Source of the DNA: a virus
Lineage: Duplodnaviria > Heunggongvirae > Uroviricota > Caudoviricetes
Strand: one strand, 5' to 3'
Length of the DNA stretch: 64,000 nt
IMG/VR virus record: IMGVR_UViG_3300027692_000003
Each line of letters opens with the position of its first letter. Position 1 is the first letter of the stretch. The position numbers were made by a program, and so were the translations under genes. The notes under the pieces are model-generated. The model ran no database searches and had not been told where the DNA came from. It was given only the letters and a program-made list of their open reading frames with translations. This document shows positions 1-64,000 of the stretch, in pieces.

Positions 1-1400
1 GTGACTGAGACGGGCCATTCCGGAACCCTTCGCCGCCGGACCGCCTGCTCAGGGCGAAAGTGGCTGAGACCCGATCTTGTCGGTCAGTCCTAGGGCGGAT
101 GCAACTGAGACTGCGACCTCCCGAGGCCGGTGCCTGGAATGGCAATGACCGGAACGCCACCTCGGAGAGAACTCTGCTGAGACGTTAGACGCGAGTGCAC
201 GGCCTGGTGGCTGACGGTGCCGGGACGCCTGCTCAGGGCGAAGGTGACTGGGACCTCTGCCACGCGTGGGACGACCGGCGCGGTGTTGCTGTCCGGACGC
301 CTGCTCAGGGCAAACGAGGATGGCTGAGACAAACGCCTCTACGTGCTCAGGGTGCCTGGCAGCCGCGGGCCGGGACGCCAGCTCAGGGCGACGGCCGCTG
401 AGACCGCTCGGTCATCGCCGGGAACGATCTGCTCGGCGATCGCCGGAACGTCCGCTCAGGGCGAGCGACACTGAGACAGAGCAGATCGGAAGATCCGGAG
501 CGGGGACCACCCCCCGGCCGGAACGTCAGCCCGGAAGATGACTGAGACCTTTGAGCCAGCTCAGGCACCCCTCCTAGACGCCTGGCCGTAACGCCAGCTC
601 AGGGCGAATGCTTGTGAGACGAATGCGACGGCTACTACACCGGCCCGGTGAAAGGCGCCGGAACGCCCGCTCGGGGTGATGGTGACTGAGACCGCTCGCA
701 TGTGGTCGAGGTCGCACACGGCAGCCCGGGCCGGAACGCCAGCTCAAGGCGAGAGTGACTGAGACACCGTAGTCGTCAGTCCTCAAGTCCGCGAGCAGGC
801 CGGTCGGGGACGCCAGCTCAGGGCGACGCTTCTGAGACGGGACCGCGTGAAGGAAGCGTTCAAGACGTACGGACGCCGGAAGGCCGGCTCAGTGCGAATA
901 AGGCTGAGACGCTACCCTGCTCGTCCACTTTGACCGCAGGCCATCGACGGAATGCCAGCTCAGGGCGGCGTGCCTGAGACTCCTTCGATACCGACGACTA
1001 CCCGCTTGAGGCGCGGGCCGGAACGCCCGCTCAGGGCTTACGCGACTGAGACATAGCCGGGTTGCGTGAGTGCGGCCTGGACCCATTCGCCGAACCCGCC
1101 CGCTCAGGGCGATGCAACTGAGACGGTGATTGATGCGTCAACGATGATGTCAGTAGTTTCCTGCCGGAACGCTAGCTCAGTGCCGTTGCTGCTGAGACGC
1201 CCACAGCCCGCCGTCCACCAGGCGGAGGTGCTCGCGCCGGAACGACCGCTCAGGGCGATCGGTTCTGAGACCACCTGTCGGTGCTCGCCTTGCTCTACGT
1301 CGAGTCCACCGGAACGCCAGCTCAGGGTTATCGCGGCTGAGACTGATGCTCTGTCTCGTTACCATCGCCCGGAACGCTAGCTCAGTGCGATCGCCTTCTG
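1..1400. CRISPR. CRISPR-like array of >=20 degenerate 35-nt hairpin repeats with unique 25-39-nt spacers; truncated at window start; no cas genes in window
   Basis: Manual alignment gives period 69-75 bp. Conserved blocks CCGGAACGCCAGCTCAGGGCGA and CTGAGAC flank a 6-8-nt variable segment. CTCAG/CTGAG are reverse complements, so each unit is a hairpin with the variable segment in the loop. Intervening sequences are unique. The last copy (1365-1400) is the most diverged. Confidence 0.45.
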
Positions 1401-1602
1401 GACCAGATCCATGGAGAGAGGGCTGGCGCGCGAGTGTGGTAGCTCACGGCCTGCGGATTTTCTGATTCGGCAGGTTCCCTAGCGATTCCGGCACAGCGCC
1501 TATTGTGCTGTGACAGCCACCCTGTGGTCGCGTTGGCGGCAGGGCAGGCATCCGCCCGGGGGATGGCGACGCGAGCCCGGCGGCGGTCGTGCCGGGACGA
1601 AC

Positions 1603-1640
1603 CCTCGCGGAATCACAGCTCAGGGCCTGATCCAGCTGAG
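1603..1640. repeat. Isolated extra copy of the array repeat (cgcggaatcacagctcagggcctgatccagctgagac)
   Basis: Matches the CAGCTCAGGGC...CTGAGAC blocks about 200 bp past the array end, inside a non-coding stretch. Confidence 0.4.
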
Positions 1641-1767
1641 ACCAGTTCATCTTGGGCAGCGGCCGGCGCTTCTGGTCCCGGTGCTGCGTTGTTACTGCCT
1701 CGGTGTCCTTGTGCAGCTATTGTTGTCCTGTTCCGGGCGCGCCCGTACGTGACCGGGTGGGAGCCGC

Positions 1768-2481
1768 ATGTCACCGACGAGAAGGAGAACCCCCGCGTTG
1801 AACAGGACGCTCACCGGGATCATCACCACGACCCTCACCGCCGCAGCCCTCGCAGGATGCGGCAGCACCCACAGCCAGCATCCCGCCGCCACCCCTTCCC
1901 CGGCCCCGCCAGCCAAGGCGAGCGCGTCGAGGGTGACGAAGGCCAGCGTCACCGAGTACGCCTCCGGTGCCATCTCCGGGAATACCGCCCTCGCCGGCCA
2001 CCTGTCCATCCCCCTGGACTGGACCGGCCCGGTAGCAACCTCAGGCGTGTTCACCACGACTGGCGGCCCCCGGAAAGGGGAGCATCACGTCTTCGTGACC
2101 GCGGCAGGGGACCTGGCCGCCGTCATCACCAGCGTGACCGGCCGCAAGCCGGACCTGCTGTCCCAGTCGACATGCGCGACGGTGTACACCACAACCGTGC
2201 AGTACACCGTCGACGGGATAGACAGCACCAGGGTGTTCGCAGGGGCCTCAGGTCACGGCACCGCAACGGTCACGTTCCAGGGCGACATGCCGAAGAAGAA
2301 CGGGGCGTGCGACACGGCGAGCAGCGCCACCCCGCCGGCCGCGACAGCGACCGCCGAGTTCGCCAGCACGACCACACTCCGCCTGGCCAGCAAGACGCCC
2401 GCGCAGGCACAGGCCAGCCCCGCACCGGCGCCGTCGGCTACCGGGCCGACACCTACCACGACCGGGACGACGGCCGGATAG
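1768..2481 (+). CDS. Ala/Thr-rich lipoprotein (signal peptide with lipobox LAGC)
   Basis: N-terminus MSPTRRRTPALNRTLTGIITTTLTAAALAGCGS. Low-complexity Ala/Pro/Thr C-terminus. Confidence 0.55.
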   Translation: MSPTRRRTPALNRTLTGIITTTLTAAALAGCGSTHSQHPAATPSPAPPAKASASRVTKASVTEYASGAISGNTALAGHLSIPLDWTGPVATSGVFTTTGGPRKGEHHVFVTAAGDLAAVITSVTGRKPDLLSQSTCATVYTTTVQYTVDGIDSTRVFAGASGHGTATVTFQGDMPKKNGACDTASSATPPAATATAEFASTTTLRLASKTPAQAQASPAPAPSATGPTPTTTGTTAG

Positions 2482-2483
2482 GT

Positions 2484-2525
2484 GCTGCCGCGGCAGCGGC
2501 CAGCCCGAGCCGCTGCCGCAGCCCG
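2484..2525 (+). terminator. GC-rich palindromes (GCTGCCGCGGCAGC and flanking) after the lipoprotein stop
   Basis: Perfect 14-bp palindrome immediately 3' of the stop codon. No T-run. Confidence 0.2.
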
Positions 2526-2660
2526 CACGTCGCGCACCACAGCCCTCGCTCATCCTGCTCGGGCAGGCACGGGCAGAACACGTCGGCATGGCTGATCCCG
2601 CACGGTGTCACCGTGGCACGCCACTGCCAGTACCATCGCCGGGCTTCCCGCAGCTGCCAC

Positions 2661-2960
2661 TCAGCGAGCACGGCCTGGCCAGCGGATGACACTGGCAGCC
2701 AGGGAGCTGCCGTTACCTACCATCAGAGGCATGGATCTCCTTGAGGACCCGGCCTCGAAGCCGCCCGCGGCCAGGAGGTCAGTCCAGCCCTTGCGGTCCT
2801 CGGGGCGGCTGGCAGTCGCGGACACCCCGTTGTCCGTGAACTCGCCGATGACTTCCCAGCCCCGGCCGGCGGCGTACTTCCTCCCGGCGTCAAGCTGCCG
2901 GTCGATCGACACGGACTCTTCCTTGGTGACACTGAGCCGGGCATACAGGACACAGCGGTG
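2661..2960 (-). pseudogene. Serine recombinase (resolvase) N-terminal catalytic-domain fragment, truncated
   Basis: VLYARLSVTKEESVSIDRQLDAGRKYAAGRGWEVIGEFTDNGVSATASRPEDRKGWTDLL matches the resolvase catalytic-Ser motif (YxRxS...Q). The expected DxLVVxxLDRLxR segment and the recombinase domain are absent, and the frame degenerates. Confidence 0.5.
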
Positions 2961-3318
2961 CACGCCTCCTGACGGGTTCACGGGCGGCGCTCCAGGCAGT
3001 CCCGGCACCCGAACGCGGGTGAGCTGCACACCAGGGCGCCTAGCCGGCCGCAGCTCCCGCAACTGGACACCTCGCCCGCTGGGAGCGCCCAGAGCACGAG
3101 ATTGTCCGTCCTCCCGCAGGTACTACAGGAGGGCCTGCCGTCCGCAGCCTTGCAGTCGGGAGCAAGGAGCATCATGGTCAGGAGCCGCTCGGCCAGCATC
3201 TCGTCGATGACGGGCAGCGGCCCGCTGGCACTCACAGCACAGTCCCGTCTCCAGTTGGTAGCCGGCTGGTCACGATCCTGAGGATACGCCAGGGCCGGAT
3301 GTGACAGTATGCAGTCCC

Positions 3319-3588
3319 ATGACGACACTGATCGAGGATGTGGAAGTCCCGGCCGGGCACGGCATGATGAGCACCCTCAAACCGGAGCACGGCGACCTGC
3401 GGGTCATGTGGGACCCCGACGTCGACGACGAGGTCGAAGCCGCCAGGGCACAGTTCAACGAGCTCCGGGCAAAGGGATACCTCGCCTACAGGGCGCAGGG
3501 CAGGCGCGGTTCCCGCGGGGAGGTCATCCGCGAGTTCGACCCCGATGCGGAACGGATCATCCTGGTCCGCCAGAACGTCGGCGGCTGA
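3319..3588 (+). CDS. hypothetical protein
   Basis: ORF MTTLIEDVEVPAGHG...; balanced charged composition, unlike wrong-frame Arg-rich artefacts. Confidence 0.45.
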   Translation: MTTLIEDVEVPAGHGMMSTLKPEHGDLRVMWDPDVDDEVEAARAQFNELRAKGYLAYRAQGRRGSRGEVIREFDPDAERIILVRQNVGG

Positions 3589-4180
3589 CCGGTGCCCGCG
3601 CTGCTCACGGCCCCCAGCCCGCTGTACACCCCCCACGGGCGGCACGGCCCTGACGACGTTCACCAGCGACATCGTGTGGGCCAGCTGGAATACGACGTAC
3701 AGCACGACCAGCAGCTGGGGCAGCAACAGCCTGTACACCCTCAGTGCCGGGTACACGACGTCGAGCACGATCTGGACCGGGTGGAACACCGCCTGGCGGG
3801 AGTCCGCGGAACAGCGTGCCCGCAGGGAGCAGCACCAGGCCCAGGCCGCCAGCCGCCACCAGGCCAGGGCCGTCGCTTCCGCCCGCGCGGAGGAACTCCT
3901 CCTCGCCCTCCTCACCGAGGAGCAGGCCGCGACCTACCAGGAGCACGGCTGGTTCGAGGTCCGGGGGAGCCGCGGGGGACGGTGGCGGATCCGGAACCGC
4001 GGCCAGTCCGGCAACGTCGACCTGATGCCGGAAATCGGGGAGGAACGCCAGGCAACCTACTGCGCCCACCCGCCGGATCATCTACCCGACGCGGACGCCT
4101 GGATCGCCCAGATGCTGCACCTCGTCACCGACGAGGAAGGATTCCGGAAGGTAGCGAACCTGCACTGGCGGGCAGCCTGA
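3545..4180 (+). CDS. hypothetical protein (start uncertain; Ser/Thr/Trp-rich N-terminus)
   Basis: C-terminal 120 aa (EELLLALLTEEQAATYQEHGWFEVRGS...) look protein-like. Upstream part is low complexity. Confidence 0.3.
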   Translation: MRNGSSWSARTSAADRCPRCSRPPARCTPPTGGTALTTFTSDIVWASWNTTYSTTSSWGSNSLYTLSAGYTTSSTIWTGWNTAWRESAEQRARREQHQAQAASRHQARAVASARAEELLLALLTEEQAATYQEHGWFEVRGSRGGRWRIRNRGQSGNVDLMPEIGEERQATYCAHPPDHLPDADAWIAQMLHLVTDEEGFRKVANLHWRAA

Positions 4181-4193
4181 CTCCTGATGCACA

Positions 4194-4601
4194 ATGGAAC
4201 TCATGTACGAGTCACTGGATCAGTCCGCTGCGGCTACCGGTGACCGGATCCTCGCGGTTCAGATCCTCGCCACTGCCATCCGCCATGCACGGTTCGAGCC
4301 GCTGCCCCCGGATGAGGAAGCCGCCGCGGTGGCTGAGCTCCAGCAGCTGGCGGATGGCCGGGCTGGCCTCCTCGCCCGGGTCGCCGGGCTGTGCCTCGGG
4401 TTCAGCCCGGCCGGGCTGCCCGGTGAGGCAGACCGCAACGCCGGGGCACTGTGCATTACTGCCGGCGCGGATCCGGCCCTCATCCCGTACTGGACCCGGA
4501 TAGGGGAGGCACGGGCGCGGACGGCGAGAATGCCTGTCCCGCAGCTGGGCCACGCCCCCGCGCGAAGCTACCGGTTAACTGCGGCCGGCCCGCCGGCTTA
4601 A
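4194..4601 (+). CDS. hypothetical protein
   Basis: ORF MELMYESLDQSAAATGDRILAVQILATAIRHARFEPLPPDEEAAAVAELQQLADG... Confidence 0.4.
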   Translation: MELMYESLDQSAAATGDRILAVQILATAIRHARFEPLPPDEEAAAVAELQQLADGRAGLLARVAGLCLGFSPAGLPGEADRNAGALCITAGADPALIPYWTRIGEARARTARMPVPQLGHAPARSYRLTAAGPPA

Positions 4602-4829
4602 CCGTTTGCCGCCGACGTTCCTGATGGTGATCACGTGCGTACCCGACTTGGGGTAGGACTGGATCCCGGCCACATAGCAGTCGCCGTCCGTCACCAGGTT
4701 GTAGTCGTCCTTGATCAGCCGTGTCTCGGTGTCGCCGGTGCCGGTGTCTTCGGCGGTTACCCGCGTGCCGTTTCCGTCGCTCACCCGGCCCGCCCGCCAT
4801 CGGATGCCCACAGTTCCTCGGGTCCGCAC
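4575..4829 (-). CDS. hypothetical protein
   Basis: ORF ...RLIKDDYNLVTDGDCYVAGIQSYPKSGTHVITIRNVGGKRL. Confidence 0.4.
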   Translation of the reverse strand: MRTRGTVGIRWRAGRVSDGNGTRVTAEDTGTGDTETRLIKDDYNLVTDGDCYVAGIQSYPKSGTHVITIRNVGGKRLSRRAGRS

Positions 4830-5032
4830 GATATCCGGAACGCGGGCAGGTCATGGGTCCAGCCGAGGAACACCTCCACCGTGTTCCGGGCCGCGCCCGG
4901 GAGGAGCTCAGGTCCGGGAGCGTCCTGCTCGTAGATGCCTCGCACGAAGATACCGCTGTACCGTTCGCCGTCCACGGTTTCCGGCACCACGTCCAGGACC
5001 ACTTTCACGACATCGCCCCTGTTAACGGCCAT
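4781..5032 (-). CDS. hypothetical protein
   Basis: ORF MAVNRGDVVKVVLDVVPETVDGERYSGIFVRGIYEQD... Confidence 0.4.
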   Translation of the reverse strand: MAVNRGDVVKVVLDVVPETVDGERYSGIFVRGIYEQDAPGPELLPGAARNTVEVFLGWTHDLPAFRISCGPEELWASDGGRAG

Positions 5033-5066
5033 CAGGCCCGTACCGTCCTCTCCGCTGCCGCCGCTG

Positions 5067-5360
5067 TCATTGCCGTGCCTCAGCTGGTCCGGGAAGGTTC
5101 TCAGCCCGTACCTGTTCTGCGGTCGCGAGGAACTCTTCCACGACCGTGGCGTCGCATGGCTCGCCCGGCCATTCCGTCCACGCGTACAGGAGCCGGGTCA
5201 GGCGCCGCCACCCTGTATCGGTCATGCCGGGCACGGATGTGCCGACCCGGATGTGCCGGGATACGGCCTGCTGGCCCAGGCCGGTGAGCGCGGCGATCAT
5301 CTCCTGTGCCGGGAGCCGGACCTGACCTCGCGGGATCCGGGAGTAGACCGTCAGGATCAC
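5067..5360 (-). CDS. hypothetical protein
   Basis: ORF MILTVYSRIPRGQVRLPAQEMIAALTGLGQQAVSRHIR... Confidence 0.35.
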   Translation of the reverse strand: MILTVYSRIPRGQVRLPAQEMIAALTGLGQQAVSRHIRVGTSVPGMTDTGWRRLTRLLYAWTEWPGEPCDATVVEEFLATAEQVRAENLPGPAEARQ

Positions 5361-5711
5361 CTGGGCTGCGTCACCGAGGTACCGCAGCTCGCCGATGACG
5401 GGGGGATCACCGTCCCGTCATCCGGGGTCCGGAGGATCGCCCACGCGCCATCAGCTCGCCCGTACAGGGCGTAGTGGTTGCCGGCCATGCCTTATCCTCG
5501 CCGTCCGGTCGGTGCGGCTGGTTTTCTGGGTTCCCATACCGCCCATAGTCCGCATCCGCGGCACTGCCGCTGGGTGCAGGTGGCTCGCATGCGGTCCGCC
5601 CACTCGGACCACTGCAGGTAGCCGGCGGGGCTATCGGTGTGCGGCTCGCATTCCTCCGGATACGCCGGCGTCGCCGTGCAGCCGGTCATCGTGATGCGCT
5701 GCGGTATCACG

Positions 5712-5951
5712 CTAGTCAACCGGACCCCGGACAGCGATCCGTACCCCGCGTGATTCCAGCTCACTGATGATGTCCTGCTCGGTGCGGCCGTAGTGGAGCA
5801 CGATCTCCATCGCGGGCAGCCCCATCTCGGCCATCACGGCCGCGGTGACCAGGATGGGTTCCCCGGCGGCCAGCCGGGTGACGTTCTCCCCGGCGAGGCC
5901 GAGGAACAGGACCGGCAGTCCCTGCTTGTTCCTCGCCGTCCACTTGATCAT
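5712..5951 (-). CDS. hypothetical protein (start at internal MIKWTARNKQ)
   Basis: The upstream part of the track ORF is Ala/Arg-rich artefact. Downstream 80 aa are protein-like. Confidence 0.35.
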   Translation of the reverse strand: MIKWTARNKQGLPVLFLGLAGENVTRLAAGEPILVTAAVMAEMGLPAMEIVLHYGRTEQDIISELESRGVRIAVRGPVD

Positions 5952-6138
5952 CGCAGCTTCCTTCTCATCCCCCGGTACTGGGCACTGTGGGGGCACCTGC
6001 AGGCCAGGGTGCCGTCGGACAGGGCGTGCCACAGCCAGACGGGCCACAGCGGCGACAGCCACCCGAGCCACCAGCCGGTGCCGTCGGGTCTGCGGTCCTC
6101 AGCTCCCACCGGGCACCCCTGCGGCGGGGAGGTGCTGA

Positions 6139-6603
6139 TCAGCCCGTGCCGCTGCCACCGGCGGTCTCCTCTTCCTGGCCCGTGTACAGGATCCCGGCCC
6201 GCAGCCGCCGCCACACCTCGACGGCTTCCTCCCGCACCGTCATGCCCGGTGTCCCGCCGGTGCCCCCGTGACAGCGGCACCGGCCCTCATGATGGGCGAG
6301 GCTCCCGGTGACGTTCGCGAACAGGCATTCCTTGTGGACGTGACGGATCTCAGGCGGCGCGTCTTTCCCGAGCAGCGGCATCGCCTGCCCCGAGTCACCC
6401 GCGGCCTCGTCGAAGACCTCTTCGCAGTACAGGCACGACTCACCTGCGGGGAATGCCTTGCGCATCTCCTCGATGAGCCGGCCGGCTTCGTCATAGCAGA
6501 CATACGACCACCACGGCGGCCCGAACCAGCCGTGGTTCTCCCGCCGCACCTCAGCCGGCAGCCCGTCATACCGGGTGCTGACCGTACCTGGCGTGTCGCT
6601 CAC
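6139..6603 (-). CDS. hypothetical Cys/His-containing protein
   Basis: ORF MSDTPGTVSTRYDGLPAEVRRENHGWFGPPWWSYVCYDEAGRLIEEMRKAF...CLYCEE...HKECLF. Confidence 0.45.
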   Translation of the reverse strand: MSDTPGTVSTRYDGLPAEVRRENHGWFGPPWWSYVCYDEAGRLIEEMRKAFPAGESCLYCEEVFDEAAGDSGQAMPLLGKDAPPEIRHVHKECLFANVTGSLAHHEGRCRCHGGTGGTPGMTVREEAVEVWRRLRAGILYTGQEEETAGGSGTG

Positions 6604-6642
6604 AGTCCACGAGACTACGCGGCAGCCCCCGGCGCCAAACCC

Positions 6643-6894
6643 TCAGGTCCAGGCCATGGCGAACAGTCTCCTCAGGCTCGACGCCACCGAATCCTTGCTC
6701 AGCCCCGCCAGCTCGCCGAGCTCGGCCAGCGACGCGTCCGGATGCTCGATCCGCAGCCTCGCGGCTGCCGCGAGCGGAGGCGGGCACCGGTCACCGAGGC
6801 TGTCCAGCGCAGCCTGAGCGCGGACGCTGGCCTCAGCGGCAGCGGCCCGCTGCCGTTCCCCGTTGCTCGCGGCGAGCCGGCTGGTCCCGGTCAT
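6643..6894 (-). CDS. small HTH DNA-binding protein (WhiA C-terminal-like / sigma region-4-like helix-turn-helix)
   Basis: LRIEHPDASLAELGELAGLSKDSVASSLRRLFAMA resembles the WhiA C-terminal HTH. Confidence 0.45.
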   Translation of the reverse strand: MTGTSRLAASNGERQRAAAAEASVRAQAALDSLGDRCPPPLAAAARLRIEHPDASLAELGELAGLSKDSVASSLRRLFAMAWT

Positions 6895-7208
6895 GACCGC
6901 GGATCCGTCCCGCCGGCACCGTCCGGGCCGGGGTCGCCGTCCAGGTCGTCATCGAGGACCGCCGCGGCGTCGGCACGCCGGAGTTCACCGGGCTGTCCGT
7001 CATCGCCGGGAGGGCGGGGCTGGGCGGTGTCCATCACGTACCTCGCTGAAAGTGGGGGGCGGCTGCTTCAGTCCTCAATCTAACCGGGGTCTGCCGGCCA
7101 CCGGCGCAGCCCCTAGTAATAAGGTCACGCGGCCGGGGGAGGGGGCGGTGCTCTCGCCACGAGCCCGGCTGCCGGGTACTGGCGCCGCCGGCCCGTAGCG
7201 TTGACATC

Positions 7209-7439
7209 GTGCGTAACACCGACATCGCCGCCATCGCCCGCCTCCGGGCTTCCTTCCGTAACGGGACCGCACGGCAGGCACGCCTCGCCGCCGGGATCAG
7301 CATGGCAGAGATCGCATCTGCCACCGGGGTATCCCGGCAGGCCATCGGAAGCTGGGAACGATGCCGGAGCATCCCGTCCGCCGGGCATGCCCTCGCCTAT
7401 GCGAAGGCACTCGCCGCGGCGACGGCAGCGTCAGCGTAA
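7209..7439 (+). CDS. XRE/Cro-C1-type HTH transcriptional regulator (GTG start)
   Basis: AGISMAEIASATGVSRQAIGSWE is a canonical HTH_XRE motif. Lies immediately upstream of the integrase. Confidence 0.6.
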   Translation: MRNTDIAAIARLRASFRNGTARQARLAAGISMAEIASATGVSRQAIGSWERCRSIPSAGHALAYAKALAAATAASA

Positions 7440-7589
7440 CGCGCAAGCAGGGCGCAAGCATCGCGGTAACCATCCGGAAAGCAGCGAGCCGCCATACAAA
7501 GATAATTACTGTTATATTGGAGTCGACCCTAGTCTAGTTCTGATGGCAGGAAAACCGGGCTGATAGCCGCCAGGCGGAGGTGGAACCGC
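7440..7589. promoter_or_regulatory. Locally AT-rich intergenic region upstream of int (promoter and possible attachment-site region)
   Basis: gataattactgttatattggagtcgaccctagtctagttctgatgg is strongly AT-rich against a ~70% GC background. A short direct repeat gcgcaagca x2 lies at 7441-7460. Confidence 0.3.
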
Positions 7590-8645
7590 GTGACCGGAAT
7601 CGAGATCTGCCGGCCCGTCCCGGGCGGAGACGACGCGCGGCCATCGGCCGAACGGCTCGTGCTCAGCTGGCTGGCCACCAAGAGATCCGCGAACACCCGG
7701 TTCGGCTACGGCGCCGATCTCGGCGTGCGGCTCCTGCGTCCCGGCGCGGCCACCATCGGCGAACCACGCCCCGCCCGCGCACCGGACTGGCTCAGCTACT
7801 GCCGGATGGCCGGCGTCGATCCGCTCGGCGCGGTACTCGAGGAGCATGCCGCGGTCTGGATCCGCGGCATGGAAGCGGCCGGGCTCTCCCCGGCCACCGT
7901 CGCACGCAAGCTGTCAGCAGTGTCGTCCTGGTATGCATGGCTGAAGAGAAAAGGCCACGTCGCTGCCAACCCAGCCGAGGACCTGCCCCGGCCCTACGTC
8001 AACCCGGACATCTCCACGACTCCCGGCCTGACAAGGGATCAGGCACTCGCGATGCTCGCGGCCGCCGATGATGCGCCCTGGCCGCAGTCCGCCCGCAACG
8101 CCGCGCTGACGGCGCTCCTCCTGTTCACGGGGGCGCGGGTCAGCGAGGCCTGCGGCGCCGCCCTGGCCGACCTCGGGATGGACCGCGGCCACCGGGTGCT
8201 GTGGGTCACCCGCAAGGGCACTGAAGGCAGGCAGGCACTCGGGCTCCCGGCACCGGCGACCATGCGGCTGGACGCCTACACTGCCGGACGCGCCGACCTC
8301 GAGCGGCTGCCCGCCATCGCCGGGACCCGGGGACGTGACCGGCCGCTGATCGCCACATCCACCGGGAAGCCGATGCGGCCGGCCGACGTGTGGGAACTCA
8401 TGCGGCGCCTGGGCCGCGCCGCGAAGCTGCCCCCGGAACTGGTCGCGAGGATGGGCTCCCACTCAATGCGGCACAGCTTCGCCACCCTCTACCTTGACGC
8501 CGGCGGGAACCTGCGGGACCTGCAGGACGCCATGGGCCACAAGGACCCGCGGACGACACGCCGGTACGACCGGTCGCGGGGCGCCCTTGACCGCTCGCCG
8601 GGCTACAGGCTCGCTGAGTACCTCTCGGACGGAGACCGGGCATGA
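7590..8645 (+). CDS. int: tyrosine site-specific recombinase / phage integrase (Xer-like)
   Basis: C-terminal catalytic motifs ...GARVSEA..., HSMRHSFATLYLDAGGNLRDLQDAMGHKDPRTTRRYDRS (R..H..R..Y). GTG start. Confidence 0.85.
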   Translation: MTGIEICRPVPGGDDARPSAERLVLSWLATKRSANTRFGYGADLGVRLLRPGAATIGEPRPARAPDWLSYCRMAGVDPLGAVLEEHAAVWIRGMEAAGLSPATVARKLSAVSSWYAWLKRKGHVAANPAEDLPRPYVNPDISTTPGLTRDQALAMLAAADDAPWPQSARNAALTALLLFTGARVSEACGAALADLGMDRGHRVLWVTRKGTEGRQALGLPAPATMRLDAYTAGRADLERLPAIAGTRGRDRPLIATSTGKPMRPADVWELMRRLGRAAKLPPELVARMGSHSMRHSFATLYLDAGGNLRDLQDAMGHKDPRTTRRYDRSRGALDRSPGYRLAEYLSDGDRA

Positions 8646-9979
8646 CAGCCACCCCTAAAGCGCTGACGGCGTGGACGGAGCTGAACGACCGGCAGCAGGG
8701 AACGCTGCGGGTCATCTACCAGATCGACCAGGCGAACGAGAAGTGGCGGCGGCAGCGCGGCACGAGCGGCAGCTACGACACGTCGCCCGCGTCGGAGTGG
8801 CGGCGCATCGACTTCGCGCACGACCCGTCCGGGCTGGCCACGACCGATATGCAGCTGCGCCTGGACACCGCGGGCTGGCATAACCAGGGGAACGGATCAA
8901 CGGTCGCCGCGCTCGCTGACCGTGGCATGCTCACCCGCGGGGAACGCGGCACGCTTCTCGGGGTGATGCTCACGGTCACGCTGACCCGCGAAGGACGCGC
9001 AGCCGCCCGCGCCGGGCTGTCCCTCCAGCCCGGCGGCGCCCCGAAAGCGGGGCTCCGCGAACGCGCGTGGGAAGTGCTCGCGCTGCTGTGGGCGGCCGGG
9101 CAGCGCGGCGAGACCCTGAAGTGGGGGTACTCGGCGACGATCGAGTTCGTGCTCATTGCCAAGCATGTGCCGGCGCTCGCCGAGCGGGTACCCGGCGGTT
9201 ACACGATCACCAGCCGCGGCCAGGACTTCTACCGGCAGCAGTACGCCGCGCACACCGCCGCGCACCCGGCCGTGCGCGCACCCCACCCCGACGGAGCAGC
9301 CGCCGAGCCGTGGCCCGCGGACGCCGGCCAGATCCTGGCCCGGCACCGCCGCCGCTACACGGAGCTGAGCATGGCATGGCAGGCCGAATGGGACGCGCAC
9401 AAGGACGCCGCAGCCGAAGCCAGCACTGCCGCACCGGACACGGGCGCTCTGCCCGTCGTCGTCGCCCAGATGGCCGCGGCCCGGCACCAGCTGTGGTGCG
9501 GCACCGCACAGCAGCGTGCGGCCCTGGCCGCCGCCCAGGCCGCCGAGCTGCACACCCTGGCCACCCGGGCGGCACGTACCTACGCTGTCGCGGCCCTGGC
9601 CGTATTCCGTGCCGCCGTCACCCGCACCGACCCGCTCGCCGGGCTCGGGGAACCACGCGACGACGACACGTGGGATGAGCCGCGCCTCGAGCCGCCGGCG
9701 GTAACCGGCATCCACGCCATCGATGAGCCCGCCCGGCGGCTGCACTCCGCTGCCGTCGGCGTGCCGGTGCCCCGGCGCGGCCCCGCCCCGAAACGGCGGC
9801 GCTCCAGCCGTCCCGTCACGGCACCGGAACGACCCGGCCAGCAGCTGGCACTCCTGGCCGGCTTCCTGAAAGAGCACACAGACGGGGGTGCTCTCCTGCG
9901 CCGACTCCACCCGGATTGCGGGGAGACGAAGGGCTGCCTAGAGCCAGCCGAAATGCTCAGCGGTATTACGCAGGACTGA
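8642..9979 (+). CDS. hypothetical 445-aa protein translationally coupled to int (ATGA overlap)
   Basis: The start ATG overlaps the int stop. Ala-rich, no recognisable domain. Confidence 0.6.
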   Translation: MTATPKALTAWTELNDRQQGTLRVIYQIDQANEKWRRQRGTSGSYDTSPASEWRRIDFAHDPSGLATTDMQLRLDTAGWHNQGNGSTVAALADRGMLTRGERGTLLGVMLTVTLTREGRAAARAGLSLQPGGAPKAGLRERAWEVLALLWAAGQRGETLKWGYSATIEFVLIAKHVPALAERVPGGYTITSRGQDFYRQQYAAHTAAHPAVRAPHPDGAAAEPWPADAGQILARHRRRYTELSMAWQAEWDAHKDAAAEASTAAPDTGALPVVVAQMAAARHQLWCGTAQQRAALAAAQAAELHTLATRAARTYAVAALAVFRAAVTRTDPLAGLGEPRDDDTWDEPRLEPPAVTGIHAIDEPARRLHSAAVGVPVPRRGPAPKRRRSSRPVTAPERPGQQLALLAGFLKEHTDGGALLRRLHPDCGETKGCLEPAEMLSGITQD

Positions 9980-10104
9980 GAGTTGCAAAGTACCCTCCAA
10001 ATATTCCAGAAATATTCACGGGGCGCCCCAACCTTGTGCTGGCCAGAATGCCTGTAGGTTCCGGGGCGGATCTTGCAGTGGAGGGTGGAGGTTCCCCGCG
10101 AGGG

Positions 10105-10135
10105 CTGGGCCGCTCTTGTCCCGGCCGGGCCGCTT
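10105..10135 (+). terminator. GC hairpin (cccggccggg palindrome) followed by TTTT
   Basis: gtcccggccgggccgcttttacacgg lies ~130 nt after the 445-aa ORF, inside a 375-bp non-coding gap between convergent operons. Confidence 0.35.
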
Positions 10136-10355
10136 TTACACGGCATCCCGGGAATCAGGCTGGCGGGGGCAGCCGCCCTCATCATAGCGAGCGGGGTGTG
10201 GCTCACACGCCGTCCGGAGTGCTGCTACGCCCCGCTAGGCCGGCCCATGTCCGGCACCGAGGCGGGGAGACGCGGGAACCTGGCGTCTTACCCCGGCTAG
10301 CGTCTTGCGGTAGCTCCCCAGCGGTAATCCTGCGGTCAGCTTAGCGGCCCGTTGC

Positions 10356-10790
10356 TCATCCCGGTGACCGGCCGAACCCGGCGGTCGATCCCCACTCGTC
10401 GATCATCGGCGTTTCCTCTGGGCTCCACGTCACGCTGACCGGTATGCGGGGCACGCACAGAGCGCTCGAACGCTCCCACCTGTGGATGCCGTTGCTCAGC
10501 ATGACCGGTCCGTCGCCTTTGATGCACGCCTCCGGCGCGAACTCGTGGCGGATGCCCCCGGCGTCGCTGATGAGGCGGGTCATGGTCTCCCGGTCGAAGC
10601 CCGGTTTGTGCTTTTCCCACAGGTGCGGATCGGCGGCATGCTCGCGGACTGTCCGCAGCCGGTCGGCGGTCGCGAGGTAGTGGAGCCAGTCCCCGATCTC
10701 GGACGTGTCGTACCACTTGTGACAGTCGCACTCTTGCCCGCTCACCGCTGCTCCTCGCTGCTGTCTTCTGGCTGGTCCAGCACGATCCAC
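10356..10790 (-). CDS. hypothetical protein
   Basis: ORF ...WYDTSEIGDWLHYLATADRLRTVREHAADPHLWEKHKPGFDRETMTRLISDAGGIRHEF... An alternative overlapping frame (10336-10884) looks like artefact. Confidence 0.4.
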   Translation of the reverse strand: MDRAGPARRQQRGAAVSGQECDCHKWYDTSEIGDWLHYLATADRLRTVREHAADPHLWEKHKPGFDRETMTRLISDAGGIRHEFAPEACIKGDGPVMLSNGIHRWERSSALCVPRIPVSVTWSPEETPMIDEWGSTAGFGRSPG

Positions 10791-10954
10791 CGGTCATGGC
10801 CGGTAGCCGAAGTGTGCTCTGATGCCCACCTGCCACGTTCGGCCGGGGTCCCGAAGGGGATGGGGAGCGGCCGGTCAGGGTCACCGCAGTCGCGGCACAC
10901 TAGCAGGTAGAAGACCTTCGACCCGGTAGTCAGGTGCGTGTCGTCAGCGTCCAC
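10742..10954 (-). CDS. small CxxC protein with acidic tail
   Basis: ORF MDADDTHLTTGSKVFYLLVCRDCGDPDRPLPIPFG... Confidence 0.4.
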   Translation of the reverse strand: MDADDTHLTTGSKVFYLLVCRDCGDPDRPLPIPFGTPAERGRWASEHTSATGHDRWIVLDQPEDSSEEQR

Positions 10955-11234
10955 GCCGCCTCCTCTCCCGAAGTGCCTGCTCGCTGTCCTCGCCGTGCTC
11001 GGGGCATGTCTTCACGGTCAGCATCCGCACCCATCCCTCGCCCATGCTTATCCCGTACAGCACCCCCAGTCCCTTCCATTCGTACGGGCAGGTGCAGCCG
11101 GTGATGCCGAGCCACGCCAGGTCATCCTCAAGGCTAATGTTCGGGGTGCCCATGCCCGCCGTCTCCTCCTCTTCACCCGGTTCCGCTGACGGCGCCTGTA
11201 CTCCCTGCCGTTGATGGGGAGCGGCCGGGGCCAT
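10944..11234 (-). CDS. hypothetical protein
   Basis: ORF ...MGTPNISLEDDLAWLGITGCTCPYEWKGLGVLYGISMGEGWVRMLTVKTCPEHGEDSEQAL. Confidence 0.3.
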   Translation of the reverse strand: MAPAAPHQRQGVQAPSAEPGEEEETAGMGTPNISLEDDLAWLGITGCTCPYEWKGLGVLYGISMGEGWVRMLTVKTCPEHGEDSEQALRERRRRGR

Positions 11235-11570
11235 GCGCAGTTAGCCCGCGCGAGGATCGCCGGGAGCCCGGCGGCCAGCCCGCGCACGTACGTGCGGAGA
11301 GCCTCGATGAGGGCGCCACAGATCTCGTCGTCAGTCACTTACCCGTCCTCTGGCCTGGGGGCTCCAGCCTGACCTCAGTCCGGTCTCCAGCCGGGTAGGC
11401 CAGTGCCAGCACGGCGTGGACGAGAGAGCCTGTTCCCGGAGCGCCCGCCGCCGCCACGGCCGCACCGACGGCCGTGCAGACAGGTTCACGAGTTCCTCGG
11501 CGGTACGCCAGTGCCATCCGGCCGACGCGGCGGCGCGCGGGAACGGCGGCTCCTCGCTCATGGCGCCACG

Positions 11571-11819
11571 CTAGCGGGTCACCATGACAGCTACCCACGC
11601 CGCGGCACCAAGCGGGATGGCGATGGCGAGGAAAAGCGCAGCGAGGAAGAGGGCCAGTCTCCACCGGGCCTGTCGCCACAGCTCAGGCCAGGTCTGGGCG
11701 CGGCCTTCAGGTGTCATCGGTGTCGCTGCGGCCGGCCTGAATCGCCCTGATGTCGCACGGCCTGCCGCATGATGCGCATTCCCACGGCGGGTATGAGTAC
11801 GTTTTCCGCCATGTCGCAC
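11571..11819 (-). CDS. small membrane protein (C-terminal TM helix; start may be internal MTPEG)
   Basis: ALFLAALFLAIAIPLGAAAWVAVMV hydrophobic segment. Confidence 0.35.
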   Translation of the reverse strand: MRHGGKRTHTRRGNAHHAAGRATSGRFRPAAATPMTPEGRAQTWPELWRQARWRLALFLAALFLAIAIPLGAAAWVAVMVTR

Positions 11820-11955
11820 CGGCTCCGCAGCAGGCGCTCTCGACCTTGATCGTCACTGCGTCCTTGCGCCTCGGGAGGACCTCCCGGAAGGGGGCGCCGG
11901 ACATCTGGGAGAGCGGGAAGCCTCCGGGTGGCCACGGATGGAGTTCCTCGCTCAC
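11707..11955 (-). CDS. hypothetical Cys-containing protein
   Basis: ORF MSEELHPWPPGGFPLSQMSGAPFREVLPRRKDAVTIKVESACCGAGATW...CASCGRPCD. Confidence 0.35.
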   Translation of the reverse strand: MSEELHPWPPGGFPLSQMSGAPFREVLPRRKDAVTIKVESACCGAGATWRKTYSYPPWECASCGRPCDIRAIQAGRSDTDDT

Positions 11956-12145
11956 GACGCCACGCTAGCGCGCCCGGAACGCCGCAGGTACCCGGCAGCC
12001 TCCCGCGCGACCGCTCTCTGCTCGATGCGCTTTGCCGCCCTCGCTCCCATCGACCCGCCACCCGAGCAGTCCGGTCCCGGCTCACGGCCGGCGCGTGTAC
12101 CGGGGCAGCAGCCTGGCACCTGCCAGCGTCCCAGCATCCGCGCCA

Positions 12146-12835
12146 TCACGTCACCGGGTGCATGCCGGGAGCGTTCCGCGTCATCACGAGCCGGTAGTTG
12201 TGCGCCTCTACCGCCTCGTTCACCAGGTCTGCCGTGTCGAGCGTCCCTATGAACACGTCCTCGTAGTGGTCTCCTGCAGGGGTCACGGCGTAGATGGTCC
12301 GGTCGTTGTGGGTGCCGGTACGCCAAGGCAGCGAGGAGAGGTCGGCGGGCTGCGCCGTGGCCTGCCGCTGCTCGGCGTAGCCTCGCAGCATCTCCAGCAC
12401 CTTCGCCCGCATGTCACCTAGCGTGGGGCCGCACTCCTCCAGAGCCCGGACCCCGATGCCGTCACCTTCGCGGAGCATCCCGAGCAGCAGGTGCTCTGTC
12501 CCGATGTAGTTGCAGCCGAGCGGGAGGGATTCCCGCAATGCCAGCTCGCAGGCTTTCTTGAGCCGGGGCGTGAACGGGATGTGGCCGCACGGCTTCTGCT
12601 GGCCGATGCCGATCCGCGCCACCACGGCCTCTCGCACCGCTGCCTCGGTGACCCCGAGGGCGATCAGCGCCTGCCCGGCGACGCCCTCACCCTCCCCGAT
12701 CAGCCCGATAGCGAGGTGCTCGGTGCCGATCCAGTTGTGGTTCAGGTCCCGCGCCGCCTGCTGCGCAAGCACGATGACCCGCCGTGCCCGGTCGGTGTAG
12801 CGCTCGAACATCAGGCTGTCCTCCATTCCGCTCAT
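12146..12835 (-). CDS. ClpC1 N-terminal-domain (double Clp_N repeat) homologue with ~85-aa C-terminal extension
   Basis: MFERYTDRARRVIVLAQQAARDLNHNWIGTEHLAIGLIGEGEGVAGQALIALG...IPFTPRLKK...CNYIGTEHLLLGMLREGDGIGVRALEECG is almost collinear with the ClpC/ClpC1 NTD (MFERFTDRARRVVVLAQEEAR...NYIGTEHILLGLIHEGEGVAA...). No AAA+ modules follow. Confidence 0.75.
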   Translation of the reverse strand: MSGMEDSLMFERYTDRARRVIVLAQQAARDLNHNWIGTEHLAIGLIGEGEGVAGQALIALGVTEAAVREAVVARIGIGQQKPCGHIPFTPRLKKACELALRESLPLGCNYIGTEHLLLGMLREGDGIGVRALEECGPTLGDMRAKVLEMLRGYAEQRQATAQPADLSSLPWRTGTHNDRTIYAVTPAGDHYEDVFIGTLDTADLVNEAVEAHNYRLVMTRNAPGMHPVT

Positions 12836-13197
12836 GGCGCCGAGCGTAGCGCGAGCGAATCAAGCCACTTCCGTGCCTCATCGCAGACGCCGCCATCCCA
12901 GTGGATGTGACCGCGCTCGCTGATGCGCCCGTTCCAGTAGACGCCGCACGGCGCATAGTCGGCCCGTGTCTCGTCGTCGCTGTCTTCCCACTCGGCCGGG
13001 CATGGGATCGTCCGCAGCCTTCCCGGCCGCCAGAAGATGCAGAGCGCGCCGACAGGCGGCACCTTGAGCACCACGGAATCGTTGCACCATTCATCGCCGC
13101 CACGGGAGATCCCGGGCAGCCACCAGCGGGTGAGTCCCCACGGGTAGTACCAGAACCAGCGACGGCGGTAGATGCCGTCGCGGCGGAAAGTGCGCAC
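12832..13197 (-). CDS. hypothetical Trp/Arg-rich protein
   Basis: ORF MRTFRRDGIYRRRWFWYYPWGLTRWWLPG... with overlapping stop/start with neighbours. Confidence 0.45.
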   Translation of the reverse strand: MRTFRRDGIYRRRWFWYYPWGLTRWWLPGISRGGDEWCNDSVVLKVPPVGALCIFWRPGRLRTIPCPAEWEDSDDETRADYAPCGVYWNGRISERGHIHWDGGVCDEARKWLDSLALRSAP

Positions 13198-13198
13198 A

Positions 13199-13390
13199 TC
13201 ACGAGCCTAGCGAATCCGGGTCGGCCAGCGTGATGTACGTCCGCTCGCCCCGGAGCACCCTCACGGCGTCGATGGCGTCGGCGACGCGCTGCACTGGCTC
13301 GCCCCACCGCTCCGCCAGCTTGCCCATCGGCAGGCCCCAGTCCGCTTCGGGGAGGGATGCGACCTCTTCCATGAGGTGCTCGAACGGCAT
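13199..13390 (-). CDS. hypothetical small protein (start MPFEHLMEE)
   Basis: The upstream part of the track ORF is Arg-rich artefact. Confidence 0.35.
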   Translation of the reverse strand: MPFEHLMEEVASLPEADWGLPMGKLAERWGEPVQRVADAIDAVRVLRGERTYITLADPDSLGS

Positions 13391-13392
13391 TT

Positions 13393-13596
13393 TCACGGGC
13401 GGGAGCCTAGCCGCTTCGCCTTGGCCGCCCAAGCGGTCTGGTCGACCTCGGCGATGAGCCGGGCCTGATGCTCGGCGAGGGTGATGCCGTGGTGCCACGC
13501 CGCCATCTGGACAGCTTCCGTGACGTCATGGGCGCGGTCGCGGATCCGGGCACACCTCATCTCGTCTGACATGTGCGGGAACGGGACTTCGGCCAT
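13393..13596 (-). CDS. hypothetical small protein
   Basis: ORF MAEVPFPHMSDEMRCARIRDRAHDVTEAVQMAAWHHGITLAEHQARL... Confidence 0.4.
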   Translation of the reverse strand: MAEVPFPHMSDEMRCARIRDRAHDVTEAVQMAAWHHGITLAEHQARLIAEVDQTAWAAKAKRLGSRP

Positions 13597-13770
13597 GACC
13601 CCAATCCTCCCTCATCACCGGTGCTTTCAGCGCTCACCCCGCCTCGCACCACTCCCGGTGGCACAGGTCAGTGCAGAAGTACAGGTAGTCCCCGCCAGTC
13701 CACGGGACGCTCAGGTTCTCCGGGTGGATAGTCTCGCACCAGTCGCAGGTCCGCATGATCACGCTGGGGT

Positions 13771-14115
13771 TCATCGCGGTTCCAGGCACTTACTGCCCGC
13801 ACCGCAGGTAGCGGCGTCCGGGCACCAGCTGCACGGCATGACCGGGTTAGAGCACATCTCCCCGTCCGGGTGACCGAAGCGCCCGCCGCCCCTGTGGTCC
13901 GTCCAGCCCGCATGCCGTCCCTCAGTGCAAAGCTCACAGCACTGCTCCTCCGGTTCGCAGTTCCGGCCGTGGAACTCGCAGCACTGGGCAGCGGGGCGGC
14001 CGATGGCCAGCTCATAGCCGCAGTTCTGGCACCGGGCGGATATCCCGCGCAGGGTCTTGAAAAGCGTGAACCAGCTGCACTCCTCGCACTTCGGGCAGGT
14101 GATCTCATCGCCCAT
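13771..14115 (-). CDS. Cys-rich zinc-ribbon-like protein
   Basis: CPKCEEC...CQNCGYE...CCEFHGRNCEPEEQCCELCTEGRH...CSWCPDAATCG. Confidence 0.45.
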   Translation of the reverse strand: MGDEITCPKCEECSWFTLFKTLRGISARCQNCGYELAIGRPAAQCCEFHGRNCEPEEQCCELCTEGRHAGWTDHRGGGRFGHPDGEMCSNPVMPCSWCPDAATCGAGSKCLEPR

Positions 14116-14461
14116 GCGGATCAGCCCGCCGCGAGGGGATCGTCAGCGCACGCCAGACAGGGGCCCGCCCGGAATCGGCGGAACTCAGCCCGAACCCGGG
14201 ATCCGGCACGCCGTACATGCCTGCCAGGTCCCTCAGCTCGCGGCGGAGGGGGCCGGCGAGGATCCCGGCGACCTCGGCGAGCACGCAGGCGCTCTGCACG
14301 TCAGCGCCTGGCAGTGCATGCCACTCGGCGATGACCCGCCGGGAGCAGCACGCGACGTGGCGGGTGAACTCGGCACAGTAGGCAGCCCACCGCTGCTGCG
14401 ACAGCTTGCCGTCCTCGTTGACGATGCTGATGTACAGCACCGGGTCAGCCTCACCGTTCAC
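14105..14461 (-). CDS. hypothetical protein
   Basis: ORF MNGEADPVLYISIVNEDGKLSQQRWAAYCAEFTRHVACCSRRVIAEWHALPG... Confidence 0.4.
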   Translation of the reverse strand: MNGEADPVLYISIVNEDGKLSQQRWAAYCAEFTRHVACCSRRVIAEWHALPGADVQSACVLAEVAGILAGPLRRELRDLAGMYGVPDPGFGLSSADSGRAPVWRALTIPSRRADPHGR

Positions 14462-14491
14462 AGGTAACCGTTATCCTCCCCAGCGGCTTTG

Positions 14492-15361
14492 TCATTCACC
14501 GGATGTTTCCCAGAGGTGAGCGTGGGTGTGCCGGCCGTCGCCGGGTATGCCGAGAACACCGCGAGCGAGCCGGACGCGGCTGTCGGTCTGCCAGATAGTG
14601 CCGGGCATCCCGCCGAGGTCGGCGAGCTGGAGCACGGCACGCGCCAGCGCGGTCACGGTCCCGTCATCAGGAGGCTTCCCGGTGCCCGTCACCTTCGCGG
14701 AGCTTCGCGGCCAGGCAGGCGAGCTGGCCGGGGACTGATCGCCGCCCGATCCCGGACTCCCGTCCGGCTCGAGTGCGGCGATCACCGGGGTGACGACGGT
14801 GTTCATGGCCCGGACGAGCACTTCGACTGCGGCCCGCGCGGCCTGGAGTACGCCGTGATGCGCATCGTGCGGCACGGGGATCGTGCCAGGCGGGATGCCC
14901 AGCGGGAACGCCAGCGTGATCCTGGCCAGCAGGTGCGGGGCCTGCGCCTCGTCTTCCCATGGGCCGCGCCAGTACGGTGCCTCCCCGATGACGGGCTCGC
15001 GTTCCCAGTCTCCCCACCGTGACCCGCCCTGCCAGTCCCGTGTCCCCGCGAGCGCGGCGGGCCAGGGCGCCGCTACGTCGACGGCCCCGGTCAGGGTGCC
15101 GTCCCAGCTGCTGATGCGGACGTCCGCTGCCAGGATCCTGCCGTGGCTGCGGACGTAGCCGGGGCTCATGACCGGGCCGTTCGCGATCTCCCACGCGGCA
15201 GCCGCGAAGCGCTCCGCCCGGCCGGCGAGGTCACCATCCCAGCAGCTGGCGAAGGCCGGGGCGTTCTGCCGGATGTACGCGCCGTACCGGCTCACGCCGT
15301 CGCTGGCGGACTCCCGGTCATACTGCCTGTCGATCCAGAACGCTTCATGCCCGTTGCTCAT
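14492..15361 (-). CDS. hypothetical 289-aa protein
   Basis: ORF MSNGHEAFWIDRQYDRESASDGVSRYGAYIRQNAPAFASCWDGDLAGRAERF... Confidence 0.5.
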   Translation of the reverse strand: MSNGHEAFWIDRQYDRESASDGVSRYGAYIRQNAPAFASCWDGDLAGRAERFAAAAWEIANGPVMSPGYVRSHGRILAADVRISSWDGTLTGAVDVAAPWPAALAGTRDWQGGSRWGDWEREPVIGEAPYWRGPWEDEAQAPHLLARITLAFPLGIPPGTIPVPHDAHHGVLQAARAAVEVLVRAMNTVVTPVIAALEPDGSPGSGGDQSPASSPAWPRSSAKVTGTGKPPDDGTVTALARAVLQLADLGGMPGTIWQTDSRVRLARGVLGIPGDGRHTHAHLWETSGE

Positions 15362-15544
15362 GCTGCTCGTACCTGCCTTCGTGTCGTAGGCCTGTGGGCC
15401 GTCTTATATCGCTTGTGGAGCCGCACGCTGCGCGAGCTGTCCATGGGCACGATGAAGTCCCCCACGAACCGGGTTCTGCAGCCGGGGCCGTCGCAGGTGA
15501 CGCCTAGGCCCCACGGTGTCCCGGCCTCGACGGGCTGGATCCGG

Positions 15545-15763
15545 TCAGGCACCGGGACTCCCTTCCGCCGCGAGCCGGCTGATCGCCTCGGCGGCCTCTG
15601 TGCATGCTGCAGCGGCAGCGCGAGCATCCTCGGCACTGCCGAAGTACAGGATGCACATCGGTCCGAGGTTCACGGACGCGTGGGGCTCCCCGCGCTTGTC
15701 CCGCCATGCGAGACCGAAAGCAGGCTTGCTGATGTCCGTGTGGGTGGTGGCAGTGCTACTCAT
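15545..15763 (-). CDS. hypothetical small protein
   Basis: ORF MSSTATTHTDISKPAFGLAWRDKRGEPHASVNLGPMCILYFGSAEDARAAAAAC... Confidence 0.35.
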   Translation of the reverse strand: MSSTATTHTDISKPAFGLAWRDKRGEPHASVNLGPMCILYFGSAEDARAAAAACTEAAEAISRLAAEGSPGA

Positions 15764-16106
15764 CGCCAGTCCCTTCTCCTCGCTGATCTGTTGTCACCGC
15801 GGATTCCCCGAGGAGCTCGGCGGCGATGTCCTGGTATGTGGGGCACGGCCAGGACCGCCACGCACCGGAACTGAAAGGCTCCTCGCCGTCGTCGCTGAGA
15901 TCGATAGCACAGCCGGTGCAGAAGCCTTTGTCGTCCGGGACATGACGTTCCAGCACCTTGCGGAGTGCATCATGGCACTTCCTCAGGTCCCCGGACGGCA
16001 TCGTGGCTACCGTCGCCGCGGTGAGACACAGGACGGCTATGTAGCCCTCGTTGTAGGCCTGAATGCGGGCCAGCTCGGCGAGGAGGGGACCGGGGCCGTC
16101 AGGCAT
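15756..16106 (-). CDS. hypothetical protein
   Basis: ORF MPDGPGPLLAELARIQAYNEGYIAVLCLTAATVATMPSGDLRKCHDALRKVLERH... Confidence 0.4.
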   Translation of the reverse strand: MPDGPGPLLAELARIQAYNEGYIAVLCLTAATVATMPSGDLRKCHDALRKVLERHVPDDKGFCTGCAIDLSDDGEEPFSSGAWRSWPCPTYQDIAAELLGESAVTTDQRGEGTGDE

Positions 16107-16584
16107 GGTCGCTCACCTCCGGGAACGCTTCGGGGCGAGCAGCTTTCCACGCACGCCACCCCGGGTTCGGCTCGGGGCCGAAGTCGTTGATCCGGTCCAG
16201 CAGCCGCTCCAGCGTGAACCGCTCCGGGTTGTCGTAGAACGGCCACGGCCCGTGATCCCAGGTGGCTTTCTGGTACAGCCAGCCATGATCGGCGGTTTTC
16301 ATGAGGGTCACGGTGTTCGTGCTGTCGTCCACGTCGAGCGGACGCCGCCGCATCTTCGCCCGCCACCCTTCGCGGTAATACTCCATGCGGTATTCGAGGT
16401 AGGCGACGATCATGCGGACCTCGGCGTCATCGGGGCGGATCGCCGGGCCCCTCGGGGCGTCGTCGCTGATGCACAGGGCCACCTCATACTGCCAGCGGGG
16501 GCGCGGGTGGCTCACTACCGGGATGCGCAGCGCGGCCAGCGGGTCGCTCTGGTCGGCGTCGAACGGCCAGTCGGTGTCAGCCAT
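16099..16584 (-). CDS. hypothetical protein (start MADTDWP)
   Basis: ORF ...RWQYEVALCISDDAPRGPAIRPDDAEVRMIVAYLEYRMEYYREGWRAKMRRRPLDVDDSTNTVTLMKTADHGWLYQKATWDHGPWPFYDNPERF... Confidence 0.45.
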   Translation of the reverse strand: MADTDWPFDADQSDPLAALRIPVVSHPRPRWQYEVALCISDDAPRGPAIRPDDAEVRMIVAYLEYRMEYYREGWRAKMRRRPLDVDDSTNTVTLMKTADHGWLYQKATWDHGPWPFYDNPERFTLERLLDRINDFGPEPNPGWRAWKAARPEAFPEVSDHA

Positions 16585-16813
16585 GGTCGCCTGCCTGCAC
16601 GCTTCCTGGCTGGCCGAGTACGGCGCGGCCGATCGCCTCGGCGGCCTCCCGAGTAGCCACGGACTCATGCGCGGGCTCACCCCACCGGGCACGCAGGGCG
16701 GGCAGGGTGCATGCGCAGATCGTCCACGACTGATGGATACGGGTTCCGTCGGGGCGTTCCTCGGTAAGGCTCAGGGTCGCATCCGGGTGGCTGTGGTGGT
16801 CCTGATCGGTCAT
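16577..16813 (-). CDS. hypothetical small protein
   Basis: ORF MTDQDHHSHPDATLSLTEERPDGTRIHQSWTICACTLPALRARWGEPAHESVATREAAEAIGR... Confidence 0.35.
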   Translation of the reverse strand: MTDQDHHSHPDATLSLTEERPDGTRIHQSWTICACTLPALRARWGEPAHESVATREAAEAIGRAVLGQPGSVQAGDHG

Positions 16814-16875
16814 CGGTCTTCCTTTCCTGCCTCAGAACGGCGGTTCATCGGAGTACGGGCGCTTCCGGACGGTGA

Positions 16876-17199
16876 TCACTGGACAGCCTCGCAATCACGG
16901 CAGATCCACTCGCCGGGCTTCTCCGGGTCATGTCGGCAGGTCCGGCGTTCCTCGCATACCCAGCAGGTCTGTCCGGGCTTGCAGGCGTCACCGGCATCCT
17001 GCGCCGCGGCACGCTGGTTCCTCGCTGCTAGGTCGTCGGCCAGCTGGCGGCGGGCGTCGTCCAGCGTCATCGGCCGCTCGACACGGCGGATCAGGCCCTC
17101 ACCGATCAGGGTGGTGCACTCCGCGCACGGCTGGCCGTCATCTACCGGGCTGGTGCAGATGGGCACCGGGCAGACGGTGAACAAGGTGGGGGCGGTCAT
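16876..17199 (-). CDS. Cys-rich zinc-finger-like protein
   Basis: CPVPICTSPVDDGQPCAECTT...CKPGQTCWVCEERRTCRHDPEKPGEWICRDC. Confidence 0.45.
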   Translation of the reverse strand: MTAPTLFTVCPVPICTSPVDDGQPCAECTTLIGEGLIRRVERPMTLDDARRQLADDLAARNQRAAAQDAGDACKPGQTCWVCEERRTCRHDPEKPGEWICRDCEAVQ

Positions 17200-17615
17200 G
17201 CTGGCGCCCCGAACAGGGCAAGCTGCACCGGCACGGGCACCGGGGCCTTGACCGGCTCCAGCACCTCAGGGCGTCCCTGTGCCCCGTATGCCGGGCATCC
17301 GCACCTGGTGCACGGCTTCCCGTGCTGGACGCCCTTGCGGAGTGCCTGGTACTGGCCATGCCCCCCGTGCCAGAGGGTGAGATGGCCGCAGCCTTCGCGG
17401 GCGCAGGCACCCGGACCGCCGGGGACGGACTCGCCGAGGGAGAGACGCCCGGCCAGCTCGCCCTCTGCCCTGCACATCGGCCGGCATGCCGGGTAGAAGC
17501 GGTCACCGGACCCGGGGGCGGGCAGCGGCTTGTGGCAGTAGCGGCAGGCTAGGCCAGGAGCGGTCACGTCCACCACGCACCGTCCTTGGCCAGCCCGGTG
17601 ACCCAGCGCGGTCAC
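17196..17615 (-). CDS. Cys-rich protein
   Basis: CRYCHKP...CRPMCRAE...CAREGCGH...CTRCGCPAYG. Confidence 0.45.
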   Translation of the reverse strand: MTALGHRAGQGRCVVDVTAPGLACRYCHKPLPAPGSGDRFYPACRPMCRAEGELAGRLSLGESVPGGPGACAREGCGHLTLWHGGHGQYQALRKGVQHGKPCTRCGCPAYGAQGRPEVLEPVKAPVPVPVQLALFGAPA

Positions 17616-18334
17616 AGCCGCTCACCTTCCGCGGAGCATTCCAGGCAGGCATACCCGGCCGGAGGTTCCCCGCCGCAGGTGCTGCACTGGTACGGGCCGA
17701 TCATCACGGCCAGTTCCAGGCCGACAAGACCGGCAAGCTGCCCGGCCAGTTCCAGGCCGACACCGGTCCCGTTGATAGCGCGGGCGGCCGTCTGCGCCGT
17801 GATCGACGCGCGTTCCTGGATGGCTGCCTGATCCCAGCCGAGTGCCCGCATGCGGGCTGTCAGGTGGGCGGAGAAGTTCTCGACCGGTGTCCCGACTCCC
17901 TCGGCCGGAGGTGTGGGCGCGGCGTCGGCTGGGGGGTTCCCTGCGCCGGGGAGGTCCCCCGCGACCCTGGCCGCGATCTCTTCGCGGGACGGCCGCTGAT
18001 ACAGGTCGTTGGTCATCGTTATCGGTTGTCCTTTCCCGCCGTCGTGGCGGCCTTCAGGGTGCGAGTAATCCACGCCGTGGAGCAGGCCCATCCCGGCTTC
18101 GGTGACCCACAGGCGCGCACCGTCCGGCGTGTTACGTGACTCGACTAGGGCAGAGGTCACGGTCTTGCGGATAGCGCGGTCCGCGGTGTTGGGCGGGAAC
18201 GTGTTGGCGACGTGGTTGTAGGTACGCGCGCGGGACACTCCGGGCGTGCCCTCCACGTAGAGCAGGACAGCTTCGGTGGCCGCGCCGAGCATGGCGCCGC
18301 GGCCGGGGATGGCGCCAGGGAGCGGACCGCTCAT
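17612..18334 (-). CDS. hypothetical protein with C-terminal CxxC...CxxC (start MSGPLPG with GAGGAAG RBS)
   Basis: The upstream 102 codons of the track ORF are Arg/Pro-rich artefact. Downstream looks protein-like and ends ...PYQCSTCGGEPPAGYACLECSAEGERL. Confidence 0.4.
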   Translation of the reverse strand: MSGPLPGAIPGRGAMLGAATEAVLLYVEGTPGVSRARTYNHVANTFPPNTADRAIRKTVTSALVESRNTPDGARLWVTEAGMGLLHGVDYSHPEGRHDGGKGQPITMTNDLYQRPSREEIAARVAGDLPGAGNPPADAAPTPPAEGVGTPVENFSAHLTARMRALGWDQAAIQERASITAQTAARAINGTGVGLELAGQLAGLVGLELAVMIGPYQCSTCGGEPPAGYACLECSAEGERL

Positions 18335-18518
18335 GGCTGCTTCCTCATCGGCTGATGGCGGCCGCCAGGTGAGGCGACGTACCGGCCGCTGCACTGCCAC
18401 GGCTCGCCGCTCTCGAAGCCCTCGCCGGCGTAGTCGCCACCGGGGCCGTGGTCGCGGACGTGACGGTTGCAGCCCGTCGCCATGATGCGGGCGATGATGC
18501 TGGTCTCTGGTTCGGCGG

Positions 18519-18716
18519 TCACCTGAATCTCGTTTCCTGGTAGCAGGTATCCGGGTCCACGTGGGTGCTGTACCGGAGCCATCGCGTGCTGCCGTAGTCG
18601 TCATGGCCGGGCGTGATGGTGGCGTGCTCGTAGCGGTCACCGGGCTTGATGGTTCCGTGGCAGGTGACGCACTTACGGGCTATGCGGGCGCGGCGGATGG
18701 TGGTGAAGATGGCCAC
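18519..18716 (-). CDS. small zinc-ribbon-like protein
   Basis: ORF MAIFTTIRRARIARKCVTCHGTIKPGDRYEHATITPGHDDYGSTRWLRYSTHVDPDTCYQETRFR. Confidence 0.35.
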   Translation of the reverse strand: MAIFTTIRRARIARKCVTCHGTIKPGDRYEHATITPGHDDYGSTRWLRYSTHVDPDTCYQETRFR

Positions 18717-18719
18717 GGC

Positions 18720-19010
18720 CTAGCCCTCCGGCTTCCGTGCAGTAACGATCAGCCGACATACGTGCTCATCCCGCTCGGCCGAATACCCGGTTTCGGTGAT
18801 CGCCTTCGCGTACTCGTCCAGGCGTGCCCAGCGCTGGGCGTCGGAGGTGCCCATGCTCATCGGCCGCCAGCGGACCTCAACCCGGCCGGCGCTCAGGCCG
18901 TTCACCTCGAAGCCAGAGCTTGTGAGGCTGTCCCGGTCGGCGCGCTTGAAACCGGCGTAGCCCAGCAGCCGGGAGATGCCGTGCGGTGTCGGCTGCTTGG
19001 GGGAGGTCAT
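18720..19010 (-). CDS. hypothetical 96-aa protein; paralogue of the C-terminal domain of the 19577-20392 product
   Basis: QPTPHGISRLLGYAG...SSGFEVNGLSAGRVEVRWRPMSMG...YAKAITETGYSAERDEHVCRLIVTARKPEG aligns with HPTPQGISALLAEAA...TDGFEVSGDPHGVRVRFRFMRIMPG...YARTITGAGWAVEAGDYELFVTAPKTED. Confidence 0.5.
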   Translation of the reverse strand: MTSPKQPTPHGISRLLGYAGFKRADRDSLTSSGFEVNGLSAGRVEVRWRPMSMGTSDAQRWARLDEYAKAITETGYSAERDEHVCRLIVTARKPEG

Positions 19011-19204
19011 CGCGCTTCCCGTCCGTTCCGTTCGGCCTGCGCCGTGTCGGCCAGGTGGTGACAGGCCAGGATCAAGCGCTCAAGCTGCCCGTCGTCCAGC
19101 CACGCCACTTCGCAGGCGGTCATCTGGGGGTCGCGGTTCAGGGCGTGAGACAGTGCGCGGTGCGATACCGCGACGATCCCGCCGGGGCTGCTGGGCTTGG
19201 CCAT
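19007..19204 (-). CDS. hypothetical small protein
   Basis: ORF MAKPSSPGGIVAVSHRALSHALNRDPQMTACEVAWLDDGQLERLILACHHLADTAQAERNGREAR with overlapping starts/stops in the operon. Confidence 0.3.
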   Translation of the reverse strand: MAKPSSPGGIVAVSHRALSHALNRDPQMTACEVAWLDDGQLERLILACHHLADTAQAERNGREAR

Positions 19205-19207
19205 CGG

Positions 19208-19477
19208 TCAGCCCTTCCCTGCGATATGGTCACGGGCGGCAGCGACGACGGAGACAAGCCATGGTCCTGCTTTCGCTAGCAGGTCAGCGGCCGGGTGGTC
19301 GTCGAACCAGAGGCGGGAGGCCACTGTGATGCGGGCCGGGACAGCGGACCCGCCGGCCGCAGTGAAAAGCACGGTGATCCGGACCGGGTCGAGTCCTTTG
19401 ATGTCCCCCCACTCGTCGCCGGCGGTCCGGGTGACGGTCACTTCCCACTCCTGCCGCGTGACCTCGAAGTCAGCCAT
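19208..19477 (-). CDS. hypothetical protein
   Basis: ORF MADFEVTRQEWEVTVTRTAGDEWGDIKGLDPVRITVLFTAAGGSAVPARITVASRLWFDDHPAADLLAKAGPWLVSVVAAARDHIAGKG. Confidence 0.4.
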   Translation of the reverse strand: MADFEVTRQEWEVTVTRTAGDEWGDIKGLDPVRITVLFTAAGGSAVPARITVASRLWFDDHPAADLLAKAGPWLVSVVAAARDHIAGKG

Positions 19478-19576
19478 GGGCGTGTCCCTCGCAGTCGCCG
19501 GTGTGCCACTTGCCGTCTGGGGCGTAGAAGCCGACAGTCCAGAGGGACGGCTCGCTTCGGATGTAGACGTACATGC

Positions 19577-20392
19577 TCAGTCCTCCGTTTTCGGTGCGGT
19601 CACGAACAGCTCGTAATCGCCGGCCTCAACAGCCCATCCCGCTCCGGTGATGGTCCTGGCGTAGCTCCTGGTCGCTGCCTTCGCTACTGCGGGATCGTGG
19701 CCCGGCATGATGCGCATGAACCGGAACCGGACACGGACGCCGTGCGGATCTCCGCTGACCTCGAAGCCGTCCGTGAATGACCAGCCGCCGGGGACTGGCA
19801 CCTGCCCGGCGCGGGGATGCGCGGCTTCGGCCAGCAACGCTGAGATGCCCTGCGGGGTGGGGTGCCGGGTCACTGGCGAGCCCTCCGTTCCGTGACCCAG
19901 CATGATCGGGTCTTCGGCGCGGCACTGTGCCGCGAAGTCCTGTGCCCACTGCTCGGCGTCGGCGTGGATTCTCGCCGCGTCGGCAGCGGAGTCGATCGGG
20001 AACCGTGCGGCCCTCATGTTCGCCCGGATGATGTCTTCCGGCGCCAGGGTGCCCTCGATTGCGTGCGGTACGGCGACTTCTGCGGATGGCTGCGGCGCCC
20101 GGTGGACCGGCTCAGGACACGCCGACTCATACGCGGATTCGCGGTCTAGGTCGGGTGACCAGACGACGCCTGTGTCGTTGCAGACACGGCATAGCGGGGG
20201 CTCTGCCCGTGCGGCCATGTGGTCCATGACGGCCAGTGCTTCGTCTAGCCCGTCCACGTGGCCGAACGTCTTCAGTGCGCCGTCGTTGCCTTCGTCGTCC
20301 AGGTCGAGGGCGACCGTGTAGGTGCTCTCGCGTCGGCGGCCAAGCTCGGTGCGGAGTTCTGCCCACATCTCGGCGCTCATGATTCGGTCCAC
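19577..20392 (-). CDS. hypothetical 271-aa protein; its C-terminal ~95 aa are duplicated in the 18720-19010 product
   Basis: See the paralogue alignment above. N-terminus MDRIMSAEMWAELRTELGRRRESTYTVALDLDDEGNDG... Confidence 0.5.
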   Translation of the reverse strand: MDRIMSAEMWAELRTELGRRRESTYTVALDLDDEGNDGALKTFGHVDGLDEALAVMDHMAARAEPPLCRVCNDTGVVWSPDLDRESAYESACPEPVHRAPQPSAEVAVPHAIEGTLAPEDIIRANMRAARFPIDSAADAARIHADAEQWAQDFAAQCRAEDPIMLGHGTEGSPVTRHPTPQGISALLAEAAHPRAGQVPVPGGWSFTDGFEVSGDPHGVRVRFRFMRIMPGHDPAVAKAATRSYARTITGAGWAVEAGDYELFVTAPKTED

Positions 20393-20532
20393 CTTTCCTC
20401 GCGAGCAAGACGCTCGCCTTCGTCATCAAGTTCTGTCGGGGATGGGGCTGTCCGCCCCTCACCGAGGAGGGAGAGCCTCAGGGTTTCGAGGGCCGTCGCC
20501 GGGGGGCGGGTGGCTAGGGAAGTGGTCACTGG

Positions 20533-20727
20533 TCAGCCCTCCCATTTCCTTGGGAGACCTTCGCGGACGCGGATGTCCTCGACTTCCCGCGTGGCGAACG
20601 TGACCGGGCACGGGCATCCGTCGACTTCGTGGCAGCCGGTCATGTCGTGCGCTTCGATCGGGTGACCGCATTCGTCGCACTCGACGTAGCCGTCCGTGAG
20701 CGGCTGGGAATCATGCTTGCGGGGCAT
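20533..20727 (-). CDS. small Cys/His zinc-finger-like protein
   Basis: ORF MPRKHDSQPLTDGYVECDECGHPIEAHDMTGCHEVDGCPCPVTF... Confidence 0.4.
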   Translation of the reverse strand: MPRKHDSQPLTDGYVECDECGHPIEAHDMTGCHEVDGCPCPVTFATREVEDIRVREGLPRKWEG

Positions 20728-20730
20728 CGT

Positions 20731-20988
20731 CTATGCCGCCTTCCGGGTAATCGTGTAGTGCCCGGCTAGCAGCAGGCCGACCGTTATCTTGACGTCGACA
20801 GTCCCGTCATCGCTGGTGACGTACAGGTACGCGCGGTTGATATCGGACCAGTCGTGCTGCTGCGGTGTGGTGACCACGCCGCCCAGCGGAGGAGTCGTGC
20901 GCCCCGCAACGTCTACCTTGTCGCCGCGCTTGAAGCTGGCGAGATGGGCGTAAGCCTCTTCGGCGCGGGTGAGTCTGATGACGGCCAC
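20731..20988 (-). CDS. hypothetical protein
   Basis: ORF MAVIRLTRAEEAYAHLASFKRGDKVDVAGRTTPPLGGVVTTPQQHDWSDINRAYLYVTSDDGTVDVKITVGLLLAGHYTITRKAA. Confidence 0.4.
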   Translation of the reverse strand: MAVIRLTRAEEAYAHLASFKRGDKVDVAGRTTPPLGGVVTTPQQHDWSDINRAYLYVTSDDGTVDVKITVGLLLAGHYTITRKAA

Positions 20989-20991
20989 CGG

Positions 20992-21315
20992 TCAGCCCTG
21001 CGCCATCTGCGGGTAGTACCGCTCCAGCGTGGCCCAGATGACCTCATCGTCACGACCGGCCGCGAACCAGGCCCGGCGCAGCTCCGTAGCACCGCAGCCC
21101 GCCTCCGGGTAGCACACGCCGTCGTCGAGGACATCACACGGCAGGGCCGGCCCGTCGTCCTGCGGCTTACGGTGATGGAAGTCGAGGACGAAAGGGACAC
21201 GACTCCCCGGCATGGTGCTGCACACCACCGCGCCGAGGTCCCCCGAGACGATGTAGCAGGTGCAGTTGTCGGTGATGGCTGTCGAGCGGGTGGTGGCGGG
21301 CGGGTTGTCCGTCAT
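20992..21315 (-). CDS. hypothetical Cys-containing protein
   Basis: ORF MTDNPPATTRSTAITDNCTCYIVSGDLGAVVCSTMPGSRVPFVLDFHHRKPQDDG... Confidence 0.45.
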   Translation of the reverse strand: MTDNPPATTRSTAITDNCTCYIVSGDLGAVVCSTMPGSRVPFVLDFHHRKPQDDGPALPCDVLDDGVCYPEAGCGATELRRAWFAAGRDDEVIWATLERYYPQMAQG

Positions 21316-21662
21316 CAGATTGCCTCCGTAGCATCCAGGAGCTGAGTGAGAAGGGCGCGGAGCTGGCCGGCCGTGAGATCGACCGTGTCGCCTTCCCCGT
21401 CAACCGAGCAGAGAATTACCGGGCCGTGGTAGGACTGCCAGGTGAAGCCGTGGTGCGCGGCGAACGCGGTCGCCGGCAGGTTGACGGGCTGGGCGTAAAG
21501 GCCTTCCTCGTCGATCCACATGTCGATACGGCTGGTGAGCGCCACGCAGTCCACGAGGGAACAGCCGATGTGCTCGCGCATCAGGGCCAGGTGGTCACCG
21601 CCGGCCTTGAAGCTGATCTCGGTGATCGTGCCGTCGGGGTGAAGTACCAGTGCGCTGCCCAT
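21315..21662 (-). CDS. hypothetical protein
   Basis: ORF MGSALVLHPDGTITEISFKAGGDHLALMREHIGCSLVDCVALTSRIDMWIDEEGLYAQPVNLPATAFAAHHGFTW... Confidence 0.45.
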   Translation of the reverse strand: MGSALVLHPDGTITEISFKAGGDHLALMREHIGCSLVDCVALTSRIDMWIDEEGLYAQPVNLPATAFAAHHGFTWQSYHGPVILCSVDGEGDTVDLTAGQLRALLTQLLDATEAI

Positions 21663-21665
21663 CGT

Positions 21666-21857
21666 TCAGATCTCCTCGTTCAGTTCGCGGCCGTCGCGGT
21701 ACATCGCCCGCACCCGGCCGATCGGGTCATGGATCGTCAGCAGGCGGCCCATGTCGTTCAGGCAGCCGCGCTCGGCCTCGGCGAGCGACGCGGCGGTGCC
21801 GACGATCTCCCGGCTGTCGCTGACCGTCCATGCGCTGCAGGTGCTGCTCATCGTCAT
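21666..21857 (-). CDS. hypothetical small protein
   Basis: ORF MTMSSTCSAWTVSDSREIVGTAASLAEAERGCLNDMGRLLTIHDPIGRVRAMYRDGRELNEEI. Confidence 0.35.
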   Translation of the reverse strand: MTMSSTCSAWTVSDSREIVGTAASLAEAERGCLNDMGRLLTIHDPIGRVRAMYRDGRELNEEI

Positions 21858-21869
21858 GCCGCCTTCTAA

Positions 21870-22226
21870 TCAGGGGTGGTCGTTGGGGAAGTAGGCGGAA
21901 CCGATGAGGGAGTGGGCTTCGTTATAGGCGCGCTCGCGCAGCTCGGCGGTAACGCGGGCTTGGAGTTCGTCTCTCTCGGCGGTCCGGATCTTCACGACAA
22001 GGTCCGCGCGGCCTTCCGCAGCGAGGTGCGCGGTCAGCTCGGCGAGCATCGCCCGGGACACCTGGTGGACCTTGTCGTTGAACTCGGGGGTGCTGAGGGT
22101 GCGTCCCTCGTTGACCCGGAGCACCATCAGGGCTGACTGCTTGCGGACCAGCGCGATGATGTCGGCGGCGGTGCGGAGGTGGCCGTTCGTCATGAGGAGT
22201 TCCTGCGCGGTGGTGGTCATCGTCAT
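21870..22226 (-). CDS. hypothetical helical protein
   Basis: ORF MTMTTTAQELLMTNGHLRTAADIIALVRKQSALMVLRVNEGRTLSTPEFNDKVHQVSRAMLAELTAHLAAEGRADLVVKIRTAERDELQARV... Confidence 0.45.
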   Translation of the reverse strand: MTMTTTAQELLMTNGHLRTAADIIALVRKQSALMVLRVNEGRTLSTPEFNDKVHQVSRAMLAELTAHLAAEGRADLVVKIRTAERDELQARVTAELRERAYNEAHSLIGSAYFPNDHP

Positions 22227-22229
22227 CTC

Positions 22230-22607
22230 CTAGGCGGCGAGCGCCATGGTGGCTGCTGCGTTGTGGCAGCAGGGCTTGGATGCTGGGCACGAGCACTCGT
22301 ACGTGGTGGTGGTGTAGTACTCGCTGCCGTCGCTGGAGACGGTCAGGAAAAGTCCGTCGATGCCAGTGGGGACGAGGGCGCCGTCCTCGAAGATCTCGTC
22401 GGCCTTGTCGAGCTGCTCGGGGGTGAAGACCTCGGCGAGGACGACGCGGGCGGCGGTGCGGACGATGCGGAGCTTGGCGGCGCAGGTGCGGCCGTCAGGG
22501 CCGGCGGCGAGGAGGGCTGCGGCGGAGCGGAAGCGCCGTACGCGTCCGCAGGCTAGGCACTTGGCGGTGTGCTCAGGGGTTCCCGTGGTCTTGCCCATGG
22601 CCCCCAT
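22230..22607 (-). CDS. SWIM-type zinc-finger protein; first gene of the leftward operon
   Basis: C-terminal YECSCPASKPCCHNAAA (CxCxnCxH). The upstream 280 codons of the 406-aa track ORF are Arg/Gly-rich artefact. Confidence 0.5.
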   Translation of the reverse strand: MGAMGKTTGTPEHTAKCLACGRVRRFRSAAALLAAGPDGRTCAAKLRIVRTAARVVLAEVFTPEQLDKADEIFEDGALVPTGIDGLFLTVSSDGSEYYTTTTYECSCPASKPCCHNAAATMALAA

Positions 22608-22659
22608 CGTAGGGCATACTGTAGCCACAGGCAATAGGAATTCCACGGAAGGTGAGAAG
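22608..22659. promoter_or_regulatory. Divergent control region between the leftward operon and the RHH gene
   Basis: Relatively AT-rich intergenic tcgtagggcatactgtagccacaggcaataggaattccacggaaggtgagaag. RBS GGAAGGTGAGA precedes the ATG at 22660. Confidence 0.3.
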
Positions 22660-22884
22660 ATGGCCGTGACCCACACCAGACCCGACACCGGAGGTACGGC
22701 GATGCCGGACGGTACGCCGCTGCGGAAGATCCGCATGGACGACGACCTGTGGAAGCGGCTAGAGGAAACAGCCAAGCGCGCCGATCCAGACTCCAACCGA
22801 ACCGTCATCCTGCGGAAGTTCGCACGCTGGTACGTCGGCGACATAGACGAGATGCCGCAGCGGCCTGAGCCGAAGCGTTTCTGA
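22660..22884 (+). CDS. ribbon-helix-helix (CopG/Arc-like) DNA-binding protein
   Basis: LRKIRMDDDLWKRLEETAKRADPDSNRTVILRKFARWYVG is an RHH-type pattern. The upstream part of the 174-aa track ORF lacks coding character. Confidence 0.5.
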   Translation: MAVTHTRPDTGGTAMPDGTPLRKIRMDDDLWKRLEETAKRADPDSNRTVILRKFARWYVGDIDEMPQRPEPKRF

Positions 22885-23177
22885 TGGGCGGTCAGCCCGC
22901 GCCCGGATTCCGGAAATGCGACCCGATGAGCCTGCCCGAAGCCTGCTTCTGGGCAGTGGCCATCATCGGTGACGGCGTCAGCACGCCACGGGTCCATGAC
23001 TGGCTCAAACATGACGGCCGACATGCCGAGAGGACCCAAGTGCTCCGTGCCCTGAAGAGTGCCAGCCGCAGGCAGCCGCCGCTCATTGAATGCACGCACC
23101 AAGGCCGTGCGGGGAACGGGGATCCGGCCCGGTGGCGCCTCACCGCACATGGCCGCGACTACCTCGCGACATGCTGA
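22884..23177 (+). CDS. hypothetical protein (ATGA-coupled to the RHH gene)
   Basis: ORF MGGQPAPGFRKCDPMSLPEACFWAVAIIGDGVSTPRVHDWLKHDGRHAERTQVLRALKSASRRQ... Confidence 0.4.
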   Translation: MGGQPAPGFRKCDPMSLPEACFWAVAIIGDGVSTPRVHDWLKHDGRHAERTQVLRALKSASRRQPPLIECTHQGRAGNGDPARWRLTAHGRDYLATC

Positions 23178-23278
23178 TAGGTGTCCGGTCACCCCTCCGC
23201 CCCTTCCCCTGCTGCCGGGGTGAGCGGCGGCGCCGTACGGGCCGCTAACGCCTGCTTGACCCCGGCACCGTAACCAGC

Positions 23279-24913
23279 TCAGTCCTGGTCCTGGTCCTGC
23301 TCCGTACTGGCGGGGCCCGGTTTCCCGGTCCAGAGGATCTTCACGGAGTTCCTGACCGGGTTGTGCTTGGTATGTCCCGGGAAGAGCTCGATCTTCTGCG
23401 TGAGGATCCTGATGATGGCCCGCTTCTGGAGGACCGTCAGTGCATCCCACGCTGCCCGGACCCTGGGCTCGGGTCCGCCGAGCGGCATGTTCCGCAGGAC
23501 CGGGGAGATCGCGAGGCGGCGCCCCTTGCTGCGGAGCCGGCCGATGTCGGCCTCGAGGGTTTTCTCCAGCTGCGCGAGGACCCGCAGGCTCGGGGTGCCT
23601 GTCAGGGCATGGCTGTCGGTGGCTTCCCGCAGCCGCTGCTCTTTCTCCTCTGCCTCCGCGAAGTACTGCTCGGCATTGCGGCGCCGGTCCTGGCTGCTGG
23701 CGAGCGCCCGGAGGATGTCGGGGTTGGTGAGCCGGACGATGACTGACTCGGTGACGTACTCGTCAACCAGGGGCATGCGCCGGGCGGCGTGGCCCTTCGG
23801 GCAGTAGTAGTGGAAGAGCCCTGATCCCCTGGCCGTCTCGTTTCCCTGGACAGGCTTCGCGCAGATACCGCACTGGATGATGTAGGAGGCGAGGTAGCGG
23901 ACGTTCCCGTCGCGCCGCTTGCCCCTGGACCGTTCGGCGAGGACGCCGCGGGCCTGGGCTGCGAGGGCCTGGCTGAGGACCGGCGGCCAGATCGCCGTCG
24001 CGACGACCTGGCCGCGGTGCACCCGCTCCCCTGTGTAGGTGGGCCGCTTGATCATCAGGATCAGGGTCTGCCAACGCCAGTGCGTGCCCGCGACGATCTC
24101 CTCGAGCGCGGCTCTCTTCGCCGGGTCGGCCGTGGCGTTCAGCCGGCGCGCCGCCGCGGCTGCCCTGGGTGACAGGATCCCGCGGCGGTCGAGGTCGTCG
24201 CATATCTGCTGGAGCGGCTCGTGCAGGGAGACCCGCCGGGCTGCTTCCCGGATTACCTGGGCTTCTTCCTCGATGATGCGGACCTCGAGGAGTTCTCGGT
24301 CCGGGCCGTACACCCTCTCGTAGGCGTACACGCCGGGGCCGTGGGGACGGCCGGACTGCGCGTTGGCGCGCATGTCCCGCCGGACACGCTTGCTGGTCTC
24401 GTCGGAGGATTTCTCGTTGTGCATGCCTTCCATGAGGAGGGCCTGCCGGTCGGCGATGTTGTCCGGGTCATACAGGCGCTCGGCGCCGCTGTCGTAGAGG
24501 AGTGTTCCCGTGTCGCGGCACAGGTCCAGGAAGTGCGTCCAGGAGGCCATGGTCCGGTCACCGCGGGAGGTCTCGTGCATGACGAGGACCCGGGCGGGCC
24601 GCTGCGGGGAGTCCTCCCTGAGGACGGGGGTGCCTTCGAGTACCTCGATGAGCTCGTCCCAGTCGGGGCGGCGCCGGGTCGCGAAGCGGGACGCCGAGAT
24701 GTCGTCGTCGCTCCATTTCCGCTCGACCGGCCAGCCGTGGTCGGTGCAGGCCCGTACGTTGGCCCGGTCCTGCTGGACGATCGACCCGACTTTGTCCTTG
24801 CCGCGTTTCCTGCTCCTGCTGGCATCGCTGAGGCGGGTGTAGAGCCACGCGGGCAGGGGCCCGCGATCTGGAGGGAGAAGTGCCAGCGCGGGCAGCATGG
24901 TGCTATGGTACAT
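23279..24913 (-). CDS. large serine recombinase (serine integrase)
   Basis: N-terminal resolvase domain (YTRLSDASRSRKRG...SIVQQDRANVRACTDHGW), recombinase domain, and zinc-ribbon Cys cluster (CGICAKP...YYCPKGH). 544 aa. Confidence 0.85.
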   Translation of the reverse strand: MYHSTMLPALALLPPDRGPLPAWLYTRLSDASRSRKRGKDKVGSIVQQDRANVRACTDHGWPVERKWSDDDISASRFATRRRPDWDELIEVLEGTPVLREDSPQRPARVLVMHETSRGDRTMASWTHFLDLCRDTGTLLYDSGAERLYDPDNIADRQALLMEGMHNEKSSDETSKRVRRDMRANAQSGRPHGPGVYAYERVYGPDRELLEVRIIEEEAQVIREAARRVSLHEPLQQICDDLDRRGILSPRAAAAARRLNATADPAKRAALEEIVAGTHWRWQTLILMIKRPTYTGERVHRGQVVATAIWPPVLSQALAAQARGVLAERSRGKRRDGNVRYLASYIIQCGICAKPVQGNETARGSGLFHYYCPKGHAARRMPLVDEYVTESVIVRLTNPDILRALASSQDRRRNAEQYFAEAEEKEQRLREATDSHALTGTPSLRVLAQLEKTLEADIGRLRSKGRRLAISPVLRNMPLGGPEPRVRAAWDALTVLQKRAIIRILTQKIELFPGHTKHNPVRNSVKILWTGKPGPASTEQDQDQD

Positions 24914-24965
24914 CTTAGTAAGGGTTAAGATCCTACTAGCGGGCTGGAATTGCCTTAGCCCCTAC

Positions 24966-24997
24966 GGAACCACGGAACCACGGAACCACGGAACCAC
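24966..24997. repeat. (GGAACCAC)x4 perfect tandem octamer plus a degenerate fifth copy, in the intergenic region between the serine recombinase and the secreted-protein gene
   Basis: cggaaccacggaaccacggaaccacggaaccacgggacc read directly. Confidence 0.6.
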
Positions 24998-25158
24998 GGG
25001 ACCGAGCAGGCGGCCTGAACGGGCCGCTGCCAGGGACACTACCCGTCCTGGCCGCCCGGTGCCTGGTAACCGGACCCGTCCCGCCATGCCCGCGGGGACG
25101 GGGCCACAGCGGCCCGGCCGCAGGGTCCGGCCGCAGATCCAGGAAAGGCCATCCCAGA

Positions 25159-25943
25159 TGTCACTCAGGAGCAGGAGCGCCGCCACGTTCGCGGCAGCGG
25201 CCCTCATCATCCCCGCGTTCGCGGGGCTCGCGGCCGTGACGAGCGCGGGTGCCGCGAACGCGGCGACCCCGTCGTGCGGCGGCAGCTGCATCGACGTCTT
25301 CAGCCACCAGTTCGGCACGTTCGCGGACCCGTCATTCGTGATGGACTCGTTCAAGCAGGGCGACGTGGCCGGCACCCCGGTCATCCTGTTCCGCACCAGC
25401 AACAGCGACCCGGCTGAGGACTTCACCGTCGACGAGGAAGGCCTGGTGTCGCGGTTCTACGCCCTCGGCCTGGTCTCCCCGCAGCTCGCGCTTTTTTATG
25501 GCTGCACCTACACCGTCCTGGCCACCACGATCCCGTGCACCGGCTTCGACGGCACCGGCTACGACTTCGAGGCGTACGAGTTCATGTACTCCCCGTACGG
25601 CGTCCAGACCGGTCTCTGCACCGGCGTCGCCTCCACCGCGGTCGCAGGCGAGCACGTGACCCTGCAGCCCTGCGGCGTCACCAGCAAGACGCTGTGGATC
25701 GCGGCCGACGTGAAGGACTACGACGGCCACGGCGTCCCGACGGGACTGGAGTCGTTCGAGCAGCCCCTCGTGAACGGGTCGGACACCAACTTCTCGCAGC
25801 CGTTCGCGCTGGCCTACGGCACGTCCAGCTACCCGACTGACACCCCGCGGCCCCCGCTGTACACCGAGAACCTCCTCGGCTTCTCCGACGGCGAGATCGG
25901 CACCAACGAGCTGTTCAGCGCCGACACAGGCGTCCTCCCGTAA
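25159..25943 (+). CDS. secreted Cys-rich protein (signal peptide)
   Basis: MSLRSRSAATFAAAALIIPAFAGLAAVTSAGAANAATP signal-like. Mature part has paired Cys residues. The upstream part of the track ORF is not coding. Confidence 0.6.
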
Positions 25944-26552
25944 CACCTGGCTGTTACAGCAGGGCAGGAACCGGCCCAGGAACCTGGCCGGCGGTCATCC
26001 CGTGAGCGTGAGGGGCACGGATGACCGCCGGCCAGCCCGTTTCCCCAGGACATTCACGGAAGGCAAGGACAGGCAGTTGGCTGCTACCGCACTCGAGAGG
26101 CGCCCGGCGGCGGGCGGATGGCGGCAGGCGCGGGCTGGACTGCGCGGCCGTCACGCCGCCGCCCTCCCCGTTCCCCGCGTCGCCGCGGTGACCGGCCGCC
26201 GGTCCGGGCCGCAGGTCAGCGAAGCCTACGCGTCCGCTGCCCTCCTCGCCGCCCTCCGCGGACGCCGGCACCTCGCCGCCGCATCCGTGCAGTGCATGAC
26301 ACCCGAAGACATCGCCGCGTTCCGGACGGCCGCCCGGTACCTCGTCGAGCTGGGCGCCGCCCGGCTCCGGGACCTCGACCCGGCTGCTGTCCCCCCAGGG
26401 TTCACGGCCTGCTGGACCTGCCTCACCACCCCGGCCGGAACCGCGTGCACCAGCCCGTCCTGCCGCGAGGGCGCGTAGCGGATGCGGCCGGACCGGCCCC
26501 TGTCACCGGAGCCCCCCCCCGCTGCCTCCTCGGTAATGAGGAAGGGACCGCT

Positions 26553-27353
26553 GTGGGCAGGGCCATGATCGGCACGATCAGGACCGGTGCACGAAAGTCC
26601 CGGACCCTGGGGGATATCGCGGGCCTCGCCGGCTCCATCGCGGTGGACGGGCAGCGGCACCCGGTCACGGTCAGCCCGGCGGGCCAGCTCATCACCGGTG
26701 CCCGGCGCCTGGCCGCCCGCGAGCACCTCGGCTGGGTCACGGTCCCGGCCCGGGTGATCACGACCTTCCAGGAAGCTGTCGACGCACTGAACGCCGAGCG
26801 TGCCGACGGCCGGCACGCGAAGCCGATGACCGTCGCTGAGATCATCGACCTGGAATCGGTGATGGCCGCGGAACTGGAATGGTGGCCCAGGCAGCAGCCA
26901 GGGAACGGTGACCGGATCCGCGGGAACGAGCGCCGTGCGGCGGTGGCGGCCGCGCTCGGGGTCAGCACCACGGTGTACCGGGACGGGAAGAGGATCGCCG
27001 CTGCTGCCCGCGGCGAGGCGTACGGCAGGACACCGGAACTGGTCACCCCCCGGGCCCGGCAGGCAGCAGCGGACGCGATGGCCGCGATCCGGGCCGGGAT
27101 ACCGGTCCCGGAGGCATACCGGCAGTTCACTGCGGCAGCATGGCCGGCGGCGGCGCCCCGGCCGAACCCGAGGCAGCGGCAGGCCGTCGCATCCGCTGTC
27201 GGCGCCCTCGCCGGGATCGCCGGCGCCCTGGCCAGTACCGGGCCGCTCGACCCGTCGATCAGCCCTGACGTCATCGCCGGCTGGGACACGTCCCTGACTG
27301 AGGCGATGGGACAGCTCCGGACGTTCCGGACGACACTGAGGAAGGCACCCTGA
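26553..27353 (+). CDS. ParB-like N-terminal (ParB/Srx) domain protein (GTG start, GAGGAAGGG RBS)
   Basis: TLGDIAGLAGSIAVDGQRHPVTVSPAGQLITGARRLAAREHLGWVTVPARVI (GxxRxxA motif). The 145-codon upstream extension of the track ORF is Arg/Pro-rich artefact. Confidence 0.6.
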   Translation: MGRAMIGTIRTGARKSRTLGDIAGLAGSIAVDGQRHPVTVSPAGQLITGARRLAAREHLGWVTVPARVITTFQEAVDALNAERADGRHAKPMTVAEIIDLESVMAAELEWWPRQQPGNGDRIRGNERRAAVAAALGVSTTVYRDGKRIAAAARGEAYGRTPELVTPRARQAAADAMAAIRAGIPVPEAYRQFTAAAWPAAAPRPNPRQRQAVASAVGALAGIAGALASTGPLDPSISPDVIAGWDTSLTEAMGQLRTFRTTLRKAP

Positions 27354-28210
27354 TGGCTGGAACGAGAGTTAAGACAGCACCTGAACCCGCCGCCCGGTCG
27401 GGCACCGCCGTGATCGAGATGATCCCGGTACGGGAGCTCGGGACCGACCCGGCGGTCAACACCCGCCCGGTCGACGAGAAATGGGTCACCGACCGTGTCC
27501 CCGTCTACACCCCGGCCGGGGTCGGCACCCTCACGGTGTCCCGCCGCGACGACGGCGAGCTCATCATCCTGGACGGGCAGCACCGCGCCGAGCTGATGCG
27601 GAATGCCGTCGGCATACAGGCGGTCGCCCAGTGCGAGGTGTACCAGGGGCTGGCCCTCAGCCAGGAAGCCGCGATCTTCCGTCTCCTGAACGACAAGCGT
27701 GCCCTGACCCCGCTGCACCGGTTCCTGGCCCTCATCACCGAAGGTGACCCGTCGGCCAGGGATGTCGCGGAGATCGCCGGCCTGTGCGGCTGGACCATCG
27801 CCGACAACACCCGCAACGGCACCCTCCGCTGCATCGGAGCCGTCCAGAAGATCCACCAGCAGGACAAGAACAGGAAGACCGGCGCCGACCCGGTGGCGCT
27901 CGCGCGGACCCTCCGCTGCATCACCGAGACGTGGGGCACCCGCGGTGACTCAGGATCGGCGTTCATCGTCGCCGGGATCGGCGGCGTCTTCGTGCAGTAC
28001 GAGGCGGCGGTCAAGCCTGAGATCATGACCGACCACCTCAAGACCGCGTACACCGACGCGACGGCACTGATCGCCCACGCCAGGGGCCTGGTCCAGTACG
28101 ACCGCGGCTCGATCGCGAACAGCGTCTCCAAGCTGGCGGTCAGGACATACAACAAGCGGCTGCAGTCCCGTAAGATCCCAGGCTGGCGCGGAGACGCCTT
28201 CAACGACTGA
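27353..28210 (+). CDS. DGQHR-motif (DndB-like / ParB-nuclease superfamily) protein, start overlaps the upstream stop (TGATG)
   Basis: IEMIPVRELGTDPAVNTRPVDEKWVTDRVP...LTVSRRDDGELIILDGQHRAELM. Confidence 0.6.
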   Translation: MAGTRVKTAPEPAARSGTAVIEMIPVRELGTDPAVNTRPVDEKWVTDRVPVYTPAGVGTLTVSRRDDGELIILDGQHRAELMRNAVGIQAVAQCEVYQGLALSQEAAIFRLLNDKRALTPLHRFLALITEGDPSARDVAEIAGLCGWTIADNTRNGTLRCIGAVQKIHQQDKNRKTGADPVALARTLRCITETWGTRGDSGSAFIVAGIGGVFVQYEAAVKPEIMTDHLKTAYTDATALIAHARGLVQYDRGSIANSVSKLAVRTYNKRLQSRKIPGWRGDAFND

Positions 28211-28227
28211 GGACAGGACCATCACCA

Positions 28228-28557
28228 GTGACACCCCCCCCCGTTGATCTCGCGGTAATCAGGGAACGGAATTCGGCCTGCATTACTGACCTCGTGACCA
28301 TGACCGTGCTCCGCAAGATGCCGTCCGCAGCCGAGGGACCGGCGATGTGGGAGCGCCTGGTGGAGTCCCTCCGGGATGTCGTGGTGATGGGAGGCGAGAT
28401 AGAGCGGCTGCGGGCGGGCCGGTACAAGATCCGTGACATTCATGCCCCGGCCCCGTCGGGTGACCCGTCGGTGCAGGGGGCGATCTGCACCGGCTGCTCC
28501 CTCCACGGCTCCCTGGTGACATGGCCGTGCGTGACCTGGAACGCTGTAGCGGAGTAA
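28228..28557 (+). CDS. hypothetical protein; GTG start followed by a C9 tract encoding PPP
   Basis: ORF VTPPPVDLAVIRERNSACITDLVTMTVLRKMPSAAEGPAMWERLVESLRDVVVMGGEIERLRAGRYKIRDIH... Confidence 0.4.
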   Translation: MTPPPVDLAVIRERNSACITDLVTMTVLRKMPSAAEGPAMWERLVESLRDVVVMGGEIERLRAGRYKIRDIHAPAPSGDPSVQGAICTGCSLHGSLVTWPCVTWNAVAE

Positions 28558-28687
28558 CCCGGACTCGCGACGCCACGCCGGGATCGGTGCTATGCGTGCA
28601 GGCCGGTTGCCGGTAGCGGCGCCCGGGTTACGCTGTGCGGCATGCTGCTGGTGAGGGACCTGCGTACTGGCGCGGCACCATAGGAAA

Positions 28688-28828
28688 CAGTGCCGTGTCC
28701 GCGGTGCCGGCATGGTCCGGGCACAGCCGCCCCCCCTTTTTCCCTGCGCGAGCCCCGCAGGACGCAGGGGGCAGCGGCACCCCCGTCCCCGTCGTACCGT
28801 GCCGGCACCGGGGACACGGCACATCCCG
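28688..28828 (+). ncRNA. structured RNA candidate: 23-bp near-perfect long-range inverted repeat enclosing ~90 nt with an internal C7T5 tract and a CCCTGCG/CGCAGGG hairpin (Y RNA-like Ro-binding stem candidate)
   Basis: GTGCCGTGTCCGCGGTGCCGGCA (~28691) pairs with TGCCGGCACCGGGGACACGGCAC (~28803). No ORF with coding character. Lies upstream of rsr. Confidence 0.35.
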
Positions 28829-28984
28829 GGCGGGGTCGAAGGCGACTGCTTACCTGCTGGAACCGGGAAGCCTGGGGTGCTGGGCCCGTCCCGGGGGAGC
28901 GCGATCCCCCGGGACGCTCAGCCTCGCAGGGCACCGGTTAGATACCGCAGCCGCCGGCACTGCTTATCCGCCCGGACCCAGGCG

Positions 28985-29115
28985 GCATGACCCTGGCGGG
29001 TCGAAGATGTCCGGTTACCACTGTTAATGGAGAGGTCGCAGGTTCGAGACCTGCCGGCCGGGGCAACCCGGCCGTAGCTCAGCTGGCAGAGCACTTAAAC
29101 CCCGGACGTCACACC
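28985..29115 (+). ncRNA. tRNA-like structured RNA module 1 (YrlA-type Y RNA candidate) with permuted order T-arm / closed acceptor-like hairpin / D-arm
   Basis: CCACTGTTAATGG is an anticodon-arm-like hairpin. GCAGGTTCGAGACCTGC is a T-arm-like hairpin with a TTCGAGA loop. CGGCCGGG-GCAA-CCCGGCCG is an 8-bp stem with a GNRA tetraloop. TAGCTCAGCTGGCAGAGCA is a D-arm. A flanking CCGGTTA/TTAAACCCCGG stem is possible. Confidence 0.4.
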
Positions 29116-29169
29116 CTTTATCCGCCGGGGCCTCGCCGGCCCCGTATTCCCGTCCCGACCTTTGTGTGC

Positions 29170-29280
29170 GGCCCCTGGCGGGTCGAACGAGTCCCGGTTA
29201 TCACAAGTTCGATTCTTGTAGGCCCCACCCCTTTGCGGGGCCTTCGCTCAGTGGCAGAGCATCCGGTCCTCACCTCACTC
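29170..29280 (+). ncRNA. tRNA-like structured RNA module 2 (tandem paralogue of module 1)
   Basis: Shares CCCTGGCGGGTCGAA-N4-TCCCGGTTA with module 1. ACAAGTTCGATTCTTGT is a T-arm. GGCCCC...GGGGCC is a hairpin. TTCGCTCAGTGGCAGAGCA is a D-arm. The TTATCCGCC(N)GG(R)CC motif recurs at ~28964, ~29118 and ~29279. Confidence 0.4.
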
Positions 29281-29347
29281 ATCCGCCAGGACCCCCGTCA
29301 CCGCCCCGTGTCCAGTTCAGGTCGCCCGTACCCCGGAAGGCGCAGCC

Positions 29348-31033
29348 ATGCCCCGTGATCCCCTGGCCTCCGTCACCACCCTCGCCACCCCGCAGAACCA
29401 GCCCGTCCCCGGCCGTGCTGACCAGGTACGGGATAACGCCGGCGGGTACGTGTTCGCGAAAGACCTGTGGACCAGGCTCGAGGATTTCCTGATCCTCGGC
29501 ACGGCCGGCGGGACGCATTATCTCGGTGAGGACAAGCTGACTGCTGACAACGCCGACGTGGTGTTCGAGGCGATCCGGGAGGACGGGCCGCGTGCCGTCA
29601 CCCTCCTCACGGACATCTCAGCATCGAGACCGCCCAGGGCACCGAAGAACCGGGGGTGCCTGTTCACGCTCGCCGCCGCGTCCGCGTCCGGCAACCCCGC
29701 TACGGTGCAGGCCGTCAAGGCGGCGGTACCCCTGGTCGCCCGGACCACCGGTCATCTCGCTGCCCTGTACGGGTACCGGAAGCAGTTCAAGGCGGCGGCG
29801 ACCCCCCGCGGGTACTCGTCGGTGGAGGGGCGGGCGTGGCGGTCCGCGCTTGCCGGCTGGTTCCTGACCGGGGACCCGGACTCGGTGGCGTGGCGGGCAT
29901 GCAAGGCGAAGTCGCGGAAGACTCCCGCCGGGGAGGACATGGCGCTGCGGGACATCATCCGCCTCGCCCACCCCAGGCCGGCCACTGCGGAGCAGGCGGC
30001 GCTGCTGGGGTGGCTGACCGGGAAGACCAGCGACGAGCAGGCCGCCGCGCTGCTGCCCGCCGTCGACGCGTACCTGACCGCCCGCGCCGTCACCACCGAG
30101 ACTGAGGCGGTCCGGGTGGTGACGGACCGGCGGGTCCCGTGGGAGTACCTGCCGTCGAAGTTCCAGGGATCGGCGGCAGTGTGGGAAGCACTCGCACCGG
30201 TCGCGGGGGTAACGGCGCTGCTGCGGAACCTGGCCCGCATGACCAGGATCGGCACCATCGCCCCGTTCGCCGCCGCCAATGTGGAGGTGGCACGGCGGCT
30301 CACCGACCCGCAGGTGCTGAGGCAGGGCCGGATACACCCGATGGACGTGTTCCTCGCCCTGCGGGTCTACCAGTCGGGCCGGTCCCAGCCGAACCCTGAC
30401 GAGCCGCCCAGCACGTGGCAGCCCGTCGCGGACATCTCCGACGCACTGGAGGAGGCGTACAGCCTGTCGTTCGGGCATACCGAGCCATCCGGGCGGCGGC
30501 TCCTGGTCGCCGTGGACTCGTCCGGGTCCATGACCGGGAAGGTGTACCGGAACGGCCCGGTAGTGCACCCGGTCACGTTCGGCGGATCGCCGATCGGCAC
30601 CCCGTATGAGGTGGCGTGCGCGGTCGCAGTCCAGATGAAGCGGATCGAGGGCGGCAACGTCCATGTCATCGACGTCGACGGCGCCGCGCACCCGTCGAAG
30701 GTGACCGCCCGGACGACCCTGCGGGAAATCAGCTCGTGGAAACCCAGCGGGGACCGCACGGACCTGTCCCTCCCGTTCATGTACGCGGCCCAGTATGACC
30801 TGAGGGTCGACGGGTTCCTGATCCTGTCCGACATGGAGACCTGGGCCGGGGGGCAGCACCCTTTCCAGGCCCTGTCCGCTTACCGGGCCCGGTACAACCC
30901 GCACGCGAGGGTGGTCGCCGCGGCGATCACTCCGGCGGGTCACGCCATCGGCGAGCCCGGCGACACGGGTGTGCTGAACATTGCCGGGATGGACTCCTCG
31001 CTGCCGCAGGTCATCGCCGGGTTCCTCCGGTGA
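29348..31033 (+). CDS. rsr: Ro60 orthologue (TROVE domain + C-terminal vWA with MIDAS)
   Basis: GGYVFAKDLWTRLEDFLILGTAGGTHYLGEDKLTADNADVVFEAIREDGPRAVTLL aligns with human Ro60 [52 protein letters not shown]. C-terminal LLVAVDSSGSMTG is a MIDAS DxSxS motif. GGAAGG RBS. Confidence 0.85.
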   Translation: MPRDPLASVTTLATPQNQPVPGRADQVRDNAGGYVFAKDLWTRLEDFLILGTAGGTHYLGEDKLTADNADVVFEAIREDGPRAVTLLTDISASRPPRAPKNRGCLFTLAAASASGNPATVQAVKAAVPLVARTTGHLAALYGYRKQFKAAATPRGYSSVEGRAWRSALAGWFLTGDPDSVAWRACKAKSRKTPAGEDMALRDIIRLAHPRPATAEQAALLGWLTGKTSDEQAAALLPAVDAYLTARAVTTETEAVRVVTDRRVPWEYLPSKFQGSAAVWEALAPVAGVTALLRNLARMTRIGTIAPFAAANVEVARRLTDPQVLRQGRIHPMDVFLALRVYQSGRSQPNPDEPPSTWQPVADISDALEEAYSLSFGHTEPSGRRLLVAVDSSGSMTGKVYRNGPVVHPVTFGGSPIGTPYEVACAVAVQMKRIEGGNVHVIDVDGAAHPSKVTARTTLREISSWKPSGDRTDLSLPFMYAAQYDLRVDGFLILSDMETWAGGQHPFQALSAYRARYNPHARVVAAAITPAGHAIGEPGDTGVLNIAGMDSSLPQVIAGFLR

Positions 31034-31058
31034 GGACCCCGCCCGGGGCCGGGGGTGC

Positions 31059-31478
31059 GTGGTGGCCCTGACGGACTGCCCGTACTGCGAGGAACGCCAC
31101 GGTGACCTGCTCCTGTGCCCTCCCGCGAAACGGTATCTCGACGCGGTTGCCGCACGCGGGCACCGGTTCGACCTCCCCGAGATCGAGTTCAGTGAACCGG
31201 TGGCCGGCGCCGGCATGTTCGGCGAGGACACGGTCCTGATGGCCCAGTTCCTGGCCAAGGCGGCGGTCGTCCAGGTCGCCGGGACCCACAAGCCGGTCCT
31301 CATCCTCACCGGTGTCTCCATCGACGGGACCCCGCTGCCGAACTGGCTGTACGCGGGGAACGCGGCCCAGATCCGCCGGGCCGTGAAGATCACCGCCGGG
31401 ATGGGCGAGATGGCGATCCGGCGGGCCCGCGACCTCAACCAGGCGCAGCCGCCCGGTCCCTTACCCCGTTTCCCGTGA
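31059..31478 (+). CDS. hypothetical protein downstream of rsr (start uncertain)
   Basis: ORF ...VVALTDCPYCEERHGDLLLCPPAKRYLDAVAARGHRFDLPEIEFSEPVAGAGMFGEDTVLMAQFLAKAAVVQVAGTHKPVLILTGVSIDGTPLPNW... Confidence 0.4.
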   Translation: MVALTDCPYCEERHGDLLLCPPAKRYLDAVAARGHRFDLPEIEFSEPVAGAGMFGEDTVLMAQFLAKAAVVQVAGTHKPVLILTGVSIDGTPLPNWLYAGNAAQIRRAVKITAGMGEMAIRRARDLNQAQPPGPLPRFP

Positions 31479-31559
31479 CCCGGGACACACCAGGGCACAG
31501 CCGCCGGCCCGGCTGCCGTGCCAGTCACGCCCACCCGGAAAAGGGGAAGAGGGAACTCG

Positions 31560-32525
31560 ATGGGATGGTTTATCTTCGCGGTCCTGCTCGCCATCATCGG
31601 CGCGCTCGCGCTGGCTGGCGGCGGCCTGGCGAAAGGCGAGTATAAGCGCGCCTACGGCGGGAAGCCGGAGCCGTGGGACTGGTCACTGCCAGTCCGGGCC
31701 GCCGGCGGCTTCGTGCTTCTGCTCTCGTTCGGCCTGTTCGCGGTGTCGGGCCTGAAGTCGGTCCCGGTGAAGAACATCGGCGTCCCGCAGGTATTCGGTG
31801 CGGTGACCGGCACCGTGCAGGGGCCCGGGATCCACGAGACGTGGACGCCGTGGCTGCACCTGACCGACGTGGACGAGACCGTCCAGACCACGACGTTCGA
31901 GGACTCCGGTAACGACACCGGGTCATCATGCAACGGCGGCCTCGCAGTCCGGATCGGCGGCCAGCAGACCGCGTGTGCCGACGTGACGATCCAGTGGCAG
32001 ATCCTGCCGGCAGCCGCGGACTCCCTGTTCAGCGACTACGCCAACCAGGGCAACCTGATGACCGAGATCACCAATGCCGTGGTGCTGCGCGAGTTCAAGA
32101 CCGTCGTCAACCAGGTCGTGGGTGACTACAACCCGATCACCGACGTGGAGTCCGTCGCGAATACGAACTCGGCGACCAGCGTGTTCTCCACGTTCGCGCC
32201 GACAATCCAGGCGGACATGACCCGTGACATCGGGTCCCGGATCAGGATCATCAGTGTTCAGCTGCCGCTGATGCATTACGACGCCACGGTGGAAGCCGCA
32301 CTGCAGTCGATCGCGAAGGAGAACGCGAGCTACGCCGTCGCTGTCGAGGAAGTGAAAGTCGACCAGGAGCAGGCCCTGGCCTACCGGCAGCTCGGCACAC
32401 CGTCCGAGAGCGCCCTGATCAGCGAGTGCCTCTCCGACGTGAAAGCAGCAGGCAGCAGCTGGCCGGTCAACGTCCAGTGCTTCCCGGGTGCCAGCTCAGG
32501 TGTGGCACTCTCCCAGGGAGGGTGA
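31560..32525 (+). CDS. membrane-anchored SPFH/band-7-like protein
   Basis: N-terminal TM MGWFIFAVLLAIIGALALAGGG, then a prohibitin/stomatin-like region (IQWQILPAAADSLFSDYANQGNLMTEITNAVVLREFKTVV...AALQSIAKENASYAVAVEEVKVDQEQALAYRQLG). Confidence 0.5.
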   Translation: MGWFIFAVLLAIIGALALAGGGLAKGEYKRAYGGKPEPWDWSLPVRAAGGFVLLLSFGLFAVSGLKSVPVKNIGVPQVFGAVTGTVQGPGIHETWTPWLHLTDVDETVQTTTFEDSGNDTGSSCNGGLAVRIGGQQTACADVTIQWQILPAAADSLFSDYANQGNLMTEITNAVVLREFKTVVNQVVGDYNPITDVESVANTNSATSVFSTFAPTIQADMTRDIGSRIRIISVQLPLMHYDATVEAALQSIAKENASYAVAVEEVKVDQEQALAYRQLGTPSESALISECLSDVKAAGSSWPVNVQCFPGASSGVALSQGG

Positions 32526-32587
32526 CGCCGGCGCCCGGAACAGGGCAGCTCCTCGCGCGGGGCCGCCGTCATCCGGGCATGACGAAA

Positions 32588-32635
32588 CCGCCCGCCTGCC
32601 TCCCCCGGTCAACGGGGAAGGCAGGCGGGCGGCTG
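32588..32635. terminator. Perfect 21-bp stem hairpin between convergent genes (bidirectional terminator candidate)
   Basis: CCGCCCGCCTGCCTTCCCCG-gtcaa-CGGGGAAGGCAGGCGGGCGG. Confidence 0.45.
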
Positions 32636-32655
32636 GGATGCGGCCTGGCGCGGGT

Positions 32656-32889
32656 TTAGGAGCCCGTCGACGGTGCCGGGGTGGCGGGGACCAGGGCGGT
32701 CACCGACGTGACCGTGGTGCCCAGCGACGCCACGGCGGCGTCGAGGCCGGACAGGTCCAGGGCAGGATTCGCTGCCTGGAGGGTGGTGATTTCCGCCTGG
32801 ATGGCGGTGACGTCCGCTGCCAGGGTCGTGACTGCCGTCTCGATGCCGGCGACGTCGGTGGCCAGGTCGGCTGCCTGCTCGCTCATGCT
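32656..32889 (-). CDS. small coiled-coil protein (start MSEQAADLATDVAG)
   Basis: Heptad-like repeats (...IETAVTTLAADVTAIQAEITTLQAANPALDLSGLDAAVASLGTTVTSV...) running Thr/Ala-rich (...ALVPATPAPSTGS). The upstream part of the track ORF is artefact. Confidence 0.4.
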   Translation of the reverse strand, partial: SMSEQAADLATDVAGIETAVTTLAADVTAIQAEITTLQAANPALDLSGLDAAVASLGTTVTSVTALVPATPAPSTGS

Positions 32890-32990
32890 GTGCCTGCTTT
32901 CTGCGGGAAATGAGGAGAGCACCCGGCGGGCTGCCGGGTGCTCAGGGGGTAAGAAGGTGCGCCTGCCACCCGGCCAGGGCCGGGCGGGGG

Positions 32991-33320
32991 CTAGAGGAAG
33001 GGGACGTCGACGATGAACGCGTTCACGGCGCAGGCCTGCACCGTGCCGGTCCCGGCCCACTCATACGTCCAGGTCGCGGAGTCCACCGCATCCGTGGTGT
33101 CCAGGTCGGCGTGGTACAGGCCGGCGGCGTCCCTGACGACGGGCGACGCCGGGTAGGTGACGGTGACGACGGCCTGCCCGGTACCGGGCCGGTACAGCAG
33201 GGTGACCACCGTCGGGTCGGCGAGGTCCCCGTCCTCGTTGACGAACCCGCCCGAAGGCGCCGAGACGCTGCCGGCATAGGTCGCTACCCGGATCAGGTTC
33301 CCCGCGGTATAGGTGTTCAC
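32991..33320 (-). CDS. phage structural protein (hypothetical)
   Basis: ORF MNTYTAGNLIRVATYAGSVSAPSGGFVNEDGDLADPTVVTLLYRPGTGQAVVTVTYPASPVVRDAAGLYHADLD... Confidence 0.45.
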   Translation of the reverse strand: MNTYTAGNLIRVATYAGSVSAPSGGFVNEDGDLADPTVVTLLYRPGTGQAVVTVTYPASPVVRDAAGLYHADLDTTDAVDSATWTYEWAGTGTVQACAVNAFIVDVPFL

Positions 33321-33329
33321 GAGGCCTCC

Positions 33330-34190
33330 CTAGGGCTGCCAGTCAGCTGCGAGGACGGAGGCGGGCTGCCAGTCGGCGGCGGTGACGGTGCCGGGGCCGA
33401 CCGGCGGGACGAGCTCACCTGTCCCGCCCGGGAGCGCCGTGGCGGTGAGTGCTGCCGCACCCTCACGGCGGGAGGTGCCTGCCGCGGACTGTGCTGCCGC
33501 GGTCCGCAGCGACGAAGGGCCGGCGGCGGTCTTGGCGGCGGCGGGCTGAGCCGTCCCGGTGCTGGTGATGGCGGAATACCCGGACACGGCCCGGGTACCG
33601 GACGTCCGCATGATCCCGGAAGAGAGGGCCTGTGACGTGCCGGGGGCGTGCCTGGCACCTGCGGCGGACAGGAAGCCCGTCTCGGTGATCGCGGATATTC
33701 CGGGCGGCTGTCCTGTCTCTGCGCCGAGGATGCCGCCTGCGGTGAGTGCCGCCTGCCCGGAAGCGGCCCGGATGCCGGCCGGTGACGTGCGCGCAGTCGC
33801 CGGCAGCCTGCCGGTGCCCGGTGCGGACTTCTGCCCGGCAGCTCCGGTGAGGGCGGCAGTAGTGGCCTGGGCGGTGCCGGCGCAGGCCTTGGCGCCTCGC
33901 GGTGCGGAGGCCGCGGCCCCGCTGAGAGCCCCTGTGCCCGGGGTTCTCCTGCTGCCCGCAGGGGCGTGCGTGCCGGCAGCGGTGAGCTCCGCGGTGCCGG
34001 CTGCCGCCCTGGTGCCCGCCGGGGTGCTGGTCCCGGTGCCGCAGATCCGGGAGGATCCCGACGCGGTCTTGACGCCGGCGGGGGCCGTCGTCCCGGCTGC
34101 GGTGACCGCGGACGTCCCGGTGTATGCGGGGACTGCCGTCAGCGGGGTGACCTTCGGCCGGAAGGGGAACGCTCGGCCTAGACGCGCCAT
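33330..34190 (-). CDS. repetitive Ala/Thr/Gly-rich fibre-like protein ending in tandem ADWQP motifs
   Basis: Short repeats of the A-G-T-x-A-P-A-G type throughout. C-terminus TAADWQPASVLAADWQP. Confidence 0.45.
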   Translation of the reverse strand: MARLGRAFPFRPKVTPLTAVPAYTGTSAVTAAGTTAPAGVKTASGSSRICGTGTSTPAGTRAAAGTAELTAAGTHAPAGSRRTPGTGALSGAAASAPRGAKACAGTAQATTAALTGAAGQKSAPGTGRLPATARTSPAGIRAASGQAALTAGGILGAETGQPPGISAITETGFLSAAGARHAPGTSQALSSGIMRTSGTRAVSGYSAITSTGTAQPAAAKTAAGPSSLRTAAAQSAAGTSRREGAAALTATALPGGTGELVPPVGPGTVTAADWQPASVLAADWQP

Positions 34191-34218
34191 GTGACCCTCC
34201 GGCCGTTACGCGGGACGG

Positions 34219-34845
34219 TCAGAACGCGCTGAGGGTCTCCGACGTCAGCGTGTAGAGGCCCTGTGCGCCGTACACCTCGGGGGTGACCGACATGACGATC
34301 CCGGCCCCGGCGGCGCTGAGGTTGATCGCCGAGCCACCCGAGGTGGCGGACAGCTCGAATGTGGACCCCGACGCGGAGACGATGTAGTAGATCGTCCCGG
34401 CAGTGATCCCCGCGGGGAGGGTGGCGCCGGCGCCGGGGAACACGACGACCGTGTTCCCGCTGGTGTAGGAACTGCCGGGTGCAGTGAAGACGCCGGGAGA
34501 TGCGAGGGTTGCCGTGAACGCGTACGGGGTGCCGGCGTCGTTCGGGCCCATCCCGGCGCAGGTCCCTGCGGTGACGGCCGAGAACAGGCCGACGAACGCG
34601 ACTGTTGACCCGGCGGGGACGTTGAACGCCCCGGCTACCGAAGCGGACCCCTTCGAGCCGCCGGCTGCCCCCGACCAGGTGACTGCCTGCCGTGCATAGG
34701 CCGGGGAGCCGCCGGTCAGCTCGTTCGCGGTGCCGGTGGCGCTGTAGGCGCTGAACAGTCCCGCGTAGCCGATGATGCTGGACGGGGTGCCGCCGCTGAG
34801 TGCGTCCAGCATCTGGTCCTGGGCGCTGGCGGTGAACATGGTCAA
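34219..34845 (-). CDS. tail fibre / structural protein (Gly/Ala/Thr-rich)
   Basis: ORF MTMFTASAQDQMLDALSGGTPSSIIGYAGLFSAYSATGTANELTGG... Confidence 0.45.
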   Translation of the reverse strand: MTMFTASAQDQMLDALSGGTPSSIIGYAGLFSAYSATGTANELTGGSPAYARQAVTWSGAAGGSKGSASVAGAFNVPAGSTVAFVGLFSAVTAGTCAGMGPNDAGTPYAFTATLASPGVFTAPGSSYTSGNTVVVFPGAGATLPAGITAGTIYYIVSASGSTFELSATSGGSAINLSAAGAGIVMSVTPEVYGAQGLYTLTSETLSAF

Positions 34846-34887
34846 GGCGGTCTCCTATGCTGGCGGCGTGAATGGGCGGTCCGGGGC

Positions 34888-35451
34888 TCAGGCTTTCTCG
34901 AACTCGACGTAGCACAGCGCGCTGACTGCCGTGCCGAACAGCATCCTGACCCGCAGGCAGTCGCCGGCCTTGACGCCGAACTCCCGGCCGAGGGGGAGCT
35001 GCTTCCAGTACTGGTTCGTCGGCGCGATCTGCTCGCTGCCGCCGAGGCGCCCGGACGTGATCGCGCCTTCAGCTGTCGAGGTGTAGCCGGACAGGGCCGT
35101 CCCGAGCTGCAGCGGCACGCCCGTGGACCCGGACGTGTTGGCCGGGGCATACGGGTTGTTCTGCGGCTGGACATCTCCCGTGCCGTATGCGGTGACGGTC
35201 GCGAAGACGGTCCCGGTGTCGATCAGCTCGACACTGCCGGGGGCAGCTGCCGCGTCACCGCCGAAGCTGCATCCCCAGTCGGTCACGATGATGTCGATGC
35301 CGGGTGCGAGCTGGAGCATCGTCTTGATGCTGGTCCCGGTGGTGACCGGGGCGAGGACGGTCGTGGTCGGTGCGGGACCGTTCCACACCCTGTAGGTGAT
35401 GCCCACTGGTCCTCCTAGTAGGTCGAGGCGCGGTTGACCGCCTGGCCGCAC
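34888..35451 (-). CDS. phage structural protein (hypothetical)
   Basis: ORF ...VGITYRVWNGPAPTTTVLAPVTTGTSIKTMLQLAPGIDIIVTDWGCSFGG... Confidence 0.4.
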   Translation of the reverse strand: MRPGGQPRLDLLGGPVGITYRVWNGPAPTTTVLAPVTTGTSIKTMLQLAPGIDIIVTDWGCSFGGDAAAAPGSVELIDTGTVFATVTAYGTGDVQPQNNPYAPANTSGSTGVPLQLGTALSGYTSTAEGAITSGRLGGSEQIAPTNQYWKQLPLGREFGVKAGDCLRVRMLFGTAVSALCYVEFEKA

Positions 35452-36653
35452 AGGCGGTTCGGCGGCGGGCAGAACACGAGCGGCGTGACCTCGACGTCCA
35501 CCCAGTAGGACTGGCCCTCAGTGGCCACGTACTGGCTGGGGTAGAGGAACGTCGTGCCGCTCGTCTCGTACGTGCACTGACCCGGTGACGTGGCGGTCGT
35601 GACGCTGGGGACCGTGACCGGGCCGGTGGTGATCCCGTTCGCGCCGGCCCCGGTGGTGAAGTAGTTCAGCGAGTACACGTTGAACCCGCTCGGGGTCGCG
35701 TTCCCGTTCCACACGCTGGTCTTGTAGTCCCCGGCGGGGAGCGTCGCGCCGCTGTACGCGCAGGCCACCCACCCCGAACCCGCGGCCCCGGTCCACGACG
35801 GCGATGTGCTGAGCGTCCCGGGGACCATCGTCTGGGTGGCGACGTCCCAGATCGCGCACTGGGTCGGCAGCTGGGTCACGCCGGCGGGCGAGTAGAACCA
35901 GATATTGTCCAGGGCGCACACCTGGGACAGGGTGAACTCGGTGCCGAGGATGTAGTTGTCGCTCGCGTCCGTGCCCGTGCCGGTGGCGGCGACGTCATAC
36001 TTGGCCGGCCAGATCCGGTAGGACCCGGCATACCCGCTGGGCGCGGTACTGCTGACCAGGACATCGACCCAGAAGCTGGATGAGCTGCTGCCCTGGACCG
36101 GCATGTAGACGCTGGGGTCCGCATGGCCGGAGACGTCACCGAACGCACCCTGCGGGATGTTGGGGGTCGCCGGGCTGCTGCCGCCGGACGTGCCGTCGGA
36201 GTAGGCGTACAGCGGGCCGTTCGTGATGCCCGCCGCGTACGGGTCGCCGGACCCGAACTGGCTGTTGCTGATCGGGAAGCCGTTGACGGCGGTCCATCCG
36301 GTGCAGGCCAGGTACTGCGTGCCGATGGCCAGCTGGATCGGGGCCGTCAGGGCGGTGTAATTCCAGGCGCCCGCGGTCAGGGTCCCGGAGGTGACGGTCG
36401 CGGCAGGGATCAGGGTTCCGCCGCTGGTAGAGGTGACGTTCCACAGGGCGAACTTCTGCGCGCCCGTGTCACCGCCGGCCGGGCACCACCAGTAGTAGCC
36501 CTGGAGCCAGAGACCGCCCTGGGTGACCTCGAAGTTCGTGCCTGCCTGGAACACGCCGCTGTAGGAGGTCAGGCCAGGGGGCTGCGTGCCCGACGACCCC
36601 ACGCCGGGCCTGCCGGCCGTACCGTCCATCAGGCGGTAGGTGGTCACGGGCAC
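35415..36653 (-). CDS. minor tail / baseplate-like structural protein (412 aa)
   Basis: Thr/Gly/Ser-rich beta-type composition typical of tail proteins (MPVTTYRLMDGTAGRPGVGSSGTQPPGLTSYSGVFQAGTNFEVTQGGLWLQGYYWW...). Confidence 0.5.
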   Translation of the reverse strand: MPVTTYRLMDGTAGRPGVGSSGTQPPGLTSYSGVFQAGTNFEVTQGGLWLQGYYWWCPAGGDTGAQKFALWNVTSTSGGTLIPAATVTSGTLTAGAWNYTALTAPIQLAIGTQYLACTGWTAVNGFPISNSQFGSGDPYAAGITNGPLYAYSDGTSGGSSPATPNIPQGAFGDVSGHADPSVYMPVQGSSSSSFWVDVLVSSTAPSGYAGSYRIWPAKYDVAATGTGTDASDNYILGTEFTLSQVCALDNIWFYSPAGVTQLPTQCAIWDVATQTMVPGTLSTSPSWTGAAGSGWVACAYSGATLPAGDYKTSVWNGNATPSGFNVYSLNYFTTGAGANGITTGPVTVPSVTTATSPGQCTYETSGTTFLYPSQYVATEGQSYWVDVEVTPLVFCPPPNRLCGQAVNRASTY

Positions 36654-36788
36654 ACCCCCGTACGCCGGTCAGGCGGCTGCTGCCGCTGTAGCTCGGGGTG
36701 GTGCTGGCGGGCCGCGGCAGGAAACCCCGGATATCCGGATTGCCGTAGCAGGCCAGACGCCGGGTACGGGGGGTTTGCGGGTGCCGGG

Positions 36789-37085
36789 TCAGCTGGCGTC
36801 GCCGTCCAGGAGCAGCCCGGCGATCCGGGCCGCCTCCGCCACGGCGGCCTCGGCTTCGGTGACGAGCTCGCTGACCGTCCCGCCCGCGGCGGGGTCAGCC
36901 TGCTTCGCGAGGGCGGCGACCAGGGTCGCGAGCCGGGTCAGGACAGGTGCCTGGGCGACGGCTGCCTGCAGTGCCTTCCGGGTGTCCGCTTCGACGGCCT
37001 CGATGCGGGGGCCGGCGTCTTTCTCGAACCAGGCCCTGATCCGGGCGGCGAGTCCTTCAGGGAGCGGGGTGACAGGTGCGGTCAC
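36789..37085 (-). CDS. hypothetical helical protein
   Basis: ORF MTAPVTPLPEGLAARIRAWFEKDAGPRIEAVEADTRKALQAAVAQAPVLTRLATLVAALAKQ... Confidence 0.4.
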   Translation of the reverse strand: MTAPVTPLPEGLAARIRAWFEKDAGPRIEAVEADTRKALQAAVAQAPVLTRLATLVAALAKQADPAAGGTVSELVTEAEAAVAEAARIAGLLLDGDAS

Positions 37086-37145
37086 GGGGGCAGGTTCCTT
37101 CCGTGCGGGACAATGAGGGGGTTTGCGCAGATGCCGGCGGCTGTC

Positions 37146-37898
37146 TCAGGCCGCTAGCCGGTCCAGGTCTGCGGTGAGGGCTGCGACGGCGATGCCGTGG
37201 CCGTCGGTGCCGGCGGTGGTGATCTCGCCGGTCATGACGGCCCAGGCCTCGTCGGAGAGGTAATGCCAGGCGCTGTAGGCGATCGGCTGGACCGTTCCCC
37301 AGGTGATCGCGTACAGGAATTCGGAATCGTATCCGGCGATGATGACGCAGTGGCCGCCGAGTTCCTCGCTGCCGAGGGTGTCGAGGGTCCACGGCTGCCC
37401 CGCGTCCGTGGCCGTCATCATCCCCTGTGTCACGGTTATCCCCGTATAGGCCCAGTTGTACGAACTGACAGCGAACTGGAGCGTGGGAATGTCATGGACC
37501 CCGACCGGTGCATACGCCCCGACGGTGTGCCCGTAGAACTTCTGCGCCCGGACGTAAGCCAGGTACTGGGACAGGACGACACCGGTGTCCTGCCCGCCGG
37601 TGTACCGCAGGTAGTAGTCCACGACCTGGCCGGAGTCCGGGAATGCCTCCTTCTCGGCGGTGTCGGCCGCGTTCAGAAGGAACCCGTGGTCCAGGCCGGC
37701 CGGCCCGCAGTTCCCGACACCCTGCGGCGCGACCGTGCAGGACGGGTCCGGACCATTGCCCAGCATCCCCCACGCAAGGTCAGGTACCGGCACCTTCGCC
37801 GGGGCCTTAGGGAGGGAGCCGGCAGCGTAGAAGGTCAGGTCACGCAGTCCGGCTGGCATGAGCGCCGGGAGACGGCCGAGAAGACGGGCAGCAGGCAC
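37146..37898 (-). CDS. papain-like (C1-type) cysteine peptidase; putative lysin component
   Basis: GVGNCGPAG (Cys motif), GGHCVIIAGYD (papain His motif GHAVxxVGYG-like), YAITWGTVQ (NSWG-like). Confidence 0.5.
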   Translation of the reverse strand: MPAARLLGRLPALMPAGLRDLTFYAAGSLPKAPAKVPVPDLAWGMLGNGPDPSCTVAPQGVGNCGPAGLDHGFLLNAADTAEKEAFPDSGQVVDYYLRYTGGQDTGVVLSQYLAYVRAQKFYGHTVGAYAPVGVHDIPTLQFAVSSYNWAYTGITVTQGMMTATDAGQPWTLDTLGSEELGGHCVIIAGYDSEFLYAITWGTVQPIAYSAWHYLSDEAWAVMTGEITTAGTDGHGIAVAALTADLDRLAA

Positions 37899-37968
37899 GC
37901 TGGAACCTCCGGAGCAGATGGGGGGAATGAGGACACGAGCCGGTGCCAGGTCACGGCGGTGTTCAAGG

Positions 37969-38664
37969 TCACCGGGGAGAACCCGGCTTCGGGGTGACTG
38001 GGGCAGGGACGGTCAGGGCGGCGAGCTCGGCGGATGACCCGTGGTACGCGGAGCAGTCACATGAGCCGATTCCCGGTACCGGGTACGACGCCGTGAACTG
38101 CCACATCTGGTGCGGGAATGCGGGCTCGTCCTGCTGGTACGCGGCGACCCACTGCGGCTGCAGGCGCTTCGCCTCGGCGAAGTCCAGGCCCGAGTACAGC
38201 CACGGGCCCCCGGCCGGGGTCCGGGCCAGCTGCGGGTACGCGGCGAGGATCTCTGCCCGCCACGCCTCCCACACTGCGGCCTGGTCCCCGTCGCCTGTCT
38301 CCAGGTCGGCGATCGGGAGCTCACCGGGACGCAGCGGCCCCAGCAGGCTGGCGAGGGCACGGGCCTGGCCGGCGGGGTCCTGGCCGGGGACGAGGAACTG
38401 GTAGATGCCGAGGAAGACCGCGCCGCCGGCGTGGAGGTCCCCGCGGCGGGCACCGCCGTACCAGGCGCCGTCGTCCATGTCCTCGCCGTACATCGCCCGG
38501 ATGATCACTGCCTTGGACCAGGCGAGATAGACCGGGTCATCGACGTCGGGCTGGAACCCGGACACGTCCGCGAGCAGGATGCTGCGGGTACTGTCCAGTG
38601 CCGGGATGCCGCGTGGTTCCCCGCCGGCCCGCAGGACGGCCGGTCTTGCGTCAGTGACTGGCAT
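37969..38664 (-). CDS. GH25-family muramidase (endolysin)
   Basis: ILLADVSGFQPDVDD...AVIIRAMYG...GIYQFLV matches the GH25 DVSxxQ / FxIIKATEG / YHF pattern. Confidence 0.6.
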   Translation of the reverse strand: MPVTDARPAVLRAGGEPRGIPALDSTRSILLADVSGFQPDVDDPVYLAWSKAVIIRAMYGEDMDDGAWYGGARRGDLHAGGAVFLGIYQFLVPGQDPAGQARALASLLGPLRPGELPIADLETGDGDQAAVWEAWRAEILAAYPQLARTPAGGPWLYSGLDFAEAKRLQPQWVAAYQQDEPAFPHQMWQFTASYPVPGIGSCDCSAYHGSSAELAALTVPAPVTPKPGSPR

Positions 38665-38732
38665 GGTCAGCCTGCCCCCTCTGGTTTGTCGTGGTACCCG
38701 GAAATGTCATACCCGTGCCGTAGCGTGGCCTC

Positions 38733-39083
38733 ATGGATACGCTGCCTGACACGGACCGGCGAGTAGAGCCGCTCTGGCCCGAGCTGGATGAGCCCGAGGT
38801 GCCGTACACGGTCACCGTCGACCTCGAGCTGCCCCCCGGCGACGCCGGAGCCGGGCACCTCGAAAGATTCGTCGCCGGGGTCCGGGCGTTCGAGCGGCTC
38901 GCGCAGCTCGAGGAATCCCTGATCGTCATCACGCCGGTCGCCCGCGCCCAGGTGACGGTGCCGGGCCGGTCCGGGCCACGCGCGATGGAGAGCGTGCTCG
39001 CGGCGGTCGCGGAGATCGCCGGGGACTGGCTCCGGGTCAAGGAGGTCCGTGGCGAGCTCGCCCCGCCGCCCGCCCGCGCCTAG
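38733..39083 (+). CDS. hypothetical protein (plus-strand moron)
   Basis: ORF MDTLPDTDRRVEPLWPELDEPEVPYTVTVDLELPPGDAGAGHLERFVAGVRAFERLAQLEESLIVITPVARAQV... Confidence 0.4.
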   Translation: MDTLPDTDRRVEPLWPELDEPEVPYTVTVDLELPPGDAGAGHLERFVAGVRAFERLAQLEESLIVITPVARAQVTVPGRSGPRAMESVLAAVAEIAGDWLRVKEVRGELAPPPARA

Positions 39084-39143
39084 TCAGGTCAGCAGGCCCG
39101 CGAAGCCGAGCGGGGCTAGGCTTCGCGCCGGCAAGCTGGTTAC

Positions 39144-39326
39144 ATGGATAAGCGCGATGAGCGGGTCAATTTCATGGCCAAGCTGCCCCGTGATCTCCAC
39201 CGCTGGCTCAAGATCACAGCGGCGGAACGCGGTACCGACATGAACTCTGTCCTCGTTGACGCTCTTAAGGCGACTGCCGGACATTCGGCGCCCTTGACGA
39301 CGATGAGGAGCCGCTGTGACCCTTGA
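39144..39326 (+). CDS. Arc/MetJ-type ribbon-helix-helix protein (antitoxin-like)
   Basis: MAKLPRDLHRWLKITAAERGTDMNSVLVDALK is a classic RHH beta-strand plus helices. Confidence 0.55.
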   Translation: MDKRDERVNFMAKLPRDLHRWLKITAAERGTDMNSVLVDALKATAGHSAPLTTMRSRCDP

Positions 39327-39717
39327 TGAGGTGATCGCGGCGAGGATGCCGGCCGGGACGATGGTCTACTACTGCCCGTTCGCCGACTGGGTGCACCCGC
39401 AGGCACCGATGACCACAGAAGAGATCGCGGCCAGCTTCAGCCGCTCGGTCGCCGAGGTGCTCGGCGAGCGGCTGGCCGAGGCCGAAGGGGCGATCAAGGC
39501 TCACCTTGAGACCCACACGCTGCTGGAGTGGCTGACACGGTGCCAGCATCTGGAGGGTCAGGTGGCCACCGCGAACACCCGCGCCGGCGAGATCGTCCAG
39601 CACGCCCCGGCGATCCTGTCCGCCCTGCATCTCGCTCTGGCGAACGCGGAAGGCCCGGAACTCGCCCGGCCCTACCGTGAGGCACTGGACGCTACCGGAT
39701 GGGACAAGAGGCTCTAG
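39316..39717 (+). CDS. hypothetical protein overlapping the RHH gene by 11 nt (toxin-like partner candidate)
   Basis: ORF MTLDEVIAARMPAGTMVYYCPFADWVHPQAPMTTEEIAASFSRSVAEVLGERLAEAEGAIKAHLETHTLLEWLTRCQHLEG... Confidence 0.4.
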   Translation: MTLDEVIAARMPAGTMVYYCPFADWVHPQAPMTTEEIAASFSRSVAEVLGERLAEAEGAIKAHLETHTLLEWLTRCQHLEGQVATANTRAGEIVQHAPAILSALHLALANAEGPELARPYREALDATGWDKRL

Positions 39718-40349
39718 CGGATCGGGGCTTCACCCGGATTGTCCCCGCTGCCGGGGTTGCGGTGCTGCCGTCCGAGCGTGTGCTTCTGCACCTCTGCGGC
39801 GAACGCGGCCCCGTCAATGTCGAGCCCGGTCGTGGTCTGGTGCGTGACCGCGGGGACGGTGACAGGGGCGGGCTGCGCGAGTGCTGCCCGGACCTGCTCG
39901 GTCAGTGCCGTGTTCGCGGTGAGCTGCTCAAGGATGGCGAGGATCTTGTCATCCTGTGCCGCGAGGTGCGCGGCCTGCTCGGACTGGCCGTGGAGCAGCA
40001 ACTCGACGTCATCGAACTGCCGCTTGTTCATCTTGTCGGTAGCCTCAGCGAGGACAGCGGCACCCACGATGATGATCGGGAGCAGCACCAGCTGTATGAA
40101 CTGCGAGCTGGCCCACTGGACGAACCCGGCCGCCCCGCCGTGCAAACCCGCGGGAAGGCCATAGAACGCCAGTGCGCAAAATGCGTATGCACACCACATA
40201 GTCCCTACCCCGCGCGTCACAATTACCGCAGCGCGGGTGTTGAAGCGGACGACGGGATTCGCACCCGGGTTCGCCCCGCCGACCTTCACGGGGCCGTTCT
40301 CCGCGCGGTGCTTCAGGTGCGGATGGGGGACGTGCTGGTACAGGCTCAC
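39714..40349 (-). CDS. membrane protein with 2-3 TM helices (possible holin/lysis-associated)
   Basis: MWCAYAFCALAFYGLPAGL...FIQLVLLPIIIVGAAVLAEATDKMNKRQFDDVELLLHGQSEQ. Confidence 0.45.
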   Translation of the reverse strand: MSLYQHVPHPHLKHRAENGPVKVGGANPGANPVVRFNTRAAVIVTRGVGTMWCAYAFCALAFYGLPAGLHGGAAGFVQWASSQFIQLVLLPIIIVGAAVLAEATDKMNKRQFDDVELLLHGQSEQAAHLAAQDDKILAILEQLTANTALTEQVRAALAQPAPVTVPAVTHQTTTGLDIDGAAFAAEVQKHTLGRQHRNPGSGDNPGEAPIR

Positions 40350-40380
40350 GGGGCCTCTCCTCGGTGCTGCTTGTCGGGGG

Positions 40381-40746
40381 TCACGCCGGACCCAGCTCGC
40401 CGTCCCGGAGCCAGTAGTGCCCTCCCGGGCATGTGCCGTGCTTCCATCCGCCGCACCCGAGCGACGGCGTGAGCGTCGGCTTCTCCTCGGTGCCGCTGTT
40501 CACCCACCGCGGCGCATCCCACCCGCTGACCGGCTGGTCGCCCATCTGCCCGTACAGCCAGCGGCCACAGCCGGGGCAGAGCCAGGAAAACGAGCGGTGG
40601 CCGCCCGCAGCAGGCCACCACACGAACAGGGAAGTGCCCCGCACGGCCTGCTCGCCGAGCTCGAAGTCGTCGCGTGAAAGCCCCGATGAACGGAAGCGCT
40701 TGTTCCGCCCGGCCATCTCCTCCGCGGAAATAACCAGTACCTTCAC
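40381..40746 (-). CDS. small zinc-ribbon-like protein, GTGA-coupled to the upstream peptidase gene
   Basis: C-terminal SFSWLCPGCGRWLYGQMGD...LGCGGWKHGTCPGGHYW. Remainder of the 335-aa track ORF is Arg/Pro artefact. Confidence 0.4.
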   Translation of the reverse strand: MKVLVISAEEMAGRNKRFRSSGLSRDDFELGEQAVRGTSLFVWWPAAGGHRSFSWLCPGCGRWLYGQMGDQPVSGWDAPRWVNSGTEEKPTLTPSLGCGGWKHGTCPGGHYWLRDGELGPA

Positions 40747-41438
40747 CGGGGCGCCCCGGCTAGCCCGGCTAGTGCCGCATCCCACCAGTCGCGGACTGCT
40801 GGTATCCGCTCGGGCCGGGTGATGCCGGGGTGGGGCCAGAACTCTGCCTCGAGCCCGCAGACCAGGATCCGGAAGTCGTCGGCGAAGATCTCGCAGGCCG
40901 AGTCGTGCCAGGTGCCGCCGTCGCCGTGGTGGACGCTGGAGGCGGGCAGGCCCCGGACGGCGGCGTATTCCTGGTAGAGCGGATCCGCGCTGGCGACGTT
41001 CTTCGCCCCGTCGCCGCGGAGGCTGTTCAGCATGCAGGCGACGTTGTGGCCGTACTCGTGCCCCGTCAGGTGCCTTGTCATCGCCGGGTGCGGCGGGATC
41101 CGCTTCCCCGACATCAGGATCAGGCCGGTCCGCTCGGCGACCCATTCCCCGCTGACGTAGCGGCCTTCCTCGATGTTGGAGTGGCCGTTGGACCTGGAGT
41201 TCTCCTCCCGGTCCGCGAGATAGCAGTGGACATCCCACAGCGGCGGGCAGCATGCCTGGACATGGGCTGCGGCAGCGACGGCGGTGTCCCGGTCGTGGGG
41301 GTAGGCGGGGAAAGGATCGAACCTGCACGTGAACGCGTACCGGTCCGGAGGGCACCACGCCACCTCCGACCCGGAACGGAACTCCCACCGGCCCTCCCGG
41401 GTCACGTCGAGGTCATGGACGACGATGCCGGGCATCAC
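40743..41438 (-). CDS. HExxH zinc metallopeptidase-like protein
   Basis: MTRHLTGHEYGHNVACML contains HEYGH. Start MPGIVVHDLDVTREGRW. Confidence 0.5.
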   Translation of the reverse strand: MMPGIVVHDLDVTREGRWEFRSGSEVAWCPPDRYAFTCRFDPFPAYPHDRDTAVAAAAHVQACCPPLWDVHCYLADREENSRSNGHSNIEEGRYVSGEWVAERTGLILMSGKRIPPHPAMTRHLTGHEYGHNVACMLNSLRGDGAKNVASADPLYQEYAAVRGLPASSVHHGDGGTWHDSACEIFADDFRILVCGLEAEFWPHPGITRPERIPAVRDWWDAALAGLAGAPR

Positions 41439-41497
41439 TGCACCCGCCTTCCCGTGAGCTGTAAGGTGGGTGTCCGCCGCCGCTGGCGGCATGCGGG

Positions 41498-42223
41498 ATG
41501 AATCCGCAGGAAGGCAGAAGGGGGTGCGGTGCCGTGACGTTCTTTTCCTCGGACACGCACTTCTGCCACGGCCTCGTCGCCGGCAAGCGCGGCTTCGCGT
41601 CGTCAGCTGAGCATGATGATGAGGTGATACGGCGGTGGAACTCCGTCGTCCGCGCCGAGGACATGGTGTGGCATGTCGGTGACGTCGGCCTGGGGAACGA
41701 CACGCAGGTGCTGGAACGGGCATCCCGCCTGAACGGCCGCAAGCACCTGGTCCCCGGGAAGCATGACCGCTGCTGGCCTGGCCACACTGACTCGCGGAAG
41801 CATCAGCGGCGCTGGCTTGAGGTATTCGAGTCGGTGCAGGCGTTCGCCAGGGTCAGGCTCGGGGCACGGATGGTGCTGCTCTCCCACTACCCGTACGAGG
41901 GCGACCATACGGACGAGGACCGCGCCACCCAGTACCGGCTCCGGGACGAGGGCAGGTGGCTGCTCCACGGCCACCTGCACCAGCAGCGGAGACTAGGACC
42001 TGACCCGCGGTACCTGACGATGATGAACCCTCTCGACGGCTCGGGACTGGTCAGCCCGCGCGGCCGGGAAGTGCACGTCGGGCTTGACGCGTGGGACCTG
42101 CGGCCCGCCAGCGAAGCTGACGTCATCGGCGTGATACGCGGATACGAGGACAGCCAGGTGCCGGACGAGGAGACCTCGGCGGCCGTGCTGGCCCGGCTCG
42201 CCGAGGTACGGTCGCAGCGGTAG
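41498..42223 (+). CDS. calcineurin-like metallophosphoesterase (lambda-PPase-like Ser/Thr phosphatase family); alternative GTG start at 41534
   Basis: Motifs FFSSDTHFCH, VWHVGDVG, LVPGKHDR, LLSHYP, LLHGHLH. Confidence 0.65.
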   Translation: MNPQEGRRGCGAVTFFSSDTHFCHGLVAGKRGFASSAEHDDEVIRRWNSVVRAEDMVWHVGDVGLGNDTQVLERASRLNGRKHLVPGKHDRCWPGHTDSRKHQRRWLEVFESVQAFARVRLGARMVLLSHYPYEGDHTDEDRATQYRLRDEGRWLLHGHLHQQRRLGPDPRYLTMMNPLDGSGLVSPRGREVHVGLDAWDLRPASEADVIGVIRGYEDSQVPDEETSAAVLARLAEVRSQR

Positions 42224-42277
42224 CGCACCGTGCTGGCCATTCCATGGCTGCTGGCCGCGCGCTGTACCTGAGGGCCG

Positions 42278-42835
42278 TTACCTTGCTGCGGCGATGAGGC
42301 CGTGCACGTACTGGCTAGCCTCCCAGTCAGAATGGGACGCCGTATGCGCCCCGGCCGGCCCCCGGTGATGGAAGGCGCACAGCCAGCGGAAGTTCGCGTC
42401 CGACTCGACCCACGCCCCCACTGCGGCCGGATCTGAGATGCCGGGGTAGTCCTTCTCCAGCGCGGCCAGATCCACGCCGTTCTGCAAGCTGAACTCCACG
42501 ACATGATGGTGGAGCTCCAGCCCCGGCTGCTCGCCATCCTCGGCCGGCGGCGGGCACGGCTGCATCTGGGCATCCCGGCAGTCCCCGAACCCGATCCGCT
42601 CGCCGATGAAGCACCGCGCCGTGGCCCGGTACTGGCGGTGGTAGTGGTCAAAGTCCGCATAATGCGGGTCGGCGGTTCGTGCTGGGTGCGGCGGGAAATG
42701 CATCACGTAGTGATGAGTCTCGGCCTGCTGGTGCGCGGCCACCTCCTTGCCGAGCTGGGGAGCGCTCACCCCCGCCGCCTTGAGGGTGGCGGCATCCGCA
42801 GCGAATTGCGCGGCGCCATCGGGACGTGCCATCAC
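42278..42835 (-). CDS. HNH endonuclease-like protein
   Basis: ELHHHVVEFSLQNGVDLAALE...NFRWLCAFHHRG fits the HNH H-N-H/Cys pattern. His-rich. Confidence 0.45.
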   Translation of the reverse strand: MMARPDGAAQFAADAATLKAAGVSAPQLGKEVAAHQQAETHHYVMHFPPHPARTADPHYADFDHYHRQYRATARCFIGERIGFGDCRDAQMQPCPPPAEDGEQPGLELHHHVVEFSLQNGVDLAALEKDYPGISDPAAVGAWVESDANFRWLCAFHHRGPAGAHTASHSDWEASQYVHGLIAAAR

Positions 42836-42875
42836 TCACCCCTTGACATCGGTAGGCCAGTCCGCCGGCAGGCTG

Positions 42876-43274
42876 TCAGGTCGGCGGCAGTTTCCCGGCC
42901 AGGAGTGCCCGGCAGTCTGTGGCCTGCACGACGCCGTGAATCGCCAGGGAAAGCCGGTAGCCGTACGACTTCGACAGCGGCACCCCGGTAGCGGACTGCT
43001 GGGCGAACACGGCCCCGGTGCTCGCGTTGTCAAGGCCCACTAGCGCCACGCAGATTGCGCGGGCCTGCTGCTGCCGCTGCTCGGACACGGTGCTGTCGTG
43101 CTGGTCCCGCGCGGCCCAGAACAAGCCGGCCCCGGCGAGGAGGACGGCGATGGCGAACAGGACGACCAGGGAGCGGCGGATGGAGCCGCTGAGGCCAGCC
43201 GCGCCCTTCTCGCCGCGCTTCCCCTCCGGTCCTGCCGGACCCTGCACCGCCAGCCGCTCGTCCCGCTCATTCAC
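42876..43274 (-). CDS. membrane-anchored protein with short collagen-like GxxGxx N-terminus
   Basis: GPAGPEGKRGEKGAAGLSGS followed by TM LVVLFAIAVLLAGAGLFWAA. Confidence 0.4.
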   Translation of the reverse strand: MNERDERLAVQGPAGPEGKRGEKGAAGLSGSIRRSLVVLFAIAVLLAGAGLFWAARDQHDSTVSEQRQQQARAICVALVGLDNASTGAVFAQQSATGVPLSKSYGYRLSLAIHGVVQATDCRALLAGKLPPT

Positions 43275-43533
43275 CTGCGGACGCCTCCTGCGGCTCGGAC
43301 GAAGACGGCGATCCAGGCGGCGGCGATGCAGGCGAGGAATCCGGCGGACCGGAGCCGGGCAGCAGCGCTTTCACGTGCTCGACCGCGGCCGGGGCGGTCA
43401 GGCCCAGTCCCGTCCACAGCAGCGGCGTTGACGGGTGCGCACTGAGCACCTGCACGATGATCACGCCCATCCCGGTGCCGGTCAGCAGGACGTCCCTCAG
43501 AAGCGGCCACCATCGACTCCACGAGGCCATCAC
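43267..43533 (-). CDS. small membrane protein (holin-like candidate)
   Basis: WWPLLRDVLLTGTGMGVIIVQVL...LLWTGLGLTAPAAV hydrophobic segments, then a Pro/Ser-rich tail. Confidence 0.35.
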   Translation of the reverse strand: MMASWSRWWPLLRDVLLTGTGMGVIIVQVLSAHPSTPLLWTGLGLTAPAAVEHVKALLPGSGPPDSSPASPPPGSPSSSEPQEASAGE

Positions 43534-43700
43534 GCTCTTTTCCGCAGTCGGGCCCGCGCGCGAGGTCCAGGCGCCGGGTGGTTAGAGGGGGGTCTGGTCG
43601 CCGGGTGTGATCATCGCGGCCGGCCGTTTCCCGCTGTCGCCGCGGCGACAGCGGGGTATGCCAGGGATCGGGGGATGGACAGCGGGCCCGTCGCCACGAT

Positions 43701-44042
43701 GTGATGGGGAGTGGTGCGGGAACGGGAGGGCTGGCGATGACAGGGCAGGGCGGCAGCGGCACGGCGGTGACCGGTAACCGGGTGTACACGGTTAGTGCCG
43801 GTGCCCGGAACGCGGCGTGGCTGGCGACGCAGTCCGGGACCGGGGGGATCACCGACAACGGGGACGGCACGGCCAGTTTCGGGCTGCCCGTCATGCGGGA
43901 GCTGCGGGACCTGCCCGACGAGCAGGACGGCTACGTAGACCCGACCGGGATCATCTGGATCGCCGGCACCGGATACCCAGTCATCTCGGCGCGCTTACAG
44001 ACTCACCGGGACCGCGGGCGGGTCAGGCGGGCACGACGATGA
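43701..44042 (+). CDS. hypothetical Gly-rich protein
   Basis: ORF ...MTGQGGSGTAVTGNRVYTVSAGARNAAWLATQSGTGGITDNGDGTASFGLPVMRELRDLPDEQDGYVDPTGIIWIAG... Confidence 0.3.
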   Translation: MMGSGAGTGGLAMTGQGGSGTAVTGNRVYTVSAGARNAAWLATQSGTGGITDNGDGTASFGLPVMRELRDLPDEQDGYVDPTGIIWIAGTGYPVISARLQTHRDRGRVRRARR

Positions 44043-44301
44043 GGACGGTCCGGCCGATCGTCACCCGGTCACCCCTGGCCAGCACCTGGTGCCCCCAGAC
44101 CCGCCGCCCGTTCACCCAGGTGCCGTTCATCGACCCGAGATCCTCGACCGTCCACCCGCCATCACCGGGCCTGAAAGCGGCGTGACGCGGGGACGCATAC
44201 GGGTCAGCTACGGCAAGCGTCCCGGACCGGCCGGCCGTGAAAGCCTCACCGAACACGCTGGTACCGTCCTGCACCTGGACTACGAGGGCACCTGGTTCCA
44301 C
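44023..44301 (-). CDS. FHA-domain protein (92 aa)
   Basis: GRSGTLAVADPYASPRHAAFRPGDGGWTVEDLGSMNGTWVNGRRV...LARGDRVTIGRTVL is the canonical FHA core (GR...SR.HA...DLGS.NGT.VNG...GD...IG). Confidence 0.7.
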   Translation of the reverse strand: MEPGALVVQVQDGTSVFGEAFTAGRSGTLAVADPYASPRHAAFRPGDGGWTVEDLGSMNGTWVNGRRVWGHQVLARGDRVTIGRTVLIVVPA

Positions 44302-44328
44302 TGCTGTTCCTCACTCGATCTGCCCTGG

Positions 44329-45252
44329 TCACGGGGGCGGCAGTACCCGCCAGGTCATCGCTCCTGGCGGCAGGTCGCTGAGGCGGGCGACGTCACCGCG
44401 GCCGAGGGCGTCTGTGCACCGGGTGCAGTCATCGCCGCCCATTCCCGGCATGGGCGTGATGCTGCCGTCCGGCATCCGCTGGTGCACATGCCGGGTGAAC
44501 GAGTGGTGCGAGGCGGCGGCGCCGGGGCACAGCGGTCCCTCGGTGCAGTCGCAGCCGTCAAGGTGGCGGGTGACGTGTCCGGGGCACTGCAGCCGCCAGC
44601 GCCGCGTGGCATCGGCGGCTATCCACCGTTTCTCGTAGCTGAGGGCCGCACTGGCGCAGTCTCCCCGGCGGCGCAGATGGAACACCGGCGACGGGGCTCC
44701 GGGCAGCAGCAGGTTCTCGCCGTCGAAGCGGAGGGCTTTCTGCCGCTGGGTGACCGGGTCGCCGCAGCCCCAGCAGCAGCCGGGCAGGATCTTCTCGTAC
44801 CGGGCCAGCTTCCCGGACTCCCGGCTGATCTCCTGCGTGATCTCCAGGTCCCGGCACGGCCACGGCTCACCGCAGTCCCTGCACACCGGGTAGTGCGGGG
44901 ACAGGACGTAGGCGCCAAGGCCGGCATACGGCCGGACGCCGAAGTGCTGGCGTTTCCCGCCGGCGGCCGGGACGACGATCAGGTCCAGGGGACGGCGGTC
45001 CCATTCCTCCATGGACACGGGGCGCCTGCGGCAGATCTGGCCGGGAATCACCGGGGTCCCGAACGCCTGCTCCCAGTACTCGCGGGTATCCTCATCCCAG
45101 TCGGCGACGGGAGCAGGCCGGACCTGCACGACACGCCACACCGTGCGGTCCCCGAGGGCTATCAGGTCACCCTCGGCGAGGTCTCTCCACTCGCATTTAC
45201 GGCCGCCCTGCGGCTCCCAGCCGCCCCCGAAGCGACTCCAGTAGAGGCTCAC
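44329..45252 (-). CDS. Cys-rich hypothetical protein (307 aa)
   Basis: Multiple CxxC / CxC clusters (CRDCGEPWPC, CCWGCGD, CPGHVTRHLDGCDCTEGPLCPG, CTRCTD). Confidence 0.5.
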   Translation of the reverse strand: MSLYWSRFGGGWEPQGGRKCEWRDLAEGDLIALGDRTVWRVVQVRPAPVADWDEDTREYWEQAFGTPVIPGQICRRRPVSMEEWDRRPLDLIVVPAAGGKRQHFGVRPYAGLGAYVLSPHYPVCRDCGEPWPCRDLEITQEISRESGKLARYEKILPGCCWGCGDPVTQRQKALRFDGENLLLPGAPSPVFHLRRRGDCASAALSYEKRWIAADATRRWRLQCPGHVTRHLDGCDCTEGPLCPGAAASHHSFTRHVHQRMPDGSITPMPGMGGDDCTRCTDALGRGDVARLSDLPPGAMTWRVLPPP

Positions 45253-45536
45253 CCCGCACCCTCCCTGACCTTCACGATCCGAGGCTACTCGCCGGGCCTG
45301 GGGTCCCGCCCGTCCTGCGCGTAATACAGGTGGGCTGCGGTGATCGCCGACGCTGCGAGCATTCCCGCACCTGCACGGCGCAGGGCGACATACTCGCTGA
45401 CAACCGCCACGTACAGGCTGTTCTCGGCTGCTACCGGGTCGGCGGGCTGTTCCGGGGCCTCCACGGGCAGCCCCCTCTCCGGCTCGCCGCCGCGCTGGCA
45501 GTGCTGCGGGAAAAAACCTTGCCTGGCATGCTCACT

Positions 45537-45998
45537 CTACTTATGGAGTGAGATGACCGAGATGATGATGGCGGCCACAGCCGCGACGAGCACGAGGAGT
45601 TGCATGACCTGCCCGGTATCAAGGCGCCGCTCGGTGCGGGTGTCGGCAGCACCGCCGGTACGGCCCTGCTGCGCCGAGACGTACTCGCCGAGCGGCCTGA
45701 TCGTGGCCGTCATCTCCCGCACCGCGTTGGCGAGATCGTCCTTGGTGGCGTAGTTGCCGCGCTCGCCCTCGATCTGGGAGCGGAGGTTGTTCGCCTTCTC
45801 GTCCTTGAAGCCCTGTATTTCCCGCGCCAGGTCAAGGGCCTTCTCGTCGGCGACCTGCTTGATCTGGAGGGCTTTCTCCCGCTCCTGCGCGACCTCCTGA
45901 TACCGGCGGTCCCGTTCCGCTGCCAGGCCCGCGTCTGCTGCCCGGAGCGCCAGGAGGTGCTCCCGGAGCGTTACGGTCTCGCCCGGTGGGCTAGCCAC
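45537..45998 (-). CDS. coiled-coil protein with C-terminal TM anchor
   Basis: Heptad-rich ...QEVAQEREKALQIKQVADEKALDLAREIQGFKDEKANNLRSQIEGE..., ending VMQLLVLVAAVAAIIISVISLHK. Confidence 0.5.
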   Translation of the reverse strand: MASPPGETVTLREHLLALRAADAGLAAERDRRYQEVAQEREKALQIKQVADEKALDLAREIQGFKDEKANNLRSQIEGERGNYATKDDLANAVREMTATIRPLGEYVSAQQGRTGGAADTRTERRLDTGQVMQLLVLVAAVAAIIISVISLHK

Positions 45999-46158
45999 GG
46001 CTCCCGTAGCGTCCGCCCCGGTTCCAGCCCCACGCGACCTCCGCGCCCACCAGGGCCACGGCCACGATGACGAGCCAGATAACCCAGTTGAGATGCTTGC
46101 CGGTCAGCTCCAGAGCGGCCGCGATCACCATCATGACGAATGCGAGTGTGGCGAGCAT
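45991..46158 (-). CDS. small two-TM membrane protein (~55 aa, start MLATLAFVMM)
   Basis: MLATLAFVMMVIAAALELTGKHLNWVIWLVIVAVALVGAEVAWGWNRGG. Confidence 0.35.
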   Translation of the reverse strand: MLATLAFVMMVIAAALELTGKHLNWVIWLVIVAVALVGAEVAWGWNRGGRYGSRG

Positions 46159-46232
46159 GATGCCTCCCTCATGGCAGGTGGTGGTCCTTGAAGGCGGGGA
46201 CCTGCTGGCCGCCGGCCGCGAATAGCCGCAGG

Positions 46233-49200
46233 TCAGGACCAGTATTCTGACGGCTCGTAATCGAGTAGGCACGTTATGGAGCCGGTGATCTGGCTCTTGT
46301 TCGCGCCATAGCTGATAGACCGGCGGATCTGGGTCACCCGGTAGATCCCCGTCGAGGACGGCGCCCCGGAAACGGACATGTCATAGACCGTGGCCAGGTC
46401 ACCGACGTTCATGGCAAGGACAGCTGGCCATGCGGCCGGGTATCCCGCCGCGTCGATTTCCAGGAGCGCGACCCGTCGCCTGTTCTGCCCGTAATTCTCG
46501 AACAGCCAGTTGACGTAGGCCTGGATCTCCGTCAGCGACTGGAGGTAGGACGTGAACGGGTATGCCCGTGCCCCGTACTGGATGAGCCCGGCCGCGACAC
46601 CGGCCGCGTTCGCAGGCGTCAGGTCAGGGAGGGTTGCCCCGGCAGGGTCATACGGGGTCGCGACGATCGGGTTCCACACCCGGGTCGGGTCCGTCTGGAA
46701 CTGCTGCGATGGCTTGTAGGGGATCATGCCCTCGGACACCAGCGGCCCCAGGGTCCAGGCGGGCGTGTCAGCGGCGAGATGCGGCCGGGACCGGTAGCAC
46801 AGCGTCCCGTTATTGTCGATCGACATGAACCCGCCGTCACTCTGGGCGATGTTGAGCATGGCCTGGCCGCACTGCTGCCCGCCGACGTCCAGGGCCGCCT
46901 GGACGGCCAGGACCGCCTGGGGGATGTCGATGGCCCGGTTCGGGACGGTCATCCCGCCGTACCCGGCTGCCCGCTCGATCCGCTGCCCGGCCGTGTCCCC
47001 CAGCGGGGTCGCGACCGTGGGGGGCGATGCGCCGGATCCTGCGCCGGCGGCGCAGACCCCGGCGGAGACGGCAGCAGTCCCGTACCCGGAGGTCATCGAA
47101 TCCCCGGCACCGAGGATGACCGCGGCTTCCTCCTCAGCGCCCGCGTTCGCGGACGTGTACAGGGCGATGCCGGGTGCGAGGGCGGTGGCGGCTGCCCATA
47201 CGGCGGACCCGGAGGCGAGGGAGTCGCCGAGCATCCCCGTGAGAGTGGTCCTGGCAGAAGGACCCGAGGTGTAGTTCCCGGCGAGGGAGGCGGTGACGAG
47301 GGAAAGGGACCAGGGGTCGCCGCCCGGGCCGTAGTTCCCCTCGTAGCAGGTGCCGTCCGGCGTGAACCCGGTGGGGTTCAGGTTCTGCACCGATGAGAGC
47401 CCCGGCGACGTCGGGGCGGGGAGGAGGCCGAATCCCGTGACCGCGGCCGTGTAGTGGGCGAGGATCCGGGCCTGCGGCAGGATCCGGGGGTAGATGCTGA
47501 TGTGGGACAGGGCCATGTTGCCGCCGTGGGCGAGCCCGGCCGGGCTGGATCCGCCGCCGGTCCCGAGGTCCCCGCACGCCGTCAGCCATGTGCACTGGGA
47601 GGTCATCGCGGTGCAGGTCCCTGACGCGGTGGCGGTCAGGCCGCCGTTGACCTGCACACTCCACGTGGTGGTGGTCAGCTGGACCGAGTAGGAGACGAAC
47701 GCGTTGCAGCGCAGGTCAGACCCGGTGTAGATGCTGTGGGTCGTGCCTGTCGAGGTCCCCGCCGCGTAGGTGATGAGGACCAGGTTCCCCAGGCCGTTCA
47801 GCTGCAGGACCGCGACGGGCAGGGTTGCCGTGGTCAGGGAGAGGATGGTGAGCGGGCAGCAGGGCTGGGCTGCGATGCAGAAGTAGCCGATCGACCCGCC
47901 AGTAGAAGTAAACCCCTGGGAACTGGCGAGGAACCCGGCACTAGCCCACGCCTCGATACTCACACCGCTGGCCAGCGGAGGGTAGGTGTCCTCGCAGGCC
48001 AGCCACCACCCGTAGCTCCCGGTCTCGCCGAGGAGGCCGGTCTGCTGCCAGGCGGCGGCGCCCGGGGACGCGGTGATCGCCCCGCCCGCCGAGGCCACGG
48101 CGGAAGGGGAGGACTGGGGGTCCCCGTACATCCACCCGGGCTGCTGCCCTACCTGGTAGACCGCCACGCTGGGCGTGGGGGGCGTCGAGGCCTCCGCACT
48201 GGCGGTCAGGTCCGTGGCGGAACCGTAGATCGAGCCGGCGAAGCCGCACAGGTCCTGGTACGGGATCCCGTTCGGCGATGCCTTGATGAGCAGGGGGTTC
48301 GTATTGCCCGGTGCCGCGTTCCGGAGCTGGACGGGGAGGACCCCGCCGGCGAGTGCCTGGTCATCGCACGGCCACCACCAGCCGGGACTGTCCTGGTACA
48401 CCTCAGCCCGGTAGGGGCTGGGGCACGGCCCGGACGCGGTGGCCCAGATGTCGCTGACCCCGAGGGAGACCCAGTTGCGGAGGGTGCTGGTGCGCTGCTC
48501 GGGGAAGTCCTTCGCATTCCGCGAGATCACGTACCAGCGGTTCGCTGTGCCGCCGAGCGCGAATCGCAGCCTGACGGGCGTGCCGGTAAGGCAGTACGGG
48601 TAGTAAGGCGAGGATTCACTGGACGGCGAGAGATTCCCATCGAAATTATCAACGGAAACCGTGCCCTCAGTCGTCTGGATCTGCCCGCGCTGGTACTGGA
48701 CGCCCGTGGTTTCCTGATAGCCCCAGAGCCTCTTGATGGTGGTGAGGGGGTCCGCTGCGCTGTCGGAGAGCGTGGTCCACTCGATCTCGTCCGCCGGGGT
48801 CTGGAACCCGGAACCGAACCCGGCCTCCAGGATGGTCCGCCCCGCCCACGCAGCGTTCGCGCCCGCCGGGATCGGGGAGGGCGCATTGAAGAGGAAGCCG
48901 ATGATGAACCCGGACAGGTCGGTAGCCGCCGAGGCCGTCGCGGTGACGGACAGGGCCCCGGTGGTGGCGTAGCACGCGGATGTCAGGACCGCATCGCCGG
49001 CGTGATTCGCCCCGTTCGTGGCCGTGACCGTAGCCAGTGGCGTCCACCCGGGCGGAAGGAACCCCTGGCCGGCGCTGTCGTTATCCCCGCATACCCCGGC
49101 GATGACGAGTGCCTGACCTGAGGGCGCGGGGAACGACAGGCCCAGTGAGGTGGTCGCGGCGGAGTAGGCGGTACTGACCGCGGTTACCGAATCCCACGGC

Positions 49201-50345
49201 CCGATGCCGGAGATCTCCACGACCAGGCATGCCGCACCCGCTACCGCCCCGTTCGGGGCGCAGTAGACATCAGCTGCGGTCCTGGCGAGATTCGCCGTGT
49301 ACCACCCGGCACACCGGGTGCTGCCTGCGGACGATGACGGCGACGCCGGGCGCCAGAAAGAGTGGATGTCATCGGCGTCGCCGAACGTGACCGCCGATGT
49401 CGCGATGCCCTGCTGCCAGCCCATCAGGCAGACCAGCCAGTTCCCCGCCGAAGGCGTGCCGCTGCCGCTTCCCGCTGAGGTAGCCGGGGTCAGCTGGACG
49501 ACCGTGGACTGCAACGCAGGCGGCATCGACCCGAACACGGCCGGCTGGCTGAACGTCGCCGACCACTGGTTGACGACGGACGCCCGGCCCAGCGAGGGAG
49601 GCTGAGGTGACGGCGGCGCCTGGTAGCCGCCGAAGCCCATCGGGACGAACTGCGACGGCGGGACAGGCTGAGGGGGGATCGCAGGCGCGGGGATGACAGA
49701 CCAGGTGAGGATGATCCATCCCGCTGCCGGGGTGCCCGGTCCGCCGCCGGCGACCGACGCGTTAGACCCGCCGCCGGGTCCGCCGCCGGGCACGGTCCCC
49801 GGAGATCCGGGGGCGGTGCTGGAGGCACCGCCGGCACCGCCGGCCCCCCCGCCCGTTCCCGGCGTCCCGCCGGCACCGGGCGAAGCACCCGAGCCGGGAC
49901 CGCCCGCACCGCCGGGACCGCCAGGGCCTGCCGCGCCGCCACCGCCACCGCCGTACCCGGTCCCGGTGGTGCTGTTGGACCCGTTCCCGCCGCTGCCGCC
50001 GGCATAGGCGATCGCGTTGGAGCCCGCCGCACCGCCGCTGCCGGGGGCGATTCCCGCCCCGTTCCCGCCAGGTGCGGCGGAGACCGCGAGGGAATCGCCG
50101 GTGAAGACGGTGTGGTTACCTGTGGCGCCCTGCCCGATCGACCAGCTGTACGTCAGGCCGCCAGTGACAGCAGGGGCATCCTGGGCGAAAGCCCCGGCAC
50201 CCGCACCGCCGGAGCCCTTGTGTGCCGTGAGGTCCGACGCTGCCGCGCCGGACTCCCCGGTGCACTGGACGATCAGCGATCCGGGGAGGATGTTCAGCGG
50301 GCACAGCCACGTCCCGCTTGCCCCGGTGAGGGTGATGGTCTGCAC
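46233..50345 (-). CDS. 1370-aa tail fibre / host-recognition protein with Gly-rich collagen-like C-terminal region
   Basis: Size, Thr/Gly/Ser-rich beta-type composition, and ...GGSGGNGSNSTTGTGYGGGGGGAAGPGGPGGAGGPGSGASPGAGGTPGTGGGAGGAGG... Confidence 0.6.
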   Translation of the reverse strand: MQTITLTGASGTWLCPLNILPGSLIVQCTGESGAAASDLTAHKGSGGAGAGAFAQDAPAVTGGLTYSWSIGQGATGNHTVFTGDSLAVSAAPGGNGAGIAPGSGGAAGSNAIAYAGGSGGNGSNSTTGTGYGGGGGGAAGPGGPGGAGGPGSGASPGAGGTPGTGGGAGGAGGASSTAPGSPGTVPGGGPGGGSNASVAGGGPGTPAAGWIILTWSVIPAPAIPPQPVPPSQFVPMGFGGYQAPPSPQPPSLGRASVVNQWSATFSQPAVFGSMPPALQSTVVQLTPATSAGSGSGTPSAGNWLVCLMGWQQGIATSAVTFGDADDIHSFWRPASPSSSAGSTRCAGWYTANLARTAADVYCAPNGAVAGAACLVVEISGIGPWDSVTAVSTAYSAATTSLGLSFPAPSGQALVIAGVCGDNDSAGQGFLPPGWTPLATVTATNGANHAGDAVLTSACYATTGALSVTATASAATDLSGFIIGFLFNAPSPIPAGANAAWAGRTILEAGFGSGFQTPADEIEWTTLSDSAADPLTTIKRLWGYQETTGVQYQRGQIQTTEGTVSVDNFDGNLSPSSESSPYYPYCLTGTPVRLRFALGGTANRWYVISRNAKDFPEQRTSTLRNWVSLGVSDIWATASGPCPSPYRAEVYQDSPGWWWPCDDQALAGGVLPVQLRNAAPGNTNPLLIKASPNGIPYQDLCGFAGSIYGSATDLTASAEASTPPTPSVAVYQVGQQPGWMYGDPQSSPSAVASAGGAITASPGAAAWQQTGLLGETGSYGWWLACEDTYPPLASGVSIEAWASAGFLASSQGFTSTGGSIGYFCIAAQPCCPLTILSLTTATLPVAVLQLNGLGNLVLITYAAGTSTGTTHSIYTGSDLRCNAFVSYSVQLTTTTWSVQVNGGLTATASGTCTAMTSQCTWLTACGDLGTGGGSSPAGLAHGGNMALSHISIYPRILPQARILAHYTAAVTGFGLLPAPTSPGLSSVQNLNPTGFTPDGTCYEGNYGPGGDPWSLSLVTASLAGNYTSGPSARTTLTGMLGDSLASGSAVWAAATALAPGIALYTSANAGAEEEAAVILGAGDSMTSGYGTAAVSAGVCAAGAGSGASPPTVATPLGDTAGQRIERAAGYGGMTVPNRAIDIPQAVLAVQAALDVGGQQCGQAMLNIAQSDGGFMSIDNNGTLCYRSRPHLAADTPAWTLGPLVSEGMIPYKPSQQFQTDPTRVWNPIVATPYDPAGATLPDLTPANAAGVAAGLIQYGARAYPFTSYLQSLTEIQAYVNWLFENYGQNRRRVALLEIDAAGYPAAWPAVLAMNVGDLATVYDMSVSGAPSSTGIYRVTQIRRSISYGANKSQITGSITCLLDYEPSEYWS

Positions 50346-50396
50346 GCAGCCCCCTCACCAGCACCTCGTCAGCGGGAGCGGGGGTTAAGCAGCGGC

Positions 50397-50999
50397 TTAG
50401 CTGTGCGTCCACAGGAAGAACTGCGTGCACGTGAGCGACGGGGCGCCAGTCACCTGCGACAGGGTCCCGGCGAGAGCGATCGTGTGCGCGAAGGTTGTGT
50501 CAACATCCGCGGCCGTGGGGCCGGACGCCGCCGGCATCGGCAGGATCTGCATATTGCTGTTCGTGAGCGTTGCCTCGTAGGGCGCCGTCTGGATTATCGT
50601 GTCGCCGTGGGTGTACAGGGTCGGTGTCGAGGTTCCCTGGGCAAGCTGACGGGTCTGGATCTTGCCCGCAGCTTTCCAGTACAGGCCAGTCTGGGAGACG
50701 GGCAGCGCGAACGCCCCGGTCGTTGCCAGCAGTGTCCCGCCGGCGGCCGCCGTGCCCGCCGCGGACGCATACAGGGCCAGGGTCGCATTCGTGGCCGTGG
50801 AGCCGCACGTCCAGATCCCGCGTGCCTCCCACTCGATGACGAGTGCGGGCGTGAACTGCAGGATTGCCGGGTCACCGCCGACCCCGCCGGCCATCTCCGG
50901 GCTGAGGGTGAGGGTGGCTGCCGTGGTGAGCGCTGTCCCGCTCGCGGTCTGCCACGGCGGACCCCAGTTGGCAAGCTGGACCCACGAGGTGTTAGCCAT
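50397..50999 (-). CDS. tail structural protein (distal tail-like)
   Basis: ORF MANTSWVQLANWGPPWQTASGTALTTAATLTLSPEMAGGVGGDPAILQFTPALVIEWEARGIWTCGSTATN... Lies between the tape-measure and fibre genes. Confidence 0.45.
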   Translation of the reverse strand: MANTSWVQLANWGPPWQTASGTALTTAATLTLSPEMAGGVGGDPAILQFTPALVIEWEARGIWTCGSTATNATLALYASAAGTAAAGGTLLATTGAFALPVSQTGLYWKAAGKIQTRQLAQGTSTPTLYTHGDTIIQTAPYEATLTNSNMQILPMPAASGPTAADVDTTFAHTIALAGTLSQVTGAPSLTCTQFFLWTHS

Positions 51000-51041
51000 C
51001 AGTGCTCCCGGAGTAGGTAAGGCAGGTGAGGAACGGGGCGG

Positions 51042-54000
51042 CTAGTACTGCCGGCCGGGCATCTGGTAACCCGTCCCGAGGTTGTTCGCGGCCCTGTCCA
51101 GGGCGTGAGCCTGGACGACGCTGCTCAGGACCTGGCCGTCCACGACGAGATGGGTCGTGGTCTGGTGGACCACCGGGGCCGCGCCGCCGCCGCCGCCGCT
51201 GCCGCCGCCGGACGATCCCGCCGCGGCGGGGTGCGGGACAGCGCTCGCGGGATGCTGGTCCGCGGCGGCGGGGACTGCGCTGGAGATACCGTCCGCTGAG
51301 GAGCCGTCACCGCCCTTGGTCCTCTTCTTCGCGGCGTCCTTCTCCGCTGTCTCGATCGCGGCGAGGATGGCCGAGGTGAGGTCACCGGTCACGGAGGCGA
51401 TGCCTGCCGCCATCTCCTGGCCTATCTCGGCACCGCCCTTGAATGCGGCGGCTGCAGCACCGCCGCCTAGCGCCGCGTCCAGGTCGTGGGTGATGTCCTT
51501 CGACAGGGAGCCGATCGACGAGTTGACCGCCCCGAGCTGGCTTTTCAGCCCGGCTGCGAGGCCCTTGGTGATGTCGGCGGCCGGCTCGTAGACGGCGTTG
51601 CTCGCTGTGACCCCGAGCGCTTTCGCTGCCGTGTTCATCTGCGACTGGAGGCTGTTGAGCTGCTGGATCGCGCCCTTCCCGCCGCCGAGGATGCTCTCGG
51701 CGATCGGGTCGCCTGTCGCCGCGCCGGACTGCGCGAGCTGGTCCAGGAAGGCGGTGTTGAGGCCCTCTTTCTTCAGCTTGGTCAGGTCGGCAGTGAACTG
51801 CTTGGTCTGCGTGACCTGGGCCTGCATCCCGGAGATCAGGTCGCTGACCTGCGGCGCGGCTACCGCCGCTGGTGCGTTGCCGGACTCCAGCGCCTGAGCG
51901 TTCGCCGCGACGCTGATGATGCTGGCGCCCTGGTTCGTCGCTGCCGTGATGCTCTGCGCGTAGGACTGCGCCTGCGTGATCTGGTTTTCCAGGGTCTGCC
52001 GCTGCTGGGCGAGGGCCTGCAGCTTCGCGCCGTCAGCCTTGAGGTAGGCGACCATGCCCGAGTCCTCGGACTTGCTGATCTTGCCTTTCTTCAGCGCCTT
52101 CGCGATATCGGCCTCGAACGTCGAGATGGTCCCGGCGATCGTGGAGTCGCTGAACGGCGCGGCGATCCCCTCCGCGAGATCCTTCGCGGTGGTGATCGCG
52201 GACTGGCCGCCCTGGAGGCCGGCGAGCAGCGACGCGGCGGCGGTCTTGGACAGCCCCTCTGCCGCCTTCTTCACCGTGCCCTCGCCGGCGGTAATGCCCT
52301 CGGCGAAACCGCCGTCGAACTCGTCCTGCCCGATCGCCATCGTGACCCGGCTAGGCGAATGCGCGTCGAGGGTCGTGTGCATCGCCTCGGCCCCGGCAGC
52401 CGCCACGGCGCTCGCTGCCGCCGTGACCGCACCGACTCCGCCCGCGATACCGCCCGCCAGTCCGGCGTCCATGGACGCGCCGATGCCGGCGGTGCCTGCC
52501 GCACCGGACTTCATCGCGCCGAGGACACTGGCCATGGCGGTCGCGGCCTTGGCCTTCGCCGCAGACAGGGCACTCAGGTCGGGTGCGGGGACCTTGACCG
52601 GGGCCATCGCGGACCCGGTGCCGAGCGTGCCAAGGGCGTGCTTGATGGTCTCGCTGATGGAGTTCGCGGAGGCCGGGTCGACCTCGGGCTTGACCTTGAC
52701 CTGCACGGTCTGGTCAGCGGCGGGCAGCTTCATGCCGGTCTTGAGCATGTCCCCGGCCCAGCCGCCAGTCACGGGTGCCACCGCCGGCGCAGCCTCCGGC
52801 GCGGGAGCGGCAGGCTTGCCGCCGCCGAACCCGAAGAACGACGCGATCGAATCGACGGCCGAGGCCGCCTGGTGCCGGGAGGAATCGAGACCGGATGTCA
52901 CCCAGTCGGCATTGCCCTTGAAGCTATTGGCGAGGGCGTCACCCTGGCTTGCCATCTGGTGCCGGGCCGAGTCGAAGCTGCCGGTCTGGTAGTCCCCGGC
53001 GCGCGTGAAGGCCCCGACGGTCTCGCTGACCGCGTTGCTGACGTGGGTTCCGACAGCGGAGCCGAACTTGGAGGTCGCGAACCAGGAGTCGAGGCCGCCG
53101 AAGATGCTGGGCATCATCCCGGCTGCGGCCGGGTCGTTCTGGAGGTCCTTGTTCGCGGTCCCGGCCTTGGTCCCGGCGGGGGAAAGCTGATCCCCGAGGC
53201 CCTTGATCAGGAGGCCGAGGCCGACCCCCGCGGCGAGAGGGTTGACTGAGGCAGCCAGGTCGGTGCCGCCGCGCAGGCCAGCGGCGGCGAGGACCCCGCC
53301 GCCGCCCTTTTCTGCGTCCCCTTCGATACCGGACTCAGCGTCCGAAGCGACAGGTCCGGCGGGGATGGTCCCGCCCGGTTCCCTGCTGGACGGCAGCGTG
53401 CCAGGGAGTGTCTTGTCAGTGTTGCCGAGATCGCCGCCTTCGGCGGCGGTGGAGAGTTTCCCTGCTGCGCCTTCAAGGCTTCCGGCGGCGGCGCTGAGGC
53501 TCGACCCGGCACTTTCCAGGCCCGCCGCACCGGCCGTGCTGGAGCCCTGCCCGATCCCGGCGAGTTTGTCGGCGCCGGGGATGCCGAGGGTCTCCCCGAC
53601 TTTCCCGGCAGAGCTGAGTACCGTGCTGATCGGCGAGGCGACCTTGGACAGGATGGCCGGCAGCGCGAGGAGTCCCGCGCCGATCATGACGTCCTTGGTC
53701 GCGGTGGGATGTGCTGCGGCGAAGCCGAGGACGTCGGAGACACCGCCGAGCACCTTGGTTACAGAGGGGAGGAGTGCCTGCCCGGCCTCGGTCGCTACCG
53801 CCTCAAGGCTGTACTCGGTGGCCTTGAGCTTGTAGTTAAGGGTGTCCTGGACCTGGGACCAGCCCTTGATGTTGTTCCCGGTGTGCTGGACGGACTGGCC
53901 GACCGCGTCCACGTCGCTCTTGAACGTGCCCAGGTGCGAGCCGCCGGTCATCAGGGCGAACTGCTCGCCCATCTTCCCGCCGAGCGCCTCGGACAGGGCA

Positions 54001-55865
54001 GCGGTGACCGTCTGCTTGTCGCCGGCACCGGACTTCTCCAGCGCCGAGTAGCCTTTCGCCGTGTTCGCCGTGTTCGCGAACTGCTTCAGCAGGTTCACGT
54101 CGCCTACGGGCAGGGTGGACTTCGTGCCGGTCAGCGCATACCACTGCGCCTCGGTCGTCTTCCCCGTCAGGTAGCCCGTCGCTACCTGCTGGAGGCCGGC
54201 CGGGAGCTTTGCTATCTCCTGGTTCGCGGCCTGGATGGCCAGCTTCGACTGGTTCATCGTGTCGAGGACGACCATGCCGTTTTTCTCATGGCCCTTGATC
54301 GCCGAGTCGACCTCGGAGACGACGCCAGTCAGGCCCTGCGTCTTCAGCGAGTCGGACAGCTTGTTCGGGTTGATCCCGAGCATCTGCTGCTCAGCCCGCT
54401 GTACGCCGCTCGGCCCGGTGATCGCCCCGACGGTGTGCGAGATGTCCTGCGCCGACCATTCCGCGGTTGCGCCCCCGGCGGTCATGGTGGCCATCGCCCC
54501 GAGTACCTGCGGCAGTGACAGCCCGGCATTCTGCGCGGTGGGCAGCACGGAGGGGAGGGCGCCCGCGAACCCCTGGTAGGTCATCCTGCCGAGGCCGACC
54601 GCCGTGAGGCTCGCGTTCGCCGCCTCGGTCGCGTACTTCGCCTGCTGCGCCGCCGACTTCTGGGGGCCGCCGAAGTAGTCGTTCAGCAGTGTCGTCTCGG
54701 CGGCACTGGCTGTCGAGACGTCCGCGCCTTCGGCGAACGCGGCCTCAGCGGTCGGCTTCAGGACCGCTGCCGCGTTCGCGCCGTGGAATCCGGCGCTCTG
54801 CGTCCAGTACTCGCCCTGCTCAAGGCTGGCCTGGGACGTGGCGGCAGGCCCGGACATTCCCAGCAGTGCCGATTCATCGCCCGGCACGTTCTTCAGGGAC
54901 TCGCCTGCTGAGGTGTACCAGCGGGTACCCGCTGACTGCAGCTGCGCCGCCAGGTAGGTCCCGTACCCGACTGCCCCCGCGACGCCGAGGGCGAGCATGT
55001 GATACTTCCCGGCGGACGCCTCAGCCGATGCGGCAGCATCCTCGGTGGCGAGCTTCCGCGCCCTGATCCCCTGCGCTACCGCCGCGTCCTGCTCGACGCT
55101 GGTCGTGCCGAGCGCCGCGTAGGAGTCCGCGGCGACCCCGTTGGCTTTCGCGATCCCCAGGGTCGCCTCAGCCTGCCCGGCCGCGTAGATCCTGTTCTGG
55201 TCCGCGGTGATAGCCGCGGTGTCCCGCATCCATGCCAGGGACTCCGCGGTTTCCTTGGTGACGGCACCCTGGGCCTTCAGTGCATCGCTGGCTGCTGCTG
55301 CTGACCCGGCGACCGTGGCGTTGGTTTCCGCGACTGCCTTGCCCGCGTCGGCGAGATCACCCTGGGTCGCTGCCGTGTCTGCGGAGGCGACCCCCAGTCC
55401 CCTGATGCCGGCGGCGGCAGGGTCAGCGGACCCGGCGATCGCGTCGTTGCTGTCGGCGACTGCCTTCCCTGCGTCGGCTACCCCCGCCAGGCCGTCCCGT
55501 GCCCCGGCGGCAGTATCGGCGACGCCTCTCAGCTCGTCCGCTACGGCCCCGGCCCCGGCTGCAGCTTCCCCGAGGCCCTTGCCCGCATCCCCGACCGCGC
55601 TGAGGCTCTCAGCTGCTGAGGCGCCGGCACCATCGAGACGCCCCAGGGAGGCGAGGATGGAGGACACGGCCGAGTCGACGGCTCCGGCCGCAGACTCCAT
55701 GGAGGCAGCGAGTCCGCCGAGGCCGCCCGTCTCAATGGGCTTGCCGAGTGCCTCCAGTGCCGCGTCGGCCTCTACCGCAAGATTGCGGTAGGCGGCGGCG
55801 AGGTCCTGGATCTCGCCGACAGCACCGCCGGCGGAAACGGTGATGGTGGTGGAGATGTCGCCCAT
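51042..55865 (-). CDS. tape measure protein (1607 aa, Ala-rich)
   Basis: Length, Ala/Gly-rich helical composition, and position downstream of the chaperone-like genes and upstream of distal tail genes. Confidence 0.7.
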   Translation of the reverse strand: MGDISTTITVSAGGAVGEIQDLAAAYRNLAVEADAALEALGKPIETGGLGGLAASMESAAGAVDSAVSSILASLGRLDGAGASAAESLSAVGDAGKGLGEAAAGAGAVADELRGVADTAAGARDGLAGVADAGKAVADSNDAIAGSADPAAAGIRGLGVASADTAATQGDLADAGKAVAETNATVAGSAAAASDALKAQGAVTKETAESLAWMRDTAAITADQNRIYAAGQAEATLGIAKANGVAADSYAALGTTSVEQDAAVAQGIRARKLATEDAAASAEASAGKYHMLALGVAGAVGYGTYLAAQLQSAGTRWYTSAGESLKNVPGDESALLGMSGPAATSQASLEQGEYWTQSAGFHGANAAAVLKPTAEAAFAEGADVSTASAAETTLLNDYFGGPQKSAAQQAKYATEAANASLTAVGLGRMTYQGFAGALPSVLPTAQNAGLSLPQVLGAMATMTAGGATAEWSAQDISHTVGAITGPSGVQRAEQQMLGINPNKLSDSLKTQGLTGVVSEVDSAIKGHEKNGMVVLDTMNQSKLAIQAANQEIAKLPAGLQQVATGYLTGKTTEAQWYALTGTKSTLPVGDVNLLKQFANTANTAKGYSALEKSGAGDKQTVTAALSEALGGKMGEQFALMTGGSHLGTFKSDVDAVGQSVQHTGNNIKGWSQVQDTLNYKLKATEYSLEAVATEAGQALLPSVTKVLGGVSDVLGFAAAHPTATKDVMIGAGLLALPAILSKVASPISTVLSSAGKVGETLGIPGADKLAGIGQGSSTAGAAGLESAGSSLSAAAGSLEGAAGKLSTAAEGGDLGNTDKTLPGTLPSSREPGGTIPAGPVASDAESGIEGDAEKGGGGVLAAAGLRGGTDLAASVNPLAAGVGLGLLIKGLGDQLSPAGTKAGTANKDLQNDPAAAGMMPSIFGGLDSWFATSKFGSAVGTHVSNAVSETVGAFTRAGDYQTGSFDSARHQMASQGDALANSFKGNADWVTSGLDSSRHQAASAVDSIASFFGFGGGKPAAPAPEAAPAVAPVTGGWAGDMLKTGMKLPAADQTVQVKVKPEVDPASANSISETIKHALGTLGTGSAMAPVKVPAPDLSALSAAKAKAATAMASVLGAMKSGAAGTAGIGASMDAGLAGGIAGGVGAVTAAASAVAAAGAEAMHTTLDAHSPSRVTMAIGQDEFDGGFAEGITAGEGTVKKAAEGLSKTAAASLLAGLQGGQSAITTAKDLAEGIAAPFSDSTIAGTISTFEADIAKALKKGKISKSEDSGMVAYLKADGAKLQALAQQRQTLENQITQAQSYAQSITAATNQGASIISVAANAQALESGNAPAAVAAPQVSDLISGMQAQVTQTKQFTADLTKLKKEGLNTAFLDQLAQSGAATGDPIAESILGGGKGAIQQLNSLQSQMNTAAKALGVTASNAVYEPAADITKGLAAGLKSQLGAVNSSIGSLSKDITHDLDAALGGGAAAAAFKGGAEIGQEMAAGIASVTGDLTSAILAAIETAEKDAAKKRTKGGDGSSADGISSAVPAAADQHPASAVPHPAAAGSSGGGSGGGGGAAPVVHQTTTHLVVDGQVLSSVVQAHALDRAANNLGTGYQMPGRQY

Positions 55866-55914
55866 GGCTCACCCCCGGCACGGAGAGATCTGGGCAGTGG
55901 AGGAAAAGGGCGGG

Positions 55915-56391
55915 TCAGCCGAGGAACTCGTCAAGGACCGACTGGGCGATGCCGTCCATCTGGCCCTTCGCCGCCGCCTGGGCCTTCTCCACGTAGTGGG
56001 CGCCGGCCTGGGTCACCGAGAGAGGGAACCCGCCGCCCCCCCAGTGCAGGGTGTGGGGGCGCATGCCCTTGCGGCCCAGGCCGCCGTGCGCGGTGATCGT
56101 CCCGCCGTTCTCGCGGAACTCGGCGTAGATGATGTGCGGGGACACCTTCGCCGAGGCGAAGGTGCCGCCGCCGCCGGCACTGTCGATGGTCTCGGACCCG
56201 GCGAGTTTCCCGGTCCGCTTCGGCGTGACAATCCGCAGGATCGCCAGGAAGTCCCTGGCCTGCTCCCGGACCACGTCGACGGCGAGACCGGCATCCATCC
56301 GCTCAGCGACCGCTTCCCAGTGCGCGGCGAGGTCGTCATACGCGGACATGGCGGTCCCCCTCTCACCAGCGTCCGGGGAAGAGGGATTCAA
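55915..56391 (-). CDS. phage structural/assembly protein (hypothetical)
   Basis: ORF MNPSSPDAGERGTAMSAYDDLAAHWEAVAERMDAGLAVDVVREQARDFLAILRIVTPKRTGKLAG... Confidence 0.45.
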   Translation of the reverse strand: MNPSSPDAGERGTAMSAYDDLAAHWEAVAERMDAGLAVDVVREQARDFLAILRIVTPKRTGKLAGSETIDSAGGGGTFASAKVSPHIIYAEFRENGGTITAHGGLGRKGMRPHTLHWGGGGFPLSVTQAGAHYVEKAQAAAKGQMDGIAQSVLDEFLG

Positions 56392-56490
56392 GGCACCGGG
56401 CGACCGGGTCCAGCCATTCCGCTACCTCGGCCGGGTAGTCATCCGGGGTCCGGGGATGCAGGAAGTGCCGGACGATGTGGATGCAGTGCG

Positions 56491-56952
56491 TTATGGTTCC
56501 GGCGTCTGCTCCGGCTGGGGGGCAGAGGCATCCGTGCTGGAGGTAGGTGCGGAGGTGGGCGTGCTCTGGTTCCGTTTTGGGCCGCCGCCCACGAGGCGGT
56601 TAGAAGCCTCCAGTCCCTTCTCGTCCAGGGCGGTGACGATGTCCAGGTCCGTCTCGTCCCGCATCCCCGGCGTCCACGGCAGGGCGAAGCGGGAACTGGA
56701 GGTCAGCAGCCTGCCCAGCACCGCGTCGAGGAGCGTGATGTTGTCCTCGACGAGGAGCTCCGCCGGGACCGCCGGGACCTCCAGCATGACAGCCGAGTTG
56801 GCCGGGTCCGGCCCGCTCGTCGCGGGCTTCGCTGTCCCGTTCTCCCGCCGGAGCTTGTCACGGAGGATGAGGTACCACTTCTGGTCCCCGCCGGTCAGTT
56901 CCGTGCGGATCTCCGCGTACTCGCCGTCGCCGAGATCGATCTTGTCTGGCAT
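56491..56952 (-). CDS. putative tail assembly chaperone (acidic)
   Basis: Acidic 153-aa product immediately upstream of the tape-measure region (MPDKIDLGDGEYAEIRTELTGGDQKWYLILRDKLRRENG...). Confidence 0.4.
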   Translation of the reverse strand: MPDKIDLGDGEYAEIRTELTGGDQKWYLILRDKLRRENGTAKPATSGPDPANSAVMLEVPAVPAELLVEDNITLLDAVLGRLLTSSSRFALPWTPGMRDETDLDIVTALDEKGLEASNRLVGGGPKRNQSTPTSAPTSSTDASAPQPEQTPEP

Positions 56953-57038
56953 GTGCCTCCGGTGCTTTCCGGGAGAAAGGAAAACGCGCCCCGAGGTACC
57001 CGGACGCGCACGGATTAGACGTGATGGAATGGTTACGT

Positions 57039-58298
57039 TCAGTAACCGGGCACGGCGTTCACGAGCACGAGCTGGCTCGGGGTCGTCCCACCGCTATTTC
57101 CCGCTCCCGTGCTGCTGGAAATGAAGGACCCCGAACTTTCGTATCCCCAGAAATTCTTCTGGGCGGTCAGGGCAGCCGACTCATAGCCGGTGAGCGTCGA
57201 GTTGATCGTGAGGGATGCCAGGCTCGCGCCGCTCCCGCCGTTGCTGGTCGTCCAGGTGAGGGCCGCCTGGTTGTTCGCCAGGAGGTTCGTCAGCTGACTC
57301 TCGTCAATGGCCGGCGCGATGGTCATCTTCCACGAGCCGTTGATCGGGCCCCGGCCGAAGAAATAAGGGTCCTGCACGCCGTCAGCGGTCGGGTCCGTAT
57401 CGTTCTTCCTGGTCCACGTACCAGACCAGGCTGCGATCTGGTTCACCAGGCTGGACGCCTGACTGACCGTGCTCTTCCACGACGGGTCCCCGGTGATGGG
57501 GGAGATGGTGCCGGACAGGGTGGACCCTGGCGCGACCTGCGTCCGGGACGTCAGCTTCGCTGTCCAGGTGAGCCACCCGTCCGATTTCGCGGAGATGGTG
57601 ATCTCGTCCACGATCGAGTAGAGGAACTCGTCCGCGTAGTACGAGCCTGACCCGGCTGGGGTGTTGACATGCCCGAGGGTGTGCGTCGGCGGCTGGCAGG
57701 ACGCCGCGTACAGACCGGTGCCGCCCGTGTTGAGCAGGGCGAACGTGTGAGTGAACGGGGCGACGACCGTGACGACGGCGACACTGGCGAGGTGGGAGAA
57801 CCGCAGCGGGGTGCCGGCGTTCAGGACGATGCTCGTGGACGTGCTGCCGGTCCCGACGGTGACGATCTCCGCGTTGACGCCAGTATCAACCTGGACGTAG
57901 GTCCCTGCTGTGGCGGCAGTGCCGGTGGTGACCGGGATAGCTGCCGCACCAGCGGCCAGCGGTGACGCTGTCGACGTCCACGTCGGCGTCGACGCGGTGC
58001 CCACGGCGTAGTAGTCGCCGAACAGGTTGTACAGGAAATGCCCGATCGTGTCCGCGTACAGCGGCGACTCAGGGATCGTGTGGGTTGCCCAGCGGGGACC
58101 CTGCTGCATGTTGTGCAGTTCCGCCATATCCCCCCACATCGAGTTGTCCTTCAGGGGGTTGACCTTGTTCTCCGGCTTGAAGACCCCGCACTTGACGGCA
58201 GTGAACGAGGTCGCCACCACGGCAGGGGACGGTTCCTTGCCGACGACGACGTACGCCGGGGCGACGGGGTACGGCGTGGTCGGCGGGCTGATCGTCAC
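57039..58298 (-). CDS. major structural protein (tail tube/sheath or capsid-like, 419 aa)
   Basis: Thr/Ser/Gly-rich beta composition. Position upstream of the chaperone and tape-measure genes. Confidence 0.45.
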   Translation of the reverse strand: MTISPPTTPYPVAPAYVVVGKEPSPAVVATSFTAVKCGVFKPENKVNPLKDNSMWGDMAELHNMQQGPRWATHTIPESPLYADTIGHFLYNLFGDYYAVGTASTPTWTSTASPLAAGAAAIPVTTGTAATAGTYVQVDTGVNAEIVTVGTGSTSTSIVLNAGTPLRFSHLASVAVVTVVAPFTHTFALLNTGGTGLYAASCQPPTHTLGHVNTPAGSGSYYADEFLYSIVDEITISAKSDGWLTWTAKLTSRTQVAPGSTLSGTISPITGDPSWKSTVSQASSLVNQIAAWSGTWTRKNDTDPTADGVQDPYFFGRGPINGSWKMTIAPAIDESQLTNLLANNQAALTWTTSNGGSGASLASLTINSTLTGYESAALTAQKNFWGYESSGSFISSSTGAGNSGGTTPSQLVLVNAVPGY

Positions 58299-58600
58299 TT
58301 GGGCTCCTCGGTGGTCTGGGCGGGCACGGTGACGGAGGACACGGCGGGATCCGCGGTGCGTTTCGGGGAGCGGCCTGGCGGCTTCGTCTCGCCGCCTGGC
58401 TCACCGGGCGGTTCCGCAGCGGGGGGCGCGAGCAGGACGTGGTCCTCGTTGCCGGCGACGGGCAGCCAGTGCACGTCCGGGGGCTCCTCGAAATCGCGGA
58501 TGTCACCGGGTTCCACATCGCCGGCCAGCTGGCCCGCTGTGTCGCGCAGGACCGGGTACCTGCCGCTGGGGCCGGTATAGAAGTGGTCGGGCACAGTGCC
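58295..58600 (-). CDS. hypothetical protein (start uncertain)
   Basis: ORF ...VPDHFYTGPSGRYPVLRDTAGQLAGDVEPGDIRDFEEPPDVHWLPVAGNEDHVLLAPP... Confidence 0.3.
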   Translation of the reverse strand, partial: GTVPDHFYTGPSGRYPVLRDTAGQLAGDVEPGDIRDFEEPPDVHWLPVAGNEDHVLLAPPAAEPPGEPGGETKPPGRSPKRTADPAVSSVTVPAQTTEEPK

Positions 58601-58634
58601 TCCAGAAGGGCGCAGCGAGGAGAGAGGTGGGACG

Positions 58635-58928
58635 ATGGCGGCCATGAGGCGCCATCCGCGATGGATCAGGACCACTGCCGCGCCCGGACTCCCGCGCGAG
58701 TCATGGGTGCAGGTCGATGAAGGCGAGTACGCCGAGCAGGTACAGGTGCTGGCCTCACGCCCGGCCGCGCTGAAGATCGGCCGTGTCCGCTGGCGGCACC
58801 GGCTCCTGTGGGCGGCGCAGGGGCTCCCGGCGCGGGCGTGGCGCCGGCTGCGGTCTGCCGCGTGGCGTGCGATGCACTGGCGGCATGACGGCGTTGCGGA
58901 CGGCTTCGGGTGGGAGGACTACGAGTGA
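58635..58928 (+). CDS. hypothetical Arg/Trp-rich protein (RBS GAGAGGTGGGACG before ATG)
   Basis: ORF MAAMRRHPRWIRTTAAPGLPRESWVQVDEGEYAEQVQVLASRPAALKIGRVRWRHRLLW... Confidence 0.35.
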   Translation: MAAMRRHPRWIRTTAAPGLPRESWVQVDEGEYAEQVQVLASRPAALKIGRVRWRHRLLWAAQGLPARAWRRLRSAAWRAMHWRHDGVADGFGWEDYE

Positions 58929-59350
58929 GCGGTGAGCAGGACCCTGCCGCGTGGCTGCGACAGCAGATCGAGGCCGACGCCGGCTGGACGGCCCCCCCGC
59001 CGCAACGGCTGCAGCAGGCGCTCAGCAGGGGCGAGCTGAGCATCAATGACGTGCGCTGGGTTCCGTTCTCATCCGCGCTGATGGCCGCTGACCGTGAGGC
59101 GAAGCTGGCCATCCTGGGCGAGCTGGCCGCCGCGAAGGCGAGACGTGATGCCGAGCGGGACGACTATTCCCGGTGGATTGCCGGCGAGACCCGGGGGGAG
59201 CGGCCCCGGTTCCCCGGACCTGCGCCTGAGGTCATCGCGGGACTGGAACGTGCGGTCTGCCTGCTCGCCACGGGGTACCGGCATCGTGAGGGGTACGCGG
59301 AACACTGGGGCACCACGGACATCAGTAACTCTGGTTCCAGTAGTTACTGA
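58925..59350 (+). CDS. hypothetical protein (GTG start overlapping the upstream stop)
   Basis: ORF VSGEQDPAAWLRQQIEADAGWTAPPPQRLQQALSRGELSINDVRWVPFSSALMAADREAKLAILGELAAAKARRDAERDDYSRWIAG... Confidence 0.4.
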   Translation: MSGEQDPAAWLRQQIEADAGWTAPPPQRLQQALSRGELSINDVRWVPFSSALMAADREAKLAILGELAAAKARRDAERDDYSRWIAGETRGERPRFPGPAPEVIAGLERAVCLLATGYRHREGYAEHWGTTDISNSGSSSY

Positions 59351-60497
59351 GGATCACGCTGCTGACCCCGTACTCGCTGGAGTCCGTCAGGTTCGCGATG
59401 CCGGACAGCCTGTACTCGGCGGTGACGTAATCCTCTTCGAGGCTCACGCTGCCCTGCGTCCACCCGGACCGGGAGAGGGTGACTGTGATCGAGCAGCCGC
59501 CTTGCAGGGCCGGCTGGGCGAGCGTCCACACCGCCGGCTCCTGGATCGCCTCCCGGTACAGGTTCAGGTCCGCCGCCGTGTCGAAGATGGCCTTGTATGA
59601 CCCTGCGGTCCGCAGCGGCCCGGCGCCGATGAACAGGGGGGCCTGCTGGCCGTTGCAGCACGGGAAGATGCCGAGCTCGCGTGTCAGGGGCAGGTCAAGG
59701 GAGATGCCCCGGGCCGAGGTGCCGCCTGCGGTGGTGATGCCCCATCCCCATCCGGCGGGAGGCTGGGCGGCGGTCTGCTCCTCCGCGGACGTCGCGACGG
59801 CGACGGGCGGCATGCCGTTCCAGGTGGAGACGAGCCGGGCGTACCCGCTCTGCTGGACCTGGAGGCGGACGCTGCCGAGGATGCAGCCGGGCCAGCCGAG
59901 CTGATCCACCCCGTCATCCGTAGTCAGCGAGTACGACGGCCAGATCGTCGGAGGGCCGTAGACACGGTCCTGCTGGAACAGGTGGGTGGCCTGGGACTGC
60001 GCGGGGTCGCCTTCGCCGTGGCCGTACAGCAGGGCAGTCGTGAGCGGGACGAGGTAAGGCCCGGTCCCGGCCGGGGTTCCGGCCAGCGCGTACTCCAGCA
60101 TGGCGCCTGTGCCGAGCATCAGGACCGAACCGGCGGGAGGCGCCGCGGCGAGGCTGACAGCGTTCATCCCCGCTGATGCCTGCGCCGCGAACGTCGTCAC
60201 GGTACCGGCCGTGAACTGGTCAGTACCGATCATCGCCCGGTACAGCCACCCGGCCCAGTCCGGGTAAGCCTGGGTTGTTATCGTCCAGTCTGACCAGTAC
60301 GGGCCCTGCTGGATGTCCTGCGTATCAGTGTCGGTGCCCATCAGGGAACGGTCGGTGAGCTGGGTGATCGCGGACCGGTACCGGGTGCCGGTGCTGAACG
60401 GGACAGTGAACGAGGGGGCAACGTAGACGGCGTCCGAGGATTCGGCGGCGATGCCGAGCCTGGCGGTGGCGGACAGGACCGAGTACGTCACCGGCAC
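59322..60497 (-). CDS. phage structural protein (391 aa)
   Basis: ORF MPVTYSVLSATARLGIAAESSDAVYVAPSFTVPFSTGTRYRSAITQLTDRSLMGTDTDTQDIQQGPYWSDWTITTQAY... Confidence 0.5.
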   Translation of the reverse strand: MPVTYSVLSATARLGIAAESSDAVYVAPSFTVPFSTGTRYRSAITQLTDRSLMGTDTDTQDIQQGPYWSDWTITTQAYPDWAGWLYRAMIGTDQFTAGTVTTFAAQASAGMNAVSLAAAPPAGSVLMLGTGAMLEYALAGTPAGTGPYLVPLTTALLYGHGEGDPAQSQATHLFQQDRVYGPPTIWPSYSLTTDDGVDQLGWPGCILGSVRLQVQQSGYARLVSTWNGMPPVAVATSAEEQTAAQPPAGWGWGITTAGGTSARGISLDLPLTRELGIFPCCNGQQAPLFIGAGPLRTAGSYKAIFDTAADLNLYREAIQEPAVWTLAQPALQGGCSITVTLSRSGWTQGSVSLEEDYVTAEYRLSGIANLTDSSEYGVSSVILSNYWNQSY

Positions 60498-60751
60498 CCC
60501 TAGCTGGGATGATGGCGGGATGGGTAACGGTGACCTGATAGCGCAGACGCGACAGCAGTACGAGGCAGCGGCCGAAGCAGGCTGGCAGCGGCTCCGCCTG
60601 GCCGGCGGCTGGCTGTGGACCCGGCTGGCACCTCAGCCGCCGGCTGACGGCGGACTCCTCGCGCCGGGCGGGGTGCTGATCGGCGTTGCGGCCGGCGGCA
60701 TCATCAGCGCGACGCGGGCTTGGCTCGGCGCGAGGCGCGGAGCCTGGCGGG

Positions 60752-61180
60752 ATGAGTAACGAGCCGCCGTCACTGGCCATGCCGGGCGTGGTGATGACGG
60801 ACTGGCTGGGTCAGGCGTACGGCGTCGGCGACACGGTGCTGTACCCGGCGATGTCCGGACGGTCACCGCAGATCGTGATGGGCGCCGTGACCGACATCGG
60901 CGTCTGGTACCGGGGCGACGACTACGACTGGGTCCGCGCCGGGAACGACGCGGAACTGTCCGGCCGCAGTCAGGTGCAGACCAGGGTCATGATCACCCCG
61001 GAGCGGACAAGCCGCTGGCAGCAGCATTACAGCGGGCCGGACGGCAGCGGCGAGCACGCCGCGATCGGCTTCGTGTACAAGGAACCGCAGCATCCGGTCA
61101 CCTTGACAATCACCGGCAACATCACGAAGTGGCCTGGGGACCAGGATCTCCCTGCCGGCGGAAAGGGAAGGATCCTCTGA
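60752..61180 (+). CDS. hypothetical protein (start MSNEPPS)
   Basis: ORF ...MPGVVMTDWLGQAYGVGDTVLYPAMSGRSPQIVMGAVTDIGVWYRGDDYDWVRAGNDAELSGRSQVQTRVMITPERT... Confidence 0.4.
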   Translation: MSNEPPSLAMPGVVMTDWLGQAYGVGDTVLYPAMSGRSPQIVMGAVTDIGVWYRGDDYDWVRAGNDAELSGRSQVQTRVMITPERTSRWQQHYSGPDGSGEHAAIGFVYKEPQHPVTLTITGNITKWPGDQDLPAGGKGRIL

Positions 61181-61747
61181 TGCCTGGCGTGCTCCATGAC
61201 CAGCTGGCCGGTTACGCACGCCGCTCAGTTGAGCGGCACAGCGAATGGGACGGCCCGCATGCTTTCGAGATCCTGTGCCGTGAGGACGGCGAGATCATCC
61301 CGAGGGTGTACGCGTGCATCATGACGGACGTCTCGCCGCAGCAGTACCCCGCCCTCATGCGGGACATGGTGTACGAGTGGATCCGGGACCACCCCGGCGA
61401 GCCCCCTTACGCCTTCGCCCTCTCCTCCGAGGGCTATGCAGCGGCAGAGCCCCCCCCCCGCTGCCCCGCAGGCCGAACGTGACGCATACTGGCAGGCTGC
61501 CCGGACACCGTGCGGGTTCCGTGACCTCCCCGGCACCCGGGAAGAGTTCGCGACCTGGGTCGTGGACGTCCACGGCCGGGGCTGGCGGGCCGGGCATTAC
61601 CGTGACGATCCCGCCATCATCAGCGAGAGCAAGCACGCACCCGGGACCCTCCCCGCGACCGCGATGATCAAGGGGTTGCAGAAAGTCGCCTACGCGACCG
61701 GGATGAGCGAGTACGGGCTGCACGGACCGCGGGGCCAGTGGAACTGA
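61180..61747 (+). CDS. hypothetical protein apparently split by a frameshift within a C10 homopolymer (61450-61459); ATGA-coupled to the upstream gene
   Basis: ...ALSSEGYAAAEPPP (frame A) continues as AAPQAERDAYWQAARTPCGF (frame B) across the poly-C tract. Confidence 0.4.
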
Positions 61748-61769
61748 CCAGGCCGGCTAGCTATCGTCC

Positions 61770-62288
61770 CTAGTTGCTGGCCTCGTAGTCGTCAATGGTG
61801 TAGGTCATGACGCCGCGGATCTCTTTCGCCGCCAGGATGGTCGCGTCCGCCGGCTCCTGTGCCCAGGTGATGTCCGGCTGCCCGCCCGAAGGCGCGACCG
61901 CAGCACTCAGGAACCGGCCTCCGTGGGACTTGTCGCCGAGGGGTCCCGCTACCCGCTGCCGCAGCAGCTCCACCGCCGCGTCAAGGTCAGCCTGTGTCTC
62001 CGCTGCGATGCTCGACGAGCCCGGGCTTGACCGCAGGACGGGCCACCGGATGTCGAGCCGCATCTCGTAGCGGGGCCGGGTCCGCTGGTTCGCGGGCCGG
62101 ATGTTCTTCCATCCCGGTTCGCGGGTGACGTAGATCGCTGCCTGCTGGGTCCGGGTCGCTGCCGCGTTCGTGTAGGCGGCGATGATCAGCCACGGGCCCC
62201 CGGCAGTGGACGGCAGGAACGGGAGGGAGTCACCTGAGGTGGTGTTCAGCCACGCTGTCTCGCGGGCAACGGCTGTGGCAGTGGACAC
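61770..62288 (-). CDS. phage structural/connector-like protein (172 aa)
   Basis: ORF MSTATAVARETAWLNTTSGDSLPFLPSTAGGPWLIIAAYTNAAATRTQQAAIYVTREPGWKNIRPANQRTRPRYEMRLDIRWPVL... Confidence 0.45.
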   Translation of the reverse strand: MSTATAVARETAWLNTTSGDSLPFLPSTAGGPWLIIAAYTNAAATRTQQAAIYVTREPGWKNIRPANQRTRPRYEMRLDIRWPVLRSSPGSSSIAAETQADLDAAVELLRQRVAGPLGDKSHGGRFLSAAVAPSGGQPDITWAQEPADATILAAKEIRGVMTYTIDDYEASN

Positions 62289-62307
62289 GTGAACGCCCCC
62301 GTCCCGG

Positions 62308-62413
62308 TCAGCGCCTGTGCTTCCTCGCCGCCGTCTTCTTCGGCTTGGCTGCCTTCACTGTCTTCACCGTGGCCTTGCGTACCTTGCCGCGTGCACGGCG
62401 TGCCGTCGCCATG
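62308..62413 (-). CDS. tiny highly basic ORF (34 aa, MATARRARGKVRKATVKTVKAAKPKKTAARKHRR)
   Basis: Below the track cut-off. Lys/Arg-rich, histone/protamine-like. Coupled position downstream of 61770-62288 is lacking, so it may be spurious. Confidence 0.2.
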
Positions 62414-62455
62414 ACCGGCCACCCCTCTCACCGGGCGGATGCCTAGGATGGCGGG

Positions 62456-62950
62456 ATGGGACTGACCCGGAGCGAGAGAGATGCGGGACTGCAGGCCCTG
62501 TATGACCAGGTCCCTGCGATCCCGGACTGTGACGGCAGCTGCTGGACGACGTGCGGGCCGATCGAGATGTCGGACCGGGAACGGCAGCGGATCCGGGAGG
62601 CCGGGTTGCGGATCACCCCGTACCGGGAGGCGCTCGCCACCGGCGGGAAGTTCACGTGCGACGCCCTCTCCAGCGGGAAGGAGTGCGCAGTCTACAGGCC
62701 GCTGATCTGCCGGCTGTGGGGGGCGTCGGAGGGCTTGCGGTGCGTGTACGGGTGCGTCCCCGAGGGCGGCTGGCTTCCCGATGCCGAGATGTTCCGGCTC
62801 CTCGCCGAGGCGGCCCGGGTCGGCGGCGGGCCGCCGATGCGGATCCCGGGCGACGCGGAGATCCGCCGTATCGCTGGACGCGCCCAGGCCCTGGACGAGG
62901 CGATCGCCGCCCGTGCTGTCCCGGCCGCGTTCCGGCGCCGCAGTGAGTGA
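62456..62950 (+). CDS. Cys-rich hypothetical protein
   Basis: ORF MGLTRSERDAGLQALYDQVPAIPDCDGSCWTTCGPIEMSDRERQRIREAGLRITPYREALATGGKFTCDALSSGKECAVYRPLICRLWGASEGLRCVYGCVPEGGW... Confidence 0.45.
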   Translation: MGLTRSERDAGLQALYDQVPAIPDCDGSCWTTCGPIEMSDRERQRIREAGLRITPYREALATGGKFTCDALSSGKECAVYRPLICRLWGASEGLRCVYGCVPEGGWLPDAEMFRLLAEAARVGGGPPMRIPGDAEIRRIAGRAQALDEAIAARAVPAAFRRRSE

Positions 62951-63308
62951 CATCGCGGCGAGGGGCGGGCTGCCGGCGGTCCAGGACACCGCCGGGTACG
63001 GGCAGCTGCTCGGCCAGTACCTCGAGGTGCGTTCGGTATCGCAGGATTTCCAGGCGGCCCGCCCGGCGATGGTGATCACCGGGGCGCTGCGGCCCGCCGC
63101 CGGCGTGGACGATGCGGGGGCGGTGCGCCGGTCGTTCCTGGACAGCCTCGATGCGGTCCTGGCGATCCTCGCTGAGGCCGGGGCACGGCATTACCATCAT
63201 CCGGAGCTCATCATGCACGGCCAGGCCCTGGTGGACCCGGGACCAGACGGGGAGTTCACGGGGCTGGAGTGCCTGATCCGGATCAGCCTCTACCGGGAGA
63301 CCACGTGA
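62947..63308 (+). CDS. hypothetical protein (GTG start overlapping the upstream stop)
   Basis: ORF VSDIAARGGLPAVQDTAGYGQLLGQYLEVRSVSQDFQAARPAMVITGALRPAAGVDDAGAVRRSFLDSLDAVLAILAEAGARHYHHPELIMHGQALV... Confidence 0.4.
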
Positions 63309-63560
63309 TCCCGGAGCTGGCGCCGGGCGAGGATGAGGAGGCGGAGTTCGCCCGGTATGCCGCCGAGCTGCCCGGCCCGTCGTGCCTGGACGCCTATGAG
63401 CTGCTGGTGACGGACGGGCGGCGGCGCATGCTGCGGCTGCGGAGGCTGGCGGGCAGCTGGGAGGCGGTCGGGGCGGCGCTGGAGGGTGCGCTGAGGCAGC
63501 TGGACCGGGAACTGCGGCATGAGGTGCCGGACTGGCCCGGCCTCACCTGGAGATTAGGGC
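63305..63560 (+). CDS. hypothetical protein (3' end uncertain; the track ORF runs antisense into the next gene)
   Basis: ORF VIPELAPGEDEEAEFARYAAELPGPSCLDAYELLVTDGRRRMLRLRRLAGSWEAVGAALEGALRQLDRELRHEVPDWPG... Confidence 0.3.
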
Positions 63561-63982
63561 CGCATCCACTGGGCGAGGGCCTTCAGCGCGTCGTTATACA
63601 GGACGTCAGGGTCATGCGGAGTGCCGACCGGCTGGAGCTCACGGGCGATGATGGAGGCGGTCATGTACTTCCCGGCCCGGACAAGATCCGCGGGATAAGG
63701 TGCGTACCCGCCGCCGTAGGTGACCCTGGCCAGTGACCCGATGGGGATGTACTGGCCCAGCTGGAACCACACATGCCCGGAGTCTGTCTCGGGGCCGGTG
63801 TAGTTCGCTGCGGTCAGGTCCGTGGATCCGCCGTAGGACCGGACGATGGTGATGCTGACGCTGCCGTAGGCCCACAGGTCGGGGTAGCGGGGTGCGTACT
63901 CGTTCAGCCACAGGTGCCTCACGAGGGTGGAGGCGCCGAGGGCCTGGGCGTAGGAGCGGCCGAGAGTGCCCTGCAGGTCCAT
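63554..63982 (-). CDS. phage head-tail region structural protein (142 aa)
   Basis: ORF MDLQGTLGRSYAQALGASTLVRHLWLNEYAPRYPDLWAYGSVSITIVRSYGGSTDLTAANYTGPETDSGHVWFQLGQYIPIGSLARVTYGGGYAPYPADLVRAGKYMTASIIARELQ... with strong coding character. Confidence 0.5.
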   Translation of the reverse strand: MDLQGTLGRSYAQALGASTLVRHLWLNEYAPRYPDLWAYGSVSITIVRSYGGSTDLTAANYTGPETDSGHVWFQLGQYIPIGSLARVTYGGGYAPYPADLVRAGKYMTASIIARELQPVGTPHDPDVLYNDALKALAQWMRP

Positions 63983-64000
63983 CGGCAGGTTCGCGGCGTC

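What the first reader, a model, noticed from the sequence alone, without database searches (positions are those of the whole stretch)
1..1400. Tandem array of >=20 degenerate 35-nt hairpin repeats with unique spacers and loop-confined variation, orphan of cas genes
Period (~72 bp), repeat length (35) and unique 25-39-nt spacers are CRISPR-like. Unlike functional CRISPR arrays, every repeat differs, and the differences concentrate in a 6-8-nt segment that forms the loop of a conserved CTCAG/CTGAG stem. The 22-nt 5' block and the CTGAGAC block are maintained. That looks like selection for an RNA hairpin with a variable loop rather than random decay, so it may be a non-canonical guide or structured-RNA array and not a dying CRISPR. 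The array runs off the window start. A serine-recombinase remnant lies 1.3 kb away. No Cas genes occur within 64 kb downstream.
Basis: seen in the sequence. Interest (0 to 1): 0.75.

Follow-up and report, generated by a model that had tools for sequence, protein, structure and literature searches.

The report
Old tail of a Cas12m CRISPR array
The degenerate repeats at the window's start are the old far end of a 68-unit CRISPR array whose Cas12m gene lies just outside the window, so this is a known kind of immune system, and its repeat variation follows the shape of the guide RNA.

Summary
The array is real: 21 units in window 1-1403 plus one at 1606-1642, with a period of 71-74 nt. It is not an orphan and not a new kind of RNA array. 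Two independent metagenome contigs, each 100% identical to the window over 12.5 kb, extend it upstream. There the same array continues into about 8 variant repeats and then about 30 perfect 36-nt repeats (GTCGAAACGCCAGCTCAGGGCGACGGTTTCTGAGAC). Upstream of those lie a conserved ~320-nt leader and a 674-aa gene homologous to the solved Cas12m structures (E 6e-52 and 1.5e-46; PADLOC Cas12u1 2.4e-80).

The repeat belongs to the published type V-M repeat family. The invariant terminal AC corresponds to A(-2) and C(-1), which the protein reads. The variable 6-8 nt is the connecting loop.

Column heterogeneity is highly significant (chi-square p = 3e-17), and the helix covaries (A-U, G.U, G-C). Relatives show the same long degenerate tails.

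No protospacers and no adaptation genes were found. This is a new member of a known kind, and interest is modest.

The parts
1..1403 (+). Leader-distal, degenerate part of a type V-M (Cas12m) CRISPR array. It holds 21 repeat units with spacers of about 36-39 nt.
   Evidence: Units (repeat start-end)..1-11 (cut by the window edge), 35-70, ~76-111 (5'-truncated), 148-183, 219-254, 291-330 (loop insertion), 369-404, 442-477, 517-548 (internal deletion), 585-620, 657-692, 730-765, 804-838, 875-910, 946-980, 1017-1052, 1090-1124, 1163-1198, 1236-1271, 1308-1343, 1368-1403. The array is continuous with 47 further units upstream on contig L004 (window position = L004 position - 8203). Local consensus: GCCGGAACGCCAGCTCAGGGCGA + 5-10 nt + CTGAGAC.
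1606..1642 (+). Last recognisable repeat unit (GCGGAATCACAGCTCAGGGCCTGATCCAGCTGAGAC), separated from the array by a 203-nt gap.
   Evidence: The GCTCAG/CTGAGAC elements are intact, while the other helix (stem 1) keeps only 1 of 4 pairs. A counterpart unit sits at the same place in the syntenic relative L015 (12431-12466), next to the aligned flank.
1404..1605 (+). Gap between the array and the last unit. It may hold fully decayed units.
   Evidence: The best local alignment to the repeat consensus scores 18, against a shuffled mean of 17 and maximum of 28, so it is not significant. A suggestive unit at 1479-1514 has CACAG...CTGTGAC, which would keep the helix through a double change. Treat this as tentative.
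1798..2481 (+). Lipoprotein gene flanking the trailer end of the array (TTG start preceded by AAGGAG). It is not part of the CRISPR system, but it was the anchor that recovered the source contigs.
   Evidence: It has a signal peptide with an LAGC lipobox. An exact-sequence look-up found L004 and L005. It is syntenic in L015.
2661..3062 (-). Serine-recombinase (resolvase) N-terminal remnant. It marks the edge of the mobile-element region that follows the CRISPR locus.
   Evidence: Pfam PF00239, E 3.6e-08, covering only profile positions 2-57 of 145.

Best explanation
Window 1-1403, plus the unit at 1606-1642, is the old, leader-distal tail of one 68-unit type V-M CRISPR array. The rest of the system lies just upstream of the window on the same strand. 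In window coordinates, cas12m (674 aa) is at about -5902 to -3878, a conserved ~320-nt leader follows it, and the first repeat is at about -3553.

Inferred from the characterised Cas12m systems: the array is transcribed from the leader. Cas12m binds each repeat-derived scaffold and processes the transcript into crRNAs that need no tracrRNA. The complex binds PAM-flanked DNA without cutting it, because its RuvC active-site triad is H-D-D rather than the usual D-E-D, and this blocks transcription or replication of invaders.

Each repeat folds as stem 1 (CGCC/GGCG) plus a pseudoknot helix (CUCAG/CUGAG), a G.A pair, and a terminal C(-1) read by His-Arg. The connecting loop and the 5' tail make few or no base-specific contacts.

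New units are copies of the leader-proximal repeat, so the young units are identical. The old units have sat in place long enough to diverge. Positions the protein or the fold needs have stayed fixed or changed in a compensatory way, and the loop has randomised.

Shown here: array continuity, effector homology, repeat-family membership, helix covariation, and uneven conservation. Inferred: transcription, processing, binding-only interference, and whether the old units still yield working guides.
For: 1. Continuity.
- L004 and L005 are 100% identical to window 1-12481 and to each other across the array.
- L004 shows about 30 perfect repeats, then 8 variant repeats (CTCGG/CCGAG), then increasingly degenerate units running into the window.

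2. Effector.
- phmmer against the PDB gives GoCas12m 8PM4 at E 6e-52 and MmCas12m2 8HHL/8HIO at E about 1.5e-46, both over nearly the full length.
- PADLOC Cas12u1 matches at E 2.4e-80. Pfam gives a weak Cas12f1-like TNB match.
- H378, D564 and D660 align to the H-D-D triad, and H330-R331 align to Mm His269-Arg270. H330, R331, D564 and D660 are invariant across the clade and H378 is nearly invariant.

3. Repeat.
- Published V-M repeats such as Ms GUAGCAACGCCUAGCUCAGGGGCUCGAAAACUGAGAC and Go GUGUCAACGCCAGCGCGGAGGCGUCAAAUCCGCGAC share the sequence blocks and architecture of this repeat.
- My parse of the Mm repeat reproduces the cryo-EM description of stem, pseudoknot, G.A pair and C(-1).

4. 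Helix covariation on 15 consensus repeats: 96% of cells paired, 4 of 5 pairs with compensatory changes, 0 of 500 shuffles reaching that, and 10-41% paired when the register is slid.

5. Within the array the fourth helix pair runs A-U, then G.U, then G-C, then A-U.

6. Conservation in the 19 regular window units follows the scaffold map, chi-square p = 2.6e-17. Helix arms plus AC against the 5' tail gives Fisher p = 6.5e-5.

7. There is no anti-repeat near the effector.

8. Relatives (L015, L016, L013) have the same conserved leader and the same layout of perfect repeats followed by a degenerate tail.
Against: - No spacer matches anything in the phage, plasmid, viral-contig or metagenome collections, or in the window itself. 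Immunity function and PAM are therefore unverified.
- No expression data exist.
- The effector is only about 28-32% identical to characterised Cas12m proteins, so its biochemistry could differ.
- Single-unit folding energies are no better than shuffles.
- The two tail spacers shared with L015 have diverged as much as the flanks (76-85% identity). This argues that the old spacers themselves are not under selection, and it sits awkwardly with the idea that the old units are still useful guides.
- The young part of the array contains a scaffold gap (N run) and duplicated spacers, so the unit count there is approximate.
Confidence: 0.9

Rival explanations
1. The tail is a dead relic. The old units no longer make useful guides, and the conserved GCTCAG...CTGAGAC reflects only constraint on the leader-proximal repeat at the time each unit was copied (a frozen record), together with too little time for decay. 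It is the same CRISPR array, but with no present function for the window part.
For: - The tail has indels, truncated units and repeat fragments inside spacers.
- Stem 1 is weakened in several units.
- The tail spacers shared with L015 have diverged about as much as the flanks.
- There is a positional signal along the array: whole array r = 0.48, p = 0.001; tail r = 0.23, p = 0.007.
- Loop variants change stepwise: CGGTTT, GGGTTA, GTGTTA, GTGTTG, GTGTGA, GAGGTGA.
Against: - If in-place decay were neutral at the roughly 10% per lineage implied by the L004/L015 flanks and shared spacers, about 25 changes would be expected in the 13 scaffold-critical columns of the 19 units. About 10 are seen (binomial p = 4e-4).
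- Three of the five substitutions in the helix arms keep pairing through a G.U wobble.
- Most differences between tail units are unit-specific rather than ordered. So they arose in place, yet they spared the helix.
- The same sparing recurs in L015 and L016.
Confidence: 0.35
2. One reading: a non-CRISPR or non-canonical array of structured RNAs with variable loops, independent of Cas proteins.
For: Within the window alone there are no cas genes. There is no Rfam match. The helix is conserved and the loop is variable.
Against: The array is physically continuous with perfect repeats, a leader and cas12m. The repeat is a member of the published V-M repeat family. Each conserved and each variable element has a counterpart in the solved Cas12m crRNA scaffold.
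Confidence: 0.02
3. The tail is a separate, older array that was fused to the active array by recombination, rather than the same array growing at one end. For example, it could have come from a former copy of the system with the GCCGGAAC-type repeat.
For: - The 5' tail of the repeat switches from GTCGAAAC (young) to GCCGGAAC (old).
- The CTCGG/CCGAG block is flanked on both sides by CTCAG/CTGAG units, and there is one chimeric unit (CTCAG...CCGAG at L004 7221-7256).
- Block duplications show that recombination occurs inside the array.
Against: - Transitional units link the zones: GTCGAAAC units at L004 7445 and 7593 are interleaved with GCCGGAAC units, and G.U intermediates lie between the A-U and G-C blocks.
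- L015 and L016 show the same gradual layout next to the same conserved leader.
- Either way it would still be V-M CRISPR material.
Confidence: 0.1

Closest known systems
Type V-M (formerly V-U1) CRISPR-Cas12m systems: MmCas12m2 (PDB 8HHL/8HHM/8HIO; PMC10442227) and GoCas12m (PDB 8PM4; PMC11013384)
   Same: - A single compact effector with a RuvC-like domain and a zinc ribbon, an H-D-D triad, and the conserved His-Arg pair that reads C(-1).
- The array lies directly downstream on the same strand.
- Repeats are 36 nt with G...GAC ends, stem 1, a 5-6 bp pseudoknot helix and a G.A pair.
- There is no anti-repeat or tracrRNA.
- No adaptation genes were found in the sequence available.
   Different: - The effector is only about 28-32% identical to characterised members and is longer (674 aa against about 596). 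It sits in a sparsely sampled clade known only from metagenomes.
- The array is far larger: 68 units, against 2-repeat mini-arrays in the Mycobacterium loci I examined.
- The connecting loop is 7 nt rather than 4.
- There is a conserved ~300-nt leader with an invariant hairpin.
Degenerate trailer-end repeats of ordinary CRISPR arrays (general knowledge of CRISPR array polarity)
   Same: The oldest, leader-distal repeats are the ones that have mutated, while the young repeats next to the leader are identical.
   Different: Here about 30 consecutive units are degenerate rather than the last one or two. The decay is strongly structured by the crRNA fold. Parts of the tail are shared by lineages whose flanks are about 20% diverged.
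Orphan CRISPR arrays
   Same: Seen through the 64-kb window alone, no cas gene accompanies the array.
   Different: The array is not an orphan. The cas12m gene ends about 320 nt before the first repeat of the same array.
TnpB/omega-RNA and Cas12f (evolutionary relatives of Cas12m)
   Same: They share the RuvC plus zinc-ribbon (TNB) core. PADLOC Cas12f models also match at E 3e-73, and there is a weak Pfam TNB hit.
   Different: This locus has a true repeat-spacer array and a short 36-nt scaffold. There are no transposon ends and no long omega-RNA or tracrRNA. The best match is the Cas12u1/Cas12m model.

Membership tests
Type V-M CRISPR-Cas (Cas12m) | Effector homologous to Cas12m, with a RuvC-like domain and a C-terminal zinc ribbon (TNB) | tested here: met
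   PDB phmmer gives 8PM4 at E 6e-52 and 8HHL/8HIO at about 1.5e-46, over nearly the full length. PADLOC Cas12u1 matches at 2.4e-80. Pfam PF07282 matches weakly. The cysteines C633 and C650 are invariant and C653 is nearly invariant.
Type V-M CRISPR-Cas (Cas12m), clade 2 (Cas12m2) | Non-canonical H-D-D RuvC triad | tested here: met
   H378, D564 and D660 align to the Go and Mm triad residues. D564 and D660 are invariant and H378 is nearly invariant in the clade alignment. The triad definition is taken from PMC10442227 and PMC11013384.
Type V-M CRISPR-Cas (Cas12m) | CRISPR array adjacent to the effector, with repeats of about 36 nt from the V-M repeat family | tested here: met
   The first repeat lies 324 nt after the stop codon on the same strand, followed by about 30 perfect 36-nt repeats. 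It aligns with the 8 published repeats.
Type V-M CRISPR-Cas (Cas12m) | crRNA scaffold made of stem 1, a pseudoknot helix, a G.A pair at -2, and C(-1) | tested here: met
   Structure parse. Covariation count: 96% paired, 4 of 5 pairs compensatory, 0 of 500 shuffles. The G before the helix, A(-2) and C(-1) are present in all 15 consensus repeats. Compared with the cryo-EM description.
Type V-M CRISPR-Cas (Cas12m) | No tracrRNA (crRNA-only guide) | tested here: met
   No anti-repeat complementarity above the shuffled null was found upstream of the array in L004, L015 or L016. This is a computational test only.
Type V-M CRISPR-Cas (Cas12m) | No adaptation module (cas1/cas2) in the locus | tested here: inconclusive
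   None was found in the 2.3 kb upstream of cas12m on L004 or among the window ORFs scanned. The scaffold ends about 1 kb further upstream. The syntenic relative L015 has type I-E cas1e/cas2e with its own 29-nt-repeat array about 7 kb upstream.
Type V-M CRISPR-Cas (Cas12m) | PAM-dependent DNA binding without cleavage, and effector-dependent pre-crRNA processing | not testable with these tools
   This needs biochemistry. No protospacer was found from which to infer a PAM.
Active CRISPR array (window portion on its own) | Near-identical repeats | tested here: not met
   All 21 window units differ from each other. Pairwise differences are about 9 of 36 positions.
Active CRISPR array (window portion on its own) | Spacers that match mobile elements | tested here: inconclusive
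   No credible matches were found. Window spacer 693-729 is 33/37 identical to a young spacer of the same array (L004 6525-6561), which suggests the same target was sampled twice.
Orphan CRISPR array | No cas genes associated with the array | tested here: not met
   cas12m lies directly upstream of the same array.

The most novel reading that the evidence does not exclude
The roughly 30 degenerate units are not junk. Selection keeps their pseudoknot helix, G.A pair and C(-1) intact, so they still load into Cas12m. On this reading, arrays of this binding-only effector act as very long-lived guide archives, shared in part by lineages about 20% diverged, in which repeats drift freely wherever the scaffold tolerates it. 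The tails in this array and in L015 and L016 would then be a natural mutational scan of the Cas12m crRNA scaffold.
Probability: 0.35. Interest if true: 0.5.

Novelty: new member of a known kind. Interest (0 to 1): 0.28.

Why it matters
The main value is that it resolves an apparent oddity. The "orphan hairpin array" is the old end of a Cas12m CRISPR array whose effector gene lies just beyond the window edge. This is a useful caution for window-based scans.

There are three secondary points:
- It documents a divergent, metagenome-only Cas12m clade (674-788 aa, about 30% identical to the characterised enzymes). The arrays here are much larger than the mini-arrays of the mycobacterial loci.
- More than 100 distinct natural repeat variants across three loci show which scaffold positions tolerate change: the loop, the 5' tail and one helix pair that toggles between A-U, G.U and G-C. 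The positions that do not change are the other helix pairs, the G.A pair and C(-1). This could guide scaffold minimisation for Cas12m base and epigenome editors.
- The array preserves the intermediate steps of compensatory helix evolution in order along its length.

Tried and rejected
- Tandem Repeats Finder misses the array. It reports only a 25-nt duplication at 404-457.
- Rfam gives nothing at E up to 10 on 1-3000. A gathering-threshold run on the window plus L004 gives only a tRNA.
- The strict repeat pattern has 0 hits in the genome and metagenome collections. A loose pattern in viral contigs gave 3 single chance hits. The source organism and close relatives are therefore absent from those collections.
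- The first look-up of the lipoprotein, using the ATG start, failed. The TTG start succeeded.
- Spacer target searches all came back negative:
  - blastn of both halves of the array against phages and plasmids. The only hits are to a conserved SDR-oxidoreductase motif at about 85% identity.
  - All spacers against the rest of the window and L004. The best hits were exact matches of 13 nt or less.
  - A twice-sampled protospacer against viral and metagenome contigs. The seven metagenome hits share only the 20-mer.
  - Three young spacers against viral contigs.
- Single-unit RNA folding gave z-scores from -2.2 to +0.8, which is not informative for a short pseudoknot.
- The sigma-70 promoter scan of the leader found none.
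- The anti-repeat (tracrRNA) search was at null level.
- The search for decayed units in 1404-1606 was not significant.
- Look-up of the 95%-identical effector P0001 returned nothing on record.
- tblastn of the prophage tail-tube protein against phage genomes gave no match, so the host genus is not identified.
- I considered and rejected protein-coding repeats (the period is not a multiple of 3), and iterons, centromere sites or integron attC sites (wrong geometry, and the array is continuous with a cas12m-linked array).
Full report
**Observation.** The first 1.4 kb of the window holds a regular array.
- There are 21 units between 1 and 1403, the first cut by the window edge, plus an outlying unit at 1606-1642.
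- The period is 71-74 nt, each repeat is about 36 nt, and spacers are mostly 36-39 nt.
- The local consensus is GCCGGAACGCCAGCTCAGGGCGA, then 5-10 variable nucleotides, then CTGAGAC.
- CTGAGAC occurs 20 times in the 64-kb window. Nineteen copies are in the array, all on the + strand, against 9.9 expected by chance for the whole window.
- Tandem Repeats Finder misses the array, and Rfam has no match.
- The array is not only substituted. It has a 5'-truncated unit (about 76-111), a unit with an internal deletion (517-548), one with a loop insertion (291-330), and four spacers that contain repeat fragments.

**Is the variation uneven?** Yes. The figures below are for the 19 regular window units, measured as divergence from the local consensus.

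| Repeat element | Changes / cells | Divergence |
|---|---|---|
| CTCAG arm | 3/95 | 3% |
| CTGAG arm | 6/95 | 6% |
| Terminal AC | 0/38 | 0% |
| Other repeat columns | n/a | 12-26% |
| Six-column variable segment | 40/84 | 48% |

- A random column would give about 57%, so the variable segment is essentially randomised.
- The three-class chi-square test gives p = 2.6e-17.
- Helix arms plus AC against the 5' tail gives Fisher p = 6.5e-5.
- Fifteen of the 19 units keep all five CTCAG/CTGAG pairs when G.U is counted as a pair.

**Extending the window.**
- The strict repeat pattern has no match in 185,579 species-representative genomes or in the JGI metagenome contigs.
- An exact-sequence look-up of the flanking lipoprotein, using its TTG start at 1798, found two ENA metagenome contigs, L004 and L005. 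Both are 100% identical to window 1-12481, and to each other across the array from L004 5746 onward. An assembly artefact is unlikely.
- L004 carries 8.2 kb upstream of window position 1.
- There the same array continues, 68 units in all. Going upstream from the window, the units become less degenerate.
- Next come 8 units of a variant repeat, GTCGAAACGCCTGCTCGGGGCAACGGTTTCCGAGAC.
- Then come about 30 perfect copies of GTCGAAACGCCAGCTCAGGGCGACGGTTTCTGAGAC.
- These are preceded by a 324-nt non-coding leader and a 674-aa gene on the same strand (L004 2301-4325, which is window -5902 to -3878).

**The gene is cas12m.**
- Against the PDB sequences it matches GoCas12m (8PM4) at E 6e-52 and MmCas12m2 (8HHL, 8HIO) at about 1.5e-46, over nearly its full length.
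- PADLOC's Cas12u1 model (V-U1 is the former name of V-M) matches at 2.4e-80.
- Pfam gives only a weak Cas12f1-like TNB hit, which explains why the gene carried no annotation.
- In the alignments, H378, D564 and D660 occupy the positions of the non-canonical H-D-D RuvC triad.
- H330-R331 occupy those of Mm His269-Arg270, which read C(-1) of the crRNA.
- H330, R331, D564, D660 and two zinc-ribbon cysteines are invariant across ten clade members, and H378 is nearly invariant.
- Identity to the characterised enzymes is only about 28-32%. The nearest relatives, at 45-52% identity, are all unnamed metagenome proteins.

**The repeat is a V-M repeat.**
- Table S5 of PMC11013384 lists eight Cas12m repeats. 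Examples are Ms GUAGCAACGCCUAGCUCAGGGGCUCGAAAACUGAGAC and Go GUGUCAACGCCAGCGCGGAGGCGUCAAAUCCGCGAC.
- The repeat here, GUCGAAACGCCAGCUCAGGGCGACGGUUUCUGAGAC, shares their blocks and their layout.
- The cryo-EM paper (PMC10442227) describes a 36-nt scaffold with these parts: a disordered 5' end, a stem, a pseudoknot helix (-22..-17 pairing with -8..-3), a non-canonical G:A pair at -2, and a base-specifically read C(-1).
- My parse of the Mm repeat reproduces that description exactly. The same parse of this repeat gives:
  - stem 1: CGCC/GGCG
  - pseudoknot helix: CUCAG/CUGAG
  - a G.A pair
  - C(-1)
  - a 7-nt connecting loop

**Covariation.**
- I counted pairs on 15 consensus repeats: this array's three forms, four from relatives, and the eight published repeats.
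- The five-pair helix is 96% paired, and four of the five pairs show changes on both sides. None of 500 shuffles reaches this, and sliding the register drops pairing to 10-41%.
- Inside the L004 array the fourth pair runs A-U in the window units, G.U at L004 7622-8214, G-C at 6853-7407, and A-U again in the young units.
- Across 109 distinct units from four loci, that pair is A-U in 60, G.U in 19, G-C in 16 and A.C in 10. The other pairs are nearly fixed. Those units were selected by anchoring on the same motifs, so the fixed positions are partly ascertained.
- Single-unit folding energies are not better than shuffles. That is expected for a short pseudoknot.

**Context.**
- No anti-repeat exists near the effector in this locus or in two relatives, which fits a crRNA-only system.
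- No adaptation genes are present in the 2.3 kb upstream on L004.
- None are present among the scanned window ORFs either. Those encode a resolvase remnant, a tyrosine integrase, a large serine recombinase, a Ro60-like protein, and phage tail and lysis proteins.
- The scaffold ends about 1 kb further upstream.
- In the syntenic relative L015, a type I-E cas1e/cas2e pair with its own 29-nt-repeat array lies about 7 kb upstream of cas12m. Its geometry differs from the V-M array, so how this array acquires spacers remains open.
- No spacer matches the rest of the window, the phage or plasmid collections, or the viral and metagenome contigs I could scan. Targets and PAM are unknown.

**Is the long degenerate tail peculiar to this array?** No.
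- L015 (effector 82% identical over the part it retains) has 11 perfect repeats followed by about 30 mutually different units.
- L016 (52% identical) has 9 perfect repeats followed by about 25 degenerate ones.
- In L013 (51% identical) every unit differs from the first onward.
- All of them keep GCTC[A/G]G...C[T/C]GAGAC, and all share a conserved leader of about 300 nt.
- Among 18 Cas12m loci in species-representative genomes, all 32% identical or less to this effector, none has three perfect repeat copies. Mycobacterium loci have 2-repeat mini-arrays that differ in the 5' tail. A Phytoactinopolyspora locus has 9 heterogeneous repeats toggling the same helix pair.
- Imperfect repeats are therefore common in V-M arrays. 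What stands out here is the size of the array.

**How old is the tail, and is it still constrained?**
- L004 and L015 are syntenic across cas12m, the leader, the lipoprotein gene and the downstream element, at 78-84% nucleotide identity.
- Two tail spacers and the terminal flank are shared and collinear. The shared spacers are 76-85% identical.
- Part of the tail therefore predates the split of these lineages, and the old spacers have drifted about as fast as the flanks.
- Repeat similarity falls with distance along the array: whole array r = 0.48, p = 0.001; tail alone r = 0.23, p = 0.007.
- Loop variants change stepwise (CGGTTT, GGGTTA, GTGTTA, GTGTTG, GTGTGA, GAGGTGA). Part of the variation is therefore a record of how the leader-proximal repeat changed over time.
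- Most differences between tail units are unit-specific, however, so they arose in place.
- If in-place change were neutral at about 10% per lineage, roughly 25 changes would be expected in the 13 scaffold-critical columns of the 19 units. About 10 are seen (binomial p = 4e-4), and three of the five helix substitutions keep pairing through a wobble.
- I read this as moderate evidence that the scaffold-critical positions are still under purifying selection in the tail. This is an inference. The drift of the shared spacers argues the other way, and I give the 'dead relic' reading 0.35.

**Mechanism.**
- Shown: one array, a cas12m gene and leader directly upstream, a V-M-family repeat with a covarying pseudoknot helix, and conservation that follows the solved scaffold.
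- Inferred from the characterised systems (PMC10442227, PMC11013384): transcription from the leader; effector-dependent, RuvC-independent processing into crRNAs of about 50-60 nt; PAM-dependent DNA binding without cleavage by the H-D-D enzyme; and interference by blocking transcription or replication.

**Verdict.**
- The finding is a real feature and was accurately described.
- It is the degenerate, leader-distal tail of a type V-M CRISPR array, not an orphan or a new class of RNA array.
- It is a new member of a known kind, from a divergent and so far uncharacterised Cas12m clade.
- The residual interest lies in the unusually long tail shaped by the crRNA scaffold, and in what that says about the tolerance of the Cas12m scaffold and the longevity of these arrays.

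Noticed in passing
window 29348-31033 (+): A Ro60-like gene (TROVE domain E 2.7e-17 plus Ro60 vWA domain E 1.8e-30) sits inside the prophage-like region. No Y-RNA-like family reached Rfam's gathering score anywhere in the window.
   Followed up: partly
window 2661-3062 (-), 7590-8645 (+), 23279-24913 (-): Three recombinase genes lie next to the CRISPR locus: a resolvase N-terminal remnant, a tyrosine integrase and a large serine recombinase. They are followed by phage tail-tube, GH25 lysin and very large tail-like genes. This suggests nested mobile elements and a prophage at this site.
   Followed up: partly
L004 4326-4649 (window about -3877 to -3554): The ~320-nt leader between cas12m and the first repeat is conserved across effectors that are only 40-52% identical. 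It has a TTGACA box just after the stop codon and an invariant GCGAGCG...CGCTCGC hairpin whose distal part covaries. Its function is unknown, and no sigma-70 promoter was called.
   Followed up: partly
L004 5203-6742 (young part of the array): Several spacers are duplicated within the array: copies at 5358 and 5651; at 5435, 5728 and 5872; at 5507 and 5800; and at 6088 and 6671. This indicates block duplications. There is also a 100-nt N gap at 5221-5320 with the same spacer on both sides. L005 confirms the part from 5746 onward.
   Followed up: partly
L004 5358-5398 and 5651-5691: A duplicated spacer resembles, at 81-89% identity, the conserved motif region of SDR-family oxidoreductase (FabG-like) genes on many plasmids. 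It is not an exact protospacer.
   Followed up: no
window 693-729 and L004 6525-6561: A spacer in the degenerate tail and a spacer in the young zone are 33/37 identical with the same end points, as if the same protospacer was sampled twice from related targets. The shared 20-mer occurs in 7 metagenome contigs, but similarity does not extend beyond it.
   Followed up: partly
L015 7554-9590: In the syntenic relative, cas12m lacks about 1 kb that encodes the RuvC C-terminal part and the zinc ribbon. The called gene is 506 aa and reads into the leader and array. Even so, 11 perfect repeats follow it. This is either a recent inactivation or an assembly problem.
   Followed up: no
L015 4-94 and 249-1546: A type I-E module (cas1e E 3e-107, cas2e E 2.5e-19) with 29-nt repeats at 62-nt spacing lies about 7 kb upstream of the V-M locus in the relative. 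Whether it supplies spacer acquisition for the V-M array is unknown.
   Followed up: partly
L016 4721-5334: The nine perfect young repeats of this relative carry an A.C mismatch in the pseudoknot helix (CTCAG...CCGAG). Older units in the same array have G-C or G.U at that pair.
   Followed up: no
window 12-35, 331-369, 405-442, 549-585: Four 'spacers' in the tail contain fragments of the repeat itself, for example GCCGGGAACGATCTGCTCGGCGA at 417-439. This points to partial duplications or deletions inside the old array. Tandem Repeats Finder's only hit (404-457, period 25) is one of these.
   Followed up: partly
L004 6-77 (window about -8197 to -8126): A tRNA gene lies about 2.2 kb upstream of cas12m, and tRNA-like sequence is also present upstream in L015. 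The CRISPR locus and the mobile elements sit in what looks like a tRNA-linked integration hotspot.
   Followed up: no
L028 10256-10874 (Phytoactinopolyspora limicola): A Cas12m array in an isolate genome has nine repeats, several of which differ from each other. The same helix pair toggles between A-U, G.U and G-C (GCGTAG/CTACGAC, GCGTGG/CTACGAC, GCGTGG/CCACGAC).
   Followed up: no

What the first reader, a model, noticed from the sequence alone, without database searches (positions are those of the whole stretch)
22660..28557. Second recombination module: RHH + large serine integrase + secreted protein + tandem ParB-like/DGQHR pair inside the same element
One element carrying both a tyrosine and a large serine recombinase is unusual. 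The 6-kb block may be a nested integrative island (satellite-like) or a partition/defence cassette. The ParB-superfamily pair (classical GxxRxxA ParB N-domain, then a DndB-like DGQHR protein) is translationally coupled (TGATG). It resembles neither a simple parAB system (no ParA ATPase) nor the dnd cluster.
Basis: partly seen in the sequence, partly recalled or inferred. Interest (0 to 1): 0.6.

Follow-up and report, generated by a model that had tools for sequence, protein, structure and literature searches.

The report
Phage integrase region with ParB-like pair
This block is the ordinary integration and accessory-gene region of a large temperate actinobacterial phage, and its two ParB-like genes are a widespread phage gene pair of unknown function, not a partition system, a dnd system or a nested island.

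Summary
They are a small RHH-like gene, a 544-aa large serine integrase, a signal-peptide protein, and a ParB_N-like gene joined by TGATG to a DGQHR-motif gene. A Xer-like tyrosine recombinase lies 15 kb away.

The window comes from a 165-kb, 69% GC phage assembly that closes on itself. I found no evidence for a nested island: no flanking repeats, no composition shift, and no replication or packaging genes. The one related phage lineage carries the block at the same place.

The DGQHR protein belongs to Pfam DUF6551, a large family with a ParB/Srx-fold N-domain (about 12,000 clusters at 50% identity). In 10 other loci, a DUF6551 gene directly follows a partner gene. In most of them the pair sits next to a repressor/cro-type switch, usually near an integrase. 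There is no ParA and no Walker A motif anywhere in the 64 kb, and no PADLOC hit.

Three things are new here. Partner proteins share a C-terminal domain. This lineage's partner has degenerate CTPase motifs. A conserved 27-nt direct repeat brackets the pair only in this lineage. The pair's function is still unknown.

The parts
22660..22884 (+). Small DNA-binding gene, probably ribbon-helix-helix. It diverges from the minus-strand early operon (start codon at 22607) across 52 bp, so it is likely part of the genetic switch rather than of the recombination machinery.
   Evidence: Pfam RHH_1 14.1 bits, below cut-off. PHROG Arc-like E=0.008. The related phage has an unrelated AlpA/HTH_17-like 71-aa gene in the same slot.
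23279..24913 (-). Large serine recombinase (phage integrase), 544 aa.
   Evidence: Pfam Resolvase and Recombinase, both above cut-off. PHROG 95 integrase 1.5e-49. YTRLS motif at 25-29 and a zinc-ribbon CxxC...CPKGH motif. About 30% identical to mid-genome serine integrases of Gordonia, Streptomyces and Mycobacterium phages.
24919..24964 (.). Candidate attP or int control site: a 46-bp imperfect dyad in a low-GC stretch directly upstream of the int start codon.
   Evidence: 14 of 22 arm positions are complementary around a central dinucleotide, which ranks in the top 0.15% of positions in 20-34 kb. It is almost invariant between the window and L004, apart from the central GG/CT and three arm positions. 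No attB, attL or attR is available, so this is inference only.
24964..25003 (.). Tandem repeat (ACGGAACC) x5 in the int / secreted-gene intergenic region.
   Evidence: The related phage has only one degenerate copy.
25158..25943 (+). Secreted protein of unknown function: 261 aa, Sec-type signal peptide with an ANA|A cleavage motif, 6 Cys. A candidate lysogenic-conversion or accessory gene.
   Evidence: Sequence read. Gene call from the source collection. No Pfam, NCBIfam, PHROG, PADLOC, PDB or phage-database match. 78-80% identical homologue in L004/L013.
26077..26478 (+). Small Ala/Arg-rich ORF with a Cys-rich C-terminus. Its real start is uncertain.
   Evidence: Called by the source collection. 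66-73% identical in L004/L013. No family match.
26512..26541 (+). Copy 1 of the conserved direct repeat C9-G[CT]TG-N6-CGGTA[AC]T[GC]A, 12 nt upstream of the partner gene start.
   Evidence: There are only two copies in 64 kb, against 0.03 expected. The copy is conserved at the same place in L004 and L013.
26553..27353 (+). Partner protein, 266 aa. It has a degenerate ParB_N domain (GARR instead of GERR, and no EN..R box III), a central helix-turn-helix, and a conserved C-terminal helical hairpin.
   Evidence: Pfam ParB_N 17.5 bits, TIGR00180 28 bits, PHROG 12047 1.2e-9. The C-terminal domain was recovered by jackhmmer in the partners of six loci and nowhere else among 1,996 ORF fragments. The AF2 model has low confidence: pLDDT 58.8 overall, 71-86 in the C-terminal helices.
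27353..28210 (+). DUF6551 protein, 285 aa. It has a ParB/Srx-fold N-domain with DGQHR (residues 74-78) and a helical C-terminal domain with no clear structural match. Its start overlaps the partner's stop (TGATG).
28234..28263 (+). Copy 2 of the conserved direct repeat, 24 nt downstream of the DUF6551 stop codon.
28300..28557 (+). Small ORF of unknown function: 85 aa from the ATG at 28300, or 109 aa from the GTG at 28228. This is the last gene of the finding.
   Evidence: GC3 0.81-0.85. Called as 109 aa by the source collection. No family match.

Best explanation
The block is the integration and accessory region of a large temperate actinobacterial siphophage. It is not a second, nested mobile element.

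**Integrase (family shown; role as the phage's own integrase inferred).** The large serine recombinase is the phage's own integrase. It lies between the late/lysis arm (minus strand, about 33-64 kb and beyond) and the early arm (minus strand, 10-22.6 kb). The attP site most likely sits in the conserved low-GC dyad directly upstream of int (inferred).

**Small DNA-binding gene (inferred).** The RHH-like gene faces the early operon across 52 bp. It more likely belongs to the genetic switch than to recombination.

**Other genes (inferred).** The secreted protein and the small ORFs are accessory genes.

**The two ParB-superfamily genes.** They are one copy of a widespread two-gene phage module.
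- *Shown:* a partner protein with a variable N-terminal DNA-binding head (ParB_N and/or HTH) and, in many cases, a shared C-terminal helical domain. It is translationally coupled to a DUF6551 protein.
- *Shown:* the DUF6551 N-domain has the ParB/Srx nucleotide-binding fold with an invariant DGQHR motif.
- *Inferred mechanism:* the partner binds phage DNA through its HTH, and its C-terminal hairpin docks the DUF6551 protein, which acts as an ATP/CTP-gated switch. Together they form a ParA-independent nucleoprotein complex that controls transcription or DNA handling near the lysis-lysogeny switch. This would work like KorB or Noc rather than like a segregation ParB.
- *This lineage:* the partner's own CTPase motifs are degenerate, so nucleotide control would rest on DUF6551. 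The pair sits outside the early operon and is bracketed by a conserved 27-nt repeat, which may be its binding site (inferred).
For: **Phage context**
- Tail tube, a 1,607-aa ORF in the tape-measure position, a GH25 lysin and a Gp80-like fibre lie at 34-60 kb.
- The window is identical to ENA scaffold_12 (165,194 bp) and runs across its end/start junction with a 55-nt overlap.

**Integrase**
- Homologous serine integrases sit mid-genome in actinophages.

**No island signature**
- No flanking repeats, flat GC, no tRNA.
- The relative L004/L013 has the same order: early operon, small DNA-binding gene, int, secreted gene, small ORF, partner, DUF6551.

**Conserved dyad upstream of int**
-.

**Pair synteny**
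- In M. abscessus prophages, mycobacteriophage Ramsey, Gordonia phage RayTheFireFly, Staphylococcus phage IMEP5, an Actinomadura island and four metagenomic phage contigs, the DUF6551 gene directly follows a partner gene.
- In 7 of these 10 loci the pair follows an annotated or Pfam-supported repressor with a cro-like HTH gene. The exceptions are L006, L011 and L020.
- Stop and start overlap in 10 of 11 lineages.

**Family size and distribution**
- 12,064 representatives of 50%-identity clusters at E<=1e-3, nearly all 250-300 aa.
- 52 phage records against 7 plasmid records.

**Fold**
-.

**Nucleotide binding**
- Phage DUF6551 proteins bound CTP or ATP in DRaCALA assays. The ATP binder has the P-motif GQHRIVA (PMC12704722).

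**Partner C-terminal domain**
-.

**Against partition and known defence systems**
- No ParA or Walker A motif. No PADLOC hit.
Against: - No lysogen, attB, attL or attR was found, so the integrase's role and the attP assignment are not demonstrated.
- Between the window and L004/L013, the int-to-DUF6551 stretch is 81% identical in DNA. The similarity stops abruptly 11 bp past the int stop codon, and the left-arm genes are only 31-58% identical in protein or not detectably related. The block therefore behaves as an exchangeable mosaic module. This fits modular phage evolution but does not exclude independent mobility.
- The right boundary could not be seen, because both related contigs end inside or just after the DUF6551 gene.
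- In this phage the pair is not in the canonical position after cro, and it faces away from the early operon. Inferring function from synteny in other phages may not carry over.
- The 27-nt repeats are not palindromic, unlike typical ParB sites.
- The proposed docking interaction and all biochemical activities are untested.
- Only 64 kb plus about 10 kb of the 165-kb genome was inspected, so a distant ParA cannot be excluded.
Confidence: 0.62

Rival explanations
1. Nested integrative element. The stretch from int to the last small ORF would be a separate serine-integrase island (satellite-like or cargo island) that inserted into the phage genome and can move on its own.
For: - The block is far more conserved between two phage lineages (81% nt) than its left flank, and the homology edge lies sharply just past the int stop codon.
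- A second recombinase of another family exists elsewhere in the genome.
- Serine integrases leave no detectable repeats, so the absence of repeats does not count against this reading.
Against: - Both lineages carry the block at the same backbone position.
- The sharp left edge is explained by a variable cargo slot: a HerA-like three-gene insert in L004/L013 and a doubtful ORF here.
- There is no replication, repressor or packaging-hijack gene in the block.
- Composition and codon bias match the rest of the genome.
- int lies where temperate actinophages keep their own integrase.
- The ParB-like pair is a normal phage backbone module elsewhere.
Confidence: 0.07
2. ParA-less or host-ParA-dependent partition. 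The pair would maintain the 165-kb genome as a plasmid-like prophage, with the Xer-like tyrosine recombinase resolving dimers.
For: - The assembly closes on itself at 165 kb.
- A Xer-like recombinase is present.
- Both proteins have the ParB/Srx fold.
- Two copies of a conserved repeat flank the operon and could act as centromere-like sites.
Against: - No ParA and no Walker A motif in any frame of 64 kb.
- The partner scores below the TIGR00180 and ParB_N cut-offs and lacks the GERR glutamate and the EN..R box.
- No LG[KR]GL ParA-interaction motif is visible in its sequence.
- The same pair occurs in integrating phages carrying tyrosine integrases.
- The DUF6551 search of the plasmid collection found matches in only 7 of 72,556 records.
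- A circular assembly is also what a circularly permuted or terminally redundant virion genome produces.
Confidence: 0.08
3. Prophage-expressed defence or anti-defence cassette. The pair, perhaps with the secreted protein, would be expressed from the lysogen and would act on incoming or host DNA as an NTP-dependent nuclease or sensor, like other ParB/Srx-fold defence proteins (DUF262/GmrSD, DndB-type).
For: - In this phage the pair faces away from the early operon, and its neighbours are accessory-type genes: the secreted protein, Rsr/Y RNAs and an SPFH protein.
- The adjacent slot in the relative holds a HerA-like cassette typical of defence islands.
- The DGQHR motif is shared with DndB-type proteins.
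- Some family members also hit DUF262.
Against: - No PADLOC model matches either protein.
- No nuclease domain or catalytic motif was detected beyond the ParB/Srx core.
- In most other loci examined (7 of 10) the pair lies in the lytic early operon right after cro, not on the repressor side.
- TIGR03187 scores well below its cut-off.
Confidence: 0.15

Closest known systems
Pfam DUF6551 proteins of temperate phages (PHROG 1033, annotated 'ParB-like partition protein' or 'ParB-like nuclease domain protein'). Examples: mycobacteriophage Ramsey gp49, M. abscessus prophiGD57-2 gp14, and the Staphylococcus phage IMEP5 gene downstream of its 'ParB'.
   Same: - Same family by HMM (36.6 bits, above cut-off) and the same length class.
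- The invariant DGQHR, E105 and A106 are shared.
- The gene is preceded by a translationally coupled partner gene.
- No ParA is present.
- Phage members were reported to bind ATP or CTP (PMC12704722).
   Different: - Only 20-38% identical to database phage members.
- Here the pair is not directly downstream of a repressor/cro pair, and it points away from the early operon.
- It lies next to a serine integrase rather than a tyrosine integrase.
- It is bracketed by a lineage-specific conserved 27-nt direct repeat.
Orphan ParB-CTPase-fold DNA clamps that regulate rather than segregate: KorB (with KorA) of plasmid RK2, and Noc
   Same: - No dedicated ParA is needed for the regulatory function.
- A two-protein arrangement with a small or HTH partner is conceivable.
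   Different: - No sequence-level membership: TIGR00180 and the Noc model score far below their cut-offs.
- The DUF6551 C-terminal domain has no match to the KorB or Noc DNA-binding domains.
- The P-motif is GQHR, not GERR.
- No palindromic operator was found.
- Clamp formation and sliding are untested.
DndB / DGQHR-domain proteins (TIGR03187) of phosphorothioation systems
   Same: Both have the literal DGQHR motif on a ParB/Srx core. DndB-like proteins also bind ATP/GTP (PMC12704722).
   Different: - TIGR03187 scores 25.4 bits against a cut-off of 58.85, and only residues 52-135 align.
- No Pfam DndB hit.
- No dndCDE-type or sulfur-transfer genes among the proteins scanned.
Actinophage large serine integrases (phiC31, Bxb1 and phiJoe type)
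   Same: - Resolvase catalytic domain with YxRxS.
- Recombinase domain and a zinc-ribbon motif.
- Located between the late and early arms, with a conserved dyad immediately upstream of the gene.
   Different: - About 30% identity to the nearest database phage integrases.
- attP, attB and the directionality factor are unknown.
- A Xer-like tyrosine recombinase is encoded in the same genome.

Membership tests
Large serine recombinase (phage integrase) | N-terminal resolvase catalytic domain with the nucleophilic serine | tested here: met
   PF00239 35.8 bits against a cut-off of 23.3. YTRLS at residues 25-29.
Large serine recombinase (phage integrase) | Recombinase domain (DBD1) followed by a zinc-ribbon/coiled-coil domain (DBD2) | tested here: inconclusive
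   PF07508 36.4 bits against a cut-off of 21.1. A CxxC...CPKGH motif lies at 353-380, but no Pfam zinc-ribbon model hit was reported.
Large serine recombinase (phage integrase) | A cognate attP of about 40-50 bp with imperfect dyad symmetry that recombines with a host attB | tested here: inconclusive
   A candidate 46-bp dyad at 24919-24964 is conserved in L004. No attB, attL or attR is available, and the activity cannot be tested with these tools.
ParABS partition system | Adjacent ParA (deviant Walker A ATPase) | tested here: not met
   No KGGxGK[ST] motif, and no [AG]x4GK[ST] motif at all, in six frames of the 64 kb. The remaining ~91 kb of the genome was not inspected.
ParABS partition system | ParB that meets the ParB/RepB/Spo0J model, with intact CTPase motifs (GERRxRA, ENxxR) | tested here: not met
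   TIGR00180 28 bits against 58.45, and PF02195 17.5 bits against 26.3. The partner has GARR, and ADGRHAK where relatives have DENxxRK.
ParABS partition system | Palindromic parS sites | tested here: inconclusive
   Only a non-palindromic 27-nt direct repeat flanks the operon. Binding was not tested.
DndB / DGQHR domain (TIGR03187) | Score at or above the curated cut-off of the DGQHR model | tested here: not met
   25.4 bits against 58.85, matching residues 52-135 only.
DndB / DGQHR domain (TIGR03187) | DGQHR motif | tested here: met
   D74-G75-Q76-H77-R78, invariant in 47 homologues.
DndB / DGQHR domain (TIGR03187) | Neighbouring dndCDE or other DNA-modification genes | tested here: not met
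   None among the 30 window proteins scanned with Pfam or NCBIfam. The scan did not cover every small ORF.
Pfam DUF6551 | Score at or above the Pfam gathering threshold over most of the model | tested here: met
   36.6 bits against 26.8, covering model positions 32-197 of 242. A profile of 47 homologues finds 12,064 cluster representatives of matching length.
ParB/Srx structural superfamily | ParB/Srx alpha/beta N-domain fold | tested here: met
   [not shown]
ParB/Srx structural superfamily | Nucleotide (CTP/ATP) binding | not testable with these tools
   Reported for other phage DUF6551 proteins (PMC12704722). Not measured for this protein.
Ribbon-helix-helix (CopG/Arc/MetJ) regulators | Match to an RHH model above its cut-off | tested here: inconclusive
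   PF01402 14.1 bits against 20.5. PHROG Arc-like E=0.008. Both cover residues 19-57.
Phage satellite / integrative island | Occurs independently of the carrier phage, with its own junctions | tested here: not met
   It was seen only inside the same phage backbone in both lineages found. IMG/VR and metagenome scans found no other copies. Sampling is thin.
Phage satellite / integrative island | Own replication, regulation or packaging-redirection genes | tested here: not met
   No such domains in any block protein.

The most novel reading that the evidence does not exclude
The partner/DUF6551 pair may be an unrecognised, very widespread two-component nucleotide switch of temperate phages. A DNA-binding partner, with interchangeable heads and a shared C-terminal docking hairpin, would recruit an ATP/CTP-binding ParB/Srx-fold protein to phage DNA beside the lysis-lysogeny switch. 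In this lineage the pair would have become a repeat-bracketed, relocatable cassette whose partner has lost its own CTPase motifs. The two C-run-containing 27-nt repeats would be its loading or regulatory sites.
Probability: 0.25. Interest if true: 0.55.

Novelty: new member of a known kind. Interest (0 to 1): 0.3.

Why it matters
The block itself is ordinary, so the suggestion of a phage-within-a-phage can be set aside.

What remains of interest is the partner/DUF6551 pair. The family has about 12,000 clusters at 50% identity. In most loci examined here it occupies a fixed, prominent position next to the genetic switch of temperate phages of Actinobacteria and Firmicutes, including clinically relevant M. 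abscessus and S. aureus prophages. Members are reported to bind ATP or CTP. No biological function is known.

This locus adds three testable leads:
- a shared partner C-terminal domain that may dock DUF6551;
- a natural variant in which the partner's CTPase motifs are degenerate;
- a conserved candidate DNA site that flanks the operon.

Tried and rejected
- **Near-identity search** of 20-32 kb against 50,697 phage records: no match. The tail-tube protein, the 445-aa ORF and the secreted protein also have no phage-database match.
- **IMG/VR scans** with the DUF6551 protein and with the integrase found nothing. The attP-candidate 18-mer gave no hit. The 27-nt repeat pattern gave one chance hit in a 41% GC contig.
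- **Metagenome scan** with the DUF6551 alignment found nothing. The scan with Rsr found only chromosomal or short Rsr loci with no link to the block, so the right boundary of the shared module was not resolved. Both related contigs end at the DUF6551 gene.
- **Genome scan** gave one distant locus, in Actinomadura.
- **Repeats and RNA genes.** The search around the block found only short, chance-level pairs flanking the whole block. No tRNA was found, and no Rfam hit reached gathering thresholds.
- **PADLOC:** no hit for any block protein.
- **AF2 model of the partner** was too poor (pLDDT 58.8) for a fold search.
- **PDB sequence searches** were uninformative for the RHH-like gene, the secreted protein and the DUF6551 profile.
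- **Flanking repeats in other loci.** No analogous repeats surround the pair in eight other loci.
- **Promoter and terminator scan:** no promoter-like sites. The terminator-like sites all lie inside coding sequence and are not above chance.
- **Literature.** I found no functional study of the pair. How unusual it is for one phage to carry both a tyrosine and a serine recombinase was not quantified.

Full report
**Observation**

The window is 66-74% GC throughout. A GC3-based gene call and the gene calls stored with the source contig agree on the genes between 22.6 and 28.6 kb:

| Coordinates | Strand | Product |
|---|---|---|
| 22660-22884 | + | 74-aa gene |
| 23279-24913 | - | 544-aa gene |
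| 25158-25943 | + | 261-aa gene |
| 26077-26478 | + | small ORF |
| 26553-27353 | + | 266-aa gene |
| 27353-28210 | + | 285-aa gene |
| 28228/28300-28557 | + | small ORF |

- **544-aa protein.** It is a large serine recombinase. Pfam Resolvase and Recombinase both score above cut-off, and PHROG integrase gives 1.5e-49. It has YTRLS at residues 25-29 and a CxxC...CPKGH zinc-ribbon motif.
- **261-aa protein.** It starts with a Sec-type signal peptide. It matches nothing in Pfam, NCBIfam, PHROGs, PADLOC, PDB sequences or the phage collection.
- **74-aa protein.** It gives two weak hits, on the same residues, to ribbon-helix-helix models.
- **266-aa protein.** It has a sub-threshold ParB_N match with the motif GARRLAA.
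- **285-aa protein.** It carries a literal DGQHR motif and passes the Pfam DUF6551 threshold. It fails the TIGR03187 DGQHR cut-off.
- **Coupling.** The stop of the 266-aa gene and the start of the 285-aa gene overlap as TGATG at 27351-27355.
- **Tyrosine recombinase.** A Xer-like tyrosine recombinase lies at 7590-8645.

Two small corrections apply: the secreted gene starts at 25158, and the 97-aa ORF after the RHH-like gene is doubtful.

**Context**

The window is phage DNA.
- A tail tube protein, a 1,607-aa ORF in the tape-measure position, a Gp80-like fibre protein and a GH25 lysin lie on the minus strand between 34 and 60 kb.
- Small early-type genes run on the minus strand from 22.6 kb down to 10 kb.
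- The window is 100% identical to ENA metagenome scaffold_12 (165,194 bp). It reads across that scaffold's end/start junction with a 55-nt overlap. The genome therefore assembles as a circle of about 165 kb. This is expected for a circularly permuted or terminally redundant phage genome, or for a plasmid-like one.
- Nothing in 50,697 phage records resembles it at the DNA level.

The serine integrase lies between the late/lysis arm and the early arm. This is where its ~30%-identical homologues sit in Gordonia, Streptomyces and Mycobacterium phages.

**Is the block a nested island?**

- No repeat pair of note flanks it, there is no tRNA, and neither GC content nor GC3 shifts.
- The absence of repeats is not informative by itself. 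Serine integrases exchange a 2-bp core, which is established knowledge of the family.
- One related lineage was found: JGI contigs L004 and L013. It has the same gene order: early operon, small DNA-binding gene, integrase, secreted protein, small ORF, partner, DUF6551.
- DNA identity is 81% from 11 bp past the int stop codon to the contig end inside or after DUF6551. The left-arm genes are only 31-58% identical in protein or unrecognisable.
- The sharp left edge coincides with a variable cargo slot. It holds a HerA-like three-gene insert in the relative and little or nothing here.
- The small DNA-binding gene differs between the two phages. It is RHH-like here and AlpA/HTH_17-like in the relative.
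- The block carries no replication, repressor or packaging genes.

I read this as ordinary phage mosaicism around the phage's own integration module. Independent mobility is not excluded, because the right boundary could not be observed, but nothing positive supports it.

**attP candidate**

A 46-bp imperfect dyad at 24919-24964 lies directly upstream of the int start codon. Its arm complementarity is 14 of 22, in the top 0.15% of positions in the region. It sits in a low-GC stretch that is almost invariant between the two phages, apart from the central dinucleotide and three arm positions. It is a reasonable attP or int control candidate, but unproven. Next to it, (ACGGAACC)x5 is specific to the window.

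**The ParB-like pair**

*Homologues and synteny.*
- tblastn of the DUF6551 protein finds 52 phage records (Mycobacterium, Staphylococcus, Gordonia and others) at 20-31% identity.
- The partner matches the gene immediately upstream in the M. abscessus prophages, and the upstream gene of Staphylococcus phage IMEP5.
- Annotated contexts share one plan. The partner is a gene of about 100-330 aa, and the DUF6551 gene follows it directly. In most loci the pair comes after a cro-like gene that faces a repressor, with an integrase usually nearby.
- This holds for prophiGD57-2 and phiGD20-1, Ramsey gp48/gp49, RayTheFireFly gp49/gp50, Staphylococcus phage IMEP5, and four metagenomic phage contigs.
- An Actinomadura rayongensis island beside a tyrosine integrase has an HTH partner followed by DUF6551.
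- Stop and start overlap in 10 of 11 lineages.
- The integrase in those loci is of the tyrosine type, or none is in view. The pair therefore has no specific tie to the serine integrase.

*Family size and distribution.* A profile of 47 homologues retrieves 12,064 representatives of 50%-identity clusters at E<=1e-3 and 3,935 at E<=1e-30. The listed top hits are 247-310 aa. Only 7 of 72,556 plasmid records hold a match.

*Structure.* The AlphaFold2 model of the DUF6551 protein is confident, with pLDDT 89.9.
- The helical C-terminal half has no convincing match.
- D74, G75, Q76, H77, R78, E105 and A106 are invariant across the family.

*Published biochemistry.* A 2025 PNAS survey of the ParB-CTPase fold reported that phage proteins carrying DUF6551 bind CTP or ATP. 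The ATP binder has the P-motif GQHRIVA, the same GQHR as here (PMC12704722).

*The partner protein.*
- It aligns with ParB_N-HTH proteins of M. abscessus prophages, a metagenomic phage and many Staphylococcus prophages.
- In the window lineage the GERR glutamate is alanine, and the EN..R box is replaced by DG..A. Its own CTPase site therefore looks degenerate.
- An iterative search with its last 80 residues, against all ORF fragments of all fetched loci, recovers only the C-termini of the partner proteins of six loci. Two of these lack ParB_N.
- It did not recover the partners in Ramsey, Gordonia, Staphylococcus, L020 or L021.
- The AF2 model of the partner is poor overall but predicts two long C-terminal helices at pLDDT 71-86.

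*Flanking repeat.*
- A 27-30-nt direct repeat, C9-G[CT]TG-N6-CGGTA[AC]T[GC]A, occurs exactly twice in the 64 kb, against 0.03 expected.
- One copy lies 12 nt before the partner start and the other 24 nt after the DUF6551 stop. Both copies are conserved at the same places in the related phage.
- No comparable repeat flanks the pair in eight other loci.
- Its role is unexplained. Binding sites for the partner or a cassette boundary are the obvious options.

**What the pair is not**

- **Not parABS.** There is no ParA, and indeed no canonical Walker A motif in any frame of the window. The partner fails the ParB models.
- **Not dnd.** TIGR03187 is far below cut-off, and no dnd-type neighbours were found among the proteins scanned.
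- **Not a known defence system.** PADLOC gives no hit.

**Most likely mechanism**

- *Shown:* a translationally coupled pair, consisting of a DNA-binding partner and a ParB/Srx-fold protein of a family reported to bind NTPs. It is conserved next to the genetic switch in many temperate phages.
- *Inferred:* the partner binds phage DNA and docks DUF6551 through its C-terminal hairpin. DUF6551 acts as an ATP/CTP-gated switch. The complex regulates transcription or DNA handling without ParA, in the manner of KorB or Noc.
- *In this lineage:* the pair lies on the lysogeny/accessory side of the integrase, so a prophage-expressed role cannot be dismissed.

**Verdict**

The finding is real but ordinary. 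It is a phage integration and accessory region containing one more member of a known, functionally uncharacterised phage family. The nested-island reading is not supported.

Things found in passing are listed separately. They include two YrlA-like Y RNAs directly upstream of a phage rsr gene just outside the block.

Noticed in passing
window 29008-29111 and 29175-29292 (+), next to 29348-31033 (+): Two YrlA-like Y RNAs lie directly upstream of a phage-borne rsr (Ro60) gene with TROVE and vWA_Ro60 domains. They match Rfam RF02553 at 40.4 and 28.0 bits (E=4e-7 and 1.6e-3), both below the gathering score of 69. The closest Rsr relative (70% aa) sits in a bacterial chromosome after phoH-ybeY-era and has a similar upstream RNA, so the module looks host-derived.
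   Followed up: partly
window 13389-13443; ENA ERZ28654700 scaffold_12: The window runs across the end/start junction of a 165,194-bp scaffold, with a 55-nt overlap. The genome therefore assembles as a ~165-kb circle, which is large for a siphophage with no match in the phage collection.
   Followed up: partly
window 26512-26541 and 28234-28263: A conserved 27-30-nt direct repeat with a C9 run brackets the ParB-like/DUF6551 pair. It has only two copies in 64 kb, and both are conserved in the related phage (C9 against C10 in one copy). Its function is unknown.
   Followed up: partly
window 24964-25003: (ACGGAACC)x5 tandem repeat between int and the secreted-protein gene. The related phage has only one degenerate copy.
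   Followed up: no
L004 3201-5667 / L013 4065-6531 (related phage); corresponds to window 22885-23278: The related phage carries a three-gene insert (171 aa, a HerA-like ATPase of 566 aa, 82 aa) between the small DNA-binding gene and the 3' end of int. The window has only a doubtful 97-aa ORF there. This looks like a variable cargo or defence slot.
   Followed up: partly
window 7590-9979 (+) and 2661-2963 (-): The Xer-like tyrosine recombinase overlaps by 4 nt with a 445-aa ORF that has no match in Pfam, NCBIfam or the phage collection. Both genes lie on the opposite strand to their neighbours. A ~100-aa resolvase-domain fragment lies 5 kb away.
   Followed up: partly
whole window, six frames: No canonical Walker A motif ([AG]x4GK[ST]) occurs anywhere in the 64 kb. 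By my own rough estimate about 8 chance hits would be expected, so none is unusual for a stretch this long. The absence also means no P-loop ATPase gene lies in this part of the genome.
   Followed up: no
window 28690-28822: A long inverted repeat (30-nt arms, 90% complementary, 73-nt spacer) lies in the non-coding stretch between the last small ORF and the Y RNAs. It may be another structured RNA.
   Followed up: no
window 12146-12835 (-) and 31560-32525 (+): The phage encodes a Clp_N-domain protein and an SPFH/Band 7 protein.
   Followed up: no

What the first reader, a model, noticed from the sequence alone, without database searches (positions are those of the whole stretch)
28688..28828. 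23-bp long-range inverted repeat enclosing ~90 nt with C7T5 and an inner hairpin: structured ncRNA candidate upstream of rsr
GTGCCGTGTCC-GCGG-TGCCGGCA pairs with its near-perfect complement 110 nt downstream. There is no coding potential. The architecture (long terminal stem with internal loops) resembles the Ro60-binding stem of Y RNAs, or could be a riboregulator.
Basis: partly seen in the sequence, partly recalled or inferred. Interest (0 to 1): 0.5.

Follow-up and report, generated by a model that had tools for sequence, protein, structure and literature searches.

The report
Divergent Y RNA hairpin upstream of rsr
The hairpin is real and is the first of four tandem Y-RNA-like modules in front of a phage-borne Ro60 (rsr) gene; it keeps the family's long closing stem but has lost the usual bacterial Ro-binding motif, so it is a modestly interesting odd variant of a known RNA class.

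Summary
Arms 28690-28719 and 28793-28822 form a 30-nt, 90% complementary inverted repeat. It is the best long-range one in the 64-kb window, and the RNA fold gives -95 kcal/mol (z = -7.4). The region is non-coding and ends 526 nt upstream of a TROVE/vWA Ro60 gene.

Three more Y-RNA modules lie between it and rsr, all with the canonical GGGUCGAAG...UAUCCGCC helix. Two of them are sub-threshold Rfam YrlA hits.

Relatives (Rsr 57-83% identical) carry comparable arrays. Where a short first module ('m1') exists, it sits 521-538 nt upstream of rsr in four-module arrays.

A covariance model was built from the five closest m1 modules, with the element excluded. It finds the element as the top window hit (29.8 bits on +, 19.2 on -, noise at or below 19.4). 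All 13 stem substitutions against the relative L034 preserve or improve pairing, and a G x G mismatch is conserved.

The family's invariant core (GGGUCGAA, CGGUUAUC, AUCCG) is absent. It is replaced by GGUCCGG, which matches 6 of 7 bases of the vertebrate GGUCCGA, plus a new C/U-rich rod. No orthologue of that apical part could be retrieved.

Verdict: a divergent Y RNA module. Rsr binding is plausible but untested.

The parts
28690..28822 (+). The element ('Y1'): a 133-nt rod-like hairpin and the first unit of the Y-RNA array
   Evidence: fold, z = -7.4. (R2 model: 29.8 bits on +, 19.2 on -). It ends 526 nt before the rsr ATG, the position of module 1 in four-module arrays of relatives (521-538 nt).
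28690..28719 (+). 5' arm of the closing stem. G28701 faces G28811 in a G x G mismatch.
   Evidence: the G x G mismatch is shared by 6 of 8 aligned modules.
28793..28822 (+). 3' arm of the closing stem
   Evidence: Its best short-BLAST hits in 260 kb of loci are the 3' strands of Y modules in L024, L025 and L027 (E 0.005-0.02).
28714..28720 (+). GGUCCGG at the top of the stem, in the place where relatives have GGGUCGAAG
   Evidence: Read from the sequence and the CM alignment. It matches 6 of 7 bases of the vertebrate GGUCCGA that Ro60 contacts (PMC4201824). It does not match GNCGAAN0-1G.
28730..28741 (+). C7U5 pyrimidine tract. Five of the C and the first U are predicted to pair with AGGGGG (28766-28771). 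UUUUC (28738-28742) forms an internal loop.
28743..28761 (+). Apical hairpin CCUGCG-C-G(AGCC)C-CGCAGG
   Evidence: The inner 87 nt alone are only weakly better than shuffles (z = -1.9).
28825..28980 (+). Y2: a non-tRNA-like Y module with GGGGUCGAAGG at the 5' end and UUAUCCGCCC at the 3' end
   Evidence: (repeats D2, D3)
28989..29132 (+). Y3: a YrlA-type module with a tRNA-like domain
   Evidence: Rfam YrlA 40.4 bits, E 3e-7, below the gathering score of 69..
29166..29298 (+). Y4: a YrlA-type module
   Evidence: YrlA 28 bits, E 1e-3. (R1 model 25.6 and 23.4 bits).
29348..31033 (+). rsr (Ro60 orthologue, 561 aa)
   Evidence: TROVE, vWA_Ro60..
28607..28634 (+). Weak candidate promoter TTGCCG-16 nt-TACGCT, about 55 nt upstream of the element
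   Evidence: Read from the sequence. The consensus scan found no promoter. Relatives have a conserved TANNNT 8-20 nt upstream of module 1. This part is inferred and weak.
31518..32525 (+). Band-7/SPFH gene downstream of rsr (context)
   Evidence: An Rsr/YrlA-Band-7 association is cited in bioRxiv 10.1101/312249.

Best explanation
The element is a divergent copy of the first, short, non-tRNA-like Y-RNA module ('m1') that heads tandem Y-RNA arrays upstream of rsr in some of the related actinobacterial and actinophage loci.

Proposed mechanism:
- It is made as RNA from the + strand, most likely as the 5'-most part of one precursor that also carries Y2, Y3, Y4 and perhaps rsr. This is inferred from the shared strand, the 2-30-nt spacers and the precedent of M. 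smegmatis and D. radiodurans.
- It is trimmed to the base of its roughly 30-bp closing stem (inferred).
- It acts as a Y RNA. Rsr docks on the top of the stem at GGUCCGG, and the new C/U-rich apical rod replaces the usual effector module (inferred, untested).

What is shown: the hairpin exists, it is non-coding, its stem is homologous to m1 stems, and that stem is kept by compensatory change. What is not shown: transcription, processing and Rsr binding.
For: (1) Context. rsr lies 526 nt downstream. Three canonical Y modules fill the gap.

(2) Relatives. 24 of the 28 other rsr loci scanned carry 1-4 modules with the GGUCGA/AUCC helix. The tRNA-like ones hit Rfam YrlA at 36-49 bits. About 16 loci begin with a short m1, whose structure covaries (20 of 31 pairs with double changes).

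(3) Stem homology. The R2 model, built from the five closest m1 modules without the element, scores the element at 29.8 bits (E about 5e-4). That is the top hit in the window, and the next unrelated hit scores 9.5. In 218 kb of other loci R2 finds only Y modules above 23 bits, with the highest unrelated hit at 19.4.

(4) Selection on pairing. Against L034 there are 13 substitutions in the two arms and none breaks a pair. Three pairs changed on both sides, and four wobble or mismatch positions became Watson-Crick. The G x G mismatch is conserved in 6 of 8 modules (87.5% of cells paired, 0 of 500 shuffles reach the covariation score). The G.U pair of the canonical helix is missing from both strands at once (CGGGU/AUCCG becomes UGGU/ACCG).

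(5) Strand. The + strand beats the - strand by 10.6 bits.

(6) Precedent. Chen et al. [quoted passage not shown]
Against: - The nucleotides invariant in 16 of 16 m1 modules (GGGUCGAA, CGGUUAUC, AUCCG), the first and last of which recur in nearly every other module found, are absent.
- The broader R1 model gives only 15.8 bits, from the stem alone. That is no better than an unrelated GC hairpin at 36800-36846 (15.0 bits).
- No Rfam family matches.
- The inner 87 nt are not significantly structured on their own (z = -1.9).
- No orthologue exists to test the inner part.
- No convincing promoter lies next to the element.
- Much of the 6-of-7 match to GGUCCGA is inherited from GGGUCGA, so it is weak evidence by itself.
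- Among about 30 loci, no other array contains a module of this kind.
Confidence: 0.5

Rival explanations
1. It is a structural relic used for processing or stability. A former m1 module has lost Rsr binding. Its long duplex is kept because it serves as a processing site for a double-strand-specific nuclease (for example RNase III), or as a protective 5' stem for the Y-RNA/rsr precursor.
For: The invariant core is lost while the stem is strictly maintained. A 26-bp duplex with a single mismatch is a textbook substrate for a double-strand-specific nuclease (general knowledge). The element is first in the array.
Against: The apical 87 nt still fold into a continuous rod rather than decaying. In relatives the same stem belongs to a module with a full Rsr-binding core, so the stem alone has no demonstrated separate role. 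GGUCCGG remains at the docking position.
Confidence: 0.27
2. It is a non-functional, decaying paralogue of a Y-RNA module with no role of its own.
For: The defining motifs are lost (one search compared). It is unique among about 30 loci. No orthologue is available.
Against: None of 13 arm substitutions breaks a pair, and a base pair was deleted from both strands together. That pattern is hard to get without selection on the helix. The fold z-score of -7.4 is the most extreme in the array.
Confidence: 0.12
3. It is a DNA-level palindrome, for example a parS-like or operator site for the two ParB-like genes just upstream, or a recombination site.
For: ParB_N-like and DUF6551/ParB-like genes end 480 nt upstream, and a serine recombinase is nearby. 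Each arm contains the 10-bp palindrome GTGCCGGCAC or a 9-of-10 version of it.
Against: Homologous stems in relatives change sequence while keeping pairing, including G.U pairs. That is an RNA signature, not a protein-binding DNA signature. The + strand scores 10.6 bits higher. Those relatives with the same stem whose called genes were inspected (L021, L024) sit in chromosomal contexts with no ParB-family hit. The arm does not recur elsewhere in the window.
Confidence: 0.05
4. It is an intrinsic terminator or attenuator for the upstream operon or for rsr.
For: It is a very stable GC-rich hairpin between two + strand gene blocks, with an internal T5 run.
Against: No U-tract follows the hairpin on either strand in the required position, and the terminator scan found none. 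The T5 lies inside the structure.
Confidence: 0.03

Closest known systems
Short non-tRNA-like bacterial Y RNAs (S. Typhimurium YrlB, M. smegmatis YrlB, D. radiodurans Yrn2; Chen et al. 2014, PMC4201824)
   Same: Encoded next to rsr on the same strand, in tandem with a tRNA-like Y RNA. Long hairpin closed by the 5' and 3' ends. Pyrimidine-rich tract in the distal part. Size about 130 nt.
   Different: S. Typhimurium YrlB carries GNCGAAN0-1G and this element does not. Its pyrimidine tract is mostly base-paired in the predicted fold rather than forming a small loop. No binding or expression data exist.
Module 1 of actinobacterial/actinophage rsr arrays (defined here: alignments A1 and A3, models R1 and R2)
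   Same: First position in the array. Ends 526 nt before rsr. Closing-stem sequence, G x G mismatch and pairing are shared.
   Different: Lacks GGGUCGAA, CGGUUAUC and AUCCG. One base pair of the Ro-type helix is deleted. The ~40-nt interior is replaced by a ~73-nt GC-rich rod.
YrlA (Rfam RF02553)
   Same: Same locus type and same array. Y3 and Y4 next to the element are YrlA-like.
   Different: No T-arm or D-arm and no YrlA hit at E <= 10. ARAGORN finds nothing.
Metazoan and Deinococcus Y RNAs (Rfam RF00019; Ro60-contacted GGUCCGA)
   Same: Long terminal stem containing GGUCCGG (6 of 7 bases) on the 5' strand, and a pyrimidine-rich distal region.
   Different: No Rfam Y_RNA hit. The 3'-strand partner and bulge geometry are not the metazoan ones. 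The similarity is largely explained by descent from GGGUCGA.

Membership tests
Bacterial Y RNA, YrlA subfamily (Chen et al. 2014; Rfam RF02553) | Encoded within ~4 kb of rsr on the same strand | tested here: met
   The element ends 526 nt upstream of rsr. The + strand is favoured by 10.6 bits.
Bacterial Y RNA, YrlA subfamily (Chen et al. 2014; Rfam RF02553) | GNCGAAN0-1G motif near the 5' end | tested here: not met
   The sequence at the homologous place is GUCCGGG. The motif is present in Y2, Y3 and Y4 (repeat D3).
Bacterial Y RNA, YrlA subfamily (Chen et al. 2014; Rfam RF02553) | tRNA-like domain (T-arm, D-arm) and Rfam score at or above gathering | tested here: not met
   No YrlA or tRNA hit overlaps 28690-28822 at E <= 10. 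ARAGORN finds none. The actinobacterial tRNA-like modules themselves reach only 28-49 bits against a gathering score of 69.
Y RNA in the broad sense (Ro60/Rsr-bound ncRNA) | Long stem formed by the 5' and 3' ends | tested here: met
   26 of 27 bp in the closing stem, extended to about 31 bp in the MFE structure.
Y RNA in the broad sense (Ro60/Rsr-bound ncRNA) | Ro60-binding sequence in that stem (GGUCCGA type or GNCGAA type) | tested here: inconclusive
   GGUCCGG matches 6 of 7 bases of the vertebrate motif, and GNCGAA is not matched. This is a sequence reading only (PMC4201824).
Y RNA in the broad sense (Ro60/Rsr-bound ncRNA) | Physically bound and stabilised by Ro60/Rsr | not testable with these tools
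   Needs immunoprecipitation, a gel-shift, or Northern blots in an rsr deletion strain.
Y RNA in the broad sense (Ro60/Rsr-bound ncRNA) | Match to Rfam Y_RNA (RF00019) | tested here: not met
   No hit at gathering or at E <= 10.
   R2 scores 29.8 bits, above the highest unrelated hit of 19.4 in 282 kb. The position matches. Compensatory changes are seen.
CGGUUAUC ... CCGG ... AUCCG | tested here: not met
   These are invariant in 16 of 16 modules and none is present in the element. R1 aligns the stem only.
Intrinsic terminator | GC-rich hairpin followed directly by a U-run | tested here: not met
   One search reports 0 sites. The sequence after the stem is ATCCCGGG.

The most novel reading that the evidence does not exclude
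A phage-encoded Y RNA of a new type. It would have kept only the closing stem of the actinobacterial Y-RNA scaffold, switched from the bacterial GNCGAA Rsr-recognition sequence to a vertebrate/Deinococcus-like GGUCCG, and acquired a new C/U-rich rod as effector arm. On this reading Rsr would be tethered to a partner other than the one served by the tRNA-like modules, or the RNA would act as a decoy for host Rsr during infection.
Probability: 0.18. Interest if true: 0.55.

Novelty: new variant of a known kind. Interest (0 to 1): 0.36.

Why it matters
Y RNAs beside rsr have been known in bacteria and phages since 2013-2014, so the locus type is not new. What this element adds is a natural experiment on what Rsr needs in order to recognise a Y RNA. 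It is a module whose scaffold stem is clearly under selection, yet the supposedly essential 5'-strand motif and the kink-region motif have been replaced.

If it still binds Rsr, the recognition rules for bacterial Ro60 are looser, or closer to the metazoan rules, than the GNCGAA consensus implies. It would also mean that phage Y-RNA arrays carry more effector arms than the tRNA-like one. If it does not bind, it shows that the long stems have a separate role in processing or stability within polycistronic Y-RNA precursors.

The comparison also shows that Rfam's YrlA gathering score misses the actinobacterial and phage modules tested here (28-49 bits against 69).

Tried and rejected
- Rfam at gathering and at E <= 10: nothing overlaps the element.
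- ARAGORN: no tRNA or tmRNA in the window.
- BLAST of the intergenic region against phage and plasmid collections: only the tRNA-like part of Y3 matches, in Mycobacterium prophages and Nonomuraea. Megablast of 24 kb around the locus gave no match.
- blastn of the element against 17 Streptosporangiaceae rsr loci: no homologue.
- Search for an orthologue of the apical part:
  - The closest Rsr relative (83%, L019) is cut 385 nt upstream of rsr.
  - Homologues of the upstream 109-aa ORF led only to the already known L020 contig and to L037, which has no rsr.
  - The 75% homologue of the ParB-like gene sits on a contig that ends 58 nt after that gene.
  - One further contig had no DNA on file.
- Viral-contig scans: Rsr peptides gave none. 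The exact 18-mer of the core gave none. The 15-mer of the 3' arm gave 119 or more chance matches in GC-rich coding DNA, and none of the 119 fetched passed a simple screen for a complementary 5' arm plus Y-RNA motifs; the one candidate read in full, L125, was coding-like repeats.
- The broad m1 model R1 does not separate the element from random GC hairpins, so the claim rests on the narrower R2 model.
- The promoter/terminator consensus scan was empty.
- The parS/operator and terminator readings were rejected for the reasons given under the rival explanations.

Full report
**Observation**

The reported inverted repeat is present as described. The 23-mer at 28690-28712 recurs as its reverse complement at 28800-28822 with one mismatch, and no such match occurs in 100 shuffles. 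The repeat finder extends the arms to 30 nt (28690-28719 / 28793-28822, 90% complementary). With seed 10, a minimum of 18 nt and a maximum of 250 nt apart, it is the best long-range inverted repeat in the 64-kb window.

The 133-nt RNA folds into a single rod of -95.2 kcal/mol, against a shuffle mean of -64.5 (z = -7.4). The C7T5 tract is at 28730-28741 and the inner hairpin at 28743-28761. The inner 87 nt alone are only marginally more stable than shuffles (z = -1.9).

The interval 28558-29347 has flat GC across codon phases, unlike the flanking genes. It is also free of gene calls in the public record. The ORF at 29348-31033 is a Ro60/Rsr orthologue (TROVE and vWA_Ro60 domains).

**Surroundings**

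The window is phage-like. It carries a tape-measure protein, a tail tube protein, a tyrosine integrase, a serine recombinase and two ParB-like genes. It comes from a 165-kb metagenome scaffold.

Three further Y-RNA modules lie between the element and rsr:
- Y2 (about 28825-28980) has GGGGUCGAAGG and UUAUCCGCCC.
- Y3 (28989-29132) hits Rfam YrlA at 40.4 bits.
- Y4 (29166-29298) hits Rfam YrlA at 28 bits.

Both YrlA scores are below the gathering score of 69. At gathering thresholds Rfam reports nothing in the window.

**Relatives**

I obtained 17 Streptosporangiaceae genome loci (Rsr 57-61% identical) and a dozen metagenome loci (55-83%). 24 of the 28 other loci scanned carry 1-4 tandem modules upstream of rsr with the helix ...GGGUCGAA / AUCCG..., closed by stems of 10 to 34 bp. 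Their tRNA-like modules score 36-49 bits on Rfam YrlA.

About 16 of the arrays start with a short module ('m1', 83-113 nt) that has no tRNA-like domain. Sixteen m1 sequences align with invariant GGGUCGAA, CGGUUAUC, CCGG and AUCCG. Their consensus structure has 20 of 31 pairs with compensatory changes. In four-module arrays m1 ends 521-538 nt before the rsr ATG. The element ends 526 nt before it.

**Is the element an m1?**

The closing stem says yes. The arms are 72-75% identical to those of L034 and L024. The best short-BLAST hits of the 3' arm in 260 kb of loci are the 3' strands of Y modules.

I built model R2 from the five closest m1 modules, leaving the element out. It scores the element at 29.8 bits (E about 5e-4). 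That is the top hit in the window, against 19.2 bits on the - strand and 9.5 bits for the next unrelated site. In 218 kb of other loci R2 finds only Y modules above 23 bits, and the highest unrelated hit is 19.4 bits.

Pairing is maintained:
- 87.5% of cells are paired across 8 sequences.
- Five pairs show double changes.
- 0 of 500 shuffles reach the covariation score.
- Against L034, none of the 13 arm substitutions breaks a pair.
- The G x G mismatch is shared by 6 of 8 modules.
- The G.U pair of the canonical helix is missing from both strands simultaneously.

The core says no. GGGUCGAAG is replaced by UGGUCCGGG, AUAUCCG by CGUACCG, and CGGUUAUC is absent. The ~40-nt interior is replaced by a ~73-nt GC-rich rod. 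The broad model R1 therefore aligns only the stem (15.8 bits), which is no better than an unrelated GC hairpin (15.0 bits).

**Literature**

Chen et al. 2014 (PMC4201824) define GNCGAAN0-1G as the conserved bacterial motif and note its resemblance to the GGUCCGA contacted by Xenopus Ro60. They report Y RNAs near rsr in more than 250 bacteria and 22 phages. They show processing of YrlA and YrlB from one precursor in M. smegmatis. [quoted passage not shown] The element's GGUCCGG therefore sits at the right place and matches 6 of 7 bases of the vertebrate motif. Most of that match is inherited from GGGUCGA.

**Interpretation**

The best-supported reading is a divergent Y-RNA module 1. It would be an RNA made from the + strand as part of the Y-RNA/rsr precursor, with a closing stem under selection, a non-canonical candidate Rsr site and a new C/U-rich apical arm. 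I give this 0.5.

The main rival (0.27) is that Rsr binding has been lost and the duplex persists as a processing or stability element. Pure decay (0.12) fits poorly with the perfectly compensated stem. A DNA palindrome for the neighbouring ParB-like proteins (0.05) is contradicted by the covariation, the G.U pairs, the strand asymmetry, and the same stem occurring in loci whose inspected gene calls show no ParB-family hit. A terminator (0.03) lacks a U-tract.

**Limits**

- There are no expression data.
- No orthologue of the apical part could be recovered, because assemblies of the closest relatives break inside or next to the array.
- The promoter is unclear. Relatives have a conserved TANNNT 8-20 nt upstream of m1. 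The window offers only TTGCCG-16-TACGCT at 28607-28634.

**Verdict**

This is a real, non-random, RNA-level structured element belonging to a known system (rsr with Y RNAs, here on a phage). It is an unusual variant rather than a regular member. Interest is moderate.

Noticed in passing
L001 3960-3985, L020 3955-3982, L026 1643-1668, L034 1178-1205 and others (15-35 nt before the rsr ATG); absent from window 29299-29347 and from L019: Twelve of the relatives noted carry a mini-hairpin ACAUCCGCC-N3-5-GGCGGGUCGAAC just upstream of the rsr start. The 3' and 5' strands of the Ro-type helix are joined in permuted order by a short loop. It looks like a possible Rsr autoregulatory site in the rsr 5' UTR.
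   Followed up: partly
window 28825-29298: Three more Y-RNA modules (Y2-Y4) lie between the element and rsr. Y2 is also atypical: it has no tRNA-like domain and has CUGCUUACC where relatives have CCGGUUAUC. Rfam's YrlA gathering score (69) misses all of them, and it also misses the tRNA-like modules in the 8 related loci scanned (28-49 bits).
   Followed up: partly
L001 ~3330-3345, L008 ~3330-3342, L013 ~3340-3352, L006, L010 (upstream of module 1): A conserved palindrome (G)TGTGACGCGTCAC lies about 10-12 nt upstream of the conserved TANNNT hexamer in several Streptosporangiaceae loci. It could be a -35 region or an operator of the Y-RNA/rsr promoter.
   Followed up: no
L036 129-2423: In one relative (Rsr 70%), rsr is preceded by 19 tandem tRNA genes instead of Y-RNA modules. 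Only the permuted mini-hairpin remains before the ATG.
   Followed up: no
window 7590-8645, 23279-24913, 26118-28210, 51042-55865, 59322-60497; 31518-32525: The locus rides on a phage-like element: tyrosine integrase, serine recombinase, two ParB-like genes, tape-measure protein and tail tube protein. A Band-7/SPFH gene follows rsr, and an Rsr/YrlA-Band-7 association is cited in bioRxiv 10.1101/312249. Relatives L019, L020 and L026 also have phage genes.
   Followed up: partly
L008 3961-4135, L004 3956-4127, L012 3961-4132 (reaching into the rsr coding region): The GGCGGGUCGAA of the mini-hairpin has a 12-13 of 15 complement about 130 nt inside the rsr ORF, near the codons for the conserved KDLW peptide. 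It could be chance or a long-range 5' UTR-to-CDS pairing.
   Followed up: no
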